Positions 1-64,000 of a stretch of DNA of 64,000 bases are shown here, piece after piece. The stretch comes from Elusimicrobiota bacterium (GTDB taxonomy: Bacteria > Elusimicrobiota > Elusimicrobia > F11), in contig JBGAON010000001.1 in NCBI GenBank assembly GCA_044221725.1, positions 335,480 to 399,479 of the forward strand, written 5' to 3'. The translations under genes were made by a program, and so were the position numbers. How positions within the stretch are numbered: the first letter of the stretch is position 1; each line of letters opens with the position of its first letter. The notes below the pieces were generated by a model, which saw only the letters and a list, made by a program, of their open reading frames with translations, was not told where the DNA came from and searched no databases.

Positions 1-1
1 C

Positions 2-979
2 GATATTGAACACGATACGCTTTTTCAAGAGTTGGTAAACGCTCGCGCCGAGGGCAAACGTATCATTAAATTTAAACGCTTCGCCCGCACCGGTCTTGCC
101 GGGCAGTTCTATGACAGCCAAGACGTCGACGTTGCCGGAGGCGGTGGCCTTTCTCCTGAGGCATTGCTCGAGCAGAAAAAGCATTTGCTCACAATCATCG
201 AAAAAATCGGGCAAGAGAATTTTGAGAAGCACTTCTTGTACCGCGAAGGAAGTGAAACGGCAGAAGATATTGCTGGAATTTGCGGTCTGACGATGGACGA
301 GGCCAAACAAGTTCAGGAGTTCGTAGTCGATATGTCCGTTCAAGCCGAGTTTTATCATCCCTCGCATCTTCAGCCGTCGGAGCTCGCTCGCCCCACATTA
401 ATAGGACGAATCGTTCAAAACGAGGACCATACATTCTCGATCGCTTTTTTCTCTCCGCATCTGGCGCGTGGTATGTACGAGATCGATCGGGACGCTCTGC
501 GGCGTTGGCAAAGATCAAAAAAATTGGACAGGGCCGCAGCGGCGCGTTTGCGAAAGTACGTGGGAATTTTGGAGCTTTCGAACATGAAGCAAGGGGCGTT
601 TTGGCGCGTGATTGATTATCTGCTCAAGGCACAGAAAGAATATTTTGAGACCCAGGATCCCACGAAAATGAGCCCGGTATCGCTCCGAAAGGTCGCGGCC
701 CATCTGCAGTTTGCGCCAAGCACGATCAGTCGCGTGCTGGCTTCAAAGAGCGTGTTGCTGCCGTGGGACCGAGAAGTGGCTTTATTGAATCTGATGCCAG
801 GGCAGCGCCGAATAATTCTCGAAGTGATGAGCCGCATCGCCGGCGAAGGCAGCCCCCATGTAACCGATATGGCGTTGGCTCGCAAGATTGAAGAACGATT
901 TAAACTGAAGATTTCTCGCCGTACCGTGACAGCCTGCCGGCACGTCCTTGAAAAACAACGCCGCGCCGAAGCCGCCTAA
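2..979 (+). CDS. rpoN: RNA polymerase sigma-54 factor, 5'-truncated at window edge
   Basis: Frame is open from base 2, with no stop upstream of the TTG at 32. C-terminal sigma-54 DNA-binding HTH (LSPVSLRKVAAHLQFAPSTISRVLASKSVLLPWDREVALLNL) and RpoN-box-like ISRRTVTACRHVL. Core-binding region lies upstream. Confidence 0.8.
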   Translation, partial: DIEHDTLFQELVNARAEGKRIIKFKRFARTGLAGQFYDSQDVDVAGGGGLSPEALLEQKKHLLTIIEKIGQENFEKHFLYREGSETAEDIAGICGLTMDEAKQVQEFVVDMSVQAEFYHPSHLQPSELARPTLIGRIVQNEDHTFSIAFFSPHLARGMYEIDRDALRRWQRSKKLDRAAAARLRKYVGILELSNMKQGAFWRVIDYLLKAQKEYFETQDPTKMSPVSLRKVAAHLQFAPSTISRVLASKSVLLPWDREVALLNLMPGQRRIILEVMSRIAGEGSPHVTDMALARKIEERFKLKISRRTVTACRHVLEKQRRAEAA

Positions 980-1018
980 TTACCAACCCACTTCATTGCC
1001 CGTGCTATAATCCCCGTC

Positions 1019-1543
1019 GTGTTTCGCACTGTCTTGTTGTCTTTCAATCGATGTTGTTTGATGCTCGTGCTCACCGGAGTTTTGCCGTTGTGTGCAGAAG
1101 AGGCTTTTAGCACCCCTGTCGATTCCAATCCGATAACGGAGCCATCCCACGCAGCGGTCCCCGCTGATGGGAAGGTGGCGTTTAAGGATCATCCGAAGGT
1201 CTTGGAAATTGAGAGTCTCTGGGATGCCGGAAACAAATCACGAGCAAACCGGGTTCTTAACTCTTGGATGAAACAAGAGAAGCATTCACCGTATCCGTGG
1301 GTTGAGTCCGCGGCGCTGCGGTTTCGCGAAAAGAAATATAAGAATGCGTTAGCGCTTTCGAAAGAGGCGTTGGAAAAATCGCCGCAATGCGCCGAAGCCT
1401 ATTACTGGCGAGGCCGCAGCTACGAAGCGATGAACAAACCGCTCGATGCTGCCAACGAATACCGCGCGGCGTTGCTAGCGAAAGCGAAATACGAAGAAGC
1501 CCAAGAAGGTTTGGACCGCGTGTCCGCTGTTTTGGGATCGTAA
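1019..1543 (+). CDS. secreted TPR-repeat protein
   Basis: N-terminal signal-like hydrophobic segment. TPR-like helices (AEAYYWRGRSYEAMNKPLDAANEYRAAL). No catalytic motif. Confidence 0.5.
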   Translation: MFRTVLLSFNRCCLMLVLTGVLPLCAEEAFSTPVDSNPITEPSHAAVPADGKVAFKDHPKVLEIESLWDAGNKSRANRVLNSWMKQEKHSPYPWVESAALRFREKKYKNALALSKEALEKSPQCAEAYYWRGRSYEAMNKPLDAANEYRAALLAKAKYEEAQEGLDRVSAVLGS

Positions 1544-1557
1544 CAACAAAATTTTAT

Positions 1558-1640
1558 GCGCAGGTGGTGGAACGGCAGACACGCCAGCCTCAGGAGCTGG
1601 TGGGCGAAAGCCCTTGCAGGTTCAAATCCTGTCCTGCGCA
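1558..1640 (+). tRNA. tRNA-Leu(CAG), class II with long variable arm
   Basis: Acceptor GCGCAGG/CCTGCGC, U8, 3-bp D stem, anticodon stem CCAGC/GCTGG with loop CTCAGGA (U33, anticodon CAG, G37). Variable arm hairpin GGGC-GAAA-GCCC, T arm GCAGG-TTCAAAT-CCTGT. No encoded CCA. Not in the ORF track. Confidence 0.85.
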
Positions 1641-1656
1641 AAATTTCGATTGCTAG

Positions 1657-2148
1657 ATGAAGAGAGACGAAGACAAAAAAGATTCCCGCAAAGTTGTTGC
1701 TTCCAACCGCCGGGCTTCCGCCAAATACGAGATCATTGAGACATTGGAAGCAGGAATGGTGTTGACGGGGCCCGAAGTGAAATCGCTGAGGGACGGAGGC
1801 GCGAGCCTTCAGGATGGATTCGCCCGCGTTGATGGGGAACAGGCCTTTCTGTGGAATGTTCACATTGCGCCCTACAACATGGGGTCGTTGCATGTAACTC
1901 AAGATCCGGTGCGGACGCGCAAGTTGTTGTTGCACCACAAAGAAATCCTGCGGTGGATGGGACGAACGATGGTCAAAGGTCTCACGATCGTGCCGCTAGA
2001 AATTTATTTCAACAAGCGTGGGAAAGCGAAAATTGTTCTCGCGCTCGCAAAAGGAAAGCGTGGGCCAGACCGTCGCGATGAAATCAAGCGCCGAACCGTT
2101 GACCGTGAGCTCCGCAAAGAATTCGCTGGTAAGCAGCGCATAAAATAA
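1657..2148 (+). CDS. smpB: SsrA-binding protein SmpB
   Basis: Full-length match to SmpB signature (KYEIIETLEAGMVLTGPEVKSLR, LLLHHKEI, GLTIVPLEIYF, C-terminal basic tail). Confidence 0.9.
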   Translation: MKRDEDKKDSRKVVASNRRASAKYEIIETLEAGMVLTGPEVKSLRDGGASLQDGFARVDGEQAFLWNVHIAPYNMGSLHVTQDPVRTRKLLLHHKEILRWMGRTMVKGLTIVPLEIYFNKRGKAKIVLALAKGKRGPDRRDEIKRRTVDRELRKEFAGKQRIK

Positions 2149-2208
2149 TTTTGTACATCGTCCATGGTCCATATCTATAGGCCATAGACTGTGCGCCGTA
2201 AGCGTATT

Positions 2209-2295
2209 GGAGAGGTGCCTGAGTGGTTGAAAGGGCTCGCCTCGAAAGCGTGTAGGGTCGTAAGACTCTCGTGGGTTCGAATCCCACCCTCTCCG
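2209..2295 (+). tRNA. tRNA-Ser(CGA)
   Basis: Acceptor GGAGAGG/CCTCTCC plus discriminator G, long D loop, anticodon loop CTCGAAA (anticodon CGA), long variable arm, T loop GGTTCGAATCC. 87 nt. Confidence 0.85.
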
Positions 2296-2362
2296 GGTCA
2301 GTCAAATGGTCTATGGTCCAGGACCTATCGTTTATGGACTCAACGACCCCGCGACTCTTACA

Positions 2363-3493
2363 ATGAAAAAAAATATCGCAGCGATCATATTGGTATTCGC
2401 GACATTTGCCGTTGCCCGCATTTCATCCGCTGAGACAGAGATCAACACGCTTCAGCTGCGGGTGGACCCCGCCTATTTCTCCCCCGACGGTGACGGACTC
2501 CAAGACCAAACGTTTTTTTATCCGGTATTGAAATCGCAAGCCGAAGGTTCGCGTTGGACACTTGATATATCGGAAGCAAAACGTCATCGGCGCATAGTGA
2601 GGCTGAGCGGCGCTCGATGCCCGGCGCTGATTAAGTGGAGTGGCAACGATAAAAAAGATCAGATCGTCCCCGATGGTGCCTACGTTGCCAAGTTGACGGT
2701 GAGCGGAAAAAGATCCGAAGTTGTCGCCGAACAGACAGTGGTTGTGGACCGAAAACCACCCCAAGTAACGCTTTCCCTTTCAACCGCCGTTTTTGACAAG
2801 AGTTTTTTAGCCAACGGAGCGATCGCAATGACGCCTCGCGTATTCGACGATTCGCCGGTGGAGCGGTGGATCGTTCAGGTGCTGGATCAAACCGGGCGAA
2901 CCGTAACCGTAATGTCGTCGAGCGGGCCGGTGCATGACGTTGCGTGGGATGGCACGGATCGCAACACGAGCGTGCTGGTTCCACAGGGACGCTATCGCGT
3001 GGCGTTTCAGGCGTGGGACAAGGCCGGTAATCAAAGTGCTCCGTACTTCGCCAATTTAACTGTTAATGTCAGCGCCCGCGAAATGCTCGAACACTCGCTG
3101 CACGAGATCCAAGTAAACGAGACGCCGATGGGACTGATTGTTCAGCTCGATTCAAAAAATTTGTTCGTTGCACGGAAAAATAAAATTGAGTTATCGGATC
3201 CTGGGAAGGATACGCTGCGCGAGGTGGCAATCTTGTTGAACGCTTATCCCGCGGCGACCGTGAAATTGGACGGATATTCGCATCAGAAGAAAACCGCTTC
3301 GCTTGACCAACAGCAAGCGAGCCTGTTTGCCTGGCGAATTTACAGTTACTTGAGCAAAGCCGGCAACGTAAAAGCGTCGCGTGTTACCGTTCGCGGCCGC
3401 GGTCGTTCGGCGATGTTCGATCGCCGATCGGTTTCGGTGCCGCTCACAAAAAATGGTGTCGAAGTGATTTTGGAAGGAAGCGGGCCGTGGTGA
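2363..3493 (+). CDS. OmpA-family peptidoglycan-associated protein with two FlgD-like Ig domains
   Basis: Start moved to ATG 2363 (MKKNIAAIILVFATFAVARISSA signal peptide); the 2306 start would abut the tRNA. Two FSPDGDG.../WDG...VPDGAY beta-sandwich repeats. C-terminal OmpA-like domain (ATVKLDGYSH...RVTVRGRG). Confidence 0.65.
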   Translation: MKKNIAAIILVFATFAVARISSAETEINTLQLRVDPAYFSPDGDGLQDQTFFYPVLKSQAEGSRWTLDISEAKRHRRIVRLSGARCPALIKWSGNDKKDQIVPDGAYVAKLTVSGKRSEVVAEQTVVVDRKPPQVTLSLSTAVFDKSFLANGAIAMTPRVFDDSPVERWIVQVLDQTGRTVTVMSSSGPVHDVAWDGTDRNTSVLVPQGRYRVAFQAWDKAGNQSAPYFANLTVNVSAREMLEHSLHEIQVNETPMGLIVQLDSKNLFVARKNKIELSDPGKDTLREVAILLNAYPAATVKLDGYSHQKKTASLDQQQASLFAWRIYSYLSKAGNVKASRVTVRGRGRSAMFDRRSVSVPLTKNGVEVILEGSGPW

Positions 3494-3539
3494 TTGTGCC
3501 GCTCTCCCGGCGTTCCGAAAAATCTTCTACCATTCCTTT

Positions 3540-4259
3540 ATGAAAATTATTACAGGAATGCATCGCTCGGGCACCTCCATGGTGGCCCGTTTGTTCCATG
3601 CGGTGGGTGCAAACCTTGGAAATGAGAAAACTTTTTACCGCCCTGATAAATGGAATCCGGATGGGTATTTTGAGCAGCCCGATATTCACGCTGTTAATTT
3701 TCCGCTAATCAACGGGCCATTCTGGAAATTCTCTTATCTTTTTCTGCCATCCGAAAAGACGATTTTAAGGCGAGCGCGGTCGATGTCGGACCGCATTCTC
3801 CAAACAGCAGAGAAGTATAAGAACGCGGTCATTAAAGAAACACGTTTTTGTTTAACGCTGCCGGCATGGAAAGAGGCGTCCGCTACCCCCGAAAAAATAC
3901 TGGTATGTCTGCGCGAGCCGATTCAAGTGGCTTCATCATTGAAAAAACGGAATTGGATTAGTCTTCGCATGGGACTCGATTTATGGAAAGTCCACAATGT
4001 TCGACTTTTAAAATATATCGAAAACATTCCACATCGATTTGTGAGTTATCACAACGTGCTCGATCCGGCGATGTTTTCTCGCGAAGTGAAGCCCGCATTG
4101 GCGTTTTTTGGAAATCCAATTTCCGATGACAAATTCGAAGCTTTAAGAAACGAACACGTTAAGCCCGGCATGAACAACAATTCTTTTGTTTCAGAACGAT
4201 ATCCAGCGGACATTCAGGCGTTATGGGACCATCTGCAGAAATTGCACAGCAAACAGTAA
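3540..4259 (+). CDS. sulfotransferase-family protein
   Basis: N-terminal PAPS-binding P-loop-like GMHRSGTSM, typical of bacterial sulfotransferases. Size about 240 aa. Confidence 0.5.
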   Translation: MKIITGMHRSGTSMVARLFHAVGANLGNEKTFYRPDKWNPDGYFEQPDIHAVNFPLINGPFWKFSYLFLPSEKTILRRARSMSDRILQTAEKYKNAVIKETRFCLTLPAWKEASATPEKILVCLREPIQVASSLKKRNWISLRMGLDLWKVHNVRLLKYIENIPHRFVSYHNVLDPAMFSREVKPALAFFGNPISDDKFEALRNEHVKPGMNNNSFVSERYPADIQALWDHLQKLHSKQ

Positions 4260-5242
4260 AAAGTTCGGACGCGACGAGGAGAAGTCCTCCTCCCGCCGTT
4301 GCGTCGGTGTGCGTGTTGATACCGGTGCTTAACGCGGAGGTATCGATCGGGCCTTTAATTGAGACGCTCGTTGCCCAATACGGCAAGGTGTATTCGCAAT
4401 TTGAAATTCTTTTGGTGAACGACGGCAGCACCGATGGCAGTCAGAAGATTATCGAGCAGAAAGTTCAGAAATTTCCTGGCCTGGTTAAAGGGGTCCGTCT
4501 CTCTAAAAACTTTGGCGAACATAATGCCGTGATGTGCGGGTTGAGTTTTGTGCGTGCCGACGCGGTTGTCATCATTGATGACGACTGGCAGAACCCGCCA
4601 TCCGAAATTAAATTGCTGGTGGATAAATTGTCCGAAGGTTACGATGTGGTTTACTGCACCTACGACCAGATTCGGCAGTCGTTATTCCGGCGCCTTGGAA
4701 GTGCGTTCGCCAATTTGGTCGCAACGCGGCTTCTGGGCAAGCCAAAGTCACTTTACTTGTCCAGTTTCAAGGCAATGAACTCTTTCCTGGTGCGTTCGGT
4801 TCTCACATACAAAGGTCCATTCCCTTATTTGGATGGAATCATTCTCAGTCAGACGCAATCCATTGGGCAACAGCGGGTGACACATCAACTGCGCTATGCC
4901 GGTCGATCGAATTATGATCTCTCACGATTGTTTCGCCTTTGGCTTAACATGTTTACTGGGTTTTCGATTCTTCCGTTGCGGGCGGCTTCGCTCCTCGGTT
5001 TCGCTGTGTCGGTGGGCGCGTTTTTCCTGTCCCTGTTTTTTATTTACACGCATTTTCATGGCCCGGTGCTTATCAATAATGCGATTCCACCGGGTTGGGC
5101 CTCTTTGATTGTGGCGGTCACATTTCTTGGTGGCATGCAGCTCTGTGTGTTGGGTTTGGTTGGTGAATATCTTGGACGTCTGTTCCTAACAATCAATCAA
5201 TTGCCTCAATATATTGTGAAAGAGACATTGGGTTTGAACTAA
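4223..5242 (+). CDS. GT2 polyprenyl-phosphate sugar synthase (GtrB/ArnC/DPM1-like) with C-terminal TM helices
   Basis: LIPVLNAE...LLVNDGSTDGS...IIDDDWQNPPSEI DxD region, followed by two C-terminal TM helices. True start may be an internal GTG because 4223 overlaps the upstream gene by 37 nt. Confidence 0.75.
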   Translation: MGPSAEIAQQTVKSSDATRRSPPPAVASVCVLIPVLNAEVSIGPLIETLVAQYGKVYSQFEILLVNDGSTDGSQKIIEQKVQKFPGLVKGVRLSKNFGEHNAVMCGLSFVRADAVVIIDDDWQNPPSEIKLLVDKLSEGYDVVYCTYDQIRQSLFRRLGSAFANLVATRLLGKPKSLYLSSFKAMNSFLVRSVLTYKGPFPYLDGIILSQTQSIGQQRVTHQLRYAGRSNYDLSRLFRLWLNMFTGFSILPLRAASLLGFAVSVGAFFLSLFFIYTHFHGPVLINNAIPPGWASLIVAVTFLGGMQLCVLGLVGEYLGRLFLTINQLPQYIVKETLGLN

Positions 5243-5243
5243 T

Positions 5244-6182
5244 TTGCTCGACCAACTTTCAACGTCGGTTCCTCCGGATTATTACGACCACAATGATTCC
5301 GTGCAGAATTGTTTTTTGTGTGGCGCCCCATCGTATCAGGTCTATCAGAAGTCTCACGATTTCGGACTGCCGTTGGTTTTTCAACAGTGTCGGTGCGGCC
5401 TTATAAAACAAACGCCGCTTCCCAACGAACGTTTTTTTAACTGGTTTTTCAACGCCCCGGTATTTTACAGTGCGGCCCACGCACGCAATGCGAGGATTTG
5501 GGGCTATCAGGATTACTTTGGCGACGAGCGTAGTCGCATGGCAACGGCTCGCCTTCGCTACAAAAAGTTGAGCGTCTATTTCCCGCGCCAATCGGGCCTT
5601 CGTATTTTGAAGATCGGCCCTGCCACCGGAACCTTTCTTAAAGTGGCCAATGATCATGGTCATCACGCGATTGGTTGCGATATTTCTTCAGAATTTGTTG
5701 CCTTTGCGCGCTCGCGTTACGATGTGCGAATTGATCACGGAAGATTTGAGAAGATGCGTTACGAGTCCGAGCAGTTCGATATTGTTGTGTTGTTCAATGT
5801 CATCGAGAATATTCCGAATCAGGACGAGATTTGGAGCGAAATACAGCGTGTTCTTAAACCCAATGGGATTTTTATGTTCAACTATGTTGATATGCAATCG
5901 AACATCATTGCGAAGCTGCAAGGCTCGCGTTATTTTCTATTCCGTCCGCCGGTTTGTTACGCGTTTTCAGCCTCTCTCATTGAGCGACTCCTCGGGCGGT
6001 TCGGTTTTGAGCCCATCGTGACAAAACGCGACACGCGATACATGACACTTGAAAAAATTCTCACGTTGCTTCGACTGAATTATCTCGCTCGGCTGTTTCA
6101 AAGAATAGGAATCGCGAAACTTCCATTCCCAATTTTTGCGTACCCTTCTCGCATTGTCGTCGCGCGAAAACACACAGCGTAA
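5244..6182 (+). CDS. class I SAM-dependent methyltransferase with N-terminal Cys-rich zinc-ribbon-like segment
   Basis: CFLCGAP...CRCG motif, then LKIGPATGTFL (motif I), VVLFNVIENIP, LKPNGIF. TTG start. Confidence 0.7.
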   Translation: MLDQLSTSVPPDYYDHNDSVQNCFLCGAPSYQVYQKSHDFGLPLVFQQCRCGLIKQTPLPNERFFNWFFNAPVFYSAAHARNARIWGYQDYFGDERSRMATARLRYKKLSVYFPRQSGLRILKIGPATGTFLKVANDHGHHAIGCDISSEFVAFARSRYDVRIDHGRFEKMRYESEQFDIVVLFNVIENIPNQDEIWSEIQRVLKPNGIFMFNYVDMQSNIIAKLQGSRYFLFRPPVCYAFSASLIERLLGRFGFEPIVTKRDTRYMTLEKILTLLRLNYLARLFQRIGIAKLPFPIFAYPSRIVVARKHTA

Positions 6183-8488
6183 TGGAAGAAAATCGTTTCT
6201 GGAACAATCGCAGCCTGTTTGCCATTTTGCTGATTGTTCACCCGTTTGTGACGTTGCTGATCCATCCGAACATTATTTACATCGGGTTGCAGCAGGATCC
6301 GGCCCAGGCTCTTGGCGCGATTCTAAACTTCGACTTTCTGCACAACGTGCTCATGAACGACCGGCGATTGGACCGTCTTCCCATGATTTTCTTGAGTTAT
6401 CCTTTCTACAAGGTCTTTCCGGCCATGGTGGCCCACCATCTTCTTTATTTCATTTCCTGCTTGGGTATTCTGACGTTGATGTTTTTCACCACGCGGCTCT
6501 TCGCCCCCGAGCCGAAGGCGATGCTCGCAACCCTTCTCTTCGCAACAAATTTCTGGATTTTGCCAACGTTTGGGGATGTCTATTTGAACCGGTACATGAT
6601 TCTTTTCTTCCTGGCGGGTTTTTATTTTGTCGTTAAAGCTGCTCGGGCGGAGAACCAAATAGCGCGGCCCATGATAAGCGGTTTCTTCGCCGCATGCGCC
6701 TTTTTTTCACACTTCGCGGCGTTGCCACTTCTTTTCGTCGGTCCGCTTTATTTTTTTGTTGAGAAGATCGCACAAAAGAAGTTTTCCATGCGGGAAACTC
6801 TTAATTTCGTTAATTATTTTGCGGACGGTTTCGTGGTTTGCTTCTTGTGTTTCGGGTTGTTCAACTATTTGTTTTTGAACGGGCGTTTCCTCTTCTTCAT
6901 TAATCAGTTTGCCATAAGCCAGGCTGATTACAGCGACCGTGCTTCGGGTTTTGCGGATGTGTTTCAACCGATTTCGAATTCTTTGTTGTTGATCACGTTT
7001 GTGGCGGCAATCGTAACGCTTCGTCAGCAGCGGGAGTCTTCTCGGCAAAGAATCGTCGCGTGGTGGTTTCTTTTTGCGGCGACGCTTTATTTGATGTTGT
7101 GTATCGCAAACGTCTGGTTGCTTCCAAAAAGTCCGATTTTTCCACGAATGTTGATTCGCGAGTTTTTCCGTTTGTGGCCAGTGCCTTTCGCGTTGCTAAC
7201 GCTTTATTGTTGTCTTATTCCTGAAGATTTCAGGTTAACGCCGGTCCGATTGCTGTCTCTTTATGCCGCGCTTATGATCTCGATTTCTCCCGCTTCTTCG
7301 GCGTTCGTTTCACTAACGAAATTGGCGCCGTTGCTGGCGAGAAATACACTAACAATCGCGTTGATTGGGTTTGTCATTGTTGGGTTCGATCGTTATCCCG
7401 GAAACCGAAAATGGATGGCTGGATGCGCATTTGGACTCGCGCTGCTTATGCGGTCTGTGTTGTTTGCCGCGTATCCGGTAAATGCCGCAAACGGGTACGC
7501 CGACCGTTCTTATTATTCCCGCCTGTACCGCGCAAATGCCCTGCTTCAAACTCCATCCGCCTCTCGAAATTTTTATTGGTTAAACAAGAAGCCGGAGGAC
7601 GTCACGCTGTGGGATGAATACAAGACCATTGGTATCTTCTGGCTCTGTGACTACAATCCGATGGTGTTGGGGGGAAATCCCTTCTTCGGGCCCGGCCCGG
7701 CAGGCGTGACCAATTATGTTGAAGAATCCATGAAAGAGAACAGTCGCATTATCCTCGTCGACGAAGATTTGGATGGCAACGCAATTGAACAGAAAAACCC
7801 CGCCTTATTTCCGTACGGTATGCGGCTCCGCGAAGAATCCCGCCAAAAGGTCAGCTCTGATGACAAGAAATACTATCTGATCCGATGCCGAGCGGATCCC
7901 TATTTGGATTTTGCTCATTGGGACAAATCGCTGTTAGCGGAGCACACCGGTCTTACGCACATTGCGAACGGAAATTTTAAAGAGGGCATGGCCGGCTGGG
8001 AGGGGGGCGATTCCAGCGCGTCGTGGCCCGGTAAGGCGCAGTACAAATTTGCGACCTCAAATTACACGTTGAGTCGCAATCCCGACGACCGGAGCTTGTT
8101 GATCGAAACATCGAATCATTTGATCAATATCAACACGCATGTAAAGAATCTGGAAGTGGGAAAGCTGTATTCTTTCTTGATCCGTTTCAAAATTGTTCGA
8201 ACCGATTTGCTAGGAAACAAGCCGCAATCTCTCAAGGCGGAGGATTCCAAAATCAGCGACCTTATTTATTTTTATGACAGCAAAGGCGCCATTCCGATGA
8301 TATCGCCGACGGGGAGTTCTGCCAAAGCCGAATGGCTCGAGGATGGTTTCGCATTTATCGCGCGGGAGGCCGAGTCCTCTTTGTGGATCTATTGTTCGTC
8401 GGATGGAACCTATAAGAATTCTTGTTTTATCGACGACGTCCAAGTAAAGCCGATTACCGCCAATTTGTCCGGTCCGTCCGAAAACTGA
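6182..8488 (+). CDS. polytopic membrane protein, candidate GT-C-fold (ArnT/PMT-like) glycosyltransferase with C-terminal CBM4_9-like domain
   Basis: About 13 predicted TM helices over the first ~540 aa, with an acidic first loop (NDRRLDRLP). C-terminal soluble ~230 aa beginning [14 protein letters not shown], resembling CBM4_9. Follows a GT2 Und-P-sugar synthase. Fold assignment is inference. Confidence 0.4.
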
Positions 8489-8515
8489 TAGAAACAATAC
8501 GTGCATGCAGATTTT

Positions 8516-8602
8516 GGAGAGGTGCGTGAGTGGTTGAAACGGCACGCCTGGAAAGTGTGTAGGGTCGCGAGATCCTCGCGGGTTCGAATCCCGCCCTCTC
8601 CG
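8516..8602 (+). tRNA. tRNA-Ser(GGA)
   Basis: Acceptor GGAGAGG/CCTCTCC plus G, anticodon loop CTGGAAA (anticodon GGA), long variable arm GGTCGCGAGATCCTCGCG, T loop GGTTCGAATCC. 87 nt. Confidence 0.85.
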
Positions 8603-8604
8603 TC

Positions 8605-9612
8605 CTACACTGCTGTTGGTTCCCGGGACAGTTCCGTTTTGGCTTTTTTCAGGAATTCGTGTTGGATCAGTGATTGATCCGTGTCCGTTGCAGTTCGAAG
8701 TAACACGGTCGCTAGAATCGGCTCTCTCCCCGTCGTAAATCGCACGATCGCGCGTTTGTCTGGGTTGGGAACCGAAAAACGCCGGAATACCTCAGTGGCG
8801 GCATTCAATAGCCTTTGTTCGGCTTGCGCCAAATCTGTTTTTCCATCGAACTGAAATTCCACCGGAATTTGCAGCTCCCCTTTTTCGCGAAACGAGACAA
8901 TGTACGATTGGGTGATAAACGAATTTGGAATTAGCACGATCTGCCCAGACAGAGTTTTCATTCGGCTCGAACGCCAACCCATATCCATGATGTATCCCTT
9001 GTGTGTGCCGTATCCGATGCCGCGTTCCAGTTCGAGATAGTCACCGATTTCCACCTGCCGTGAGGCGAGCAGATAAAATCCCGCAAACAAATTGCTGAGC
9101 GTGTCTTGCAGCGCGAGCCCGACGGCCAAAGAACCGACGCCAAGCGCCGTAAGGAAGGGACCGATCGCAATCCCAAAATTGGACAACAGAAGAAGCGCAC
9201 CGAAAACGTAGACCACCACTTGGACGAGGTTTTGAGAAAGACTTGCTGCCGGGAGCGGAAAATTGAGCCGGCTCGCGATGCGCGGAATAACTTCTTTCGC
9301 AATGTGCGCGGCCACCGCGGTCAGAAGCAAAATGACGAGTGCCGCACTCAGTCGATCGGCCAAAATCTCGGCGCGCAGCGAAAGCGGAAAAACGCGCAGG
9401 GAGAAAGCGACACCAGCGACAACACTCCAAATCATCACATGGGTTTTTAAAATTTCGAGGATCGAAGTTAAAAGCGATCGTGCCCGCTGACGCTGCGCTA
9501 GCCGCGTCAGCATTGCCTGCAAAAGAAGCCCGATAACAATGCTTCCCACAATAATGCCGAGAGATACAAAGATCGGTTCCGGATGTTCGTGAAGCGCTCT
9601 GAGATAGTTCAT
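8605..9612 (-). CDS. mscS: small-conductance mechanosensitive channel (MscS family)
   Basis: Three N-terminal TM helices, then MscS core (IGPFLTALGVGSLAVGLALQDTLSNLFAGFYLL...VEIGDYLEL...GYIMDMGWRSSRMKTLSGQIVLIPNS). Confidence 0.85.
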   Translation of the reverse strand: MNYLRALHEHPEPIFVSLGIIVGSIVIGLLLQAMLTRLAQRQRARSLLTSILEILKTHVMIWSVVAGVAFSLRVFPLSLRAEILADRLSAALVILLLTAVAAHIAKEVIPRIASRLNFPLPAASLSQNLVQVVVYVFGALLLLSNFGIAIGPFLTALGVGSLAVGLALQDTLSNLFAGFYLLASRQVEIGDYLELERGIGYGTHKGYIMDMGWRSSRMKTLSGQIVLIPNSFITQSYIVSFREKGELQIPVEFQFDGKTDLAQAEQRLLNAATEVFRRFSVPNPDKRAIVRFTTGREPILATVLLRTATDTDQSLIQHEFLKKAKTELSREPTAV

Positions 9613-9752
9613 GCTGAAGATACGAATGGACGCTGAAGAAAGTTGTGCGCGTAAGAAGTTGCGTTAATAGATTATAATCACGGCCCTTCCCCAAGACTTT
9701 GGGGGCTGTCCCGCTTGATTTTTTATGTAAGGATGGGGCTGCCCGGAACAAC

Positions 9753-9825
9753 GGGGCTGTAGCTCAGCTGGGAGAGCGCATCGTTCGCAACGATGAGGTC
9801 GTCGGTTCGATCCCGATCAGCTCCA
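9753..9825 (+). tRNA. tRNA-Ala(CGC)
   Basis: GGGGCTGTAGCTCAGCTGGGAGAGCGC 5' half with the G3:U70 Ala identity pair. Anticodon loop TTCGCAA (anticodon CGC). 73 nt, no encoded CCA. Confidence 0.85.
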
Positions 9826-9931
9826 CTTTTATTTCTAAATCATAGGCATCCACGCCCCGTGGTTAAAGACCGCTATTTAATCTCCACTATCTATCGAGTT
9901 TAACGCTTCTGCTGGTGTCTCAGAATAAATG

Positions 9932-9967
9932 AAAAGCCCCGCGGGTTGAACATCCGCGAGGCTTTTC
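9932..9967. terminator. bidirectional rho-independent terminator
   Basis: AAAA-GCCCCGCGG-(9 nt loop)-CCGCGAGGC-TTTT, 8/9 bp stem flanked by A and T tracts. Lies between tRNA-Ala (+) and the 3' end of the minus-strand gene 10042..10365. Confidence 0.6.
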
Positions 9968-10041
9968 GGTGTGAATTTTTGCTGAGACCGAATCAATGTC
10001 GCAAGTCGCGACTTGACCCCTTTTATGCTTTTATGAATCTC

Positions 10042-10365
10042 TTAAAGTCCCAAACTTTCGCACGCTTGAACTGTAACAATCATCTTGATTTGGTGGTCGT
10101 AAATGTCGAAAGGAACACCAAGATTGTCACTATCATAATTCCTTGCGTCCGCGATCTCTTGCTGGAGGAACACATCGCCGGATTTGATCGCATCGTTGAT
10201 TGTTTGAAGTTCTTGGCGGAATCGATCACAGTCCGCCGCTACAACGCCGATAATTATTCCGCCTCCTGCTGCTCCGTGAGGGGGGAGCACTTCGGCGCCA
10301 GCAAATGCATGGCTCGACATGCCTAAGCTTGCGCCAATAAGCATCAGTGTTAGGAACTTTTTCAT
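10042..10365 (-). CDS. small secreted hypothetical protein
   Basis: Start set at internal ATG 10365 (MKKFLTLMLIGASLGMSSHAFA signal peptide) with SD AAGGAGA 7 nt upstream. The 5' extension of the ORF-track model lacks an RBS. Confidence 0.55.
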   Translation of the reverse strand: MKKFLTLMLIGASLGMSSHAFAGAEVLPPHGAAGGGIIIGVVAADCDRFRQELQTINDAIKSGDVFLQQEIADARNYDSDNLGVPFDIYDHQIKMIVTVQACESLGL

Positions 10366-10434
10366 AAAACATCTCCTTGATTGTCCGTTAAAGACAAAAC
10401 GGATTTGATTTTTTGTTGCCTGTCTTGACGCATC

Positions 10435-12573
10435 TTGCAACGCTCCGGCCTGCGGTTTCTCGTTTTCCGTCTTGAAAATGAAGCGGTTTTCGGGCACGCT
10501 TGTTTGGTGCGGAGAGGTCGGAAAATCCCCATAAAAATCGCGTTGTTTTTGGTTTTCTTTGGATCCATTTCTGTGTGGGCCGAAGTAAAACTGCGAATTT
10601 ATTTGCAGGACGGTACTCTTCAGGCGGGAAATCTCGTTGCCGAAACAGAAAATTCGTTCGTGATCTTGAACAAAGAAGAACGGTTGGAAATTAAAAAAGA
10701 CAAGATCATGTTCATTAACGGGAAGACGCTAAAACAGTGGCAAGAGCGGCCCGATAAACTTTTTCAAACCGAAATTATTCCTTCCGATATTCCGAACCCT
10801 GCTTATGTGAATGACAAGGCGCCGAACCCTCCGCCGCCGTCGCCTGCAACGCAGGCCGCCGCAAAATCAGCACCGGTTCCGGCGACGGAAAAATCTGTTG
10901 TGCCCGCCACAGGTAAAGCGGCTTCAGCATCTGCCGCAGCAGCATCCGCCACCGCAACAACCGCCGCTCCGCAATCCGCGCCCGTAATTGCTCCGGTAAA
11001 ACCGTTATCCGAGGTCGCCGCCGCGAAGGCCACTCCAACACCAGCACCAACACCCGTGGCAGCGAACCCCACACCGGCACCAACGCCGGCCGCGGCAAAA
11101 CGAACCCCGGCGCCAACCCCAGCGCCCGTCGTTAAGAGTGAAGAGCCCAAGGCTGCGCCCGTGGCAAAAAAAGAAGAACCAAAAGTTGAACCCGTGGTTG
11201 CTGCAGCGCCCGCTGCTCCTGTGGAAAAGCGTCGCAAGAAAAATCGGCACCATCGTTCGGATAAAACCGACGTGGCCGCAGTGCCGCCTGCAAAACCAGC
11301 GCCAGAAAAATCGCTCCCGGTTCCACCCGATCCAACGACGATCCCCACGGAAACAGCAAGTCTTTCTGCGGTTGCCGGGATCGCTCGTCCGTCAGGTTTT
11401 CAGCGGAAGGAGATGGGGGATTATCACTTCGCGCGCGCAGTCGCCTACGAAAAAGCCGGCGCGCGCGGGCAAGCGATTCAAGAACTCCACATTTCCACGT
11501 TGCTCGATCGACAAAATCCTGATTCCGTGTATATGCTCGGGAAACTTTATTTTGATGAAGGGCAGAAAGACCGCGCGGAGAAATATTTCAACCATCCGCT
11601 TGTGAAGAAGCGGCCGGAAATCGAGACGTTTACGAAGCAACTGGAGCAAGCGGAGAAAAAGCAGGAACAAAACAAAAATATTCTCTATGGACTGACGGCC
11701 GTTGGCGCTCTCGCTTGGATTCCCCTGTTGCTGATTGTGCGTCGGTTCCGGAAAAAGACAAAGCGAGTGATCACAGCAGAGTCAATTGAAGTTACGAAGA
11801 ACATCATTGAAGACGTTATAGAGGAAGTGGCTGAAAAAGGTCCGGCGTTTAAACCGCAAATGCCATCACCGGTTCCGCCGCGCACGGCGCCACCGGTCGC
11901 CCCAGTGCTTCCTGAAAATTCCTTCGCCGGAAAGCCGGAGCCGGTCGTTCAGCAAAAACCGGTAACGCCTGCTGTTCCGCCCGCCCCTGTCGTGTCGCCG
12001 GTGCCCCTGTTGCCACCCGCTCCCGTAACGCCACCGGCGCCGATCGTGACCGGAATTCCAGCGCCAATTTCGTTGCCGCCAGCGGTGCCTCCCATTGTTC
12101 CTCCTATTATTACGCCACCCGTGGGAGCGCCCGAGCCAGCCCCCGAACCGGTGGCTGTGCCCGCGTTTTTCAAGAAAGTGGAAGGCCTCGATACCGAATC
12201 GGTGCTTCGACTTGCGAGCATGGTGGACCGCGCCGTCCGGAAAGGCAATGCCTACGCGATCGACAATCAGTACGATCTCGCACGTCGCGAGTATCGAACC
12301 GCGTTGGCACTGAACCCAGCATGCCTCGAAGCGTATCTGGGATTGGGATACTTATGTTTCACTCAGGGCCAATGGGATTTGGCGCTTGAGCACTATTCGA
12401 AAGCGATTGCGATTGATTCGAACTCGGCCGATGCGCATTACGGAATCGGTCGCGTTATGTTAGAAACGGAACACGTTGACGAGGCGGTTTATGAGTTTCA
12501 AAAAACGCTCGCCTTGGACACCATGTTTGACGACGCTCGGGAGACCCTAACCTCCCTCGGCGTCGTCGTTTAG
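10435..12573 (+). CDS. Pro/Ala-rich single-pass membrane protein with C-terminal TPR repeats
   Basis: Long low-complexity APTPAPTP region, one TM helice (LYGLTAVGALAWIPLLLIV), a second Pro-rich segment, and C-terminal TPR units (LNPACLEAYLGLGYLCFTQGQWDLALEHYSKAIAIDSNSADAHYGIG). Start uncertain; TTG 10435 or GTG 10507 preceding an RRGRKIPIKIALFLVFFGSISVWA signal-like segment. Confidence 0.55.
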   Translation: MQRSGLRFLVFRLENEAVFGHACLVRRGRKIPIKIALFLVFFGSISVWAEVKLRIYLQDGTLQAGNLVAETENSFVILNKEERLEIKKDKIMFINGKTLKQWQERPDKLFQTEIIPSDIPNPAYVNDKAPNPPPPSPATQAAAKSAPVPATEKSVVPATGKAASASAAAASATATTAAPQSAPVIAPVKPLSEVAAAKATPTPAPTPVAANPTPAPTPAAAKRTPAPTPAPVVKSEEPKAAPVAKKEEPKVEPVVAAAPAAPVEKRRKKNRHHRSDKTDVAAVPPAKPAPEKSLPVPPDPTTIPTETASLSAVAGIARPSGFQRKEMGDYHFARAVAYEKAGARGQAIQELHISTLLDRQNPDSVYMLGKLYFDEGQKDRAEKYFNHPLVKKRPEIETFTKQLEQAEKKQEQNKNILYGLTAVGALAWIPLLLIVRRFRKKTKRVITAESIEVTKNIIEDVIEEVAEKGPAFKPQMPSPVPPRTAPPVAPVLPENSFAGKPEPVVQQKPVTPAVPPAPVVSPVPLLPPAPVTPPAPIVTGIPAPISLPPAVPPIVPPIITPPVGAPEPAPEPVAVPAFFKKVEGLDTESVLRLASMVDRAVRKGNAYAIDNQYDLARREYRTALALNPACLEAYLGLGYLCFTQGQWDLALEHYSKAIAIDSNSADAHYGIGRVMLETEHVDEAVYEFQKTLALDTMFDDARETLTSLGVVV
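10795..11335 (+). repeat. low-complexity Ala/Pro/Thr codon repeat region (coding)
   Basis: Imperfect tandem reiteration of ccaacaccagcaccaaca / ccggcaccaacgccggc units encoding (A)PTPAPTP. It produces spurious antisense ORFs 10775..11348. Confidence 0.6.
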
Positions 12574-12739
12574 CGCACCAAAAATTCGGTTTTTCCGTCG
12601 AATTGACACTTCCCACCGCTTTTTGTTAGCTTCCGGCCCAACAATTTCCTCCCCTCGTGGTCCAACGACGGACCCATCATCAACACATCAAAGGTGAAAG
12701 TTTTGCATCAGGGGTAACAATCAAGGAGACGTACTTCTT

Positions 12740-14581
12740 ATGGCTACAAAAGATCGCGCCGTTGTCTGGATAGGTGGAGCTGCAGGTGAAGGTATTGCTT
12801 CCACCGGAGATATTTTCTGTAAGACCGCTTCCCGCATGGGTTTGTGGGTATTCGCCTACAATAGTTATCAGTCGGTAATTCGTGGCGGCCACGTCTATTA
12901 CCAGGTTCAAATTGGTGGTGGAGACAAAGTTCTCTCGCAAGGCGACGAACCCGATGTGCTCGTAGCGCTGAACCAAGACACGATTGATCGGCACGCAGGA
13001 AAGGTTCTTGAAGGCGGCGCCATTATCTTTAATAAGGACAAGATCAAAGTTGAAGGCCTCAAAATCCGCAAGAACGTTCAAATTATCGCCATCCCCGTAG
13101 AAGAACTCACCAAAGAATTCGGTCGCAACCCTGTCATGCAAAACACCGTCGACTCCGGCGCGCTCGCGTATGTGTTGGGAATGGATTGGGCCACTTACGA
13201 AGGGGCGATCAAATCCATTTTCGGTTCGAAGAAAAGCGAAATTGCCGACCAGAACATCAAAGTGGCGCTCAAAGGCGCGGAATTCGCGAAAGCCAACTTC
13301 AAACCTCTCGATATTAAACTCAAAGGCGATAGCAAAAAGCGCGCCATTGCTACTGGCAACGCGATGATCGCGTTCGGCGCATTGACCGGCGGTTGCAAAT
13401 TCTACAGCGCGTACCCAATGACGCCAGCGTCGTCGATCATGCATTGGCTCGCGCCGCGCGGTGCCAAGTACGGACTTGTTATGAAACAAATGGAAGACGA
13501 AATTGCTGCAATGGCTTCCACGGTTGGCGCTGGCCATGTCGGCTGCCGTTCAATGACCGGAACTTCGGGCGGCGGGTTCGCTTTGATGACCGAAGCCATT
13601 GGTCTTGCAGCAATGACCGAAACACCGTGTGTTGTTGCGCATGTCATGCGTGGTGGCCCGTCCACCGGTCTTCCGACCAAAACCGAACAAGCCGACCTCT
13701 TCCAAGATATCGGCGCTGGTCAAGGCGATTATCCGAAAGCCATTATCGCTCCCATTACCGTTGATGATTGCTATCACGCGACCATTGAAGCGTTGAACCT
13801 CTCCGAAAAATATCAAACCCCTGTCATTATCGCCTCCGACCTTTTCCTTTCCGAACACGCCGAAACCATTGACGACGGACTTGTTAACCCGAACATCAAA
13901 ATTGAACGCGGCGAAATTGTGACCTCGTGGAAAGCGTCGGACCCGTCGAAAACAGACAAAGATGCCTGGTACGTTGAGAAAAACGCGGACGACTATTTGC
14001 GCTTCAAAGACACGCCGAGCGGTGTTTCGCCGCGCGCGTTGCCGGGCACGGAGAATACGCTCTTCGTTGCGGCGTCGGACGAACATGATGAAGAAGGGAT
14101 CGTTATCTCGGACGTGTTCACGGACGAAAAGATCCGCATCAAAATGATGAACAAGCGCATGCGCAAAATGATCGGTATTGAGAAAGACACGAAAGGCCCG
14201 ATCGTGACCGGCGCAAAGAACGCGGACGTGACGCTGGTGGGTTGGGGCTCCACGTTCCAGATCATCGAAGAAGTGCGCCTCGCGCTCGAGAAGAAAGGCA
14301 AATCCGTTAACCACATCCACTTCCGCACCGTGTGGCCAATTCATGCTGATGAAACCTCGAAGTTGCTCAATGCGGCCAAGAAAACCATCAACATCGAAGT
14401 GAATTTTACGAGCCAGATGGCAAAGATCATTCGCATGGAAACGGGTTATCAAATGCACCATTTCATCAATAAATATGACGGTGAGCCTTACACGTTGGAA
14501 GGGCTCTTGAAAGAAGTTGAGAATTGCATGAGCAGCAAAGCCACCAACAACAAAGTGGCCGAGCTTGCCGGCACAAGGTAA
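12740..14581 (+). CDS. 2-oxoacid:ferredoxin oxidoreductase alpha subunit (fused gamma+alpha domains)
   Basis: N-terminal gamma/catalytic domain (VVWIGGAAGEGIASTGDIFCKTASRMGLWVFAYNSYQSVIRGGHVYYQVQI), then alpha domain (IATGNAMIAFGALTGGCKFYSAYPMTPASSI). 613 aa matches two-subunit OFOR alpha. SD AAGGAG 9 nt upstream. Confidence 0.85.
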   Translation: MATKDRAVVWIGGAAGEGIASTGDIFCKTASRMGLWVFAYNSYQSVIRGGHVYYQVQIGGGDKVLSQGDEPDVLVALNQDTIDRHAGKVLEGGAIIFNKDKIKVEGLKIRKNVQIIAIPVEELTKEFGRNPVMQNTVDSGALAYVLGMDWATYEGAIKSIFGSKKSEIADQNIKVALKGAEFAKANFKPLDIKLKGDSKKRAIATGNAMIAFGALTGGCKFYSAYPMTPASSIMHWLAPRGAKYGLVMKQMEDEIAAMASTVGAGHVGCRSMTGTSGGGFALMTEAIGLAAMTETPCVVAHVMRGGPSTGLPTKTEQADLFQDIGAGQGDYPKAIIAPITVDDCYHATIEALNLSEKYQTPVIIASDLFLSEHAETIDDGLVNPNIKIERGEIVTSWKASDPSKTDKDAWYVEKNADDYLRFKDTPSGVSPRALPGTENTLFVAASDEHDEEGIVISDVFTDEKIRIKMMNKRMRKMIGIEKDTKGPIVTGAKNADVTLVGWGSTFQIIEEVRLALEKKGKSVNHIHFRTVWPIHADETSKLLNAAKKTINIEVNFTSQMAKIIRMETGYQMHHFINKYDGEPYTLEGLLKEVENCMSSKATNNKVAELAGTR

Positions 14582-14592
14582 GGAGAATTTCT

Positions 14593-15480
14593 ATGACCGA
14601 AGCGACAGCAACAGCAACAACGCCTCTCGCGGAATTCCGCTCGAAAGTGGCACCCGACTGGTGCCCAGGTTGCGGCGACTATGGCGTGCTCAGCGCACTG
14701 CAGAAAGCGGCATCCAATTGCAACATTCAGCCGAAAGATTTGATGGTTGTATCCGGGATCGGATGCTCGTCGAACTTGCCGGGATTCATTCGCTCCTACG
14801 GTTTCCATAGTCTTCATGGCCGCGGAGTCGCGGTGGCAACCGGAATGAAACTTGGAAATCCGGATCTCAACGTTGTCGCGACGGGCGGCGACGGTGACGG
14901 TTTCGGCATCGGCGTCGGACACTTCATCCACGCGATGCGCCGCAACGTGAACATCACCTACATCGTGATGAACAACCAAATCTATGGTTTGACCACGGGG
15001 CAAGCATCGCCGACCACGTCGCGCATGCACAAAACGAAATCCACACCAAACGGGAACCTTGAGTTTCCGTTCAACCCAGAAGGCGTCGCGCTTATGGCCG
15101 GTGCCTCGTTCGTGTCGCGCGGTTTCTCGGGTGACGGTGCGGGTCTCGCAAAAATTATGGAACGCGCCATCAAACACAAAGGTTTTTCGCTCGTTGTCGT
15201 GATGAGCCCGTGCGTAACGTACAACAAATTGAACACGTACTCCTGGTTCCGTGACAAGGTGTATAAACTCGAAGATGAAGGTCACGATGTGAACAACTTC
15301 GAATTGGCGCTGAAAAAATCGATGGAATGGGAAAATCGTATTCCGCTCGGCGTGTTTTACGAAACCGACAAGCCGGTCTACGAAGAATCCGAACCGGCGT
15401 ACGAATTCGGCGCACCATCCAAACAAAAACTCGGACTCAAATCCGAAGACTGGAACGTCCTCTACGACAGCTTCCGGTAA
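14593..15480 (+). CDS. 2-oxoacid:ferredoxin oxidoreductase beta subunit (TPP-binding)
   Basis: Start set at ATG 14593, 12 nt after the alpha stop, with SD AAGGAGAA. CPGCGDYG Cys motif and TPP-binding GDGDGFGIG...NNQIYGLTTGQ. Confidence 0.85.
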   Translation: MTEATATATTPLAEFRSKVAPDWCPGCGDYGVLSALQKAASNCNIQPKDLMVVSGIGCSSNLPGFIRSYGFHSLHGRGVAVATGMKLGNPDLNVVATGGDGDGFGIGVGHFIHAMRRNVNITYIVMNNQIYGLTTGQASPTTSRMHKTKSTPNGNLEFPFNPEGVALMAGASFVSRGFSGDGAGLAKIMERAIKHKGFSLVVVMSPCVTYNKLNTYSWFRDKVYKLEDEGHDVNNFELALKKSMEWENRIPLGVFYETDKPVYEESEPAYEFGAPSKQKLGLKSEDWNVLYDSFR

Positions 15481-15503
15481 ATCAAACACTTAAAAACAGA
15501 TGA

Positions 15504-15544
15504 AGACCCAGTTTCGCTAACACGGAGCTGGGTCTTTTCTTTTT
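15504..15544 (+). terminator. rho-independent terminator after oxidoreductase operon
   Basis: AGACCCAG-(16 nt)-CTGGGTCT stem followed by TTTTCTTTTT. Confidence 0.7.
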
Positions 15545-16108
15545 ATGGCGAAACATAAATATTTCCCTTCCGCTCTTAATGTGTGTGACAAAGAATGTCT
15601 CGTGATTGGTGACGACCGCGAAGCCAACGAAAAATCTCAGCGGTTGCGCGATGCGGGAGCGCGCGTGACCGTTGTGGCACCGAAGGATTTCAATCTGTCC
15701 CAAATCAAAGATCAATTTCTCGTGATCTTTTGCCCAAAGACCGATGCTGAGCTCACGAGAAAAGTGGCTGCGGCATGTCGCCAAAAGCGAGTGCTGCTGT
15801 GTGCGATTGACCAGCCCGCGTACTGCGATGTGGTAAATGTCTCTGTATTTGATAAAGGAAGACTGCGCGTCACGATTGGAACGGGCGGAGCCGCGCCGGC
15901 GGTGGCGCGGAAAATTCGTGAAGGGTTGGAAGCATCCCTCAAAGATGTGCCGCTTGAAGATTTTCTCGATGATTTGGCGGCGCTTCGCGAACGGTTGGAA
16001 AAAGAGATACCCAATCCTCCCGACCGAATTCCAAAATTACTAGAAGCAGCCGAGGGATTTGAATTTCGGGCCAGCGTGACGCTGCCCGCAAAATGGAGCA
16101 ACAAATGA
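15545..16108 (+). CDS. precorrin-2 dehydrogenase / sirohydrochlorin ferrochelatase family protein (SirC/CysG N-terminal-like)
   Basis: NAD-binding CLVIGDD...EANEKSQRLRDAGARVTVVAP, and LLCAIDQP...VNVSVFDKGRLRVTIGTGGAAPAVARKIRE, typical of siroheme-synthase N-terminal domain. Confidence 0.7.
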   Translation: MAKHKYFPSALNVCDKECLVIGDDREANEKSQRLRDAGARVTVVAPKDFNLSQIKDQFLVIFCPKTDAELTRKVAAACRQKRVLLCAIDQPAYCDVVNVSVFDKGRLRVTIGTGGAAPAVARKIREGLEASLKDVPLEDFLDDLAALRERLEKEIPNPPDRIPKLLEAAEGFEFRASVTLPAKWSNK

Positions 16109-16902
16109 CGAAGTCTCGCATCGGTTTTTGGTTGTGTTTGATGGTCGCCACCGTGGCACACGCCTCGAACATAGCGCTCGTATATGAAAACGAAGCGGCT
16201 GTTAAACAAGGGAAAGCGACGATCGGCACGGTCGTTTCGGACGGAGTGCTCACATCCGCCCAATTCGCGCTTTCGGCCAGCAAAACAATTTTGATCGCGC
16301 CAGCCGGGCAAGATTTGCGCCGCGGCGTTCTCGTGCGACTCGATAACGATCTTGATCTCGCGGTGCTCCGCCTCGGTGATCTTGTCACCGATCCTATTCT
16401 TCAAGAAGCGAATCGAAAAAAGTCGGAAGCGGTTCTTGCGTTCGCGCCGGCGGGTGTCGCGGCCGCCAACGCGGACGGGACCACATCGTCGCTCTTGCCC
16501 GTTGAGCCCTTGAAGGGCGAAGGCTGGGTTCTCAAAATCAACGACCAAGTGCCCGGCCGTGAACCGATTGAACTTAAGTCCGCGCTCAGCAAGTCGCAAT
16601 TCAAAGTTGAGCTCGTCTATATGAGCACGACGCCCGTGTGGGGATTTTCTTTCAAGCTCATGTCCAGTCCAAAGCTTTCGTTCTGGAAACAAGGTCGGCA
16701 GACGACGCTGAACGAAGTGCCGAAACCTATTTTCATTTACGACCACCAAGCGCTGTTCAGCCCGCTTAAAGGCGGAAAGTCCGTTGTGTTGCCGATGGAA
16801 GCGCATTTCATCGACGAAAAGAAGGAATACAATTTGACGTTCGAAATCACGTCCAAAAAAGCCGAAAAATTCTCGCAGACCGTGCGAGTAATATTTAAAT
16901 AA
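16093..16902 (+). CDS. secreted hypothetical protein with degenerate trypsin-like N-terminal signature
   Basis: Signal peptide (alternative start ATG 16105). GTVVSDGVLTSAQF...DLDLAVLRL resembles the S1C protease N-lobe, but the His of the TNAHV motif is replaced (TSAQF) and no GDSGG is found. Confidence 0.4.
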   Translation: MEQQMTKSRIGFWLCLMVATVAHASNIALVYENEAAVKQGKATIGTVVSDGVLTSAQFALSASKTILIAPAGQDLRRGVLVRLDNDLDLAVLRLGDLVTDPILQEANRKKSEAVLAFAPAGVAAANADGTTSSLLPVEPLKGEGWVLKINDQVPGREPIELKSALSKSQFKVELVYMSTTPVWGFSFKLMSSPKLSFWKQGRQTTLNEVPKPIFIYDHQALFSPLKGGKSVVLPMEAHFIDEKKEYNLTFEITSKKAEKFSQTVRVIFK

Positions 16903-16935
16903 GGCCCGTTCGTTAACTTAGGGCGAGGAGTCTTC

Positions 16936-17883
16936 ATGTCACGAAAGAAAGTAACTGTTGTTGGTGCTGGGAATGTCGGAGCGTCATTGGCGCAGGCCGT
17001 TGCGCTTACAAATTTGGCGGACGTTGTTCTTATCGATATTCCGGAGACCGGTGGTATGCCGGCCGGAAAAGGTTTGGACTTGCTTGAAGCGGGAACGGTG
17101 TATGGTTACAGCACTCACATTTCCGGCGGAACGGATTGGGCGCTTGTGAAAAATTCGGACATCGTGGTGGTCACGGCGGGCGTGCCACGCAAGCCCGGAA
17201 TGTCACGCGATGATCTTTTAGCGATCAACGCGAAGATCGTTGGTGAAGTGGGAAAAAAGATTAAGGCAAACGCGCCAAACGCGCTCGTCATTGTGGTGTC
17301 AAATCCTCTGGATGCAATGTGCACGGTGTTGCAGCGCGCCACCGGTTTCCCACGCGAACGCGTGCTCGGAATGGCCGGTGTGCTCGATTCCGCTCGCATG
17401 AAGGCGTTTATTGCCGAAGAATTGGAAGTGTCCGTCGAGAATGTGGATGGCTTCGTGCTGGGGGGGCACGGTGACACAATGGTGCCACTGCCGCGTTTCA
17501 CAACGGTGTCGGGAATCCCCTTGTCCGAGTTTCTTCCGAAGGAACGTGTGGACGCGATTATGCAGCGCACCCGCGATGGCGGTGCTGAGATTGTGAAGCT
17601 TCTTGAGAAAGGGTCGGCATTTTACGCACCGGCCGCATCCGTATGCGAAATGATCGAAGCCATTCTTCTCGATAAGAAAAAAATTCTCCCCTGCGCCGTT
17701 TTGTTAAACGGCGAGTACGGCGTGAAAGGGCTTTTTGTGGGTGTGCTGGCAAAGCTGGGCTCAAACGGTATGGAGGGTGTGATTAACCTCAAGCTTAACG
17801 CCGAAGAGGAAGCGGGTTTTCGTAAATCGGTCAAAGCCGTCGAGGAATTGGTGGCCGCGGTTGACAAGATGGCGCTCGTCTAG
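16936..17883 (+). CDS. mdh: malate dehydrogenase (LDH-like family)
   Basis: [15 protein letters not shown] Rossmann motif, [18 protein letters not shown], catalytic loop. 315 aa. SD GAGGAG. Confidence 0.9.
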
Positions 17884-17917
17884 CCGAACTCAGCCCCGCC
17901 AGATTCGTAAAACGGAT

Positions 17918-18229
17918 ATGGCGAATGAAAATAAGGCTTTGGCCGCCAACGAGATCGGCAAGCGTTTGAAAGATTTGCCGCAGTGGAGCGAGGCGGAAGA
18001 TTCGCTCGTGCGGGGACAGAAATTCAATTCCTACCGAGACGCACTGGACTTCGTATACGCGGTCGGGAAGGCCGCTGACAAGAACGATCACCACCCCGAC
18101 ATGCGTATCGATTACAAAACTGTCGAAGTGCGTTTCTCAACGCACTCGGCGGGCGGAATCACCGCGTTGGACTTCAAAATGGCCGCTGCGGTCGAAGCGT
18201 TGATCCCAAAATTTCTGAAGCGGTCGTAA
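17918..18229 (+). CDS. 4a-hydroxytetrahydrobiopterin dehydratase (PCD/DCoH)
   Basis: Start moved to ATG 17918, after the mdh stop. HHPDMRIDYKTVEVRFSTHSAGGIT matches the PCD signature. Confidence 0.75.
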   Translation: MANENKALAANEIGKRLKDLPQWSEAEDSLVRGQKFNSYRDALDFVYAVGKAADKNDHHPDMRIDYKTVEVRFSTHSAGGITALDFKMAAAVEALIPKFLKRS

Positions 18230-18300
18230 CAATTTTATTTCGGTGCTGTTACCGAAGGTTTACATCTTCTTAAGACCAACTTAAGCCGGTTGTCGTTTAA

Positions 18301-21300
18301 TTGGCTATGAGACCACCCCTTCTCAAGGCCGTTGCCACGCCTCTCTCTGTTGTTGTTCTCGCCACAAATTGCCTGTTCGCGCACTCCGTCGAAGTAAATT
18401 TTTGGACCGAAAGGCGCACCACCTCGCCAACGTCGATTTCTGCACGTGGAGGTGAAATCCCCGCAAGACCTGGCCTCTGGGGGATTTCTCAATTTGGCAC
18501 CGTCCGTAAGATCTTAAAACCAAGAGGCGTTTCGAAAGGAACGGTTCTGCACATCCAAGACATTCATCGAAATCGCGAAGCACAAACGGCTATTTCCAAA
18601 GCCGTTCAACAATTAATTAACAGCGACTCCATTGATCTCATCGCACTGGAGGGCGCTTTCGGCCCCATCGACCTTTCGTTGTTTCGAAAATTTCCCTCTA
18701 GAAATTCGGTGAAGATTGTTGCCGATTATTTGTTCCGCGAAAATCAAATCGCGGGCGCCATTTTTGCTGCCATCACGAGTGACCGCGGAGGGCCCGCGCT
18801 AATCGGTGTCGACGCGCCCTCCCCTTACGCAGCGAACGTGAATGCGTACAAGCAAGCAAAGCCTTTTGTTCGATCGCGAAAAGAAGAAATTGAGCGGTCC
18901 GCGGAGAAAATTGCGGTCGACAAGAAGCGTCTGTTTAACTCGAAACTGTCGACATTCGATGCGGATGTTCAGCGCTTTCGCAGCGGCGAATTATCGTGGG
19001 GCTACTACGTTCGGCATTTGTGCGCGTACTCCGGCGCCATCCCCGACGACGTTCAAGGTTTTTTGTCGGCGCTCAACATGGAATCTCAGATTGATTATGC
19101 GGGCATGGAATCGGAACGGACCGCGCTCTTAAACAAACTCGTCGGTCATCTCACCGACAAGCAAAAGGCGGAATTGCTGAACGCGAGCGCCGCCTATCGG
19201 GCGGGGCAGCTCGGCCATTCTGATTTTTATCTTTATCTAAAACGACTGTCTGTTAAGCGTGGGATTTCGTTGGCAGCGTACCCGGTCTTTAACCGTTACG
19301 TTCGTTACGCACGGCTGGCTGACAGCGTCGATGCCGAAAAGGTTCTCGAAGAAACGACCGCCATGGAAAAAGCGATTTATTCCCGGCTGGCGGTTACCGA
19401 TGCGGAGAAACGGCTCGTTCAAAAATCGCGCGAGCTTTATTTGATCCGCAAACTTGTGGAATTTGCGCTGACGAAAAGGGAGTGGGAGGAACTAAAGCTG
19501 TCGCCCTGGAACGCCTTAATCCAGGGCCCACTTTCTTCCGCGAAAATGACGGATCTGCAGCCTTTCGCAGAATTTTACAAGCAAGCCGAGCTTCGCGATG
19601 AAGCAATGGCCAGCAATTTTTTAAATTGTCTCCGATGTACGAAGCACCCCGTACGAAGTGCCTTTGTCCTGATTACGGGTGGCTTCCACTCCACAGGCAT
19701 TGACCAACGACTTGTTGATGCGGGTTACACGATCGTTGCCTTTGTTCCGAAAATTTCGAAGGTCGAATCCTCGGGTGGCACAAGTTATCTGACGGTATTC
19801 GCCCAAGAAAAAACGCCGCTCGAAAAATTGTTTGCGGGCGAAAAGCTTTTTGTGAGTCCTCCCGTGGTTCCGAAAAATCTTTTTCCCGCAAAGATAATGC
19901 TGGATCAGCATGTGTCTTTGTTGCGAACAAAGTGGGAAGGCAACGACGAGCGAACCGTGACCACGCGGGCCCGCGGCTTTGGTTTGACCACCACCTTCGC
20001 ACGGAACAAAATTGTTTCCTCGAGAATCGTCTTGGCAAATGAGCCTGTGCCGGCCGGCACCGCGACCGGCCATGCGTTTGGAAATGCGGGCCGGTGGTAC
20101 GGTCTCCGCGGCTTCTTGCTGGGGGGCTTTGTGAACGCGTTGTTTGCCTTCTTTGTGATGTATCCGTACGGGGATTTTTCAAACGTGTACGTGCGGGGGG
20201 GAATCGCCGCGGTGGCTCTTTTCGGCGGTGTTTATGGCGTCGTTGGTTTTCGGTCAATCTTTAATACCTACGGGAACGAACTTGTCGGTTACCATCTAAT
20301 GGCGCGCACCCGAAAGATTGCGGTGGAAAAAGCAGCGCGCTTGGGTTTGTCACGACCGGAAAACGTTCTCTATATTCCGCTGCTCAAAACGCATATTTGG
20401 CTCAACCGAAAGTTTGATCGCAGTCGTGGAATTCAGCGTTGGATTGCGAATCCCATGATTCTTTCCCATGAGATATTCCCGTATCACACCTTCGGCATGA
20501 TCGGCATGGTCTTCCTGCCCCTCACATTGTTGGTTCAAGCGATCTGGGTATGGAACAACGAATGGGTCACACATCCGCTCGAGCGGCAGAAACTTCTTGA
20601 TCAAGAAATTCGGCATTTCGTGCGCATGACCGGAATCGCTGACGGAGATGCGAACGCCTTGATTCGCGATCTTCGCAAACGAACCATTGTGGTTCAGAGC
20701 CGAGGGGAAGCGTTTTGGCGAATGTTGGTATCAAACACCATTTTTTTTGTTCCGCTCGTCGGTGCGCTCACGACGGTACTAATTTTTTATCAACAACCGA
20801 TCGAGATGGTGGTGTTCCCGGCTATGTTCGGAGCTCTAATGATTATCGTTTTATCGGCTTCCTCTGCGTTCGGAGAATTTCTTGGTGTTGCATTGCCGTT
20901 TTTGAACCTCATCTTGATTATGGATGAACAGATGCACAGCGATCACCTTCGTGGAGAAGTTATTTTTCACGAGTTGACGCACCATGTTTTCCCCGATTGG
21001 CGTACCGGCCGGGAATCGGTCGCGTATGCGGCTTCCTATATGGAAACGCTTCGGCGTGTGGAGCGGGGATACTCCGAGCAGACCGATACCGAGCTTGAGC
21101 GGATTCGTCGCGATATAAGTTCCGCGCCGCTGGACCAGTTGGTCAAGCGATACAAAAAAAAGGCCATTTTTACGGTCGCCCAAGATTCGCTCCGTGGCGA
21201 TCATTTTGTTGAAGATACGATTGAACCTCGGTTCAGTTATCCCTTTGGAAAGGAACTCGCCTACGTAGCGCTTGAATTGTTAAAGAATGACCCTCACAAA

Positions 21301-24078
21301 TTTCACCGAGCGTACGAGATTGGTGTTGAACTGGCGCAAGGCATTCCGCTTGATAGAGCGTTTCACAATCGAAAAGTAAAAATTTTGTTGGCCGATGAAA
21401 TGCCCGAGGCAAAAATAAATGCGCTCGTCGCTGAATATGGCGGACTCGTCGAGTTGGTGTCCCAAAACGGAGTTCGAGCCAGCGAAGGAAGAACCGCGAA
21501 GCAGAATTTGCTCGAAATTATTCGGCGTAAAAAGCCGACGATAATGGTTGTTCGTTCCGGAACAAAACCGGACGGCGAAATTCTCGAAGAAGCGTTTCGA
21601 CAAAACCCCGGTTTTGAAATTGTTCGAGCCGGAATGGGGCTTGATGGGGTTGATTTGCAGAAGGCCGATGAGTTGGGGGTTGCTGTTAAGCGGACAGGAG
21701 GAAGCGAAAACTCGGTCGCCAACTTGGCTCTGCGTTTTTTCTTGGCGGGACTTCGAAAGCAAGACCGGAATTCGACGCGACCCGCAACTGTCCAAGCGGC
21801 GCTCGACATCGCAAACGATGCGGAGTGGAAACAAAAATTGGGCTTAATCAATCTTTTGGAGTTTAGCGGAGCCGCCGAAAAATCCGCAGCGGACGGGCGC
21901 GGACGGCTTGCGGATGACGAGTTCCGCGCAATTTTCGAACCGATGTCCGTTGATCAAGTAAGAAGACTGGTTGAATCCCGTTTTTCTGGCAAGACGATTG
22001 GTCTGTATGGTTGGGGCGCCATTTCACAAGCTTTTGCGAGCAAGCTCAAAGCCCTGCGAGACCTGACCGGAGGGACGTTTAACATTGCGGCGTATTCACC
22101 GGCGCTCCGCAGAGGGCTTGTGGACGCTCGTGTGAAGGCCGAAGCGCTCGATGTCGAGAGTATGTCCGAGCACGAATTGCTGACGCAAGCGCACGTCATC
22201 TCGCTTCACATTCCTCTCGATGAATCAACACGCTGGAAATTCGTTCCGGATAGTTTTGTCGGTAATCCGAATATCGAAATGCTTATCAATACGGCGCGAC
22301 CTTCTATTGTGCAAGCAGCGCTTGTGGATGCGGCAGTCCGCGATCGCCACGAAGGATTTTTTTACTTTGCAGACGGAAAATTCGCTGAGTTGGACGCCTT
22401 GCGTGGCAAATATCCGGCGAACGTTTTTATCACACCCCACATCGGCGCAAACACGAAAGACGGAATTGACGGCGTGGAAAAAAACACCGTGCGCACGTTG
22501 CGCGCCTCACTTCAGGAGCGCATTCGCCGTGGAAAGGGCGATATAACGCTCCTGATTATTCTCGTGGTAACTTTTGGAGCATGGGCTTCAAGGACGTCCT
22601 ATTTTTTAATCCCTCTGTTGAGTGTGCTCGCTTTCGCGATTTGGCCACGGATGGCCGGAGGCGCCTTTTTGTTTCCTTCGCCGAACGGTGAAGAAAGTCC
22701 TCTGGAAAAAACGGCCGAACAGAAGCGGGAAGAGATGGGGAGTGGTTTTTCGAGTTCGTTGGGCGTTGATCCAACCGATCTGGAAGTCGGGTCGATTGTT
22801 GGCGAGGAATATGTTGCAAATGCTCCAACGCTCGAAAGCGAAAGCATTCTGCGGGCCGAGCGTTACATTTTCATCATCGCATTAACGGCCACGGCGCTAT
22901 TGGGCGCCTTTCGAGTACCCATCGAAATGCTTTGGAAGATCAGCGTCATCTTGTTGCTGCTGCCCAACCTTGGCGTTGCGCTCTCCATTGTGGTGCAACA
23001 TTGGCGTCGCGTCCTGATTAAAGTGGCCGATGTGCCTTTGTTGTATATGGTGAAGCGCGCCAAATGGAGCGATCGCCTAGCGATTGGCTTCGGTTCGATT
23101 TTCTTTAACTTCGTCCCGAGCTTGCTATTCCTGCTGCCATTGATTGCTTTGTTGTTCGTCTTTGCGCTATTCCCAAATTTCAAACCCGTCGAGCGGCGGG
23201 CGTGGGTGTTCCTGCCGTTGTTTTTCTTTGCGTCTTATTTTCTGGTTCCAAAGCTCGAGCACGTTATTTTGTCGATAAAGATTTATTTGCACACGAAATT
23301 TAATGTCTGGCGCGGCAAGAAGTCGCTAGCGACCGTGCCACCGTCAACGAATGGCATGGCCGACCAGCTCCCCGAGTCACGTTTGGTGGAAACTGTCAGC
23401 GCAGACTTACAGGCCCGCTTGGTTCGCGGGTTGGAAGATGCGGTGCCAAATCTTCCTTCATCCGTTGGTGGCGCAGAGGAATTGACGAATCAGCTTAAAC
23501 ATCATGCGATTCCGGCTGCGGTGCGGTCGGCGGCCGTAGGTTTGGATCAGGCTTTAAACCGGGCGTTCCAACCGAAAATCAACAATATTCAAATTTTCCA
23601 CGTCGCTTCACCTGAAGACGTTCGTGATCTCGAGTCTGTTATTCTCCAAATGAAGAAAAACAACGCGCAGCGCGATGATGGGATCAGCTGCGTATGTGTC
23701 GTTCTTGCTCGGGGAGTGGATTCCGAAATTGATTGGAGTGTTCAAAAGTTGCGGCGAGCAACCGTTACCTGGGATTGGGTCGAAATCATTAAGGAGGAGC
23801 GGTTGATCGCGCCCGGCACGAATAAAATCGACTATAAATCACTGTTCAAAATTGCCCAAGAGGGGTTCCTCGCAAAACCGGAGCCGACGAAGCTCTTTCG
23901 TGAACTTTATGAGGGCAACTACGCGGATAAGCGCCTCGTCGTCTGGGGACATTCCAATATCCGCTACGAGGCCGACGAGAACCTGCTTCCAATTCTTACG
24001 CTTGTTGTTCGAGTGGCAGGCGAAATCTATGGTGTTCTCGATCTGCGGAATTGGCGCGAGCGGGCCACCGCCGCTTGA
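18301..24078 (+). CDS. 1925-aa polytopic membrane multidomain protein: Tiki/TraB/GumN-like periplasmic domain + HExxH-containing TM region + internal D-2-hydroxyacid dehydrogenase domain + unknown C-terminal domain
   Basis: Signal peptide. GTVLHIQDIH...IDLIALEG and C-terminal VLITGGFHSTG GxxH motifs (TraB/GumN/Tiki-like). TM cluster 1 containing VIFHELTHHVF (HExxH). 2-Hacid_dh catalytic plus NAD domains (RAGMGLDGVDLQKADELGVAVKRTGGSENSVANLAL; GKTIGLYGWGAIS; NTARPSIV; TPHIGANT). TM cluster 2. ~260-aa C-terminal domain with no recognisable family. Confidence 0.6.
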   Translation: MAMRPPLLKAVATPLSVVVLATNCLFAHSVEVNFWTERRTTSPTSISARGGEIPARPGLWGISQFGTVRKILKPRGVSKGTVLHIQDIHRNREAQTAISKAVQQLINSDSIDLIALEGAFGPIDLSLFRKFPSRNSVKIVADYLFRENQIAGAIFAAITSDRGGPALIGVDAPSPYAANVNAYKQAKPFVRSRKEEIERSAEKIAVDKKRLFNSKLSTFDADVQRFRSGELSWGYYVRHLCAYSGAIPDDVQGFLSALNMESQIDYAGMESERTALLNKLVGHLTDKQKAELLNASAAYRAGQLGHSDFYLYLKRLSVKRGISLAAYPVFNRYVRYARLADSVDAEKVLEETTAMEKAIYSRLAVTDAEKRLVQKSRELYLIRKLVEFALTKREWEELKLSPWNALIQGPLSSAKMTDLQPFAEFYKQAELRDEAMASNFLNCLRCTKHPVRSAFVLITGGFHSTGIDQRLVDAGYTIVAFVPKISKVESSGGTSYLTVFAQEKTPLEKLFAGEKLFVSPPVVPKNLFPAKIMLDQHVSLLRTKWEGNDERTVTTRARGFGLTTTFARNKIVSSRIVLANEPVPAGTATGHAFGNAGRWYGLRGFLLGGFVNALFAFFVMYPYGDFSNVYVRGGIAAVALFGGVYGVVGFRSIFNTYGNELVGYHLMARTRKIAVEKAARLGLSRPENVLYIPLLKTHIWLNRKFDRSRGIQRWIANPMILSHEIFPYHTFGMIGMVFLPLTLLVQAIWVWNNEWVTHPLERQKLLDQEIRHFVRMTGIADGDANALIRDLRKRTIVVQSRGEAFWRMLVSNTIFFVPLVGALTTVLIFYQQPIEMVVFPAMFGALMIIVLSASSAFGEFLGVALPFLNLILIMDEQMHSDHLRGEVIFHELTHHVFPDWRTGRESVAYAASYMETLRRVERGYSEQTDTELERIRRDISSAPLDQLVKRYKKKAIFTVAQDSLRGDHFVEDTIEPRFSYPFGKELAYVALELLKNDPHKFHRAYEIGVELAQGIPLDRAFHNRKVKILLADEMPEAKINALVAEYGGLVELVSQNGVRASEGRTAKQNLLEIIRRKKPTIMVVRSGTKPDGEILEEAFRQNPGFEIVRAGMGLDGVDLQKADELGVAVKRTGGSENSVANLALRFFLAGLRKQDRNSTRPATVQAALDIANDAEWKQKLGLINLLEFSGAAEKSAADGRGRLADDEFRAIFEPMSVDQVRRLVESRFSGKTIGLYGWGAISQAFASKLKALRDLTGGTFNIAAYSPALRRGLVDARVKAEALDVESMSEHELLTQAHVISLHIPLDESTRWKFVPDSFVGNPNIEMLINTARPSIVQAALVDAAVRDRHEGFFYFADGKFAELDALRGKYPANVFITPHIGANTKDGIDGVEKNTVRTLRASLQERIRRGKGDITLLIILVVTFGAWASRTSYFLIPLLSVLAFAIWPRMAGGAFLFPSPNGEESPLEKTAEQKREEMGSGFSSSLGVDPTDLEVGSIVGEEYVANAPTLESESILRAERYIFIIALTATALLGAFRVPIEMLWKISVILLLLPNLGVALSIVVQHWRRVLIKVADVPLLYMVKRAKWSDRLAIGFGSIFFNFVPSLLFLLPLIALLFVFALFPNFKPVERRAWVFLPLFFFASYFLVPKLEHVILSIKIYLHTKFNVWRGKKSLATVPPSTNGMADQLPESRLVETVSADLQARLVRGLEDAVPNLPSSVGGAEELTNQLKHHAIPAAVRSAAVGLDQALNRAFQPKINNIQIFHVASPEDVRDLESVILQMKKNNAQRDDGISCVCVVLARGVDSEIDWSVQKLRRATVTWDWVEIIKEERLIAPGTNKIDYKSLFKIAQEGFLAKPEPTKLFRELYEGNYADKRLVVWGHSNIRYEADENLLPILTLVVRVAGEIYGVLDLRNWRERATAA

Positions 24079-24218
24079 ACCGCAAGCAAAAATTCCGGTT
24101 GCGGCGGTGGGGGGCGATGTGATATACACGCACCCTGATTCGAACACCTCCCCTTGTCGTCATCCCCTTGTAATGGCTTTGAGGTTCTGGTGAATTATTT
24201 TTTTGGAGTTTATTGTCT

Positions 24219-24653
24219 ATGGCAAAACCTTTAGCGGCGGAACGTTCATACGAGTGTCTTTTCGTGTGTCCCTCCGACACGCCACAGAAAAACATCGATC
24301 TTTTCATTGAGAAGATCAAAACAACCATTGCACCGACAAAAGGTGTTTTGCGCAGCGTCCAGATTTGGGGGCGCCGAAAGTTAACTTACTCAATCAAACA
24401 CCAGAAAGACGGGCTTTATATCTTTATCGATTTCACCGGCGAACGCGGCACCGCCGAAGCGTTGCGCGGGCTTTTCCGCGTCACGGATTTCGTGATCCGC
24501 AACGTGATCACTGACAAAGTAAATTTGCGACCGCCCTACGTCCGTAAATTCCCGACGCCCACCGATGGTGCGGCCGAAGGAGCAGCAGCGGCACCGGCGG
24601 CGACCGCGACAGCAACTCCCTCGACAGAAACAACCAAGGTTACTCCCTCATAA
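24219..24653 (+). CDS. rpsF: 30S ribosomal protein S6 with Ala/Thr-rich C-terminal tail
   Basis: YECLFVCPSD...IWGRRKLTYSI...FRVTDFVIRNVI S6 core. Start set at ATG 24219 with SD GGAG. Confidence 0.85.
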   Translation: MAKPLAAERSYECLFVCPSDTPQKNIDLFIEKIKTTIAPTKGVLRSVQIWGRRKLTYSIKHQKDGLYIFIDFTGERGTAEALRGLFRVTDFVIRNVITDKVNLRPPYVRKFPTPTDGAAEGAAAAPAATATATPSTETTKVTPS

Positions 24654-24667
24654 ATTAGGAGTCCCGA

Positions 24668-25150
24668 ATGGCAAACTTGCGATTGCACAGTCTCAATGAC
24701 GTAAAAATTGTCGGGCGGTTAACGCGCGATCCCGAACTTCGGTACACGCCTCAAGGAACAGCGGTGTGTCATTTTCGTGTGGCGGTCAGCCGCAGCTACA
24801 AAGCGCCGAACTCGAACGAATGGAAAGAAGAAGTGGCGTTCGTTCCGTGCACCGTGTGGCGAGAAACCGCGGAGCGTTGCGGTCAACGGCTTAAGAAAGG
24901 AAGTCCGGTTTTTGTTGAAGGTCGTTTGAAGTCACGCGAATGGCAAACGAAAGAAGGCCAGAAGCGGACCGATTTGGAAGTCGATATTCAACGCATTCAA
25001 TTTTTGGAAATGATGGGCGATGGTGGTGGCAGTTCGAACGCGGAACCGTCCGGTGATGAATCCGGAGAATCCGCTTCTGTGGGTGCCGGCAGTTTTGGCT
25101 CATCTTCTCCTTCAGCACAATCACATAACGATGACGAGGTACCATTTTAA
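24668..25150 (+). CDS. ssb: single-stranded DNA-binding protein
   Basis: OB-fold N-terminus (VKIVGRLTRDPELRYTPQGTAVCHFRVAV), Gly/Ser-rich linker, acidic tip DDEVPF. Confidence 0.9.
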   Translation: MANLRLHSLNDVKIVGRLTRDPELRYTPQGTAVCHFRVAVSRSYKAPNSNEWKEEVAFVPCTVWRETAERCGQRLKKGSPVFVEGRLKSREWQTKEGQKRTDLEVDIQRIQFLEMMGDGGGSSNAEPSGDESGESASVGAGSFGSSSPSAQSHNDDEVPF

Positions 25151-25536
25151 TGGAAACATCTGACAAACCTTCGACACCGACCAGTTCGTACCGGCCGAAA
25201 CCGGCTGGCGCGACCGGCGGATACACGCCACGGCCCGCGGGAGCTACGGGTTCCACCGGATACAAACCGGGAGGCCGCCCTCCAATGGGAGCCGGTGGTC
25301 CAGGAATGGGTCGCGGTGGTCGTCCACCAATTCGTCGTCGCGTGTGCCGTATTTGCATGGATCGTCAGGGCGGTGTGGATTGGAAGGCCGCCAATTTCCT
25401 GCGCAATTTCATCACCGAGCGCGGAAAAATTCTTTCGGGTCGTTCCACCGGAACCTGCGCACGATGCCAACGCCAACTTACACAAGCGATTAAACGCGCG
25501 CGCAACATTGCGCTGATTCCAACGTCGCCAGTTTAA
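25150..25536 (+). CDS. rpsR: 30S ribosomal protein S18 with ~60-aa Gly/Pro-rich N-terminal extension
   Basis: C-terminal S18 core (VDWKAANFLRNFITERGKILSGRSTGTCARCQRQLTQAIKRARNIALIP). ATG overlaps the ssb stop (TAATG). Confidence 0.85.
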   Translation: METSDKPSTPTSSYRPKPAGATGGYTPRPAGATGSTGYKPGGRPPMGAGGPGMGRGGRPPIRRRVCRICMDRQGGVDWKAANFLRNFITERGKILSGRSTGTCARCQRQLTQAIKRARNIALIPTSPV

Positions 25537-25562
25537 ACGCCCTTCGAACCGAGGTTATTACT

Positions 25563-26093
25563 ATGCCACAGTCCGTTATTCTTCTTGCCGATGTCCCAGG
25601 TTTGGGGCAGCTCGGCGATCACTGCAAAGTTAAAGAAGGCTTTGCGCGCAACTATTTAATTCCCGAGCGTCTCGCTATGTACGCGACGACCGATGCGCTT
25701 AAGCGTTTCGAAAAACAGAAAGCGAAGCTCGTTCAAGAGCGCGAGAAGCAACTGGCGCGTTCGAAATCTCTTTCCGAAAAAATTGGCCAAGTCGGTCTCG
25801 TGTTTGATCGGCCGGTTGGTCAAGGCGGTCGTTTGTTCGGATCCGTCACACCGATGGATATCGCCGCTGAGCTCTCGAAACAAGGCGCTTCGGTGGAAAA
25901 GAAATCCATCCTCATGAATGGCCCGATCAAAACAATTGGGGATCATTCCATCCGTGTCCGCATTCATTCTCAAGTTGTTGTTGATGTTCCTGTGAAAGTG
26001 ATCGGTCGCGAAGCCAAGAAAACCAGCGAACACGCGGAGCACGCGGACTCGCTTGTTGAAACGCCGTTCGGCGAGCCGGACGAAGATTATTAA
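25563..26093 (+). CDS. rplI: 50S ribosomal protein L9
   Basis: VILLADVPGLGQLGDHCKVKEGFARNYLIPERLA N-domain. 176 aa. Confidence 0.9.
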   Translation: MPQSVILLADVPGLGQLGDHCKVKEGFARNYLIPERLAMYATTDALKRFEKQKAKLVQEREKQLARSKSLSEKIGQVGLVFDRPVGQGGRLFGSVTPMDIAAELSKQGASVEKKSILMNGPIKTIGDHSIRVRIHSQVVVDVPVKVIGREAKKTSEHAEHADSLVETPFGEPDEDY

Positions 26094-26102
26094 AGCCGTC
26101 GT

Positions 26103-26135
26103 CCTGGCACGTCGTTAGCCAGGATCCGTTTTTCC
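26103..26135 (+). terminator. rho-independent terminator after rplI
   Basis: CCTGGC-(9 nt)-GCCAGG hairpin, then ATCCGTTTTT. Confidence 0.55.
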
Positions 26136-26228
26136 TAGATTAACTTGGGCCCTGGATTGAGACGTTCCAGGGCGACGACTTGTTTCCGATGACGATCTCT
26201 TGCGGATCGCCCTTTTCTTCCCGAATAG

Positions 26229-26234
26229 TATAAT
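26229..26234 (+). promoter_or_regulatory. candidate -10 hexamer TATAAT only 13 nt upstream of the dnaB ATG
   Basis: Exact TATAAT. No convincing -35 at 17+/-1 spacing. Would imply a very short leader. Confidence 0.25.
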
Positions 26235-26246
26235 CGTTCACCCCTT

Positions 26247-27614
26247 ATGACCGAACAAAACGAAAGTTTACCCCCGCACAGTCTCGAAGCTGAGATGGCT
26301 GTTTTGGGCAGTATGCTCGTCGAGCGCGACGCGGTTGTGAAGGCCGCCGACATTCTTAAAGCCGACGACTTCTACAAAGAAAACCACCGTAAAATTTTTG
26401 CCGCGATCATGCGGCTTAGCCACTCGAATGTTGAAGCCGATATCATTACCGTTGGCGAGGCGCTAAAGAATGAAGTGGGCTTCGGAAGTTCGGGCGGCCC
26501 GGCGCTGCTCTTGGAATTGGCCGAACGCGTGCCGACCGCTCTGCACGTTGAACACTACGCAAAAATTGTCCACGAGAAGGCGCTGTTGCGGGCGCTCATC
26601 ACGAACGCGCGCGATTTGATTCGCGACGCGCATTCCGACAAAATTCCGGCGAACGAGCTCGTCGATAAAGCGCAAGAACACTTCTTTACTGTGGGTCAAC
26701 AAAAGGCGCGCCGCGATTTTTATAGCGCGGGCGATTTGATGCAAAGCGCTGTTGAATCGCTCGAGCAAATGGCGAACGCCGGAAAACTTGTGACCGGTGT
26801 GCCCACCGGTTATATTGAACTCGATACGATGATGGCGGGGCTTCAGCCGGCGAATATGATCATCGTCGCCGGTCGTCCGTCGATGGGGAAAACATCGCTC
26901 GTTATGAACATGGCGGAACATGTGGCGATCGATAACAAAACGCCGGTGGTTTTCTTCTCGCTGGAAATGAGTCAGCAGGAATTGGCGTTGCGGCTTCTGT
27001 GTTCGCGGGCTCTGTTGAACATGGGCGAAGTTCGTCGGGGATATCTTGCTCGCAAGAATTGGCCTCGTATCACCAGCACCGCGTCCGAAATTGCCGAAGC
27101 TCCGCTCTATTTTGATTTTTCCACTTCACCGACGGTTCTTGAAATTCGCTCCGCATCGCGGCGCTATGCGCACGAACTTCAGCGGAAAAATATGAAGCTG
27201 GGATTGATCATCATCGATTACTTGCAGCTCATGCGCGGGGACGGATCGATTGAAAGTCGCCAACAAGAAATTTCTGAAATCTCCCGAAGCTTGAAAGGTC
27301 TCGCGCGCGAACTGAATGTTCCCGTGATCGCGCTCTCTCAGCTAAACCGCAAACCCGAAGATCGCACGCGCGACGGTCGCCCGCAATTGTCCGACTTGCG
27401 TGAGTCGGGCGCTATCGAACAAGATGCCGACGTTGTTATGGCCATTTACCGCGAAGAAGTGTACAAACGGGATGACCCGGATCTTAAGGGCAAGGCGAAA
27501 ATTTTTGTGTTGAAACAACGTAACGGTCCGATCGGTGATGTATCGCTGACGTTCCTGGATGAGTGCACGCGATTTGTTAACCCTGAGCGAGAGCTTGAAC
27601 CCACCCCCGTCTAA
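26247..27614 (+). CDS. dnaB: replicative DNA helicase DnaB
   Basis: N-terminal PHSLEAEMAVLGSML, Walker A GRPSMGKTS, H3/H4 motifs, arginine finger region. 455 aa. Confidence 0.92.
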   Translation: MTEQNESLPPHSLEAEMAVLGSMLVERDAVVKAADILKADDFYKENHRKIFAAIMRLSHSNVEADIITVGEALKNEVGFGSSGGPALLLELAERVPTALHVEHYAKIVHEKALLRALITNARDLIRDAHSDKIPANELVDKAQEHFFTVGQQKARRDFYSAGDLMQSAVESLEQMANAGKLVTGVPTGYIELDTMMAGLQPANMIIVAGRPSMGKTSLVMNMAEHVAIDNKTPVVFFSLEMSQQELALRLLCSRALLNMGEVRRGYLARKNWPRITSTASEIAEAPLYFDFSTSPTVLEIRSASRRYAHELQRKNMKLGLIIIDYLQLMRGDGSIESRQQEISEISRSLKGLARELNVPVIALSQLNRKPEDRTRDGRPQLSDLRESGAIEQDADVVMAIYREEVYKRDDPDLKGKAKIFVLKQRNGPIGDVSLTFLDECTRFVNPERELEPTPV

Positions 27615-27651
27615 GCCCGCACCCTCCGCGGACTCCTCGTCGTCGGTAAAA

Positions 27652-28761
27652 ATGTACCGGCCGACGTGGGTGGAAATTTCCACACGCGCATTCTCCTCCA
27701 ATCTTCGTCAATTAAAGCTGCTGGCGGGCCCCGGTGTAGCGGTCATGGCTGTTCTCAAGGCCGATGCTTACGGTCATGGTGGAAAACCATTGGCCAAGCG
27801 CGCCGTCGAGGACGGTGCATCGTTAATTGGGGTGTCGAGTCTCGAAGAAGGAATTGCGCTGCGCGAGTGCGGAATTGAAGCTCCCATCCTATTGCTCGGA
27901 GGAATATATCCGCTCGAAAATTTTGCCGTAGCGATTGAAAACAATCTGACGCCCACCGTCTCAAGTCTCGATGCGGTTAAGTCGCTCGGTGAAATAGCGA
28001 GCGCGCGCAAAATAAAAGTTTCGTTTCATTTGAAGGTGGACACCGGCATGGGCCGCATCGGCGTGTCGCCGATCGGAGCCAAAACAATCTTTTCGTGGCT
28101 TAGCGGCCAGCCGCAATTGAACTTGGCCGGCGTCTACAGTCACTTCGCATGCGCGGATTCGGATCCCACGGTGACGCAAGACCAATTGCGCGATTTCTTA
28201 AGCGTGCGTGAGCTTGCGACCGGTTTCGGATTTAAAAATACCAAGTTCCACATCGCCAATTCGGCCGCGGCCATTCGTTATCCCGAAAGTCGCCTTGATC
28301 TTATTCGTCCGGGCATCGCACTTTATGGCGTTCCAACCGTTTCAGTGGCAGAGGATATTCATTTGCAGCCGGTGCTTAGTTGGCATTCCCGAATTGTGTT
28401 TCTGAAAAAAGTCCCGAGCGGAACACCGATTAGTTATGGGGCATCGTTTCGCACGAAACGGGAATCGGTGATTGCGACGTTGCCCGTTGGGTACGCGGAC
28501 GGAATTCCGCGTCTTGCGTCCAATAAAGGATTTGTTCTGATTAAAGGACGACGGTGTCCGATTGTCGGGCGTGTGACCATGGATCATATTATGGTGGACG
28601 TTACCGACATTCCGGTGGACATTGGAGAAATTGTCACGTTAATTGGTCGACAAAGCGATGCTGTGATCTCGGCTTCCGAATGGGGCGCGTGGGCCGATAC
28701 AATTTCCTATGAGATTTTTTGCGGCATTTCGAAACGCGTGCCTCGGATCGTGACCCAATGA
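27652..28761 (+). CDS. alr: alanine racemase
   Basis: PLP lysine motif VLKADAYGHGG. 370 aa from ATG 27652; the ORF-track 5' extension overlaps dnaB. Confidence 0.85.
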   Translation: MYRPTWVEISTRAFSSNLRQLKLLAGPGVAVMAVLKADAYGHGGKPLAKRAVEDGASLIGVSSLEEGIALRECGIEAPILLLGGIYPLENFAVAIENNLTPTVSSLDAVKSLGEIASARKIKVSFHLKVDTGMGRIGVSPIGAKTIFSWLSGQPQLNLAGVYSHFACADSDPTVTQDQLRDFLSVRELATGFGFKNTKFHIANSAAAIRYPESRLDLIRPGIALYGVPTVSVAEDIHLQPVLSWHSRIVFLKKVPSGTPISYGASFRTKRESVIATLPVGYADGIPRLASNKGFVLIKGRRCPIVGRVTMDHIMVDVTDIPVDIGEIVTLIGRQSDAVISASEWGAWADTISYEIFCGISKRVPRIVTQ

Positions 28762-29546
28762 CCTGGATTGCTTGGCTCGGTGCCGTCACATTGGACACAG
28801 CGGAGGCCCTGGGCCGCGTGGCCGCAATGGTTCGAAAATCTTTTTCGCTTATTTCCAAAGGCAAATGGGAGCCGGCGCTCTCGGTCACACAAATGAACGA
28901 GATTGGCGTGGCCTCTTTTCCGGTGGTTGGTCTCACTTCTCTTTTTACGGGCATGGTGCTGGCGTTTCAAAGTGGTTTCTCGTTTATGAAGGTTTTCAAC
29001 GAGCCAATTTACGTCGGTTCCGTGGTCGGCCTGTCTCTGGTGAAGGAGCTGGGGCCTGTTTTGACATCGGTTGTTATCGCGGGGCGCGTCGGTGCCGCAA
29101 TTACGGCCGAGCTCGGAACCATGAACGTGACGGAGCAGATCGACGCGTTGTACACGCTGGGAACAAGTCCGGTTCGCTATTTGGCCGTACCCCGTTACAT
29201 TGCGATGATGATCATGGTGCCGATTCTCGCGGCGCTCGCAAACATTATCGGAATCATTGGTGGTTGGATTGTGGCCGTGTCGCAATTAAAAATTCCCGGC
29301 AGTGTGTATTGGGATGAAGTGCGAACGTTCGTGGAACTCAACGACGTTTCGCACGGCATAATAAAATCTTTTTTCTTCGGGCTTATCATTGTCACGACTT
29401 CCTGTTACATGGGATTCAATTGCTCGGGAGGCGCCGAAGGCGTGGGGCGAGCCACGACGCGCGGCGTCGTTATTTCGATGGTTCTCATTCTTGTTGGAGA
29501 CTATTTTTTGAGCGCGCTCTTGGTGTCGGTGGGTATTGGCGGATGA
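28758..29546 (+). CDS. mlaE: phospholipid ABC transporter permease MlaE
   Basis: MlaE/YrbE family (QMNEIGVASFPVVGLTSLFTGMVLAFQ...EQIDALYTLGTSPVRYLAVPR). ATGA overlap with the alr stop. Confidence 0.85.
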   Translation: MTWIAWLGAVTLDTAEALGRVAAMVRKSFSLISKGKWEPALSVTQMNEIGVASFPVVGLTSLFTGMVLAFQSGFSFMKVFNEPIYVGSVVGLSLVKELGPVLTSVVIAGRVGAAITAELGTMNVTEQIDALYTLGTSPVRYLAVPRYIAMMIMVPILAALANIIGIIGGWIVAVSQLKIPGSVYWDEVRTFVELNDVSHGIIKSFFFGLIIVTTSCYMGFNCSGGAEGVGRATTRGVVISMVLILVGDYFLSALLVSVGIGG

Positions 29547-30304
29547 TCAAGATCGAAGGTGTCGAAAAGGCGTTCGGGCGCAACCGCGTGTTGCGCGGTG
29601 TCGATCTTGAAATCAAAGAGGGTGAAACGCTCACCATCATGGGTGGGTCCGGTACCGGAAAAAGTGTGCTCATCAAGCACATGGTGGGGCTGTTGAAGCC
29701 GGACCATGGACGTATATATGTCGACAACAAAGAAATCACAAATATGAACGAAGATCAGTTGTTTCAGATTCAGCGGCGCTTCGGGTATTTGTTTCAAGGC
29801 GCTGCGTTGTTCGATTCGTTAACGGTGGGAGAAAATATTTCGTTTGGAATTCAGAATCTTCGACCCGACGTGAAGAATTTAAAAGATGTGGTGGTGGAAA
29901 AACTTGCGCTCGTGGGACTGCGGCCAGAAGTAGCCAACCTTAAGCCGGCCGAGTTATCCGGAGGAATGAAAAAACGCGTTGGATTGGCGCGTGCGATCGC
30001 CTATGAGCCAGATTATATTTTGTACGATGAACCAACGACGGGATTGGATCCGATCATGTCCGATGTGATCAACGATTTGATTCTTGGACTGCAAAAAAAG
30101 TTGGGCGTGACGTCCGTGGTCGTCACGCACGACATGACATCGGCGTATAAGATCTCCAACCGCATGGCGATGCTGTATCAAGGGAAAATCGTGGCGATCG
30201 GCACGCCCGCGGAAATTCGGAACACGTCCAACCCGTTGGTGAAGCAATTCATCACCGGCTCCTCTCAAGGGCCGATCCAAATGCAAATAAGGGCGGTTGA
30301 ATAG
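29543..30304 (+). CDS. mlaF: phospholipid ABC transporter ATP-binding protein MlaF
   Basis: Walker A GGSGTGKS, signature LSGGMKKRV, Walker B ILYDEP. ATGA overlap with the mlaE stop. Confidence 0.88.
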   Translation: MIKIEGVEKAFGRNRVLRGVDLEIKEGETLTIMGGSGTGKSVLIKHMVGLLKPDHGRIYVDNKEITNMNEDQLFQIQRRFGYLFQGAALFDSLTVGENISFGIQNLRPDVKNLKDVVVEKLALVGLRPEVANLKPAELSGGMKKRVGLARAIAYEPDYILYDEPTTGLDPIMSDVINDLILGLQKKLGVTSVVVTHDMTSAYKISNRMAMLYQGKIVAIGTPAEIRNTSNPLVKQFITGSSQGPIQMQIRAVE

Positions 30305-31663
30305 TTGAACACCGAAACAAAAGTCGGCCTGTTTTTGTTGGCGGCCTTGAGCGTGATACTGACGTCAATTCTCACGCTCGGTAATGTTCAATTTTTCAGT
30401 CGCAATCACCGCTACTACGTTGATTTTGCGAACGTCGAAGCGCTTCCCGCGAAAGCGTTGGTCAAAGTGGCCGGCGTCGAAATCGGAAAAGTACGCAAAG
30501 TGTCGCTCGTGGAAGGTCACGCCCGCGTTACGATTGATATTGATCCCGAAGTGGAGCTGCACGAAAACGCATCGGCGCGCGTGGAGTCAACCGGTATCAT
30601 TGGAACAAAATTTATCGAGTTGCGTCCCGGCAGTTCCTCTCTTCCAATCCTTCCAAACAAATCCGCGATCCGTGGTGAAGAAGCCGCTGGTTTGAATCAG
30701 ATGATCAACAAGCTCAGCACGCTGTTTGAAAGCGACGAGAAAAACGGCAACGCCGTCGATAATTTTAAAGAGACGATGGCCAACATCCGCAACATTACGC
30801 GCGCGTTGAATGTGGCGATGGGCAATCATGCTGGAGAAATGGAAGAGATCGTCATGAACGTTCGCGATTTGACCGCCAGCTTGAAAGTTTTCTCGGCGCA
30901 TCTCGAAGAAATTTCCACCGAGAAGAAAGAGGATTTCAAAACAGCGATCACGAAGTTCAAGGACGTGGGTGACAAGTTGGACGCGCTGTTGGCCAAGGTG
31001 AGCCGCGGCGAGGGAACGATCGGTGCGCTGATGACCGACAAGCAGACGGAGCAAAATGTAAAAGAAGCGGTCGCGTCCATTAAAGACTCGGCCAATTCCG
31101 CAAAGAAGATTTTGGGTCGTTTCACGGCCGTGAATATTTATTGGGATTACCGGTATCGCTATGACATGACGGACAACGAGGGAAGGCACGATCTTGCGCT
31201 CAAGTTTGTGCCACGGCCCGGAAAATTTTATGCGCTCGGTGTGACGAACATGAGCGTGAACGATCAGTCGGATGAAGAACACACATTGTTTGAGCGTCGC
31301 AATCGCGTCCTGGCCGTCATGGGGAACGATCTTGGCCCATTTACCGGATACATTGGTGCGGTGCGATCACGCGGGGGCGGTGGCCTAAATTTCCGTCCGT
31401 TCTTCTTTAACCCGAAGTGGGATCGCCGCGTTGAATTGAACGCTGAGCTGTCCGACCCAATGCGGGACCGGCTGGTGCAGGGCCGTCATTTGGACACGCC
31501 GTGGGTCGGCGTTGGGGCGCACGTGGCGTTGAACAAATGGTTATGGATTGGCGCGCGCGCAGAAGATATTTTTGAGCGGGTTGCGTATCAAGCGTATATG
31601 AACATCAACTTCCGCGATCAAGATTTGGCGTATATGTTCGGTCTCGCCAGCGTGGCGAGATAA
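30305..31663 (+). CDS. mlaD: MCE-domain protein MlaD with long C-terminal extension
   Basis: TTG start adjacent to the mlaF stop. Single N-terminal TM, MCE domain (VKVAGVEIGKVRKVSLVEGHARVTIDID), extended coiled-coil-like C-terminal region (452 aa). Confidence 0.8.
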   Translation: MNTETKVGLFLLAALSVILTSILTLGNVQFFSRNHRYYVDFANVEALPAKALVKVAGVEIGKVRKVSLVEGHARVTIDIDPEVELHENASARVESTGIIGTKFIELRPGSSSLPILPNKSAIRGEEAAGLNQMINKLSTLFESDEKNGNAVDNFKETMANIRNITRALNVAMGNHAGEMEEIVMNVRDLTASLKVFSAHLEEISTEKKEDFKTAITKFKDVGDKLDALLAKVSRGEGTIGALMTDKQTEQNVKEAVASIKDSANSAKKILGRFTAVNIYWDYRYRYDMTDNEGRHDLALKFVPRPGKFYALGVTNMSVNDQSDEEHTLFERRNRVLAVMGNDLGPFTGYIGAVRSRGGGGLNFRPFFFNPKWDRRVELNAELSDPMRDRLVQGRHLDTPWVGVGAHVALNKWLWIGARAEDIFERVAYQAYMNINFRDQDLAYMFGLASVAR

Positions 31664-31674
31664 GGAGCAATAAA

Positions 31675-32205
31675 ATGGCAGGAAAGGTAGTTCCAACCCG
31701 ATTGTATTCGCTGTCTCAAGTCGGTGGACAGTGCGTAATGGTTCTCGAGGAAATTGACGGGCCGCGTTTGTTGCCCATTTGGATCGGCCTTTATGAAGGA
31801 GGCGCCATTGGCATGGCATTGTCCGGCCAGCAATTTCCCCGTCCGCTCACGCACGACCTGTTTATGATTGTCATGCAGCAGCTCGGCGGCAAAATGAAGC
31901 ACATGGAAATTACCGAGCTCAAAGATTCAACCTTCTACGCCGAAATTTGTTTGACGAGTGGGCCCAACGATATCATCATTGATGCGCGTCCCAGTGACTC
32001 GGTGGCGCTGGCCGTGCGCGCCAACTGTCCGATTCTCGTGAACGAAAAAGTTTTCAAAGCGTGTCCCGAATTGTTGAAGCCCATTAGCGAAGACGAAGTG
32101 AACGATTTCAAAAAAAAGTTGGACACAATGACGCCGGAAGACTTTTTCAAAGATCTCAAGAAGAAAGACGAGCCTCCATCAGGAAAAGAACCGCCGCAAG
32201 AATAG
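31675..32205 (+). CDS. bifunctional nuclease (BFN/DUF151) domain protein
   Basis: VMVLEEIDGPRLLPIWIG...PLTHDL...DARPSDSVALAVR is typical of the BFN domain. Acidic Lys-rich tail. Confidence 0.65.
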   Translation: MAGKVVPTRLYSLSQVGGQCVMVLEEIDGPRLLPIWIGLYEGGAIGMALSGQQFPRPLTHDLFMIVMQQLGGKMKHMEITELKDSTFYAEICLTSGPNDIIIDARPSDSVALAVRANCPILVNEKVFKACPELLKPISEDEVNDFKKKLDTMTPEDFFKDLKKKDEPPSGKEPPQE

Positions 32206-32232
32206 TCGTCGACAAATAAGGAGACATTTCGA

Positions 32233-33285
32233 ATGTTTCATGTGTTAAGAGGATTGCTGTTGCTCGTAGGGCCCATTATTGGTTATTCGGTTGGTAAAAC
32301 CGCCGACGCCGCGCTTGTAGGATTGGGTGTGTCCGCATTCGTTGTAGCGATTGAACTGGTGATTGAGCGCATTCCATTGGACGTTTTAATTTTTGGTGCG
32401 ATTGGAGCGTTTGGCGGTGTCATTATTGCGAAAGGAATTGACTGGCTTGTTTTCCGGCTCGACAATCCGGCGATCTATCAATTCATTTCAAACAAGTCGC
32501 TGCTAGTGAATCTTGTGTTCGCGTATCTCGGTTGCATGATCGCGGTTCGAAAAAAAGGCGAACTCGATCTCCTCGATAAAAATCTCGTTGTTAAGTCCAC
32601 AAAATCCAAAGAAGTCAAAATTATCGACACGTCCGTTCTCATTGATGGACGACTCGCCGACGTCGTGGAAACCGGTTTTCTTTCGGGGAATCTTATCGTG
32701 CCACGATTCGTGTTGCATGAGCTCCAGGTCGTCGCCGACTCGTCGGACGGAACGAAACGTCAGCGTGGGCGTCGGGGGCTTGATATTTTAAAGCGGTTGC
32801 AAGACAGCCAAGAAGTAACGGTCAAAATTTACGACAAAGATTATCCGAACATAAAAGAAGTGGACTCGAAGCTCGTTGAACTCGCAAAAGAAATGGACGG
32901 CAAGGTTGCGACAACGGATTTCAACTTAAGCAAAGTGGCCGCGCTTCAAGGCGTGCCCGTGTTGAACGTGAACGATTTGGCCGGAGCGCTTAAGTCGGTG
33001 GTTCTTCCGGGCGATACGTTGATTCTTTATCTCGCGAAGGAAGGCAAAGAAAAACAGCAGGCTGTCGGATATCTCGACGATGGAACCATGGTTGTTGTGG
33101 ATGACGGCCGCCGCTATTTGGGTAAGCGCGTGAGCGCTTACGTGAATTCAATTCTTCAAACGCCTGCCGGCCGTATGATTTTTGCTCGCGCGCAGGAAGT
33201 AAAAGAGATGCCCCACGTGGAAGAAAAGCATCCGCTGCCAGGATCTCCGTCCGCGTCGAACGAATCTCATCCACCCCATTCCTAA
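32233..33285 (+). CDS. yacL: PIN/TRAM-domain membrane protein (YacL-like)
   Basis: N-terminal TM helices, PIN domain (IIDTSVLIDGRLADVVETGF...LHELQVVADS), C-terminal TRAM-like region. Sits upstream of ispD-ispF as in Bacillus. Confidence 0.7.
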   Translation: MFHVLRGLLLLVGPIIGYSVGKTADAALVGLGVSAFVVAIELVIERIPLDVLIFGAIGAFGGVIIAKGIDWLVFRLDNPAIYQFISNKSLLVNLVFAYLGCMIAVRKKGELDLLDKNLVVKSTKSKEVKIIDTSVLIDGRLADVVETGFLSGNLIVPRFVLHELQVVADSSDGTKRQRGRRGLDILKRLQDSQEVTVKIYDKDYPNIKEVDSKLVELAKEMDGKVATTDFNLSKVAALQGVPVLNVNDLAGALKSVVLPGDTLILYLAKEGKEKQQAVGYLDDGTMVVVDDGRRYLGKRVSAYVNSILQTPAGRMIFARAQEVKEMPHVEEKHPLPGSPSASNESHPPHS

Positions 33286-33290
33286 TTGGT

Positions 33291-33959
33291 ATGAAGTCGG
33301 GTGTGGTGTTGCTTGCGGCCGGATCCGGGCGACGGTTCGGTGGACGCCAACCCAAACAGTTTCTCTTTGTTAACGGCAAACCGCTTTTTTTTCTTCCGCT
33401 GAAAACTTTTTTGGAAAAGCCCTCGGTGAAAGAAGTCGTGATCGTGGGCGCGCCCGTGCATCGCGCCAAAATTTCACGCTGGGTCGCAGCGATGCGAACA
33501 AACAAGCCAATCGCCGTGGTCGACGGGGGCGCCATTCGAGGAGAATCGGTTCGAAATGGCGTACAAGCGTTATCGAACTCCGTCGATGTCGTGCTTGTGC
33601 ACGATTCGGCGCGTCCGTTGGTATCGCGCGACATTATTGACCGGGTTGAAAAAGCGGCGAAGCGAACAGGGGCCGCGTTGGCCGCGTGGCCGCTGGCCGA
33701 CACGTTGAAGTTGGCCACGCCGAGCTTGCTCGTTAAGAAAACCATTCCAAGGGAGAAGCTTTGGCTTGCGCAAACACCGCAGGGATTTCGACGGGATGTG
33801 GCTCAAAAATGTTTGATGGCGCCGTCCGCTGGTGCGACGGACGATGTGGAACTCGCGCAACGCAAAGGGTACAAGGTCGCAATTGTTGAGGGGAGCGCCA
33901 CCAATTTTAAGGTCACGTATCCCACGGATTTAACGTTATGTCGATTACTTCAAAAATAA
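33291..33959 (+). CDS. ispD: 2-C-methyl-D-erythritol 4-phosphate cytidylyltransferase
   Basis: VVLLAAGSGRRFGGRQPKQFL N-terminal signature. 222 aa. Confidence 0.88.
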   Translation: MKSGVVLLAAGSGRRFGGRQPKQFLFVNGKPLFFLPLKTFLEKPSVKEVVIVGAPVHRAKISRWVAAMRTNKPIAVVDGGAIRGESVRNGVQALSNSVDVVLVHDSARPLVSRDIIDRVEKAAKRTGAALAAWPLADTLKLATPSLLVKKTIPREKLWLAQTPQGFRRDVAQKCLMAPSAGATDDVELAQRKGYKVAIVEGSATNFKVTYPTDLTLCRLLQK

Positions 33960-34432
33960 GTCGGACCGGATTCGGTTTCGATTCGCACCTGTTCTCGTCC
34001 AGCGGTACGTTGGTGCTGGGCGGAATCAAATTTAAAAACATGCCGATCCTCAAAGGGCATTCGGACGGCGATGCTGTTTTGCATGCGCTGATCGATGCGC
34101 TTTTGGGCGCCGCCTCGTTGGGCGACATTGGCGAGATGTTCCCGGATACGTCATCGGCGCTCAAGGGGATTGATAGTGCGTTGCTTTTGAAACGCGCCGT
34201 CGACCGCGTAAAAAAAGCCGGCTGGACGCCGGAACATGTGGACGTCACAATTCTTGCGGACGACCCGCGCCTATCGCCGGTCAAAGAAAAAATGAAGAAA
34301 GGGTTAGCGAAACTACTGGGTATGCATGCGAGCGACGTGAACGTAAAAGCCAAAACTCAAGAAGGGTTAGCGATATTCAAACAGCCCGGCGGAATTGCCG
34401 TTTGGGCCGTCGCCACACTGGGTGGTAGATGA
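33938..34432 (+). CDS. ispF: 2-C-methyl-D-erythritol 2,4-cyclodiphosphate synthase
   Basis: GFGFDSH...HSDGDAVLHALIDALLGAASLGDIGEMFPDT matches the IspF signature. Confidence 0.9.
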   Translation: MSITSKISRTGFGFDSHLFSSSGTLVLGGIKFKNMPILKGHSDGDAVLHALIDALLGAASLGDIGEMFPDTSSALKGIDSALLLKRAVDRVKKAGWTPEHVDVTILADDPRLSPVKEKMKKGLAKLLGMHASDVNVKAKTQEGLAIFKQPGGIAVWAVATLGGR

Positions 34433-35835
34433 GACCGTTGCATTTCCATAACACGTTGTCGGGCAAGAAAGAGGAACTCAAACCGCTCGTCGCCGGCAAA
34501 GTCGGACTTTACGTTTGCGGGATTACGCCGTACGACGAATCCCACATTGGGCACGCGCGCTGTTATGTCGTGTTCGATATATTGAAACGGGTGCTACTGG
34601 CAAACGGTTACCAAGTCAAACACGTTCAGAACTTCACCGATGTCGATGACAAAATTATCAAGCGCGCAAACGAAATGAACGTGCCGGCGGAATCTTATCC
34701 GAAGCCGTTCATGAAAGGTTTTCTGGATCACATGAAAAAGTTGAACGTGCTGCCCGCCGACACCTACCCGCTTGTAACGACGCACATGAACGAAATTGTT
34801 GCTCTCATTGAGAGGCTCATCGCTCGCGGATTCGCCTATGAGATAGGCGGTGACGTGTATTATTCCGTGCGAAAATTTGGAACGCGTTACGTGGAATTGT
34901 CGAAACGAAATCTTGAAGAGATGATCGCCGGTGCGCGTGTGGAAGTGGACGAACGGAAAAACGATCCGCTCGACTTCGCGTTATGGAAGAAATCGAAGGA
35001 GAACGAGCCGGCTTGGCCATCGCCGTGGGGAAACGGGCGGCCCGGTTGGCACATTGAATGTTCGGCGATGGCGATGAAATACCTGGGCGACGAATTTGAC
35101 ATTCATGGCGGCGGAATGGATTTGATTTTTCCACACCACACGAATGAAATCGCCCAGTCGGTGGGCGCCTCCGGCAAAGCGTTTGCAAAGATGTGGGTGC
35201 ACAACGGGTTTGTCACGATCGACAATGAAAAGATGTCGAAGTCGCTCGGGAATTTTTTCACGATTAAAGAGGTGCTTGCCAAGTTTGATCCGATGACGCT
35301 TCGGTATTTTCTGCTTTCGCAGCATTACCGAAGCCCGCTCAATTTTTCGGACCACGCGCTCACCGTGGCCCAAACCACGTGGTTCCAACGAATCATCGGA
35401 GCTTATCGTATTGCAGAGGGCTGGGAGCATCGTCGTTCCCGCGAAGGCGGGAACCTAGACACCCCCGGTGGGGCGACAGAGAAGTTTCACGCCGCACTCG
35501 CTAACGACTTGAACACGCCCGAAGCGCTCGCGGAAATCAATCAATATTGTTCGCTTATTTACGAGCACGAGAAATCACAAGAGCCAATGCCGGAGGCGAA
35601 GTCGGTGTTGGATGCGATGTTCAATACGCTCGGGCTGGTTCCCGCGCAAGAGGAAAAGTGGTCCGATGAAATTCTCGCAATCGTCAAAGATCGGGAGACC
35701 GCGCGTAAAAACAAAGAGTGGAAGCGCTCCGACGAGCTGCGTGATTTGCTGAAGTCAAAAGGCGTGCTCGTTGAAGATTCGTCATCGGGCCAGCGTTTGA
35801 AAAAAATGGGAGACGGCGTTGGCGTGGCGAAATAA
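34429..35835 (+). CDS. cysS: cysteine--tRNA ligase
   Basis: HIGH motif (ESHIGHAR), KMSKS motif present, Zn-binding Cys. Confidence 0.92.
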   Translation: MRPLHFHNTLSGKKEELKPLVAGKVGLYVCGITPYDESHIGHARCYVVFDILKRVLLANGYQVKHVQNFTDVDDKIIKRANEMNVPAESYPKPFMKGFLDHMKKLNVLPADTYPLVTTHMNEIVALIERLIARGFAYEIGGDVYYSVRKFGTRYVELSKRNLEEMIAGARVEVDERKNDPLDFALWKKSKENEPAWPSPWGNGRPGWHIECSAMAMKYLGDEFDIHGGGMDLIFPHHTNEIAQSVGASGKAFAKMWVHNGFVTIDNEKMSKSLGNFFTIKEVLAKFDPMTLRYFLLSQHYRSPLNFSDHALTVAQTTWFQRIIGAYRIAEGWEHRRSREGGNLDTPGGATEKFHAALANDLNTPEALAEINQYCSLIYEHEKSQEPMPEAKSVLDAMFNTLGLVPAQEEKWSDEILAIVKDRETARKNKEWKRSDELRDLLKSKGVLVEDSSSGQRLKKMGDGVGVAK

Positions 35836-36598
35836 GTCGAATCGCTCCGACCGTGCGGAGGATTCCTCGGCGGACCTTGTGTACGGTCGCTGGCCCGTGC
35901 GCGAAGCATTGGCCGCCGGGCAAGTCGCCAAAATTTTTGTCGCGCGGGGAGTGAACGGCGGTCCCGTAGAAGAAATCTTACGAATCGCTCGCGATAAGAA
36001 AGTGCCCTTTCATTGGGTCGAGCGTCAGAAAATTGACGAGCTTGCCGGCGATGAAGCCGTTCATCAGGGCGTTGCCGCGTACGCGACGCCGATAAAATTT
36101 TCCGACGTGAACGAAATTATTGGATTGGCCAAAAATTTCCGAGACAAAAGACCTGCGGCGATTTTTCTCGATGGCGTTACCGACCCGCACAACCTCGGCT
36201 CCATTTTGCGCAGCGCCGTTTTTTTCGGAGTGCCCGCTGTTGTGATTCCGAAATGGCGCGCCGCAACGTTGACGGGAACCGTCGTGCGCTCCTCCGCAGG
36301 TGCGGCGCGGCTTATCTCCATTGCACAGGTACCGAACCTGGTCGGTGCAATGGAACTCGCTCGAAAAGCGGGCGTTTGGCTGGTGGGTGCCGATATGTCG
36401 GGCGATGACATTAAGCAAGTTGATCTCCCTCAACCGTATATATTGGTGATGGGAGGAGAGGGTGAAGGGCTCCACGAGTTGGTGAGAAAGAAGTGCGACA
36501 TGTTGATTAGCCTTAAAGGGCATGCCAACAGGAAAGGAATCGATTCGTTAAACGTGGGCGCCGCCACCGCTGCTTTGCTTCACTCGGTTTCCTCTTAA
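35819..36598 (+). CDS. rlmB: 23S rRNA (guanosine-2'-O-)-methyltransferase RlmB (SpoU/TrmH family)
   Basis: YGRWPVREALAAG...IFLDGVTDPHNLGSILRSAVFFGV. Alternative GTG start at 35879 would avoid overlap with cysS. Confidence 0.8.
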   Translation: MAWRNKSNRSDRAEDSSADLVYGRWPVREALAAGQVAKIFVARGVNGGPVEEILRIARDKKVPFHWVERQKIDELAGDEAVHQGVAAYATPIKFSDVNEIIGLAKNFRDKRPAAIFLDGVTDPHNLGSILRSAVFFGVPAVVIPKWRAATLTGTVVRSSAGAARLISIAQVPNLVGAMELARKAGVWLVGADMSGDDIKQVDLPQPYILVMGGEGEGLHELVRKKCDMLISLKGHANRKGIDSLNVGAATAALLHSVSS

Positions 36599-36680
36599 CT
36601 AGAACGGTTTTGAACACCGGTAACCGGTTTGCTAATCGAGCGTGTTTTTATACGATCGGTTCGCTGTTTGGACTCTGAAC

Positions 36681-36752
36681 GCCGATGTAGCTCAATGGCA
36701 GAGCAACGGTTTTGTAAACCGTAGGTTGGGGGTTCGAGTCCCTTCATCGGCT
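36681..36752 (+). tRNA. tRNA-Thr(TGT)
   Basis: GCCGATGTAGCTCAATGGCAGAGCA 5' half. Anticodon stem ACGGT/ACCGT with loop TTTGTAA (anticodon TGT). T loop GGTTCGAGTCC. Confidence 0.8.
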
Positions 36753-36833
36753 TATAAAAGTTTTTCACTCTGTTAGCCCCCTCCCTAACGAGATTTCACC
36801 ATCGATATTTCTGTACAAAGGAACTTACGACCA

Positions 36834-38129
36834 ATGAAAAGAATGACCTGGCTTCTTGTTCTGACAGTTGTTGCATCACCGTTTTTATCTTCGTGCAAAG
36901 GTTCAAAGGCTTCCGGAAGTGAAGCGGTTGTTGTTTGGCACTGGATGACCGATCGCGATGAAGCATTTCAGCACTTGGCTCAGGAATACAAGAAGGAAAC
37001 TGGCAAAGACGTGCAATTCCAGCTTTATGCTCCCTCGGACGTTTACTCTCAAAAAGTTCGAGTCGGTGCACAGACGAACAGCCTTCCCGATATCTTTGGC
37101 GTTTTGGGTGACGCCCGCGACCTGGCAAGCTTTATTGAAGCGGAGCACGTAGCGAACCTCACGAAGGAATTGGGCGATGGCCCAGGGTCGTGGAAATCAC
37201 GTTTTTACGAGGAAGCATTGGCGACCACGTTCTACAAAGCAGGCAACAGCTTTCAGGTTCCCGAAGGCTATTACGGAATTCCAATTGATGTCACCACGAT
37301 TCCGATGATTTACAACAAAAAACTTTTCCAGAAAGCGGGCCTGGATCCAAACAATCCGCCAAAAACCTGGGATGATTTTATTGCCGCGGGTGTCGCATTG
37401 AAGAAGAGCGGTGTGACCGGATTCGTCAGCGGTTGGGCCGAAACCTGGCTCATCTACTCGTTGGCCACCGATTTGGCTCACAATTTGATGGGCGAGGCGA
37501 AAGTGATGGACACGTTCGCGGGCAAGGTGCCTTACACGGATCCCGACTGGATTACAATCTTTACGGCATTTGAAAAATTGCAGAAAGCCGGATTCGCCGA
37601 TCCGAGCCTTGTAACCTTGGGCAACAAAGCCGCCGAACAGGCCTTCTCGCAAGAGCGATCGGGTATGACGTTCAATGGTTCGTGGGCCGTCAATGTGTAC
37701 GCGGGAATGAACCCGAAACTTGAATATGCACCGTTCCGTCCGTCAGCGCTTGGAAACAAATATCCTCAAACCGTTTGGGGAGGAGCGGGAACGGTTTTTC
37801 TTGTGAACGCGAAGTCAACAGCGAAAGACAACGCCGTGGCATTCCTCAAATGGTTATCGGACAAAAAGCAGGCCGGCTATTTGGTCTCCTCGACAAAGAA
37901 CTTGCCGGCGGTGAACGATGCCGAAAGCGCCGATATTTCTCCGGTGCTCAAGCAGTTTGCCGATCTCATGAAAAATTCGATCCATCCGAACCGCTTCTCT
38001 GTTTCAGAGGATCCGAAGGTGCAAGAGGTGTTCACGAAGGGCATTCAATCGATTCTCATTGCGGAGAAGACGCCGCAACAAGTTGCGGCGGAAACGCAGA
38101 AAGCGAAGGAGAAGTCGAAAGTTCAATAG
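36834..38129 (+). CDS. sugar ABC transporter substrate-binding lipoprotein (family 1 SBP)
   Basis: Lipobox FLSSC, then the MalE/UgpB-like fold typical of carbohydrate SBPs. Confidence 0.75.
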   Translation: MKRMTWLLVLTVVASPFLSSCKGSKASGSEAVVVWHWMTDRDEAFQHLAQEYKKETGKDVQFQLYAPSDVYSQKVRVGAQTNSLPDIFGVLGDARDLASFIEAEHVANLTKELGDGPGSWKSRFYEEALATTFYKAGNSFQVPEGYYGIPIDVTTIPMIYNKKLFQKAGLDPNNPPKTWDDFIAAGVALKKSGVTGFVSGWAETWLIYSLATDLAHNLMGEAKVMDTFAGKVPYTDPDWITIFTAFEKLQKAGFADPSLVTLGNKAAEQAFSQERSGMTFNGSWAVNVYAGMNPKLEYAPFRPSALGNKYPQTVWGGAGTVFLVNAKSTAKDNAVAFLKWLSDKKQAGYLVSSTKNLPAVNDAESADISPVLKQFADLMKNSIHPNRFSVSEDPKVQEVFTKGIQSILIAEKTPQQVAAETQKAKEKSKVQ

Positions 38130-38131
38130 AT

Positions 38132-39049
38132 ATGAGCGAACCGTCGAGCGCAACAACGAAAACGCCGTCAAGATTTAGCTGGCACATGGCCAGCAACTAT
38201 CTATTCGTTTTGCCGGCGCTGCTCATGTTTTTAACGTTCAACTTTTATCCTTACATTCAGGTTTTCTTCCTTTCGGTTTTTAAGTGGAACGGAATCTCTG
38301 TCCACAAAGTGTTCCTCGGATTAGCGAATTACAAGGACATCTTCGTGGACAATCCGGCGTGGTGGACTTCGATGAGAAACGCCGGATACGTAACCTTCTT
38401 GGCGCTCACGGTTCAAAATGGCGTGGCTTTGATGCTCGCGTGGCTCGTGGACCGCGATATTCGCGGCGGTCAAATTTATCGTTCCATTTTTTTCTTGCCG
38501 CCGATTCTGTCCGGGATCGTTGTTGGTTTGATCTGGAACTGGATTTACCAGGGCGATTATGGATTGCTCAACGCCTGGTTGGAAGAGCTGGGTCTGCATT
38601 CCTACAAGCACGCCTGGTTGGCCGAACCGCAGACGGCGCTCACGGCGCTGGCGGTGGTGCACATGTGGAAAGGCTTTGGTTGGGGCTTCATTATTTTGTT
38701 GGCGGGGCTTCAAGGAATTCCGCGTGAGTTATACGAGGCCGCGCGGGTGGACGGCGCCAGCGAGGCGCGTATTTTTTGGAAAATTACGGTTCCGCTCATG
38801 ATCCCGGTGTTCATTCTCGTTAGTGTTCTCACGATTTTGGGTACCATGCAGATGTACGATCTTGTTATCACCACAACCCGCGGCGGACCGGGGCTTCACA
38901 CCGAAGTGCCGATGAAGCGAATTCTCGATGAAATTACGCCTGGTTCGCGAGTGGGTTATGCGTCGGCCATGGGGGTTGTATTCGGAGCGGTATTGCTCGT
39001 TGTGTCCATGATCCAAATTCAGCTTTCAAAGTGGTTCAAGGCAGAATAA
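38132..39049 (+). CDS. sugar ABC transporter permease (MalF/UgpA-like)
   Basis: Start set at ATG 38132, 2 nt after the SBP stop. EAA-loop region (GASEARIFWKITVPLMIPV). 6 TM helices. Confidence 0.8.
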   Translation: MSEPSSATTKTPSRFSWHMASNYLFVLPALLMFLTFNFYPYIQVFFLSVFKWNGISVHKVFLGLANYKDIFVDNPAWWTSMRNAGYVTFLALTVQNGVALMLAWLVDRDIRGGQIYRSIFFLPPILSGIVVGLIWNWIYQGDYGLLNAWLEELGLHSYKHAWLAEPQTALTALAVVHMWKGFGWGFIILLAGLQGIPRELYEAARVDGASEARIFWKITVPLMIPVFILVSVLTILGTMQMYDLVITTTRGGPGLHTEVPMKRILDEITPGSRVGYASAMGVVFGAVLLVVSMIQIQLSKWFKAE

Positions 39050-39050
39050 T

Positions 39051-39956
39051 ATGAATCGCACAATTCCCATGGAAGACCAGTTAATTAATCCCGTACGAAA
39101 GCGCTTTACGGCGGAGCGGATTCGACTGCGTGTGACGCGAGCGGTCAAAAACGTCATCAAGCACACGATTCTTATTTTGGTCGCCATCAGCTGCGTTTTC
39201 CCTCTTGTCTGGATGTTGTCTTCCGCATTAAAAACTCAAGCCACTGTTTTCACCGATCTCAGCCTTATCCCGTCCGACCCGCAATTTGTGAATTTTGCTG
39301 ACGCGTGGACAAAAGGAAAATTCGCGGTTTATTTCTTTAACAGTGTGCTTTACACGGTGTCGTGTGTGTTTGGCGTGTTGCTAATTTCCTCATTGGCCGC
39401 TTTCGCCTTCGCGCGGCTTCAGTTCCCCGGCAAGAATGCTCTTTACTATCTTTTCTTGATTACCCTGATGATTCCCGTGCCCGGCGCCATTGTGGCGCTG
39501 TATGTTTTGCTCATCAAACTCGGCATCATTAATACGCGTATTGGTTACATGCTTCCACAGATTAATGGCGGGCTCGCGTTGGGCTTGTTTATCTTGCGCC
39601 CGTTCTTCGAGCGTATTCCAAAAGATCTTGAGGATGCGGCGCGCATTGATGGCTGCGGTCGGTTGGGAATCTATTGGAATGTGGCAATTCCGTTGGCAAA
39701 ACCTGCGCTCGCGGTGGTCGCCTTATTCACGTCGCTTTCTGTTTGGAATGAATTCATGTTGGCTCAACTTGTGTTGCAGTCGCAGTCCCTCATGCCGCTG
39801 CAGTTGGGGCTCGTTAAATTTTGGGGAGGCACGCTCACCGAATATCCGCTGCTTATGGCCGGCATGGCCATTTCTGTCATACCTATTATTATCGCGTACA
39901 TCTTTCTGCAGCGGCACATCATCGCCGGTGTTACAGCCGGCGCATTAAAAGGGTAA
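39051..39956 (+). CDS. sugar ABC transporter permease (MalG/UgpE-like)
   Basis: EAA motif DAARIDGCGRLGIYWNVAIPLAKPAL. 6 TM helices. Confidence 0.8.
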   Translation: MNRTIPMEDQLINPVRKRFTAERIRLRVTRAVKNVIKHTILILVAISCVFPLVWMLSSALKTQATVFTDLSLIPSDPQFVNFADAWTKGKFAVYFFNSVLYTVSCVFGVLLISSLAAFAFARLQFPGKNALYYLFLITLMIPVPGAIVALYVLLIKLGIINTRIGYMLPQINGGLALGLFILRPFFERIPKDLEDAARIDGCGRLGIYWNVAIPLAKPALAVVALFTSLSVWNEFMLAQLVLQSQSLMPLQLGLVKFWGGTLTEYPLLMAGMAISVIPIIIAYIFLQRHIIAGVTAGALKG

Positions 39957-39987
39957 GCCTTCGCCAATTGAATTACGCCACCAACCA

Positions 39988-41952
39988 ATGAAAAAAATCT
40001 TGGTTCTCTTGATGACGGTGGCGGGTCTCACTCCGATCTTCGCCGACGATTCCTATGTGGAGCCGGGATCGCTCCGCCTCTCTCACGAAATTGTAATTGA
40101 AAATGTGATGCACCGTTTGGATTCCGGTTGGCGCGCAACGAATAACAATCTCGATAAGACCTACACGAAAGACGGTTCCGGTAATCCACCGTGGAAATCC
40201 GAATGGGGGGAATCTCTTTTAACCGAAGCGGCGACGCGCATCACGCCGGATATATTTGGTCGCGTGCTTTTCGAAATGCAAGGCGATTACGCGGATCGGT
40301 TCTGGCGGCCGAACAACATCGAGCATGACATTGATAATAAGGACCGGTATGTTTTTCTAAGGCAAGCGGAGGCGCGTGTCGATAAAGATGAGTGGTTCGT
40401 GCATGGCTTCCAAGGGGTCGGTCACAACGACTGGTACGACAAAGGGGATTTCTTCCATTTGTATCCGGCGTCATACCCCGACGACGATTATCTTGGCCGC
40501 TCCGGTGCATTTGGAATTTATCCCGATCCGTTTAAACAAGATAACTTTCTCAATATTTCGAAACGACATGCGCCGCGCGGCGTCGAGGGCGGGGTAAACG
40601 CCTTCGGAATGGACTTCGGCGCTGCGCTCGGTAACGAGCTCAACTTCGGTTACAACGAAGCCGCGTATGGTCGCGTGTCTGCGCCGATCGGATCAACCCG
40701 ACTCACGTTCGTTTACAAAAACGAGGATGTGCCTTACATGAAAGCGGTGGATCCTGATAATAATGAGCGCGACCGCGCGTACGCGTTGTCCTGGCGGGCT
40801 CCGTTTGAAGCCGGACATGTGTTCGAAGCCGGTGTAAAATACCGGCCGTTTCGCGTGGGCCAGAATTATTTAATGGCGAACGACGTTTCCGCAGGTTCAG
40901 GGCTGCAAGGCTCCTCGACGGAAATCACCGAGGGAAAGACCGGGACGAAGGACGCGTTTGCGGAACGCATTCGATACGAGCATCACGCGTCTCTCAAAGA
41001 CCGGGTTGTTGTGTTGTCGGCGGATGTCACGCATGCGGGCCTTGTCGCTGGGAACAAAAATGAAATTGATTTGAGTGCGGCCACCGACATAGTTCCCGTG
41101 TTTCGCGGCATTCTTGATTACACGTATCGCAAGCCGCTGGAAGGACCAATTCCGCTGTTGTATGAGGGAACACCCGCAAATATGGGTGCCATTGCGGCGA
41201 ATCCACGCAGCCCAGAAAGCCCGTTTACCGTCGATTGGGATAATCGCGAAGCTGTTTTTCTTACAGCGACATTCATTTTCGATCCTACTCCCGGAACGAG
41301 CATGCTCAAGTACAATCCGAGCAGTTTGCAAATGTGGAACGTAAATTCAGAAGAAAATGCACCGTTTAATGTCGCGTTCCAATACAAGATGAGCGATTAT
41401 CGCACCGCCACCGACCGGCTTACGTACATCGATGCGGAAGGAAATTACGTTTTCGAACCGGCCGGCCACGAGGGCGCCTGGGCAACCGACCATCCGATTA
41501 GCGCGTACAGTCTAATGTTGCTTGGCCATCCTCATCGCTGGAGCTGGATGCTCGGTATTTCGGGCGGACAAATGCTCGCGTATCAGAGCTTGGCGTATAC
41601 CACCGACACCAGTGTCAATAAACCCATCACCGATTTTTATTCGATCGAAGCAAAACTTGAACGTTGGCCGTATACATTGTGGGCGCATTACGGTTATGGT
41701 GTTTGGGGACCGGAAAATTATCAGGCGCAATTTGGTGAGGCGTTTGATCGATTGTGGGGTCTGGGTCTAAGTTATAAGATCACCGTCAATACAACCGTCG
41801 ATGTAAGTTATTTGGCGGCGCGCCAAGACGACAACTTGTTTGTCGCCCCCGACCTTGGCTCGTACGACGAAATTCGCACGTTATTTTCTCATCGCTTTGG
41901 TTTTCAATTTCAATTTGTTGAAGCTGCGCGCAGCGGTTACCAAGCGCGATAG
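39988..41952 (+). CDS. secreted, probable outer-membrane beta-barrel / porin-like protein
   Basis: Signal peptide MKKILVLLMTVAGLTPIFA. Aromatic and Gly-rich alternating segments. Follows a sugar ABC importer that lacks its own ATPase. Function is inference. Confidence 0.35.
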   Translation: MKKILVLLMTVAGLTPIFADDSYVEPGSLRLSHEIVIENVMHRLDSGWRATNNNLDKTYTKDGSGNPPWKSEWGESLLTEAATRITPDIFGRVLFEMQGDYADRFWRPNNIEHDIDNKDRYVFLRQAEARVDKDEWFVHGFQGVGHNDWYDKGDFFHLYPASYPDDDYLGRSGAFGIYPDPFKQDNFLNISKRHAPRGVEGGVNAFGMDFGAALGNELNFGYNEAAYGRVSAPIGSTRLTFVYKNEDVPYMKAVDPDNNERDRAYALSWRAPFEAGHVFEAGVKYRPFRVGQNYLMANDVSAGSGLQGSSTEITEGKTGTKDAFAERIRYEHHASLKDRVVVLSADVTHAGLVAGNKNEIDLSAATDIVPVFRGILDYTYRKPLEGPIPLLYEGTPANMGAIAANPRSPESPFTVDWDNREAVFLTATFIFDPTPGTSMLKYNPSSLQMWNVNSEENAPFNVAFQYKMSDYRTATDRLTYIDAEGNYVFEPAGHEGAWATDHPISAYSLMLLGHPHRWSWMLGISGGQMLAYQSLAYTTDTSVNKPITDFYSIEAKLERWPYTLWAHYGYGVWGPENYQAQFGEAFDRLWGLGLSYKITVNTTVDVSYLAARQDDNLFVAPDLGSYDEIRTLFSHRFGFQFQFVEAARSGYQAR

Positions 41953-41991
41953 CGGATTGGATGAATAGTCTTAACACGGAGGAGTGTTCAC

Positions 41992-42696
41992 ATGAATAAG
42001 AATAAGACAGTGTTGTCGTTGCTCTTGGGAGCCGCATTGGTTGGTGCCGGTGTGCTTTCGGCAGCGACACCGGATAAGAAAAAAGCAGGCAAGACCGCAG
42101 GAGCGGCCGCTTCAGACGATGTGTTTTATATCTATACCGAGCGTGGATCCCGATTGAACCATTACGTTCCGTCCGGTTGGATGGGCGATTACGGCGACAT
42201 CAAAATGAACCAAGGTTGGGTCAAAAATGCGCCAGCCAAAGATGCAAAAAAAGATTCAAAAGCTCCGTCCAAGGCGGAAGAGCCGAAACCAGGCGAAGAC
42301 ACCGTCATTCAGGTCAAATATTCGGCTGAGCGGAAGCAAGGCGCGGGATGGGCTGGAATTTATTGGCAGCATCCGGCCAACAACTGGGGCGACAAGCGCG
42401 GTGGCTTTGATTTGTCGTCCTATTCAAAACTGACGTTCATGGCGAAAGGTGAGCAGGGCGGCGAAGTCATCGATAAATTCTTCATTGGCGGCATTACCGG
42501 CCAAACGGAAGAAGGCGATTCCGATGAGGCTTCCTTGAGCCCGGTGACGCTCACAAAAGATTGGAAAAAATACGAAGTGTCGCTCAAAGGGCTTGATATG
42601 AGCCACATCATCGGTGGCTTTGGTTTCGCGGCGAACGCGGACGCCAACCCGAACGGCTTCACGATGTATCTCGACGACATCCGGTTGGAAAAATAA
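41992..42696 (+). CDS. secreted protein with CBM-like beta-sandwich module (copy 1 of a recurring module)
   Basis: Signal peptide; Lys/Ala-rich linker. Module GWAGIYWQHPANNWGDKRGGFDLSSYSKLTFMAKGE...MYLDDIRL is paralogous to modules in 42760..43911 and 53165..57142. Confidence 0.5.
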   Translation: MNKNKTVLSLLLGAALVGAGVLSAATPDKKKAGKTAGAAASDDVFYIYTERGSRLNHYVPSGWMGDYGDIKMNQGWVKNAPAKDAKKDSKAPSKAEEPKPGEDTVIQVKYSAERKQGAGWAGIYWQHPANNWGDKRGGFDLSSYSKLTFMAKGEQGGEVIDKFFIGGITGQTEEGDSDEASLSPVTLTKDWKKYEVSLKGLDMSHIIGGFGFAANADANPNGFTMYLDDIRLEK

Positions 42697-42759
42697 ATCT
42701 TCGCTTTGCCCCGTTCCGTCGTTCGCCTTGGCGAGCGGCGGAACGGGACGGAGATTTGA

Positions 42760-43911
42760 GTGAATTGGCGAAGTCACTTAGCATCCCCTCTTTTTTGCGG
42801 TTTTCTTTTGATAACCGCGCTCTCCACTAACAACTCTCAGGAACGATTGGGCGAAGCGCCCAAATCAGACGGCACCCCAAAAACCGTCGACTACAATATC
42901 ACGCGTGGTGAAGCGATTCCGGTCCCCGCAAAAAAGACCCGATTGCCGCTGGTGGTTTATGGCGACAGCAAAGGCGCCGTCGGCAGTTTCGCCCCAAGCG
43001 GATACATGGGCGATGTTGAATCGTTAAGAATCAAAGGCGCGGACTTTTCGGCACCGCTGACATCGTTGGGAGACGGAAGTTCGTGTTTGCGAGTTGAAGT
43101 GGTTCCTCGGGGTCGGCAAGGTTGGGCCGGACTCTATTGGCAAACGCCGGCCAACAATTGGGGAAAAATAAAAGGCGCGGGTTACGATCTTACGAAGGCG
43201 CAGCGGCTAACATTCTGGGCGCGCGGCGAAAAAGGCGGTGAGTTGATTGCGCAATTTTCGGTGGGAGGGCTTGTTGGTCCCTACCCCGATACCGATTCCG
43301 CGAAGCTTGGCCCCATTCGTCTCAACAAAGAGTGGACGCAGTATGTGATCGATCTCACAGCAAAAGATTTGCGCCACATTGTCGGAGGGTTTGAATTTAT
43401 CGTGCGGCGAACAGACAATCCACGCGGCGCGGTTTTCTACTTGGATGAAATTATTTTTCAAGGAGATGTGACCGTCAGCGAAGCACCGCCGCAGCCGCTC
43501 CCACCGCACCACGATTTAACGACGCAGCAGTTTCCCGAACCGTTGCCAACGATGCCGAAGCTAACAAAATCCGTTTTGGTGGTTGTTCCTTTTGACTCAG
43601 CAAAAACGGCGTTCGGCAAGGAAGGAACGGATTTGCTGAATGAAATTGCTGCCGTTTCGCACAAATACGCGGACGCTGCCATTCTTATTGAGGGTCACAC
43701 CGATAGCACGGGACCCGAAGCGGTCAATCAAAAACTATCCGAGATGCGTGCGAAAGCGGTGGCTGACTATTTGGTGACGAAAAACGTACCGCGCGAACGT
43801 ATGACGATAAAAGGGCACGGATCGGAACGGCCGGTACGCGAAGGAGCCAATTTGACGCCGGAAGGCCGAATGAAAAACCGTCGCGTGGAAGTAACGCTGG
43901 TGGCCCAGTGA
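42760..43911 (+). CDS. OmpA-family protein with N-terminal CBM-like beta-sandwich module
   Basis: GTG start. Module GWAGLYWQTPANNWGKIKGAGYDLTKAQRLTFWARGE...FYLDEIIF. Pro-rich linker. C-terminal OmpA domain (ILIEGHTDSTGPEAVNQKLSEMRAKAVADYL...RRVEVTLV). Confidence 0.65.
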   Translation: MNWRSHLASPLFCGFLLITALSTNNSQERLGEAPKSDGTPKTVDYNITRGEAIPVPAKKTRLPLVVYGDSKGAVGSFAPSGYMGDVESLRIKGADFSAPLTSLGDGSSCLRVEVVPRGRQGWAGLYWQTPANNWGKIKGAGYDLTKAQRLTFWARGEKGGELIAQFSVGGLVGPYPDTDSAKLGPIRLNKEWTQYVIDLTAKDLRHIVGGFEFIVRRTDNPRGAVFYLDEIIFQGDVTVSEAPPQPLPPHHDLTTQQFPEPLPTMPKLTKSVLVVVPFDSAKTAFGKEGTDLLNEIAAVSHKYADAAILIEGHTDSTGPEAVNQKLSEMRAKAVADYLVTKNVPRERMTIKGHGSERPVREGANLTPEGRMKNRRVEVTLVAQ

Positions 43912-44576
43912 AAAACCGAAACTTTTTCTTTTTGCTCGGAACGCTCGCTCTCGTGCCGGCCTGCGAGAAAAATCCTGTCGACAAACTGACGAATCCGTTG
44001 CCGAACGGTAGCGTTCCCCGATCCAGCGGTATTTATCCGATTTATCATGACGAGCTGGAAACGGGGGGTGGGCTTGGATTCATTCCTGGTGGCGAAAACC
44101 AGGTGATCGATTTGTTTGATAATTCGAGCCCCCGTCAGACCGCGCGTCAAATCCGCTACACATGGAATGGCGGCGATGTATCGGATGCGGAACACAGCAC
44201 CACCGCGCACACGTTTGCCGGTTTTTCGTTGTTGGTGACGCCAAACTTCTCCACCCTTTCGGCGGCGCCGGCAAAAGATCTTTCCACGGCCGGATACACA
44301 AAACTTACGCTTCTTCTCCGCGGTTCGTTGTCCACCGGCACCAAGCTGCGCGTTGAGGGGCCCAGCGACGGAACGGCAACCCCTGCTCGACAAGAGTTGG
44401 ATGCCGCGCAAATATCTCAAGCCTGGCAACTCGTGACGGTGGCCGTTCCGCCGTCTGATTTCTCCAATATCAAAACCTTCGCGACCATTTCGATTCAATA
44501 CACGCAGCCGCCTCGCACGACCAATCCAGGAGAAGGCGGAACAATTTACGTGACGCAGATTCAATATGAACGCTAG
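43908..44576 (+). CDS. hypothetical lipoprotein
   Basis: GTGA overlap with the upstream stop. Lipobox LVPAC. No recognisable catalytic motif. Confidence 0.5.
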   Translation: MKNRNFFFLLGTLALVPACEKNPVDKLTNPLPNGSVPRSSGIYPIYHDELETGGGLGFIPGGENQVIDLFDNSSPRQTARQIRYTWNGGDVSDAEHSTTAHTFAGFSLLVTPNFSTLSAAPAKDLSTAGYTKLTLLLRGSLSTGTKLRVEGPSDGTATPARQELDAAQISQAWQLVTVAVPPSDFSNIKTFATISIQYTQPPRTTNPGEGGTIYVTQIQYER

Positions 44577-45150
44577 GGCCGCGCTGTCTTTTCTATTGGT
44601 GACCCAAATGGCGGTAGCGTCGTGGGCGGCGGATTCTTCAGCGAGCGCGGCGGCATCTTCCGAAAGAGGAAACTACATTGGCGAAGCGGCCGAGGCGACC
44701 GTGGGGCGCGTGTTTGGTGTTGAGGGAGACGCCGCCGAAATAAATTATCACGTGTTTGAACTCACCTCTCATTCTCCGGCGAACGCGGCCATTCGCTCCG
44801 GCATCATCCCGGGTTGGGGACAGTATTTCAATAACGAGCGCGTGAAGGGTTCGGTTTTGTTCTTGGCCACATTGGGCGCGGTCGTCGCGAGCGTGCATCT
44901 TCACAATTCTGCCGAGAAATCTTACGACGATTACCAGGCGCTCGGACAGAAAGACAGTTCGTTGTACGATGATTACGAACGGGCGTACACCGGTTCCATC
45001 GTTCTTGGAAGCGCCGCTGCCGTTTTGTGGTTGGTTGGAATTTGGGACGCGCACCACAATGCGTATCATCCGCTCTATTCGAAAAATGTCACGGTGGATG
45101 TGGCGTACGCGGACAACACCTCTCAAATTCGCGTAAAGAAAAGTTTCTAG
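44566..45150 (+). CDS. hypothetical secreted/membrane protein with IIPGWGQYF motif
   Basis: Signal peptide. Internal hydrophobic helix (SVLFLATLGAVVASV) and C-terminal hydrophobic segment. Confidence 0.45.
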   Translation: MNARAALSFLLVTQMAVASWAADSSASAAASSERGNYIGEAAEATVGRVFGVEGDAAEINYHVFELTSHSPANAAIRSGIIPGWGQYFNNERVKGSVLFLATLGAVVASVHLHNSAEKSYDDYQALGQKDSSLYDDYERAYTGSIVLGSAAAVLWLVGIWDAHHNAYHPLYSKNVTVDVAYADNTSQIRVKKSF

Positions 45151-45204
45151 AAAAATTTCTTGTGCGAGCGCACCTTGATTTAATATTTTGTGCGTGGAGA
45201 ACCT

Positions 45205-46104
45205 ATGTTTTTACCCACTTTATTCAACCGTTTGAATAAAATCTGGCCCTGCGCATTCGTGGCGGGCATGATCGCAACAACTCTTATGCTGCCTGGCTGC
45301 AAAAAGAAAGAACGGCTCACCGCTTCGACGTTTTCATTTTCGATTACGCCTCCCGCCTCCACTGTTTTGAAGACCGAATCGATCACGCTCATGGCAAAAG
45401 GTTCGTCGGCGAGCGGATCGGTGGACGTGAACCCCACGTGGAGCGTGTCGCCCACAACGCTGGGTTCTTTGAACACCACAATCGGACGCAGCGTCGTTTT
45501 TCAACCGACCGGTCTGGGAGACGTGGTGGTCACCGGCGTGTATGACGGCATTGCGGCGACATCACAAATTGCGATTGTGACCTACAAGCCCACCGCAAAC
45601 ACATTTGATATTTATAACGACAACGGACTTCCCGCCGGCAGCGACGTGGACAGCGATATTTTTACGTCGGGCGGGCTTTCTCTCACCGAGCTTTCGAGCG
45701 GGTACACACCGGAAGGTTCAAAGTACGAACACACCACCAATGCGATCACGAACAATTTTTGGGGCGTGACCGTTGATAAACTGAATACGGGGAAGCGAAA
45801 AGATCTTTCGGGATTTTCATCCGGCGCTCTGAAATTCTCGTTGCGCCTTGCGCGGTCGCTTTCCGTGACAGAAAGCATTCGAATCGATATTGTAGATTCG
45901 GCGCAAACGGTTTCGTACACGTTGAGCAGCGGTTCCGATAATTACAATCGACTGAGCACCGATTGGCAAGAAATTTCGTTGTCGTTGCCAGCACGATTTG
46001 CAACATTGGATAGCGCTCATGTAAAAGTACCGTTTGTAATTGTTCCGACGGCGCTGGGTGCGCCGTTGACCTTTGACGTTGATGCCGTTCGTTGGGAGCG
46101 GTAG
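45205..46104 (+). CDS. hypothetical lipoprotein
   Basis: Start set at ATG 45205 with SD GGAGA. Lipobox-like LMLPGC. Thr/Ser-rich beta-rich sequence. Confidence 0.45.
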   Translation: MFLPTLFNRLNKIWPCAFVAGMIATTLMLPGCKKKERLTASTFSFSITPPASTVLKTESITLMAKGSSASGSVDVNPTWSVSPTTLGSLNTTIGRSVVFQPTGLGDVVVTGVYDGIAATSQIAIVTYKPTANTFDIYNDNGLPAGSDVDSDIFTSGGLSLTELSSGYTPEGSKYEHTTNAITNNFWGVTVDKLNTGKRKDLSGFSSGALKFSLRLARSLSVTESIRIDIVDSAQTVSYTLSSGSDNYNRLSTDWQEISLSLPARFATLDSAHVKVPFVIVPTALGAPLTFDVDAVRWER

Positions 46105-46145
46105 CCGGCGAAGAAAATTTTTTGATCGAATTAAAGCGCTTGAAT

Positions 46146-47423
46146 ATGAATGGACATCGGAGAACAACAGTTGATTTAAATTTTTGGGTGATGCCGAATG
46201 CGGGTATCGCCACGCGGCATATTTTAAAAAGCTTTATCGATGAGTTTGAGCAGCTTCATCCGGAAGTTCGCGTCAATCTCGTAATCCACCCATGGTCGCT
46301 GGCGTGGAATCGGGTCATGGATGTGGTGAAAGGACGCAACACGCGCAGTGTTCCCGACGTCATGCAAATTGGAACTACCTGGGTTACCACTCTTGGTTAT
46401 CTGGGAGCGCTCGAAGAAGTCCCCGACGTTCCGTTCGGGCCACGGGATCAACGCATTGCCACATCCATCGGAGATTCAAGTGCGTTTTGTATTCCGTGGT
46501 TTATCGACATTCGGGTGCTGTATTACCGAAAAGATATTTTTCAGGCGTTTCGAATTGACCCGGCACTTCTAAACGATTGGAAGGGGTTTGCGCGGGCGTG
46601 CGCGGAACTCAAAAAAAACCTTTCAAGCAAGTCCGGCAAATTCTCTCGGATCATTGCGCCCTTGGGGATTCCGGGGCAAAAGCCCGGCGTTTTGATGCAC
46701 GACTTGGCCCCGTGGGTGTGGGAAGCGGGTGGCGACTTTTGCGCCGATGATTTGCGCGACACGAATTTAAATCAGGCGACGCTCATCGACGGATGCAAAT
46801 TTTATTTTGACCTCATCGATCAAGGTTTTATGCCGGTGCCAAACAGCGCCTTGCCGGCCGGAAATTTTTTCACGGGACATTACGCCATGCAGTTTTCGGG
46901 CAGCTGGCCGATCGATTCTTATTTGAATCCGACGTGGACCTACGCTGATCCCGACGTTGCAGCAAACGCCGGAGTGATGCCACTTCCCGAAGGACCTCAG
47001 GGGCGATACACGTTTTTGGGCGGCAGCAATTTGGCGGTACCGTCCTCGGCTCGGCATCGTGAAATCGCCTGGGAATTTGTGAATTTTCTTGTCGACCCTG
47101 TCCGGATCGTCAAGCATGCTCGGGGCATTGGTGCGTTACCCGCACGGCTGTCCGGTATGGAAAACTTGTTTGAACGGTTCCCGGCGGCCAAAGAAGTGTT
47201 TTTTAGTTCGTTCGGTTACGCGCGGCGTTTGCCCCGACTTGTGGAGCTCGGATCCATCGAGCAGATTATCTACAAGATGGGCGGTCGTTTGCTGTCCGCC
47301 GTTCGCGAAGGCTCTTACAACCAGAAGCGACTCCAGCAAGAAATAAACACCGCGAACAATGAAATTCGCTCGTTGCTGTCGATACACCGGTATGGTACGC
47401 GAATTTCGCAGGTAACCGCATGA
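46146..47423 (+). CDS. family-1 solute-binding-protein homologue lacking an obvious signal peptide
   Basis: MalE/UgpB-like conserved N-lobe (NLVIHPWSLAWNRVMD...TWVTTLGYLGALEEV). No hydrophobic leader at either candidate start (46092 or 46146). Stop overlaps the downstream GGDEF gene start (ATGA). Confidence 0.55.
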   Translation: MNGHRRTTVDLNFWVMPNAGIATRHILKSFIDEFEQLHPEVRVNLVIHPWSLAWNRVMDVVKGRNTRSVPDVMQIGTTWVTTLGYLGALEEVPDVPFGPRDQRIATSIGDSSAFCIPWFIDIRVLYYRKDIFQAFRIDPALLNDWKGFARACAELKKNLSSKSGKFSRIIAPLGIPGQKPGVLMHDLAPWVWEAGGDFCADDLRDTNLNQATLIDGCKFYFDLIDQGFMPVPNSALPAGNFFTGHYAMQFSGSWPIDSYLNPTWTYADPDVAANAGVMPLPEGPQGRYTFLGGSNLAVPSSARHREIAWEFVNFLVDPVRIVKHARGIGALPARLSGMENLFERFPAAKEVFFSSFGYARRLPRLVELGSIEQIIYKMGGRLLSAVREGSYNQKRLQQEINTANNEIRSLLSIHRYGTRISQVTA

Positions 47424-48982
47424 GCCAATTTCGTGCCCTCTTGGTATACGAAGAATTGTTGCGCTGTTTTCAGAACCACATGACGGCCTCGCACTTGGGA
47501 ATGGAACAGGCCTTTGAGTCGGGTTTTGGCTATTTGGCTTCGCGTCTGCGCCTCGAGCATGTGAGTTTGTTTTGGTGGGACCCTCATCGGCACGCGTTTA
47601 CCATGCAATATATTTTGCAAGACGGCGCGCTCATGGAAGGCGAGGATGAGATCGTCGTTGATGAGACAAGCGCGCTGCGTCCGTTGATTCAAGAGCGACG
47701 TCCGGTCGTTGTTTCCGAAAAGAAACCGTGGGCTGCGTTTCTACCGCTACAAATTGGAACGGAATTGTTGGGGGCGGTTCGACTGCAGCGGGCGCATCCG
47801 TTACCGAAAGGAAAAGTTTTGCTTCCGCTTTCACCGCTTATTACTCCGCTCGGTTCCCGAGCGAACGGGAATGGCAAACACTCGACAAAAGATCGGCTCA
47901 TGCCGTTTCTCGAAGACCTTGGCGACATATTCTCGATCCGATTTCATCAGTTGATTCGTGATGAAAAACACAAAAAGAAGGCCCAGGTTCTTCAAGCCAG
48001 CTCCGAAGTTGCGACCGCTGTTTTTGAGCGGCCGCGCTTGCGCGATATGTTGGAAGCGGTTTCCCGCAGCATTGTGCGAAATCTCGGGTTTGATCGCGTG
48101 CGCGTGTTTCTTGTGGACGTTGAGCAAACAAAACTCGAAGGAATTCTCGGACTGCAAATTCCCGACATGCTATTGGACATGACGGGCGAAAGTTATCCGC
48201 TGAGACCCAACACGAATTCGTTGGTTGACATGGTTCTCTCAGCAAAAGGGGCGTCGCACGTTCATCTCGTGGGGGGCCGTGTGGTTTACGTGCCGCTGAT
48301 TGTGAATAGCCAAGTGATTGGTTGTTTGGCGGCCGATAACTTGCTCAGTCAGCAATTGATAGACGAGGAGCAAATGGAAGCGCTTCGCACACTTACCGGC
48401 CAGATAGGCATGGCCGTGTTGAACGCGCGACTCTTCGAAGACATTGAACAGCAAGCGATCACGGACGGATTAACAAAGCTTTATGTGCACCGGTACTTCC
48501 AGCAGCGTCTCAAGGAAGAGATTGATCGCGCGGATCGCTACTCGTACAACATTGCTTTGATCATGATGGATGTCGATCACTTCAAGGCGCTGAACGACAG
48601 CCATGGGCATTTGATGGGCGACAAGGCGCTCGAGTATTTGTCGCAAGTGATTCGAAGCAACATTCGCCGAATCGATTTGGCCGCTCGGTATGGCGGGGAC
48701 GAGGTGGTGCTCGTTCTGCCGGAAATCACCGAACAGGAAGCGCTGCTGATGGGGGAGCGTTTGCTAAACGCAGTAAAAAAGGGAGTTCTTATTTCGTCGG
48801 ATGGGGCGAAGGTGCAAATGTCGGTTAGCATGGGTGCGGCGCTTTATTCGACGGACGCCCGCAACGCCCGGGACCTCATTGATGCGGCGGACAAAGCCCT
48901 GTTTTGGTCGAAGAAAAATGGGCGCGGCAACATCTGTTTCTACCGAACGATCCCCGCGCCGACCGAAAAAACAACGGCTTAA
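47420..48982 (+). CDS. GAF-domain diguanylate cyclase (GGDEF)
   Basis: Two GAF-like regions, then the GGDEF domain (DGLTKLYVHRYF...ALIMMDVDHFKALNDSHGHLMGDKAL...RYGGDEVVLVLP), active-site variant GGDEV. No TM segment. Confidence 0.85.
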   Translation: MSQFRALLVYEELLRCFQNHMTASHLGMEQAFESGFGYLASRLRLEHVSLFWWDPHRHAFTMQYILQDGALMEGEDEIVVDETSALRPLIQERRPVVVSEKKPWAAFLPLQIGTELLGAVRLQRAHPLPKGKVLLPLSPLITPLGSRANGNGKHSTKDRLMPFLEDLGDIFSIRFHQLIRDEKHKKKAQVLQASSEVATAVFERPRLRDMLEAVSRSIVRNLGFDRVRVFLVDVEQTKLEGILGLQIPDMLLDMTGESYPLRPNTNSLVDMVLSAKGASHVHLVGGRVVYVPLIVNSQVIGCLAADNLLSQQLIDEEQMEALRTLTGQIGMAVLNARLFEDIEQQAITDGLTKLYVHRYFQQRLKEEIDRADRYSYNIALIMMDVDHFKALNDSHGHLMGDKALEYLSQVIRSNIRRIDLAARYGGDEVVLVLPEITEQEALLMGERLLNAVKKGVLISSDGAKVQMSVSMGAALYSTDARNARDLIDAADKALFWSKKNGRGNICFYRTIPAPTEKTTA

Positions 48983-49181
48983 GAATTTCCTTCGAAACGG
49001 CGGTCAAAAGTGGTAGAAAGCCGCCGCTAAAAACAACATCCCCCTCCCTAACAAAACGCGTTGAAACGACGGGTTCTTTTGCGCCCAAAATGTTTGCAGC
49101 TTTTTAACGATTTCTTAAGGAGATCTTAAGGGAGGGTTGTCTAGAATCGAAGTAACCGATGTCGGACCTTCGGTGTCTTAG

Positions 49182-50171
49182 ATGAGTTGGATTATGGGCA
49201 TGAAACGCAACGGCGTGCATTTCTTGAAATTCCTTTTCCTCGGGCTGATGTTGAACGCGGGGATTTCGTGCACAGCATCCGCTGCTTTTCAAGAAGCTCT
49301 CTGGGGCGCTCGCCCCGCTTCTCTTGTTGGTGCCTACACCGCTCTTGCCGATGACTCAAATTCGCCCGCCTACAACCCCGCCGGAATCAGCATGCTCTCG
49401 CAGAATGAACTCACGTTTATGTACGCCCGGCTTTTCTCGGGTGTTAATTTTTATGCCGGGGAAGACACCTCGCGTTTGGGTCTCGGTTATTTCAGTTTCG
49501 CTCCAAACATTCGGGACAAGAAATACGGCAGTTACGCGATCAGTTGGAGCAATTTCGCCGCCACAAATCTTTACCGTGAAGACACTCTTACTTTTACCGC
49601 CGCCGATTCGTACCAGTTTGAATCGGTAAATTCCAAACCGATTTTATCGTATGGCGCGAATTTGAAATTCTTGCGCCGTTCGTTTTCGACCGATCAACGC
49701 ACGGACCAAGATCCCGTGTTCAAAAACGGGCGGGATTCAACAGGGGTAACACTTGATGCCGGTCTTCAATTGCGCCCGAACTGGAACGTTTTGCCCGGTT
49801 TGCGTTTCGGTTTAACCGGACAAAATTTAACCGAACCCGACATTGGTTTGGCCGCTACCGATCGCGTCCCGCTCCGCGTGGCTTTTGGCGCCGCTTACCA
49901 AGATCCGAACCTTCCGCTTTTTGGCCCCGCTGTGGAAATTTCTCAGCGCTCGGGTCGCACGCTCGTTACGGGCGCCTGGGAAACGTGGGTCTCAAAAAAC
50001 ACGCTCGCGTTTCGCGCCGGTGCGAACGCCGATGAAATCGGCGGCGGCGTGGGATATCAATTTCGTCTGCTAAGCAAAATGATGATGCGTTTCGATTACG
50101 CGATTCTGTGGCCGCTGAACATTGACGGCACCAACGGAAGTCATCGCGTGTCGATCTCAGCATCGTTTTGA
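49182..50171 (+). CDS. outer-membrane beta-barrel protein, FadL/PorV/PorP-SprF-like
   Basis: Signal peptide (alternative start ATG 49200 MKRNGVHFLKFLFLGLMLNAGISCTASA). NPAG motif (SPAYNPAGIS). C-terminal aromatic residue (...RVSISASF) typical of OM beta-barrels. ~300 aa mature. Confidence 0.55.
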   Translation: MSWIMGMKRNGVHFLKFLFLGLMLNAGISCTASAAFQEALWGARPASLVGAYTALADDSNSPAYNPAGISMLSQNELTFMYARLFSGVNFYAGEDTSRLGLGYFSFAPNIRDKKYGSYAISWSNFAATNLYREDTLTFTAADSYQFESVNSKPILSYGANLKFLRRSFSTDQRTDQDPVFKNGRDSTGVTLDAGLQLRPNWNVLPGLRFGLTGQNLTEPDIGLAATDRVPLRVAFGAAYQDPNLPLFGPAVEISQRSGRTLVTGAWETWVSKNTLAFRAGANADEIGGGVGYQFRLLSKMMMRFDYAILWPLNIDGTNGSHRVSISASF

Positions 50172-50231
50172 TCAGCAGATGAATGTTGTTCAGGCTTTGT
50201 AGAAAAGTAATTGGCTCAAAGGAGAGCAAAA

Positions 50232-51065
50232 ATGAAAAAGAAACTAGCAGTACTCGCGTTTGTCGCAACAGCGATCGGCGCATGGACGCCGTCGTGGGCG
50301 TTCCAGTTGGTTCAAATCGAAACAGTAACCGCGACGGCGGTGACAGGAGGAGCGAAGGTTGCGCGGTTTAACTTCGTTATTCGTGACGCTGCGAACGTAA
50401 ACGGCCCGAACCGTCCGAACCTCGGATGGTCCGGTGTTGATCCTCTGTCAACCCAATGGAAAATGTCAGATCAGGTTATCGTGATGGCTTCCACGGTTAC
50501 CGACGCTGCCGGTGGTATTCAGATCCACACCGACAACACGGCGGCCGATGCATCGCCGAAGTTTGTTGATCCGACCCCGGGCAACCTCATTAATCCAGAT
50601 TCGAACGCTGCCGGTTTGTTGCAGGGCACCTCGGGAGTAACGTCAACGGTTTTGCCGATGGCGTGGAGCATTAAGGACTCGTCGCGTACCGTTGAAAGTG
50701 GAACCGTCAATACCGGAATCGGCGCCGCCGATCCAAACAACGGCCCAATCACGGCGGTCTACAACACGAAGTATCAGTGGCTGTTCGTGACCGATAAATT
50801 CAACGTGCAAGGTATCGACTACAGCGGTGATGGGCTCGTAACGCCTGGTCCAAATTCTCCGGACGCCGCTCCGTTCGTGAATGGCGCCAAGTACATCACG
50901 ATGCGCAACTCGACCGGTATTCACTTCGGTCAAGCGGATGGTGAGTTTGCGTCGGTTCCTCAGGGACAAACGAACTATGTTTACTTCGAAGCCAACTTCT
51001 TGGGTTCGCAAGTGCAACAGACGTATCAAACAACGACTCTGCGTCTGGAAGCCTTCATCCAATAA
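50232..51065 (+). CDS. secreted protein sharing a C-terminal module with the 1325-aa surface protein
   Basis: Start at ATG 50232 with SD AAAGGAGAG. Signal peptide cleaved before AFQLVQIET. The region IQIHTDNTAADASPKFVDPTPGNLINPDSNAAGLL...MAWSIKDSS...YVYFEANF aligns to the last ~200 aa of 53165..57142. Confidence 0.6.
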   Translation: MKKKLAVLAFVATAIGAWTPSWAFQLVQIETVTATAVTGGAKVARFNFVIRDAANVNGPNRPNLGWSGVDPLSTQWKMSDQVIVMASTVTDAAGGIQIHTDNTAADASPKFVDPTPGNLINPDSNAAGLLQGTSGVTSTVLPMAWSIKDSSRTVESGTVNTGIGAADPNNGPITAVYNTKYQWLFVTDKFNVQGIDYSGDGLVTPGPNSPDAAPFVNGAKYITMRNSTGIHFGQADGEFASVPQGQTNYVYFEANFLGSQVQQTYQTTTLRLEAFIQ

Positions 51066-51068
51066 CGA

Positions 51069-51884
51069 TTGTTCGGAGTTTCGATCATGATTAAAACGCC
51101 AGAGTGGTGGAACCGAAAGGTTCCGCCACTCGGCGGTTTTTTCACGTTGCTTCTTTTGGCGGGTGCGCCCCCTGCGGCGCGCGCGTTCGAAATTGCGCCG
51201 TCTTACCAGTTGTTAAAGGCGCAGCCCGGGAAATCCGTGGACTCGCAATTAACATTAACGAACACCGACCAGGAAGAAATCAGCGTTGAACCAGAAGCCA
51301 AGGATTGGCAATCGCTCGAGGTGAACCGTGGGATCAAGGTGGCTGATTGGTTGTCTGTGGATAAGAAAATGTTTTTCTTGAAGCCCGGCCAATCGCGAAC
51401 CATTAAGTTCTCGGCGCGTGTGCCAAAAAATGCGCACGGCGAGCTTATGGGAATGCTTTCTTTTGCCACGAAAAAGGAATCGGCTCAATCCATCACGTTC
51501 AAACTGAGCTCAGCGGTTTATGTCGAAGTGGTTGGTACACAAAAGATCGACGCGCACGTGGACGCTATTACGATTCAATTGTCATCAAACACGCAGGTGG
51601 GATTGCTTGTGATCAATCGAGGGAACATCCATGTTCGTCCTCACTCCTACGTTCAGATTCTCAACGAAAAAAAGAGCCCGGTAGGCAACGTGGTCATTGC
51701 GCAGAATGAGCCTGTTTTCCCCGGAATACCAAAGCCAATTTTCGGAACCATTAGAAATTTTCGTTTGCCCGCGGGGACGTACACCGCACAGATTTCGATG
51801 CAAGACACGGACCACAACATGGAATTTCAGCCCGTGACAAAAAAGTTTTCGCTTTCGGAGAAAGGGGAGTTGACCGAAAAATAG
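51069..51884 (+). CDS. periplasmic hypothetical protein, possible PapD-like/Ig-fold chaperone-like
   Basis: N-terminal hydrophobic leader. Mature N-terminus AFEIAPSYQLL. Beta-strand-rich with LTLTNTDQEEISVEP and LKPGQSRTIKF, resembling pilus-chaperone N-domains. Weak. Confidence 0.3.
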   Translation: MFGVSIMIKTPEWWNRKVPPLGGFFTLLLLAGAPPAARAFEIAPSYQLLKAQPGKSVDSQLTLTNTDQEEISVEPEAKDWQSLEVNRGIKVADWLSVDKKMFFLKPGQSRTIKFSARVPKNAHGELMGMLSFATKKESAQSITFKLSSAVYVEVVGTQKIDAHVDAITIQLSSNTQVGLLVINRGNIHVRPHSYVQILNEKKSPVGNVVIAQNEPVFPGIPKPIFGTIRNFRLPAGTYTAQISMQDTDHNMEFQPVTKKFSLSEKGELTEK

Positions 51885-51890
51885 CTTTGT

Positions 51891-53165
51891 ATGAGAGACC
51901 GGAAACGTAAAAATAATTGGAGTGGCGGCTTCGCTCTGGTGCTTGGTTTGGCGCTGGCTGCTTTCTTGCGCCCTGTTTCTGCATTCCAGATTGTGCAGAC
52001 CTCCAATGTTACGTGCCGCGTGGTGATTGGCGGAGTTCCTCCGGGCAAATTGAAGTTCCAGCATAATCCTCTTCAAAAGGTTTCCCCGGTGGACGATATG
52101 ATCATTATCATGGGTCAGGCTGGTTCCGAAGTTTTACCGACCCAGCCCACGTACGAAGAGTCGCTTAAAACGAATTCGGATTTTGGGCCAGCAGAAGATC
52201 GGAAGATCCGCGTCGTTGTTCAATACCGATTTGTTCCCTCGCTCGATAATCAAGACTCCGTGCCGTTCGTAACGTCGAGCAATATCGAGGGTCCGGATCC
52301 TACACCGTTTGCTTTTCAAATTGATCCGGCGTCCGTTCAACCCGGTTTCTTCCAATATCGGTTTGTCGCAACCGGATTGAATTTCGTGAACGGGCAGCTT
52401 GTCCCGATTTCACAAACAACCGGAGAATTGTTTACGGTTGGTGTGCAGGCCAACGCAAGCCAGGTTTTCGGCCCGGCGGGCGGCACGTTTATTCTTGCGA
52501 ACGGAAACCAAGCAGTCGGCCAAACATCGTTGGCAATTCCTTCCGGTGTGTTTCGGCAGCCAACAACGGTTTCAATCGATGAGATTCCCTCGAATAGCCC
52601 CAGTGTTCCTGCTGGACTTAACAATCCAATCAGCGTGTTTCATCTTGATTCCGACGGGCCGGCACGCGGAATTTTCCAGTTATCGCTTGTGTATCCGGAC
52701 TTTGAATATCCGCGAGGTCGCGACGGGGTTGTTGATGGCACGAATATTCCGGTTCAAAACCTTTCAATCCAGTGGTGGGACGGGTTTGTGTGGCGCGGTG
52801 GCGGCGGGACAATCAACACAAAGACAAATACAATCTCGACGCGCATCAGCGCTTTGAGTTTCGTCGCAATAATGGCGGCGCCTGTGATGACGCCGGAGGA
52901 TCGGCGACCGCTGGAACGCGTGATCACACCGAATAGCGACGGCATTAACGATGTGCTCAATTTTGCGTTTGGTGATTTGGCCGAAGATGTAAAAGTGGAG
53001 ATTTTTGATGTCGGCGGTCACCGCGTGCGAACGCTTCATAGTTTGACAAACATGCAATGGGATGGTCGCGATGATGACGGCAAAGTGGTGGAAAGCGGTG
53101 TTTACATTTATCAATACGACGTCAACAGCAAACGCATCAGCGGCGTCGTCGCGGTGGCGAAATAA
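51891..53165 (+). CDS. secreted protein with T9SS type-B (gliding-motility-associated, CHU_C-like) C-terminal sorting domain
   Basis: Signal peptide cleaved before AFQIVQTSN. C-terminus ITPNSDGINDVLNF...VKVEIFDVGGHRVRTL...WDGRDDDGKVVESGVYIYQYDV matches the type-B CTD. Confidence 0.65.
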   Translation: MRDRKRKNNWSGGFALVLGLALAAFLRPVSAFQIVQTSNVTCRVVIGGVPPGKLKFQHNPLQKVSPVDDMIIIMGQAGSEVLPTQPTYEESLKTNSDFGPAEDRKIRVVVQYRFVPSLDNQDSVPFVTSSNIEGPDPTPFAFQIDPASVQPGFFQYRFVATGLNFVNGQLVPISQTTGELFTVGVQANASQVFGPAGGTFILANGNQAVGQTSLAIPSGVFRQPTTVSIDEIPSNSPSVPAGLNNPISVFHLDSDGPARGIFQLSLVYPDFEYPRGRDGVVDGTNIPVQNLSIQWWDGFVWRGGGGTINTKTNTISTRISALSFVAIMAAPVMTPEDRRPLERVITPNSDGINDVLNFAFGDLAEDVKVEIFDVGGHRVRTLHSLTNMQWDGRDDDGKVVESGVYIYQYDVNSKRISGVVAVAK

Positions 53166-56100
53166 TGGAAGCGAATAACTATTGTCGTCATTCCCGCGAA
53201 AGCGGGAATCTAGGTCTCAAGCAATTTTTTGAATTCAGGCTCAAAGCCTGGATTCCCGCTTTCGCGGGAATGACGTTATTGCTTTTGCCCGGACTGGTTC
53301 ATTCCGAAGCGACGAAGGAATATACGCGCGACGCCGGAATTTATAGCGCGAACCCGTTCAGTATCTTCACGTTCTCGTTTAGCTCGATCAACGTTGATTT
53401 TGATTCCACGTCGGACCCGAACCCGCCAGAGGGATTAAAAGTCGCGAGCACAACCGTCGCGACCCAATGGGGAGGATGGGGAATATTCAATACGACCGCG
53501 ATGGGCAACAACGTCGTTACCGATTTGAATTTTTCGGACTATGTGAACGGGCATTTGCGATTCTGGTTAAAAAGCCAAATTGCGCTTGATGTAAAGATCG
53601 AATATCAGCAGGGGTCGAATGCCGTGCAAGTTTCCAGCAGCGTGGCCAGCACAGGCAACGCGTGGAAAGAAATTGTAATTCCATTGCAGTCGGGTGGCTT
53701 TGGTCTAAACAACGGTCAGATGAACCGCATCCGTTCTCCATTTATTGTGGTGGCTCCGCAAACGACCGGCGTGCAAAAGCAATGGTTCATCGATCACGTG
53801 CGCTGGACAAAACCTGTCACGTCCATCGTTATGTATCCGCCGTCGACCACGGTTCAACAAGGTTTCCACCGCTTGTTTACCGCGGAAGGTCGCGATGCCG
53901 CGAACGAACGTGTCATTATTTACCCCACGTTCAGTGTTTCTCCGACGGTCGGAACATTTACTCCGGCTGACCCGACTCCGGTCACAGCGTCACGCTTGAA
54001 CGCGACCGGCGCGAGCGGCGTTGCAAACGCGGTTTTTTCACCGCTATCGGCGTCCTCCGTGGTCACCATTACCGGATCTCACATTAATGACGAGCTTGGG
54101 TTGCTTAGTGAAACAATCCCGTCGTCGTTGATCCTTAATACTGACAGCGAGTTGGATGTGTCCTCGGGCGGCGGCGGGACGGATCCGGTGTTATTGGATG
54201 AATCGAGCAGTGATGTACGGGAGGGCGTGCGCCGTTTTAAAACGACCATCAGCGCGCAGCCGGCGAATGGCTTTAGCGGGTGGTTTATTCAATGGAGTAC
54301 GAACGCCGCGAACACGGTGACACGCGACATGAGCAATTATTACGACGGATCGTTGCGGTTCTGGTTCAAAGGTCCGGCCGCTCTACAAAACGTACTCCAG
54401 ATTTCTGTTCGGTCCGGAAATACCGAAGCGGGCACCGAACTATCAAAAGTGAATCTCAAGAACTACGTGACGTTCGATGACACGTGGCGACCGGTTGTCA
54501 TTCCCATTTCCGATTTCACTGGTGCGCGGCCCAAAGCCGATTTGTCGCGCATGAAAATATTGTTCGGAGCTTTTGCGGTCGGTGCCGTTGGAAGCGTACA
54601 AACGTTCTATATCGATAATCTTCGCTGGGACACAAATATTCCCGGCGCGCTGGCATCGCTCACGGTGTCGCCAGCATCGGTGACGGTTCCGCTTTCAGCG
54701 AAACGCCAATTCGTCGCCAAAGGCTTCGACGCGAACGGCGTGTCCGTTGACATCTTCCCAACATGGACAATCACCGGTGGCATCGGTTCGGTAAACCCAT
54801 CGCAGGGGGCCATCACGCAATTGACCGCCGCCAGCTCCGCGCAATCGGGAACTCTCAAAGCCAGTCAAGGAGCGGTATCAGCGACCGCGTCGGTAAACGT
54901 GGCCGATGTTCAATGGGTGCAGTCGTTCAACGTGTATTCGGACAATGGGTCTGGCGGATTTGTTGGAGTTGCTAAGGGAACGAACAACGGCACCGTGATG
55001 AATTTGAGCGAGCAAAATTTGGGCGCGGGCGTGGCGCCCGAAGGAAAATTTGTGCGCCAATCGAACTACACACTCGTTAACAATCCGAATCTTCAAGACG
55101 CGTTCGCGATTTGGTTCACCAACGCGGACGCGGGCACCGGCTCGCGCTTCATGCATTACTTTGATACGGGCTATCTTTATTTTTGGGTACGCACGACTCA
55201 GGACCTACAAATCTCGATTCGCTCCGCCAACATAACAGCGGGGAACGAGCGTTCGAAATTTCGATTGAGTGAGCTTGGTGTTCCGCTCGACAACAATTGG
55301 CAGAAAGTGGTGATCGCGCTTGCCGATTTCAAGAACCGCGAACCGCTTTTGGATTTTGACCAGATTCAAACGTATTTCGCTATCGGCGCCGTGTCGTCGC
55401 AGATTGGGCCTGTTACGAACCAAACGTTTGACGTCGATGATGTGAAATGGCTCACGAACAATCCGGGCCAGCCCGACGACAACAAGATTTACATTGGTCT
55501 CAAAGAGAAACAGGCCGCGGGGGGGCTTGTGCGGTCGTTCGATACGTTGCTCGATGCGTACACCTACGATCAGGCGCTTGCCGCTATGAATTACACGTAC
55601 CGAAAGGACGTGGCGTTATCCAAAAAAGTTTTTGACGTTTATAAATATGTCCATGATAATTACGGCGGTACCTTCAGCGGTTTTCACGAGGATTACAACA
55701 TCAATTCGGCGGTGGGCGGGTACACGGTGCTGAATAGCAGTCGCGTCGCCGGGCCAAACGCTTGGATTCTTCTCGCGATGATTCATTACCGGAATGTAAC
55801 GGGTTCCACCGCGTACGACACGGTGATTAACGACGTGGCGGCGTGGTTGCGCGGATTGCAGGGGGCTGACGGTGCTGTGCAGTTTGGGCGTGTAAATTCG
55901 ACATTGATCACTCTTAAATCCACCGAACACAATTTCGATGTGGTGGCCGCGTTTCGCGCGTACGCAAAAATGAGTGGCAACAGTGCGTACAACAGTTACG
56001 CGGACGCCGCGCGCAATTGGCTTCAGACACAAATGTACGTTCCCGCCCAGCAACGTTTTAACGTGGGCACGTACGCGAACGGAACCACAAACACGGATCG

Positions 56101-57142
56101 TGCGCTCGACGCTTATTCGTGGGCCCCTCTCGCCCTTTCCTCCTTCACGAACGTGTTGACGACCGCCGAGACCGATTTCAAGAACACAAAGGTGTGTGAT
56201 TTGACGGGACTCAGTGTCACGGGATTTGATTTTTCGGGTCCACCCAACTTTGGCCCCGACTTGGACGCGGTGTGGTTGGAGGGAACAGGCCAAATGGCGC
56301 TTGCCTATTACCTTACCGACAATCTCGCGAAAGGCGATTTTTACCTGCAAGAGCTCGATAAAGCGATCGTGAACACGTCCGCCAACGGCCAGGGCATGGC
56401 GTACGCGACGAACAACGGCACCGCCTACGGTTTTAATATGAATTCGCTGAATCCAGCCATAAGTTCAATGGCGTGGTATCTGTTTGCAAAGCAGAAATTC
56501 AATCCGTTCAAGCCTTATCCGATTTATGAGTTAAAAATCATGGACACGGCGTCCGGGACCGAACGTTCGTCGGTTGGCTTTACGGTTTCGGTTCCCGCGG
56601 CATGGGTGCGAGCGGATCAATACATCAAGCTCGATGTGCAACCGAATTCGGTCGATCCGTGGGGCTTGCAAATTTTGACGGATAACACGCAGCCAACCGT
56701 GGTTCCTCGTTTTGTTGATCCCACGCCGGGAACAACGTCCAATTCGGACTCGAATCCAGCGGGACTCCTTTTGGAATTGACCGGTCAAACAACAACGCCG
56801 TACCAAATCAACATGGCGTGGAGCGTCAAGGATACGAGCGCAACCGCCACCATGCCAATCGCAACCGATCCAAATTCCGGCGCGCCAAACTCCTTTCAGT
56901 GGATTTTTATGAAAGACCGCGCGACTCCAGACATTCCTTCAATGAACACGGTCGCGTTTGCGAACGGGCAAGATGATGTGATTGTTCGAAAAGCCGTGAG
57001 CGGAAGTCATACGTCCCAGGGACCTGCCGGATACACCGCTTCCGTTTCGCCGGACTACTTATTTCTAGAAGCAAATTTTAATTCCGCTGCGGCCCAGGTC
57101 CGCTACTTAGCGCATATCACGTTCGAATTTTTCCTGCAATGA
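53165..57142 (+). CDS. 1325-aa secreted multidomain surface protein (3 CBM-like beta-sandwich modules, 2 Big_2 Ig-like domains, alpha/alpha-toroid-like domain, C-terminal shared module)
   Basis: ATG overlaps the upstream stop (TAATG), but the first 35 codons are the translation of the palindromic element (SRESGN / IPAFAGMT). A more plausible start is ATG 53270. Repeated ...LRFWLKS / LRFWFKG / LYFWVRT modules. Big_2 segments (TVSPASVTVPLSAKRQFVAKGFDANG). Central GPNAWILLAMIHY...TG module. Last ~200 aa paralogous to 50232..51065. Confidence 0.6.
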   Translation: MEANNYCRHSRESGNLGLKQFFEFRLKAWIPAFAGMTLLLLPGLVHSEATKEYTRDAGIYSANPFSIFTFSFSSINVDFDSTSDPNPPEGLKVASTTVATQWGGWGIFNTTAMGNNVVTDLNFSDYVNGHLRFWLKSQIALDVKIEYQQGSNAVQVSSSVASTGNAWKEIVIPLQSGGFGLNNGQMNRIRSPFIVVAPQTTGVQKQWFIDHVRWTKPVTSIVMYPPSTTVQQGFHRLFTAEGRDAANERVIIYPTFSVSPTVGTFTPADPTPVTASRLNATGASGVANAVFSPLSASSVVTITGSHINDELGLLSETIPSSLILNTDSELDVSSGGGGTDPVLLDESSSDVREGVRRFKTTISAQPANGFSGWFIQWSTNAANTVTRDMSNYYDGSLRFWFKGPAALQNVLQISVRSGNTEAGTELSKVNLKNYVTFDDTWRPVVIPISDFTGARPKADLSRMKILFGAFAVGAVGSVQTFYIDNLRWDTNIPGALASLTVSPASVTVPLSAKRQFVAKGFDANGVSVDIFPTWTITGGIGSVNPSQGAITQLTAASSAQSGTLKASQGAVSATASVNVADVQWVQSFNVYSDNGSGGFVGVAKGTNNGTVMNLSEQNLGAGVAPEGKFVRQSNYTLVNNPNLQDAFAIWFTNADAGTGSRFMHYFDTGYLYFWVRTTQDLQISIRSANITAGNERSKFRLSELGVPLDNNWQKVVIALADFKNREPLLDFDQIQTYFAIGAVSSQIGPVTNQTFDVDDVKWLTNNPGQPDDNKIYIGLKEKQAAGGLVRSFDTLLDAYTYDQALAAMNYTYRKDVALSKKVFDVYKYVHDNYGGTFSGFHEDYNINSAVGGYTVLNSSRVAGPNAWILLAMIHYRNVTGSTAYDTVINDVAAWLRGLQGADGAVQFGRVNSTLITLKSTEHNFDVVAAFRAYAKMSGNSAYNSYADAARNWLQTQMYVPAQQRFNVGTYANGTTNTDRALDAYSWAPLALSSFTNVLTTAETDFKNTKVCDLTGLSVTGFDFSGPPNFGPDLDAVWLEGTGQMALAYYLTDNLAKGDFYLQELDKAIVNTSANGQGMAYATNNGTAYGFNMNSLNPAISSMAWYLFAKQKFNPFKPYPIYELKIMDTASGTERSSVGFTVSVPAAWVRADQYIKLDVQPNSVDPWGLQILTDNTQPTVVPRFVDPTPGTTSNSDSNPAGLLLELTGQTTTPYQINMAWSVKDTSATATMPIATDPNSGAPNSFQWIFMKDRATPDIPSMNTVAFANGQDDVIVRKAVSGSHTSQGPAGYTASVSPDYLFLEANFNSAAAQVRYLAHITFEFFLQ
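53187..53274. repeat. MITE-like palindromic element: perfect 24-bp terminal inverted repeats flanking 40 bp
   Basis: GTCATTCCCGCGAAAGCGGGAATC (53187-53210) and its exact reverse complement GATTCCCGCTTTCGCGGGAATGAC (53251-53274). Each arm is itself a hairpin (ATTCCCGC-GAAA-GCGGGAAT). The central 40 bp contains a further hairpin AGGCT-CAA-AGCCT. Confidence 0.75.
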
Positions 57143-59319
57143 TTCTCGATCCGTCGCCGATTTCTGCGTCCGATCGAAAGTTAAAACATCCTTCCGCAGA
57201 AAAGAAATCGGGGCGGCGCGAAAAGGTCGGATTTGCGTTGCTGATCCTGTTGGCGTTTGTCGGGTCTTTCGGCATCTGGAGATGGGAGCCGAAATGGGCC
57301 AAGCCATCCGTCCCGCCCGTTGAAAAGCCGCTGGTACGGCTTCCCGTGCCAGACACCATCGATGAGCGCCACCGCGAACACATTAAAAACGTTTTGTCGG
57401 TGATCGAATCCAACATCAATCCCGAAACCTACCTCGCCTACAGTTTCAGTGGAGACAAAAGACTCGAGTATTGGAGCGTTGTCTACGACAATTGCATTCG
57501 CGCGATCGTTCACTTGCAAACCGGACAGCCGGAGCTCGCCAAGAAAATAATCGACTACTTCATCGATAACACCGCGATCCAAAAAATCGGTTGGGTTCGG
57601 AAGAATCACCGGTTGGTGGCTCGGACGGGGTGGGTCATAAATATTGTCGATGCGTCGGAATCGCGTGCGGGCGGTCGTGGCATCGAACATATTGCGCATA
57701 CCGGCCCCAACGCTTACCTCGGAATTGCAGCGCTCCATATTTTTGAAGTGACGGGGGAGCAAAAATATTTGCGGTTCGCCAAGAAACAGTGGGAATTATT
57801 AAAGGATTTGCAGAACGAAGATCCGCAAGATCCGAATTTCGGCGGAATTCGTATGGGGCCCATGGGCAATCCCGCCAATCCACGCGAGCAGCGCTTGGAT
57901 TTTAAACCATCGAATCCGTCGTTCTATGAGTTTTATAACGGTGAGCATGCGGCGGATTTTAAAGCGTTTTCCGAACTCCTTTCGGTTTACGATCTCGAAA
58001 ATCAAGAACGCTATGAAAAAGCAGTGGATCTCATTGAGACGTGGGATCACCGAATTTACGATGCCGAAAAACATTTGTTTTATATCGGTACCACCGAAAA
58101 GAAATTTTTTGATCCAAACATCGGGCAATGGATAAGCGTCGGGGTAATTCCGATGTATCCACTCGATACAAGCTCGTTAAAGATTTCCGCCTATGGAGTT
58201 GATGGATTGGAACAGTTTGAGAAGAACGCCGCGCAGAAAATTCGCAAAGCGATCGATGACAACTTCAAGGTGACCGTGAGGATCCCCGATGGCAGCGGAG
58301 GTTTCAAGTCCGTTTCCGGTTATGACTTTGTTTGCAATTCGGACCGAGCGCGACTGATTCGCTTCGTTGAAATGGGACACTACGGCGACCGAAAAATAAA
58401 CGAAGGCATCGGACGCGAACCGCTGCTCAGTGACGAATGGTCGAATTGGGTAGCGCTCGCCGATCTTCGACTCACCGCTGACTTTGAAAAGAAAAACGAC
58501 AACCGAAAGGCCACGATGTATTCAAACGCTTACTATGAAAACGCGCTCGTGAGCTCGATGAAAACGTCGATGTCGGTCGATGGGGGGCTTGCATATCCCT
58601 ACGCGCAACCGCTGCCCGATTCGTTAAACAAGCCGGTCGGTTTCGGTTGGAACACACATCACGAGCCGTACGCGATCATTGGCGGTGCCGCGCGAATTCT
58701 GGGCATTTTGCGATTTGATCCGTTTCTCGCGCGTGGCGGGGATCGATCAACGACGGTCAATGTCGAGGTGAAGAAACTGGGCAGGCCCATCGGAGAAATG
58801 CGTGACAAGGCCGTACTTTACACCGAGGCCGAGCTGTATTTGCGCGATGCGTGGCGGGATTTGCGCGTGGCACAAATCAATGGACCGAAAGCGGAGTTGT
58901 ACTGGAGCTGTGCTCGAGCCACGTGTGAGAGGATGCTTCGTGAACACCAAGATTGGGTTGATGTGGCGATGTCGCAGAACAACAGTTTAAGACTCTCGCG
59001 GCAGCCATTTCCTCTCACGGGGGTTGCGAATTTGACGGAACGAGATTTGGAGCCGGTTTATCGAAAATATTGGGCGCTTTATCATATCGGCACCGCGGAA
59101 TTTATTTTGGTCGTTGCCAATGCGGGGCTGCGCGATATTTACCGCGAGCGCGGCGACGTTGGGCGTGCCGACGCATTGAATCTAAAAGCCATTGAAGCGG
59201 CAAAACGAATTAAAAAAGATTTTTGTTTTGCGCAGTCTTACGACGAGGGCGGTTGGTTATGGCAACCCGCGCAAGCCATTAACGAATACGTTGATCTCGC
59301 GGGGCCGATAAATCACTAA
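57139..59319 (+). CDS. membrane-anchored protein with alpha/alpha-toroid-like module
   Basis: ATGA overlap with the upstream stop. Single N-terminal TM (VGFALLILLAFVGSFGIW). Module GPNAYLGIAALHIFEVTGEQKYLRFAKKQWELL is paralogous to the central domain of 53165..57142. Confidence 0.5.
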   Translation: MILDPSPISASDRKLKHPSAEKKSGRREKVGFALLILLAFVGSFGIWRWEPKWAKPSVPPVEKPLVRLPVPDTIDERHREHIKNVLSVIESNINPETYLAYSFSGDKRLEYWSVVYDNCIRAIVHLQTGQPELAKKIIDYFIDNTAIQKIGWVRKNHRLVARTGWVINIVDASESRAGGRGIEHIAHTGPNAYLGIAALHIFEVTGEQKYLRFAKKQWELLKDLQNEDPQDPNFGGIRMGPMGNPANPREQRLDFKPSNPSFYEFYNGEHAADFKAFSELLSVYDLENQERYEKAVDLIETWDHRIYDAEKHLFYIGTTEKKFFDPNIGQWISVGVIPMYPLDTSSLKISAYGVDGLEQFEKNAAQKIRKAIDDNFKVTVRIPDGSGGFKSVSGYDFVCNSDRARLIRFVEMGHYGDRKINEGIGREPLLSDEWSNWVALADLRLTADFEKKNDNRKATMYSNAYYENALVSSMKTSMSVDGGLAYPYAQPLPDSLNKPVGFGWNTHHEPYAIIGGAARILGILRFDPFLARGGDRSTTVNVEVKKLGRPIGEMRDKAVLYTEAELYLRDAWRDLRVAQINGPKAELYWSCARATCERMLREHQDWVDVAMSQNNSLRLSRQPFPLTGVANLTERDLEPVYRKYWALYHIGTAEFILVVANAGLRDIYRERGDVGRADALNLKAIEAAKRIKKDFCFAQSYDEGGWLWQPAQAINEYVDLAGPINH

Positions 59320-61391
59320 TGCCCCGCTACTTCGGGTGGGGGAGCGGACGGAATTAATTTGTTCGCACGGCAGAACCAATAGACAAACAGAAAATCCGTC
59401 GATGGATAAATCTTCGCGCCGTCGCCTTTCAGGCGTCGCGGATTGCGTTGCCATAGGAAGGAATCTTTCGGTCGATGGGACACCGGAAGCGGTTCGCGAG
59501 AAAAGCCGCTCCATTCCCCGCCACCGATCGTGTCCGCCAGTTCACGATCGTGCGCATCCCAAAATTCTTTTCCATATCCGTGACGGTTTTCCGGGTAAAG
59601 TGAAAGATCGCGCAGCACCTGTTCCATGTCGCCCTGCTCCTTTTTGGACGCAAGGCAATTGAACGCCGTAACCATCGGATTGTCTTCGCCGCGGTACGAA
59701 CTCCATTCCCGTTTCAGTAGGGAACGGTAACTCGCTTGAACCGTCGGATTTTTTTCCAACGAAATAAGATTCATGAGAGCCAGTGTTCCTAGGTAACCCC
59801 GGCGTTCCGAATTCGCGCGTGGATTGCCAGCGGTTAATTGCGTAAGTTCATCTTCAATCCCGTACCAATCGAGTGCCGTTTTCAGAAGTGCATCTTGCGA
59901 ATAAAGATTCTCCCGATAGTAATCGCGAAATGTCGATTTCTCCGTGATCTCGGCCGCGGTTTTCACAATGTGAAGCGAAATTAACGCGTTGGACGCCAAT
60001 ATTTTTAGATCGGAGAATTCTCGTAGGCGTTGACCATCCTCTTTTTTCGGAAACCGTTTTAAAAGTGTCGTCAGCATGTCCGCCAATTTGATTCCGGGAT
60101 ACTCTTTGTTTGTGTAGCGTTTGGGGAACAAGTCCTGACGATATTGTTCGCGCAGCACATCACGAACGCGCTCACCCAGCAGAAACACTCCGTTCATCGT
60201 AGGCAATGTCAATTCGAAACACCGTTGCTCGTCTTCCGCTTCAAGCGCCTTAATCACTTCTTTCATTCCGGGCCATAGTTCGCCGAACGGTAGGTAGCGT
60301 CGCGACATTTTGAGATTCTTGACGAACTGGTGAACGTCTTTTTTGTCGTCCAATAGTTTGCGAATGCCCGAGCGAATTTCCGACTCTGAAAGGTACGGCG
60401 TGAGACTGAACAATGTTTTGCTGCCGCTTTTTACGGCCAGATCATCACGCAAAAACTTCGTCGCGATACGGTCCACGTCATCTCTCATTTGCTTTTTTAG
60501 CGCGGGGTTCGTGATCCGCGGATAGGCGACGGACATCGCGAGAAAGAACGAAGTGTAAACGTCCTTGCTTGGAATTTTTGAAAACGGGTTTCCATCGACG
60601 TCGACGTAACGTGTGATGATGGGTTCGTCAAATGTTCCTTTGATCGCGTTGTGCAAGGTCGCGAGCCCATTTTCGAGCGCCTGATAGGTAAGCGCATCGC
60701 CGGTGGCCGCGTACTTCCATGCGAGCGACGTGACATAGAATCCGGTGTAGGTGGTGGCGTCGCCTGTCTCATCGGGCGCTCCGTTCAACTCCCGGGAAAC
60801 CACGAAGCCGTTTTCCAGATGATCATGCGCCAGCTTGTCGGCAAGGCGCGTTGCCTTCTGTTCAATCGCTGTTAGGGATACCTCAGAAAACCGCTCAAAT
60901 TGGATCGAACTGATTTCACCGTTCGCGAGCCCAATCCAGTACACACGCGGTTCGATTGTGTGTCGCTCCCGGCTTTCCATCGAAAACTCCAACCAGCGCG
61001 GCTCGTAGCGGTTGGGCCCCGAAAAATCTGCAATCTGGAGCTCGCGCTGCGCGATGAGTTTGTCGGTGGTTGTATCCCAGAGCTCAATTCGGAAAAGCCC
61101 GTAAGATGAAAACAATAATCCTTTCTTCGGATAATGACCGCGTCGCATTTCGAACGTGGCGCGATAGAGTCCGGGTTCCAGGAACAGCGGATCCTTAAGT
61201 CCCGAGATGGCGTAACCCGGACGATCCCGCTTGTAGTCCAACTCCCATCCTCGAAATCCCGCTTTTCCGACGGAGTGGAGGGCTTCTGTTTTTACAACGA
61301 TTTCTCGCACCATCGTGCGAGGAGGAGCGGTCACTTCGGCGGTCGCCGCGGCGGCCAGCAAAATTCCGACGAGAAAAGATGCTTTTTTCAT
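59316..61391 (-). CDS. secreted hypothetical protein, possible third alpha/alpha-toroid-like paralogue
   Basis: Start set at ATG 61391 (MKKASFLVGILLAAAATA signal peptide) with SD AAGGGA. Weak similarity of YTGFYVTSLAWKYAATGDALTY to the GPNA...TG module. Convergent with and overlapping the 3' end of the upstream gene. Confidence 0.4.
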   Translation of the reverse strand: MKKASFLVGILLAAAATAEVTAPPRTMVREIVVKTEALHSVGKAGFRGWELDYKRDRPGYAISGLKDPLFLEPGLYRATFEMRRGHYPKKGLLFSSYGLFRIELWDTTTDKLIAQRELQIADFSGPNRYEPRWLEFSMESRERHTIEPRVYWIGLANGEISSIQFERFSEVSLTAIEQKATRLADKLAHDHLENGFVVSRELNGAPDETGDATTYTGFYVTSLAWKYAATGDALTYQALENGLATLHNAIKGTFDEPIITRYVDVDGNPFSKIPSKDVYTSFFLAMSVAYPRITNPALKKQMRDDVDRIATKFLRDDLAVKSGSKTLFSLTPYLSESEIRSGIRKLLDDKKDVHQFVKNLKMSRRYLPFGELWPGMKEVIKALEAEDEQRCFELTLPTMNGVFLLGERVRDVLREQYRQDLFPKRYTNKEYPGIKLADMLTTLLKRFPKKEDGQRLREFSDLKILASNALISLHIVKTAAEITEKSTFRDYYRENLYSQDALLKTALDWYGIEDELTQLTAGNPRANSERRGYLGTLALMNLISLEKNPTVQASYRSLLKREWSSYRGEDNPMVTAFNCLASKKEQGDMEQVLRDLSLYPENRHGYGKEFWDAHDRELADTIGGGEWSGFSREPLPVSHRPKDSFLWQRNPRRLKGDGAKIYPSTDFLFVYWFCRANKLIPSAPPPEVAGH

Positions 61392-61528
61392 TTCCCTTGA
61401 GGGTATCCCCAAGAGTCTTCGTTTTCGAGTCGGTTGCCCGTCGAAAACGAGCCGAAAAGACTAAGTGTTGCTTTGCTCGGTCTTTGATAGCATTATCGCG
61501 GTCCAAAAAAACAAGATAGGGAGGATGT

Positions 61529-62014
61529 ATGAAGAAGCTCGTAGCAATTAGCGTAGCAGCGTTGACGATGGCGCCCTCGTTGGTTTTGGCAAAAGGCAAC
61601 CATCCTATGGCAGGATGCGGACTCGGTTATGTGTTGTTGTCCAATAAAGACAATTCAAAAGTGACTCAGATTCTCGGCGCAACGACGAACGGCACCTCTG
61701 GAAACCAGACGTTCGGAATCAGCTCCGGAACCTCGGGTTGTACCGAAGACGGAGCCGTTAAAGTGGTGAAAGCGGCCGAAGTGTATGCCGAGGTAAACCT
61801 CGATAGTCTTCGCCATGATATGGCGGCGGGTGACGGCGAATTTGTTCGGACCTTTGCCTCGCTTCTTGGTGCCAGCGATGCAAATGTGCCGGCTCTCGTG
61901 AGCGTGTTTCACGCGAACTATGCGTCTCTTTTCCCGAGCGCAACAATCTCCACCGGTGACATGCTCGATCAGCTCAGCAGCGTGTTGTCCAGCCACAAAG
62001 ATCTTTTGAGCTAA
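61529..62014 (+). CDS. DUF3015-family secreted protein
   Basis: Signal peptide, then the conserved MAGCGLG ... SGTSGC pair of Cys motifs and Ala-rich C-terminus typical of DUF3015. Confidence 0.6.
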   Translation: MKKLVAISVAALTMAPSLVLAKGNHPMAGCGLGYVLLSNKDNSKVTQILGATTNGTSGNQTFGISSGTSGCTEDGAVKVVKAAEVYAEVNLDSLRHDMAAGDGEFVRTFASLLGASDANVPALVSVFHANYASLFPSATISTGDMLDQLSSVLSSHKDLLS

Positions 62015-62036
62015 TTTCCGTCCCCTCCTCAAATCG

Positions 62037-62086
62037 CCCCTCATCCGACCGAAGCTCCGTGCGACGGCGGATGAGGGGTTTTTTTT
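62037..62086 (+). terminator. strong rho-independent terminator
   Basis: CCCCTCATCCG-(20 nt)-CGGATGAGGGG, 11-bp stem, followed by TTTTTTTT. It ends 4 nt before the next ATG. Confidence 0.8.
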
Positions 62087-62089
62087 GAC

Positions 62090-63973
62090 ATGAAACGTTC
62101 CCGAAATCTTGTTGTCTTCATTCTTCTGTCCCTTGCTGGCGTTCCGTCGCACGCTTCGGTGGAGGAATTAATTTTGAAGGCCCACGAAAGAAATGTTGCG
62201 CAGGATTCCTATTGGTTGCGGCTGCTGCATTACAAACGTGGCGTGTTCGGTGGCATGAAAAGCGACATTGATGGGAATAACTTCTTTTTGTCCAAAGACG
62301 GGCGCCACGATCCCACGGCCGAACTGGACGCCACGCTTCGGGCGTTTTACGATCCGATTCCGGCGAGCAGCGATACGCAACATCCGCAATGCCGTTATCC
62401 GGCGCGATTTGCTTGGTTAAACGAGCGGCTCCAATTTGGCACCGATATGCCGCGCACGCGTTGCGAGCGTTTCGAATCGTGGGAGCAAAAAATGGAACCG
62501 GAGTCGCTGTCGATTGTTTTCGCTGGTTACTATTTGAACAATCCCGCGTCGATGTACGGACATACGTTTCTTCGGGTGGGGCGTGCGACGCATCGTGGTA
62601 GCGAGAAGCCACTGTTGGATTACACCATCAACTTTGCAGCGAACACGCCCACGCGAAACGGGATTGTTTTTGCGGCAATGGGGCTTGCTGGCGGCTATCC
62701 GGGCACGTTCACGGCTCTTCCTTATTATATGAAGGTCCAGCAGTACAACAATTTGGAGTCACGCGATTTGTGGGAATATCAGCTAAATTTTTCGTCCGCG
62801 TCCGTCCATCGGTTGCTTGCGCACGTGTGGGAACTGGGTCCCACGTCGATCTCCTATTACTTTCTCAACAAAAATTGCTCGTACCAACTTTTGCCGTTGC
62901 TGGAAGTTGCGGATCCAAAACTGAATCTTTCGGGCCAATTTCATTTTCGTGCAATTCCAATTGATACGCTGCGGACCGTGATTGAACAACCGCAAATCGT
63001 GTCAAAGCGCGTATTTCGGCCGTCGGCGTTGCGGCGAATGATTGCTTCTCGTGATGTGTTGACGCACGATGAGCGGGCGGTTGCTCAGAAATTTCCGGAA
63101 TCGGATTTGTCTCGATATTCGGCTCCGGAGCAACGTCGTATTCTCGACGCGTCGTACGATTATCTGCGTTACAAATACGGTTACAAAAGAAATCAATCGA
63201 ACGACATGCGCGAGCGCGAACAGAAGATTTTGCTTGCCATGAACAAACTTCCGAAAGATCCGGCGATCGCGCCTTCAATAAATATTGCGGAACCGGCTCC
63301 GCCGGAGTCTTCTCACCGAACGGGGCGGATCGGACTGGCGTTTGGTGCAACGCGCGACACGACGTTCGAAGAAATTTCGGCGCGAGGTGCGCTGCACGAT
63401 TTTGAGTCAAGCCAAAACGGATTTGTGGAAGGCAGTCAGTTGGAAATGCTGTCGTTTCGTGCACGTTGGAATAATGAGAATGGTCACGCGACCGTGGAAG
63501 ATTTTACGGCGATCAGTGTGTTGTCGATGACGCCGCGTGAAGAATGGGTTAAGAAACCATCGTGGCATTTAAAGATCAACTACGGACACGCGCATGACTT
63601 GGGAAAATCACCGGACGGCGACGGTTATGCCGGCGTGGGCGGTGGATCCGGTGCGTCCGTGCGTGTTCCGATTTTGCGAGGTGGCATTGCCTACGCCATG
63701 GTGGATGTGGACAGTGGCGTTGGCGGCGTTTTCCGGGATTATTATCGATTGGGCGCCGGTGGTTCGACGGGCGTGGTGCTTGGCGTAACGAAAATTTGGC
63801 GCGCGCACTTCATCGGTTCTTATATCCGCTATGGAATTGGCGACATCAGTTCGGCCAATCGGTTGCGGCTTGTTCAGGCCGTGGAACTGCCGAAGGATTT
63901 CGAATTGCGTCTGACACTAAATCGCGAAAACTATTACCGCGACGGAATTTTCTCCCTAAACCGCTATTTCTGA
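62090..63973 (+). CDS. DUF4105 (Lnb N-terminal-like) periplasmic domain fused to probable outer-membrane beta-barrel
   Basis: Signal peptide. SYWLRLLHYKRG... hallmark of DUF4105. Gly-rich C-terminal half with alternating hydrophobic pattern, ending ...IFSLNRYF with a terminal aromatic (beta-barrel signature). Confidence 0.55.
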   Translation: MKRSRNLVVFILLSLAGVPSHASVEELILKAHERNVAQDSYWLRLLHYKRGVFGGMKSDIDGNNFFLSKDGRHDPTAELDATLRAFYDPIPASSDTQHPQCRYPARFAWLNERLQFGTDMPRTRCERFESWEQKMEPESLSIVFAGYYLNNPASMYGHTFLRVGRATHRGSEKPLLDYTINFAANTPTRNGIVFAAMGLAGGYPGTFTALPYYMKVQQYNNLESRDLWEYQLNFSSASVHRLLAHVWELGPTSISYYFLNKNCSYQLLPLLEVADPKLNLSGQFHFRAIPIDTLRTVIEQPQIVSKRVFRPSALRRMIASRDVLTHDERAVAQKFPESDLSRYSAPEQRRILDASYDYLRYKYGYKRNQSNDMREREQKILLAMNKLPKDPAIAPSINIAEPAPPESSHRTGRIGLAFGATRDTTFEEISARGALHDFESSQNGFVEGSQLEMLSFRARWNNENGHATVEDFTAISVLSMTPREEWVKKPSWHLKINYGHAHDLGKSPDGDGYAGVGGGSGASVRVPILRGGIAYAMVDVDSGVGGVFRDYYRLGAGGSTGVVLGVTKIWRAHFIGSYIRYGIGDISSANRLRLVQAVELPKDFELRLTLNRENYYRDGIFSLNRYF

Positions 63974-64000
63974 AGCGCGGCGGAGAAAAAGTCGGCAACC

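Follow-up and report, generated by a model that had tools for sequence, protein, structure and literature searches.

In chaperone-usher systems, the major pilin consists of an N-terminal extension and an incomplete Ig-like domain, and the tip adhesin of an N-terminal binding domain followed by a C-terminal pilin domain that lacks this extension. Such systems also have a terminator or anchor subunit, and their operons code for a two-domain Ig-like protein as periplasmic partner. The CTDs of T9SS, beta-sandwich domains at the C-terminus, act as signals to which PorV-type barrels bind. The TasA/TapA biofilm fibres of Bacillus subtilis belong to the camelysin/Peptidase_M73 superfamily and can be grouped with the archaeal AbpA bundling pili and the CanA cannulae. 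In TasA fibres, the beta-sandwich subunit inserts its mature N-terminal strand into the next subunit. TapA is linked to cell attachment; its body is complete and unrelated, but its N-terminal strand is similar and is donated to TasA (PMC10151520, PMC9674648). The WxL/Csc systems of Lactobacillales and Bacillales pair a domain-only protein with a large protein in which the same domain lies C-terminally, behind adhesive or carbohydrate-related domains, and they include a DUF916-type partner and a separate anchor (PMC9772566, PMC10599100, PMC1534035). For these, AF2 predicts that a strand of WxLIP completes the WxL beta-sandwich (PMC10599100).

In a 64-kb stretch of Elusimicrobiota DNA, the whole of which is referred to here as the window, we identified a gene cassette with features that recall each of these systems (Table 1). 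To our knowledge, almost nothing has been described of the Elusimicrobiota cell surface, and this phylum is not known to possess T9SS.

Table 1. Features of the cassette and its upstream neighbours (window coordinates; residue ranges refer to the encoded protein).
Feature	Residues	Window position	Strand	Evidence or remark
Solute-binding protein gene		46092-47423		Directly before the GAF-GGDEF gene
GAF-GGDEF diguanylate cyclase		47420-48982	+	GGDEF E 4e-42; conserved upstream neighbour
PorV/PorQ/UPF0164-kind outer-membrane beta-barrel, 329 aa		49182-50171	+	Pfam UPF0164
p277, stand-alone subunit		50232-51065	+	BLASTP, family alignment, AF2
p277 signal peptide	1-23			SWA/F
p277 conserved N-terminal strand	24-43	50301-50360	+
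p277 mature N-terminal 17-mer, proposed donor strand		50301-50351	+	FQLVQIETVTATAVTGG
p277 module	46-277	50367-51062	+
p265, secreted, two Ig-like domains		51087-51884	+	WxLIP_PGBD sub-threshold; synteny
p424, strand without module		51891-53165	+	CHU_C, FlgD_ig; N-terminal match to p277
p424 mature N-terminus	32-48	51984-52034	+	FQIVQTSNVTCRVVIGG; follows signal peptide
p424 CHU_C / T9SS type-B-like C-terminal domain	343-412	52917-53126	+
p1325, proposed tip protein		53165-57142	+	CBM30; internal repeats; C-terminal module
p1325 signal peptide
p1325 CBM-like repeats (three)	50-220, 330-495, 585-770
p1325 Ig-like linkers (two)
p1325 alpha-helical domain	770-1115
p1325 C-terminal module, without N-terminal strand	1121-1325	56525-57139	+	BLASTP; AF2

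The first-pass annotation proposed that the C-terminal part of p1325 is paralogous to the whole mature p277. Our analysis confirmed the paralogy: BLASTP with composition-based statistics returned one collinear alignment between p277 residues 46-277 and p1325 residues 1121-1325 (84 bits, E=4e-22; identities 79/237, 33%, and positives 112/237). The module limits first proposed (56530-57142) were right within two codons of the aligned segment (56525-57139), and the four peptide strings cited for the match were all found in the two translations. Because the similarity spans non-repetitive motifs (GGIQIxTDNT, FVDPTPG, NPAGLL, MAWSxKD, FQWxF, EANF and xEaFxQ), the significant score is not confined to low-complexity Thr/Ser/Pro stretches. 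Both p277 and p1325 are T/S/G/A-rich, as are many secreted bacterial proteins, and their similarity could in principle reflect chance or the composition of Thr/Ser/Pro-rich surface proteins, with no common function. However, the E value was reached despite compositional adjustment, the profile of the stand-alone family retrieves independent large proteins at E<=1e-38, and AF2 gives confident, similar, beta-rich models for both module copies; we therefore consider this explanation refuted and its probability negligible. Within the window, p277 and p1325 are the only two ORFs that bear the module. The claim that the whole mature p277 is matched needed correction, as the first ~22 mature residues (F24-F45), a short segment more conserved than any other in the family, are without a p1325 counterpart. 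It is this missing segment that makes the comparison informative.

Judged by sequence comparison, p277 and the tail of p1325 share a genuine domain that is undescribed so far. We found no Pfam or NCBIfam match for p277, and Pfam annotation of 62 family members, one by one, returned scattered noise only, with WxL absent. A search of PDB sequences was empty for the family profile at both E<=1 and E<=10 and gave no match for p1325. An exhaustive profile search assigned 628 cluster representatives to the family. Membership was taken from this search and from locus look-ups, which replaced word-indexed protein searches that proved insensitive (the module retrieved two proteins and missed p1325 itself; p265 retrieved itself only). 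All named sources are Elusimicrobiota MAGs except one labelled Clostridia. The module spans ~205-230 aa and features an invariant W in the motif AWS[IV]K and a conserved FQWLF; it ends 0-3 residues from the C-terminus in 200/200 complete copies, with a conserved terminal motif. The family comprises stand-alone proteins of ~230-290 aa, in which the mature N-terminus is a conserved strand (F-Q-S-V-x-x-x-T-V-T-A...GG), proteins of ~360-470 aa composed of one CBM-like domain and the module, and large proteins of ~1040-1390 aa with the module at the C-terminus. A sample of 205 members contained 139 stand-alone proteins with the N-terminal segment, 34 mid-size fusions and 14 large fusions; in the same sample, an HMM of the N-terminal strand matched 92/139 stand-alone proteins at >=10 bits and 0/48 fused members. 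The arrangement seen in p1325 recurs in other genomes, since the stand-alone family profile matched ~1300-aa proteins from other metagenomes with E ~1e-58 to 1e-38, in every case over the C-terminal ~205-240 residues.

The boundary between signal peptide and mature p277 (A23/F24) is nearly invariant, and the N-terminal segment is conserved among 56 stand-alone members. The AF2 model of p277 has a pLDDT of 90.2, but for the highly conserved residues 17-40 the value is only 50-75 and no secondary structure was modelled. The combination of conservation and low pLDDT would be expected if the segment binds in trans. A role of the strand as a general export signal was rejected because the tip proteins do not carry it.

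No module is present in p424, and its body between the N-terminal strand and the CHU_C domain is unrelated to p277. BLASTP nevertheless aligned the p424 and p277 N-termini with 12/29 identities (E 7e-4, part of the signal peptide included), and the two strands from the window share 9/17 identities. The strand homology is also exemplified by locus L011 (FTSVSSQTVTAEVTMGG in comparison with FTSISSQTVTAVAVMGG). Over 12 genomes, strand identity between p424 and p277 was 8.6/17 within a genome and 6.6/17 between genomes (permutation p~1e-5), a within-genome likeness for which gene conversion could also be a source. When the strand HMM was run over 1949 ORFs, the best matches other than p277 proteins were 7/13 p424 orthologs, each directly after the signal peptide; the p424 of the window was missed at rank 548 of these ORFs, and its assignment draws only on the pairwise BLASTP match and the 9/17 identities. 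By these alignments, the mature N-terminus of p424 is homologous to the p277 strand and co-varies with it.

The C-terminal part of p424 matched Pfam CHU_C at 42.9 bits (cut-off 27) and FlgD_ig at 27.6 bits; the NCBIfam model TIGR04131 scored 33.7 bits, just under its cut-off of 35, and the p424 tail aligned weakly to the C-termini of PorU and PorZ. CHU_C was also present in p424 orthologs, in some of them below threshold. The barrel encoded at the start of the cassette matched Pfam UPF0164 at 26.1 bits (cut-off 21.4) and NCBIfam PorV_fam with E=1.3e-9 and 38 bits, below the cut-off of 90; the barrels of the related cassettes are likewise PorV-like and of 313-333 aa. At locus L008, the cassette barrel is fused to an OmpA peptidoglycan-binding domain, and the locus also encodes an independent pair of an S8 protease with a CTD and a PorV barrel.

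The WxLIP architecture comprises DUF916, DUF3324 and a C-terminal TM helix; p265 has two Ig-like domains, is secreted and lacks such a helix. WxLIP_PGBD was matched by 11/13 p265 orthologs (best E 3e-5, no score reaching the gathering cut-off of 27.3 bits) and WxLIP_HBD by 1/13. In a profile search of the PDB, the sole relevant sequence match was EfmWxLIP1 (E~0.6), aligned to the region that WxLIP_PGBD also covers. Together these matches weakly indicate that p265 is distantly WxLIP/DUF916-like. In p1325, Pfam CBM30 scored 35.8 bits over residues 372-487, and the internal CBM-like repeats match each other at E 1e-12 and 2e-20.

The AF2 model of p1325 residues 1096-1325 reached a pLDDT of 91.5 and a pTM of 0.87. 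Foldseek returned no match at E<=1e-3 for either this model or that of p277; the pilin matches of both lay at E 0.01-1 and TM 0.2-0.42. Weak matches of the p277 model were the TasA fibre, which ranked at the top, CfaB, CanA and FimA/I. Those of the p1325 module were CfaE, CfaB, FimI, CanA, FimH, CsuE and FimF/G/A, and further FocH, Csu, SafA, FaeG and uromodulin; CanA was among the top matches of both models. Given the lack of a match at E<=1e-3 and TM-scores of 0.2-0.4, the resemblance of the predicted module fold to donor-strand pilins is suggestive only.

The order of the cassette, with the PorV/UPF0164-like barrel followed by p277, p265, p424 and then optional tip proteins, was found in at least 13 loci, over which the four-gene core is syntenic and the tip genes vary. 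All complete cassettes contain an ortholog of the barrel, and p265 is syntenic in all cassettes. Orthologs of p1325 follow p424 at six loci (L001, L002, L010, L012, L013 and L015), and the p277 gene occurs in one or two copies per locus.

Based on this combination of features, we hypothesised that Elusimicrobiota build a donor-strand-complemented surface fibre or complex of their own, in which the module acts as acceptor domain. The CBM/enzyme tip would be p1325, the shaft p277 and the anchor, docked on the barrel, p424; we would give this reading an even chance of being correct. The partner of the module would be the strand of ~17-20 residues that forms the mature N-terminus of some of the proteins. 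Because p277 has both strand and module, it would both donate and accept, forming the shaft or a repeating adaptor. Its counterpart p1325, with the module and no strand, would accept only and thus take the distal position; there it and the shorter proteins of other genomes, composed of a CBM and the module, would display carbohydrate-binding and enzyme-like domains. The strand-only p424 would close off the last module and, via CHU_C, connect the assembly with the co-encoded PorV/PorQ-like outer-membrane barrel, the barrel serving as membrane anchor by binding this C-terminal domain. A chaperone-like p265 might stabilise the modules and keep them assembly-competent in the periplasm. The sequence comparisons directly establish the module homology, its three architectures and strictly C-terminal position, the co-varying N-terminal strand common to p277 and p424, the CTD and the synteny; from these patterns we infer that the strand inserts, that the subunits polymerise with a defined polarity, that the CTD binds the barrel, that p265 acts as chaperone and that the assembly is surface-exposed.

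The first-pass annotation had compared p277 and p1325 with stalk subunit and tip adhesin. This reading is favoured by the fused proteins with a C-terminal module and no N-terminal strand, and by the strand-only p424; the weak fold matches of the two models, mostly to donor-strand pilins and the pilin domains of tip adhesins, point the same way but are not statistically significant, and the polymerisation that it entails is a deduction. Its alternative suggestion, a direct docking of the module to the neighbouring outer-membrane barrel, appears less likely: the CHU_C domain of p424 looks built for barrel docking, and the second pair of CTD protein and PorV barrel at L008 points to the CTD instead. 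Against a fibre stands the lack, in the cassette, of an usher, secretin or T9SS translocon for passage through the outer membrane. A barrel of the 14-strand class is too small for the passage of folded subunits. We identified no usher (PF00577, ~800 aa) in the cassette, in its flanking genes in the window or in the Pfam annotation of related loci, and no T9SS core genes (SprA/Sov, PorK/L/M/N, PorU) in the 64-kb window. With one or two p277 genes per locus, a complex of fixed stoichiometry fits equally well as a polymer.

The combinatorial logic of the cassette is that of chaperone-usher systems (Fim, Pap, CFA/I, Csu). All fused members (48/48) match the layout of tip adhesins, with a C-terminal module and no N-terminal strand, as architecture only, and their N-terminal parts are CBM-like. 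The cassette differs in lacking an usher and any PapD-family signature; PapD_N/PapD_C (PF00345/PF02753) matched 0/13 p265 orthologs at E<=1, the likeness being restricted to the layout of two Ig-like domains. Moreover, the barrel is small and PorV-like, the module is ~205-230 aa in comparison with ~130-150 aa for pilins, and TM-scores are <=0.42. The p424 protein may be likened to TapA, by analogy, as an unrelated body sharing the N-terminal strand of the subunit, and no usher is present in either system; TasA was also the best fold match of p277. In contrast to TasA, the host is diderm, the tips bear the module C-terminally and the anchor would consist of a T9SS-type CTD and an outer-membrane barrel. 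We detected no sequence relationship with Peptidase_M73 (PF12389; 1/62 module members, E 0.0047, below cut-off) and, unlike in the TasA operon with its SipW-type signal peptidase, no signal-peptidase match among the cassette genes in Pfam or NCBIfam. In strand function p424 may resemble TapA or PapH, and in anchoring PorZ-PorQ: as in the T9SS pairs PorZ-PorQ and PorU-PorV, and in type-B CTD proteins with PorP/SprF-like barrels, a protein with a retained C-terminal beta-sandwich CTD is encoded next to a PorV/PorQ-like barrel.

An alternative is that the cassette represents a diderm counterpart of the Gram-positive WxL/Csc complex, in which the module would act as an envelope-binding platform of fixed stoichiometry, with one small and one large module protein, nothing polymerising and a WxLIP-like p265 inserting a strand that completes and stabilises the module. 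The cluster logic is indeed that of published WxL loci, from the domain-only small protein and the large protein with the domain at its C-terminus to the DUF916-type protein with two Ig-like domains and the separate anchor (PMC9772566, PMC10599100); CBM-like domains are found on the tip proteins, in line with proposals for Csc clusters, and the WxLIP_PGBD and EfmWxLIP1 matches of p265 agree with it. However, those p265 matches are all below the gathering score and the WxLIP-type TM helix is missing, Pfam WxL (PF13731) matched 0/62 family members even at E<=1, and the module does not contain the published pair of Trp-x-Leu motifs (PMC9772566). This alternative also leaves the co-varying N-terminal strand of p277 and p424, absent from the fused proteins, unaccounted for; no WxL equivalent of such a strand on a third protein has been described. 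The ligand of WxL is peptidoglycan on the monoderm surface, to which a diderm does not offer the same access; for the diderm host, we therefore propose an outer-membrane barrel as the point of anchoring in place of peptidoglycan or sortase attachment. We consider this counterpart improbable, although it is the most probable of the alternatives.

Less probable still is that the module serves in C-terminal sorting or anchoring and docks on, or is exported via, the PorV-like barrel, with p277 as small cargo or plug and the N-terminal strand as a processing or targeting signal. The strictly terminal placement of the module and the conserved motif at its end (200/200 complete members), the barrel gene that always adjoins and the C-terminal beta-sandwich nature of T9SS CTDs would all suit such a role. 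Nevertheless, the module resembles no CTD family, is roughly threefold larger than known CTDs and has its fold matches among pilins rather than CTDs, and a bona fide CHU_C is present on p424 in the same cassette; a targeting strand would also be needed by the tip proteins on the same route, which lack it. An assignment of the module as a T9SS CTD was rejected on the grounds of sequence and size.

Our literature survey on donor strands in Elusimicrobia and on WxL strand complementation found no description of a system of this kind. That Elusimicrobiota possess an unrecognised diderm fibre, with usherless N-terminal donor-strand exchange, a chaperone related to WxLIP/DUF916 and fastening by a CTD to a PorV-like barrel, is a tentative proposal that we regard as more doubtful than the donor-strand arrangement as such. 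If correct, it would join in one hybrid three systems held to be unrelated, namely chaperone-usher or TasA-type fibres, WxL complexes and T9SS attachment. If the donor-strand model holds, the four core genes would make up a complete, compact cassette that builds a modular adhesive structure anchored in the outer membrane. The proposed anchor, a CTD bound to a PorV-like barrel, would be a mode of outer-membrane anchoring not described for pili, and the weak relationship between p265 and WxLIP hints at an evolutionary link to the WxL/Csc complexes of Firmicutes. The module would constitute a new domain family of 628 sequence clusters without annotation, and the presence of strand only, module only or both would predict binding partners, which provides a testable assembly rule. 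Interchangeable CBM/enzyme tips would serve polysaccharide binding. One Elusimicrobiota lineage has been reported to bind cellulose strongly while encoding no cellulases (PMC7031533), and the CBM-tipped variants are a candidate mechanism that could explain attachment of Elusimicrobiota to polysaccharide particles, the cellulose report being no more than context here.

Upstream of the barrel, the GAF-GGDEF gene is syntenic at eight loci (L001, L003, L004, L007, L010, L011, L012 and L015). This diguanylate cyclase is likely a regulator of the cassette, and its conserved position suggests control by c-di-GMP.

The first-pass annotation had proposed that the C-terminal module of the 1325-aa cassette protein (p1325) is paralogous to the whole mature 277-aa protein (p277). 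All the peptide strings it quoted were found in the two translations, and BLASTP with composition-based statistics returned a single collinear alignment (84 bits, E=4e-22; 237 columns, 33% identity, 47% positives), which confirms that the similarity is real; chance similarity is excluded. Rather than being confined to low-complexity stretches, the matches span the non-repetitive motifs GGIQIxTDNT, FVDPTPG, NPAGLL, MAWSxKD, FQWxF and EANF, and the terminal motif xEaFxQ is also common to both proteins. The paralogy holds for p277 residues 46-277, which pair with p1325 residues 1121-1325, but not for the N-terminal ~22 residues of the mature protein (from F24 of p277), to which nothing in p1325 corresponds.

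The module represents a previously undescribed domain family. p277 had no Pfam or NCBIfam matches, and a 62-member module profile matched no PDB sequence even at E<=10. A word-indexed protein search identified 67 p277 relatives with lengths of 196-384 aa, only two of them outside 213-290 aa; none is annotated, and the sole organism name among them is that of an Elusimicrobiota MAG. A word-indexed search with the C-terminal module did not return p1325 itself. An exhaustive profile search over 1.84 billion cluster representatives identified 628 proteins at E<=1e-3 (212 of these at E<=1e-30), and a scan of GTDB species genomes located nine module loci, eight in Elusimicrobiota/Endomicrobiales MAGs and one in a genome binned as 'Clostridia'. 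Residues N102, L129, W145, P168 and D188 are invariant in the family alignment and A23/F24 is nearly so, placing Phe as mature residue 1 after an AxA-type signal-peptide site. The module and the bodies of p265 and p424, cassette proteins of 265 and 424 aa, are all unannotated.

Architecture classes were assigned among 205 family members. Stand-alone proteins (139/205; ~230-290 aa) match the profile from its start. Mid-size fused proteins (34/205; ~290-730 aa, mostly 360-470) consist of a signal peptide, one CBM-like domain homologous to the p1325 repeats, and the module. The large fused class (14/205) spans ~1040-1390 aa; p1325 comprises a signal peptide, three CBM-like repeats, the second of which exceeds the Pfam CBM30 cut-off, two Ig-like linkers, an alpha-helical domain (770-1115) and the module. 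All 200 complete copies place the end of the module within 0-3 residues of the protein C-terminus. An HMM of the mature N-termini of stand-alone members (the N-strand; consensus F-Q-S-V-x-x-x-T-V-T-A-x-x-x-x-G-G) scored >=10 bits in 92/139 stand-alone proteins vs 0/48 fused proteins scanned over their whole length.

p424 has nothing in common with the module, but its mature N-terminus FQIVQTSNVTCRVVIGG resembles that of p277, FQLVQIETVTATAVTGG (12/29 identities, cleavage region included; E 7e-4). The resemblance was found in 12 genomes, including the pairs FTSVSSQTVTAEVTMGG vs FTSISSQTVTAVAVMGG (L011), FTSQGISTVTAGTFVGG vs FTSTQKRSVTAGAFVGG (L015) and FISVSRATMTA vs FVSVSSTTLSG (L009). Strand identity is 8.6/17 within genomes vs 6.6/17 between genomes (permutation p~1e-5), an excess unexpected for merely diverged paralogous segments, which indicates either that both strands co-evolve with a shared partner or that gene conversion has occurred. 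When the p277-derived HMM was run on 1949 six-frame ORFs from the window and 16 related loci, the best matches after p277 orthologs were 7 of the 13 p424 orthologs (ranks 11-19), each directly behind the signal peptide; the window's own p424 was missed (rank 548), which we count as a weakness. The C-terminal end of p424 is a CHU_C/T9SS type-B-like domain (CTD; 42.9 bits, cut-off 27) that also matches FlgD_ig and aligns weakly with PorU and PorZ C-termini. A CHU_C-type domain was present in all p424 orthologs examined, in some sub-threshold. The mid-region (residues ~193-282) of two orthologs weakly matches ZU5 (E 4e-4 to 1.5e-3). As ZU5 domains can cleave themselves, this putative anchor protein might conceivably be processed.

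In at least 13 loci the cassette order is barrel, p277 (one or two copies), p265, an optional CBM+module protein, p424 and optional large module proteins, of which L011 has three. The barrel (313-333 aa) is PorV/UPF0164-like; that of the window exceeds the Pfam UPF0164 cut-off and matches NCBIfam PorV/PorQ at E 1.3e-9, under the family cut-off. The cassette barrel of L008 carries a fused OmpA peptidoglycan-binding domain, and nearby a separate S8 protease ending in CHU_C/Por_Secre_tail adjoins a barrel above the Pfam PorV cut-off; pairs of a CTD protein and a PorV-like barrel thus recur in the lineage. The 'Clostridia' label of the L008 MAG, set against its diderm-type locus, looks like a binning or labelling problem.

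Positions of the cassette genes and other features
Feature	Sequence	Position	Strand	Remark
1925-aa ORF	window	18301-24078	+	
REP-like hairpin, degenerate copy	window	35435-35454		
Six-gene block	window	39988-46104	+	654, 234, 383 (OmpA family), 222, 194 (DUF5683), 304 aa
Solute-binding protein and GAF-GGDEF diguanylate cyclase	window	46092-48982	+	directly upstream of barrel gene
p277	window	50232-51065	+	stand-alone module protein
p424	window	51891-53165		two genes downstream of p277
p1325	window	53165-57142	+	module at C-terminal end
REP-like hairpins	window	53190-53209; 53252-53271	+; -	region 53186-53275
p1325 residues 1121-1325	window	56525-57139		aligned with p277
726-aa protein	window	57139-59319	+	no family match
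698-aa protein	window	59316-61412	-	no family match
Second p277 paralog	L008	1554-2288	+	
S8 subtilase and PorV barrel pair	L008	7198-9392; 4831-6462	-; +	
p424 ortholog	L005	12842-14116		weak ZU5 match
p424 ortholog	L009	8730-10025		weak ZU5 match

The AF2 model of p277 (62-sequence alignment; pLDDT 90.2, pTM 0.83) is very confident in the body; over conserved residues 17-40 pLDDT is 50-75 and the chain has no secondary structure. The model of p1325 residues 1096-1325 (69-sequence alignment; pLDDT 91.5, pTM 0.87) shows six principal strands in the same succession. Neither had a Foldseek match in the PDB at E<=1e-3. The top non-viral matches of p277 were the TasA fibre (E 3.6e-3, prob 0.82), CfaB, CanA and FimA/I; the top 50 for the p1325 module were mostly CfaE, CfaB, FimI, CanA, FimH, CsuE, FimF/G/A, FocH, Csu, SafA and FaeG, together with uromodulin filaments (TM-scores of the matches 0.2-0.42). 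In these models, resemblance to pilins and donor-strand fibres is a recurring lead and not a fold assignment.

The simplest account of how strand and module combine is donor-strand complementation, to which we give an even chance; that strands insert, subunits polymerise, the CTD binds the barrel and the structure is surface-exposed are inferences. The module would be the acceptor and the N-strand the donor. p277, bearing both, would form the shaft, and module-only proteins behind binding or enzyme domains would form the tip, following the logic of FimH, CfaE and CsuE. p424, with strand and CTD, would be terminator and anchor, its CTD docking to the PorV/PorQ-like barrel in parallel to the PorZ-PorQ and PorU-PorV pairs of T9SS. 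Its role would resemble that of PapH and of TapA, whose N-terminus is donated to TasA (PMC10151520). p265 would serve as a periplasmic stabiliser. The module's strictly C-terminal placement and conserved terminal motif suggest, by analogy, recognition of its free C-terminus. Chaperone-usher chaperones recognise such a terminus. The second p277 paralog of L008 starts at the first module strand (ADITVTVVDRNG...), lacking the donor-like strand; as a stand-alone acceptor-only copy it would be a minimal cap under donor-strand complementation.

The main rival, which we consider rather unlikely, is a WxL-like complex of fixed stoichiometry whose module is completed by p265. WxL loci encode a small protein consisting of the WxL domain alone, a large one with WxL strictly C-terminal behind adhesive domains, and WxLIP, of which AF2 predicts one strand to close a gap in the WxL sandwich (PMC9772566, PMC10599100); this cluster logic is strikingly similar to that of the cassette. 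p265 has two beta-rich, Ig-like halves with invariant W74, W88, G179-N180, R184-P185 and P212-G213 among 13 orthologs, 11 of which match Pfam WxLIP_PGBD (DUF916; best E 3e-5, all under the gathering score), and its only meaningful PDB sequence match, EfmWxLIP1 (E~0.6), falls in that same region. None of these orthologs shows a PapD signal. p265 has no C-terminal TM helix, and 0/62 module proteins match Pfam WxL at E<=1. That the module itself docks on the barrel, as the first-pass annotation alternatively suggested, appears improbable; under donor-strand complementation this role would fall to the p424 CTD. Surface assemblies built by strand complementation, with a tip, a shaft and an anchor, are a known kind of system, whereas neither the present set of parts nor the CTD/PorV-like anchoring was previously known; the literature searched held no link between Elusimicrobia and donor-strand systems. 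That the cassette is a genuinely new pilus class is possible but doubtful.

The solute-binding and GAF-GGDEF genes upstream of the barrel are syntenic in most loci, suggesting that a ligand or c-di-GMP controls the surface structure. The six-gene block and the cassette are syntenic in L010, L011, L012 and L015, and most of the block lacks Pfam matches; its 234-aa protein weakly matches choice-of-anchor J. These genes may supply additional envelope machinery to the system, possibly its missing parts for export or assembly. The window holds no usher, secretin or T9SS core gene.

The 5' end of the p1325 ORF contains two exact, oppositely oriented copies of a 20-bp palindromic REP-like hairpin (ATTCCCGC-GAAA-GCGGGAAT), translated as ...SRESGNL...IPAFAGMT.... 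They occupy the place of the ordinary signal-peptide start of the L002 ortholog (MKSKLLALTFGVLATVALTQRASA/EATKEYTRD), which leaves the true start or the signal peptide of p1325 uncertain. Neither the 726-aa nor the 698-aa protein is kept beside the cassette in other loci. The former has an N-terminal TM segment, a faint GH47 signal and weak similarity to the p1325 alpha-helical domain (E 1e-3, 21% identity). The only recognisable part of the 1925-aa ORF is a D-2-hydroxyacid dehydrogenase domain (residues ~1077-1405), and its size and context are unusual for this family.
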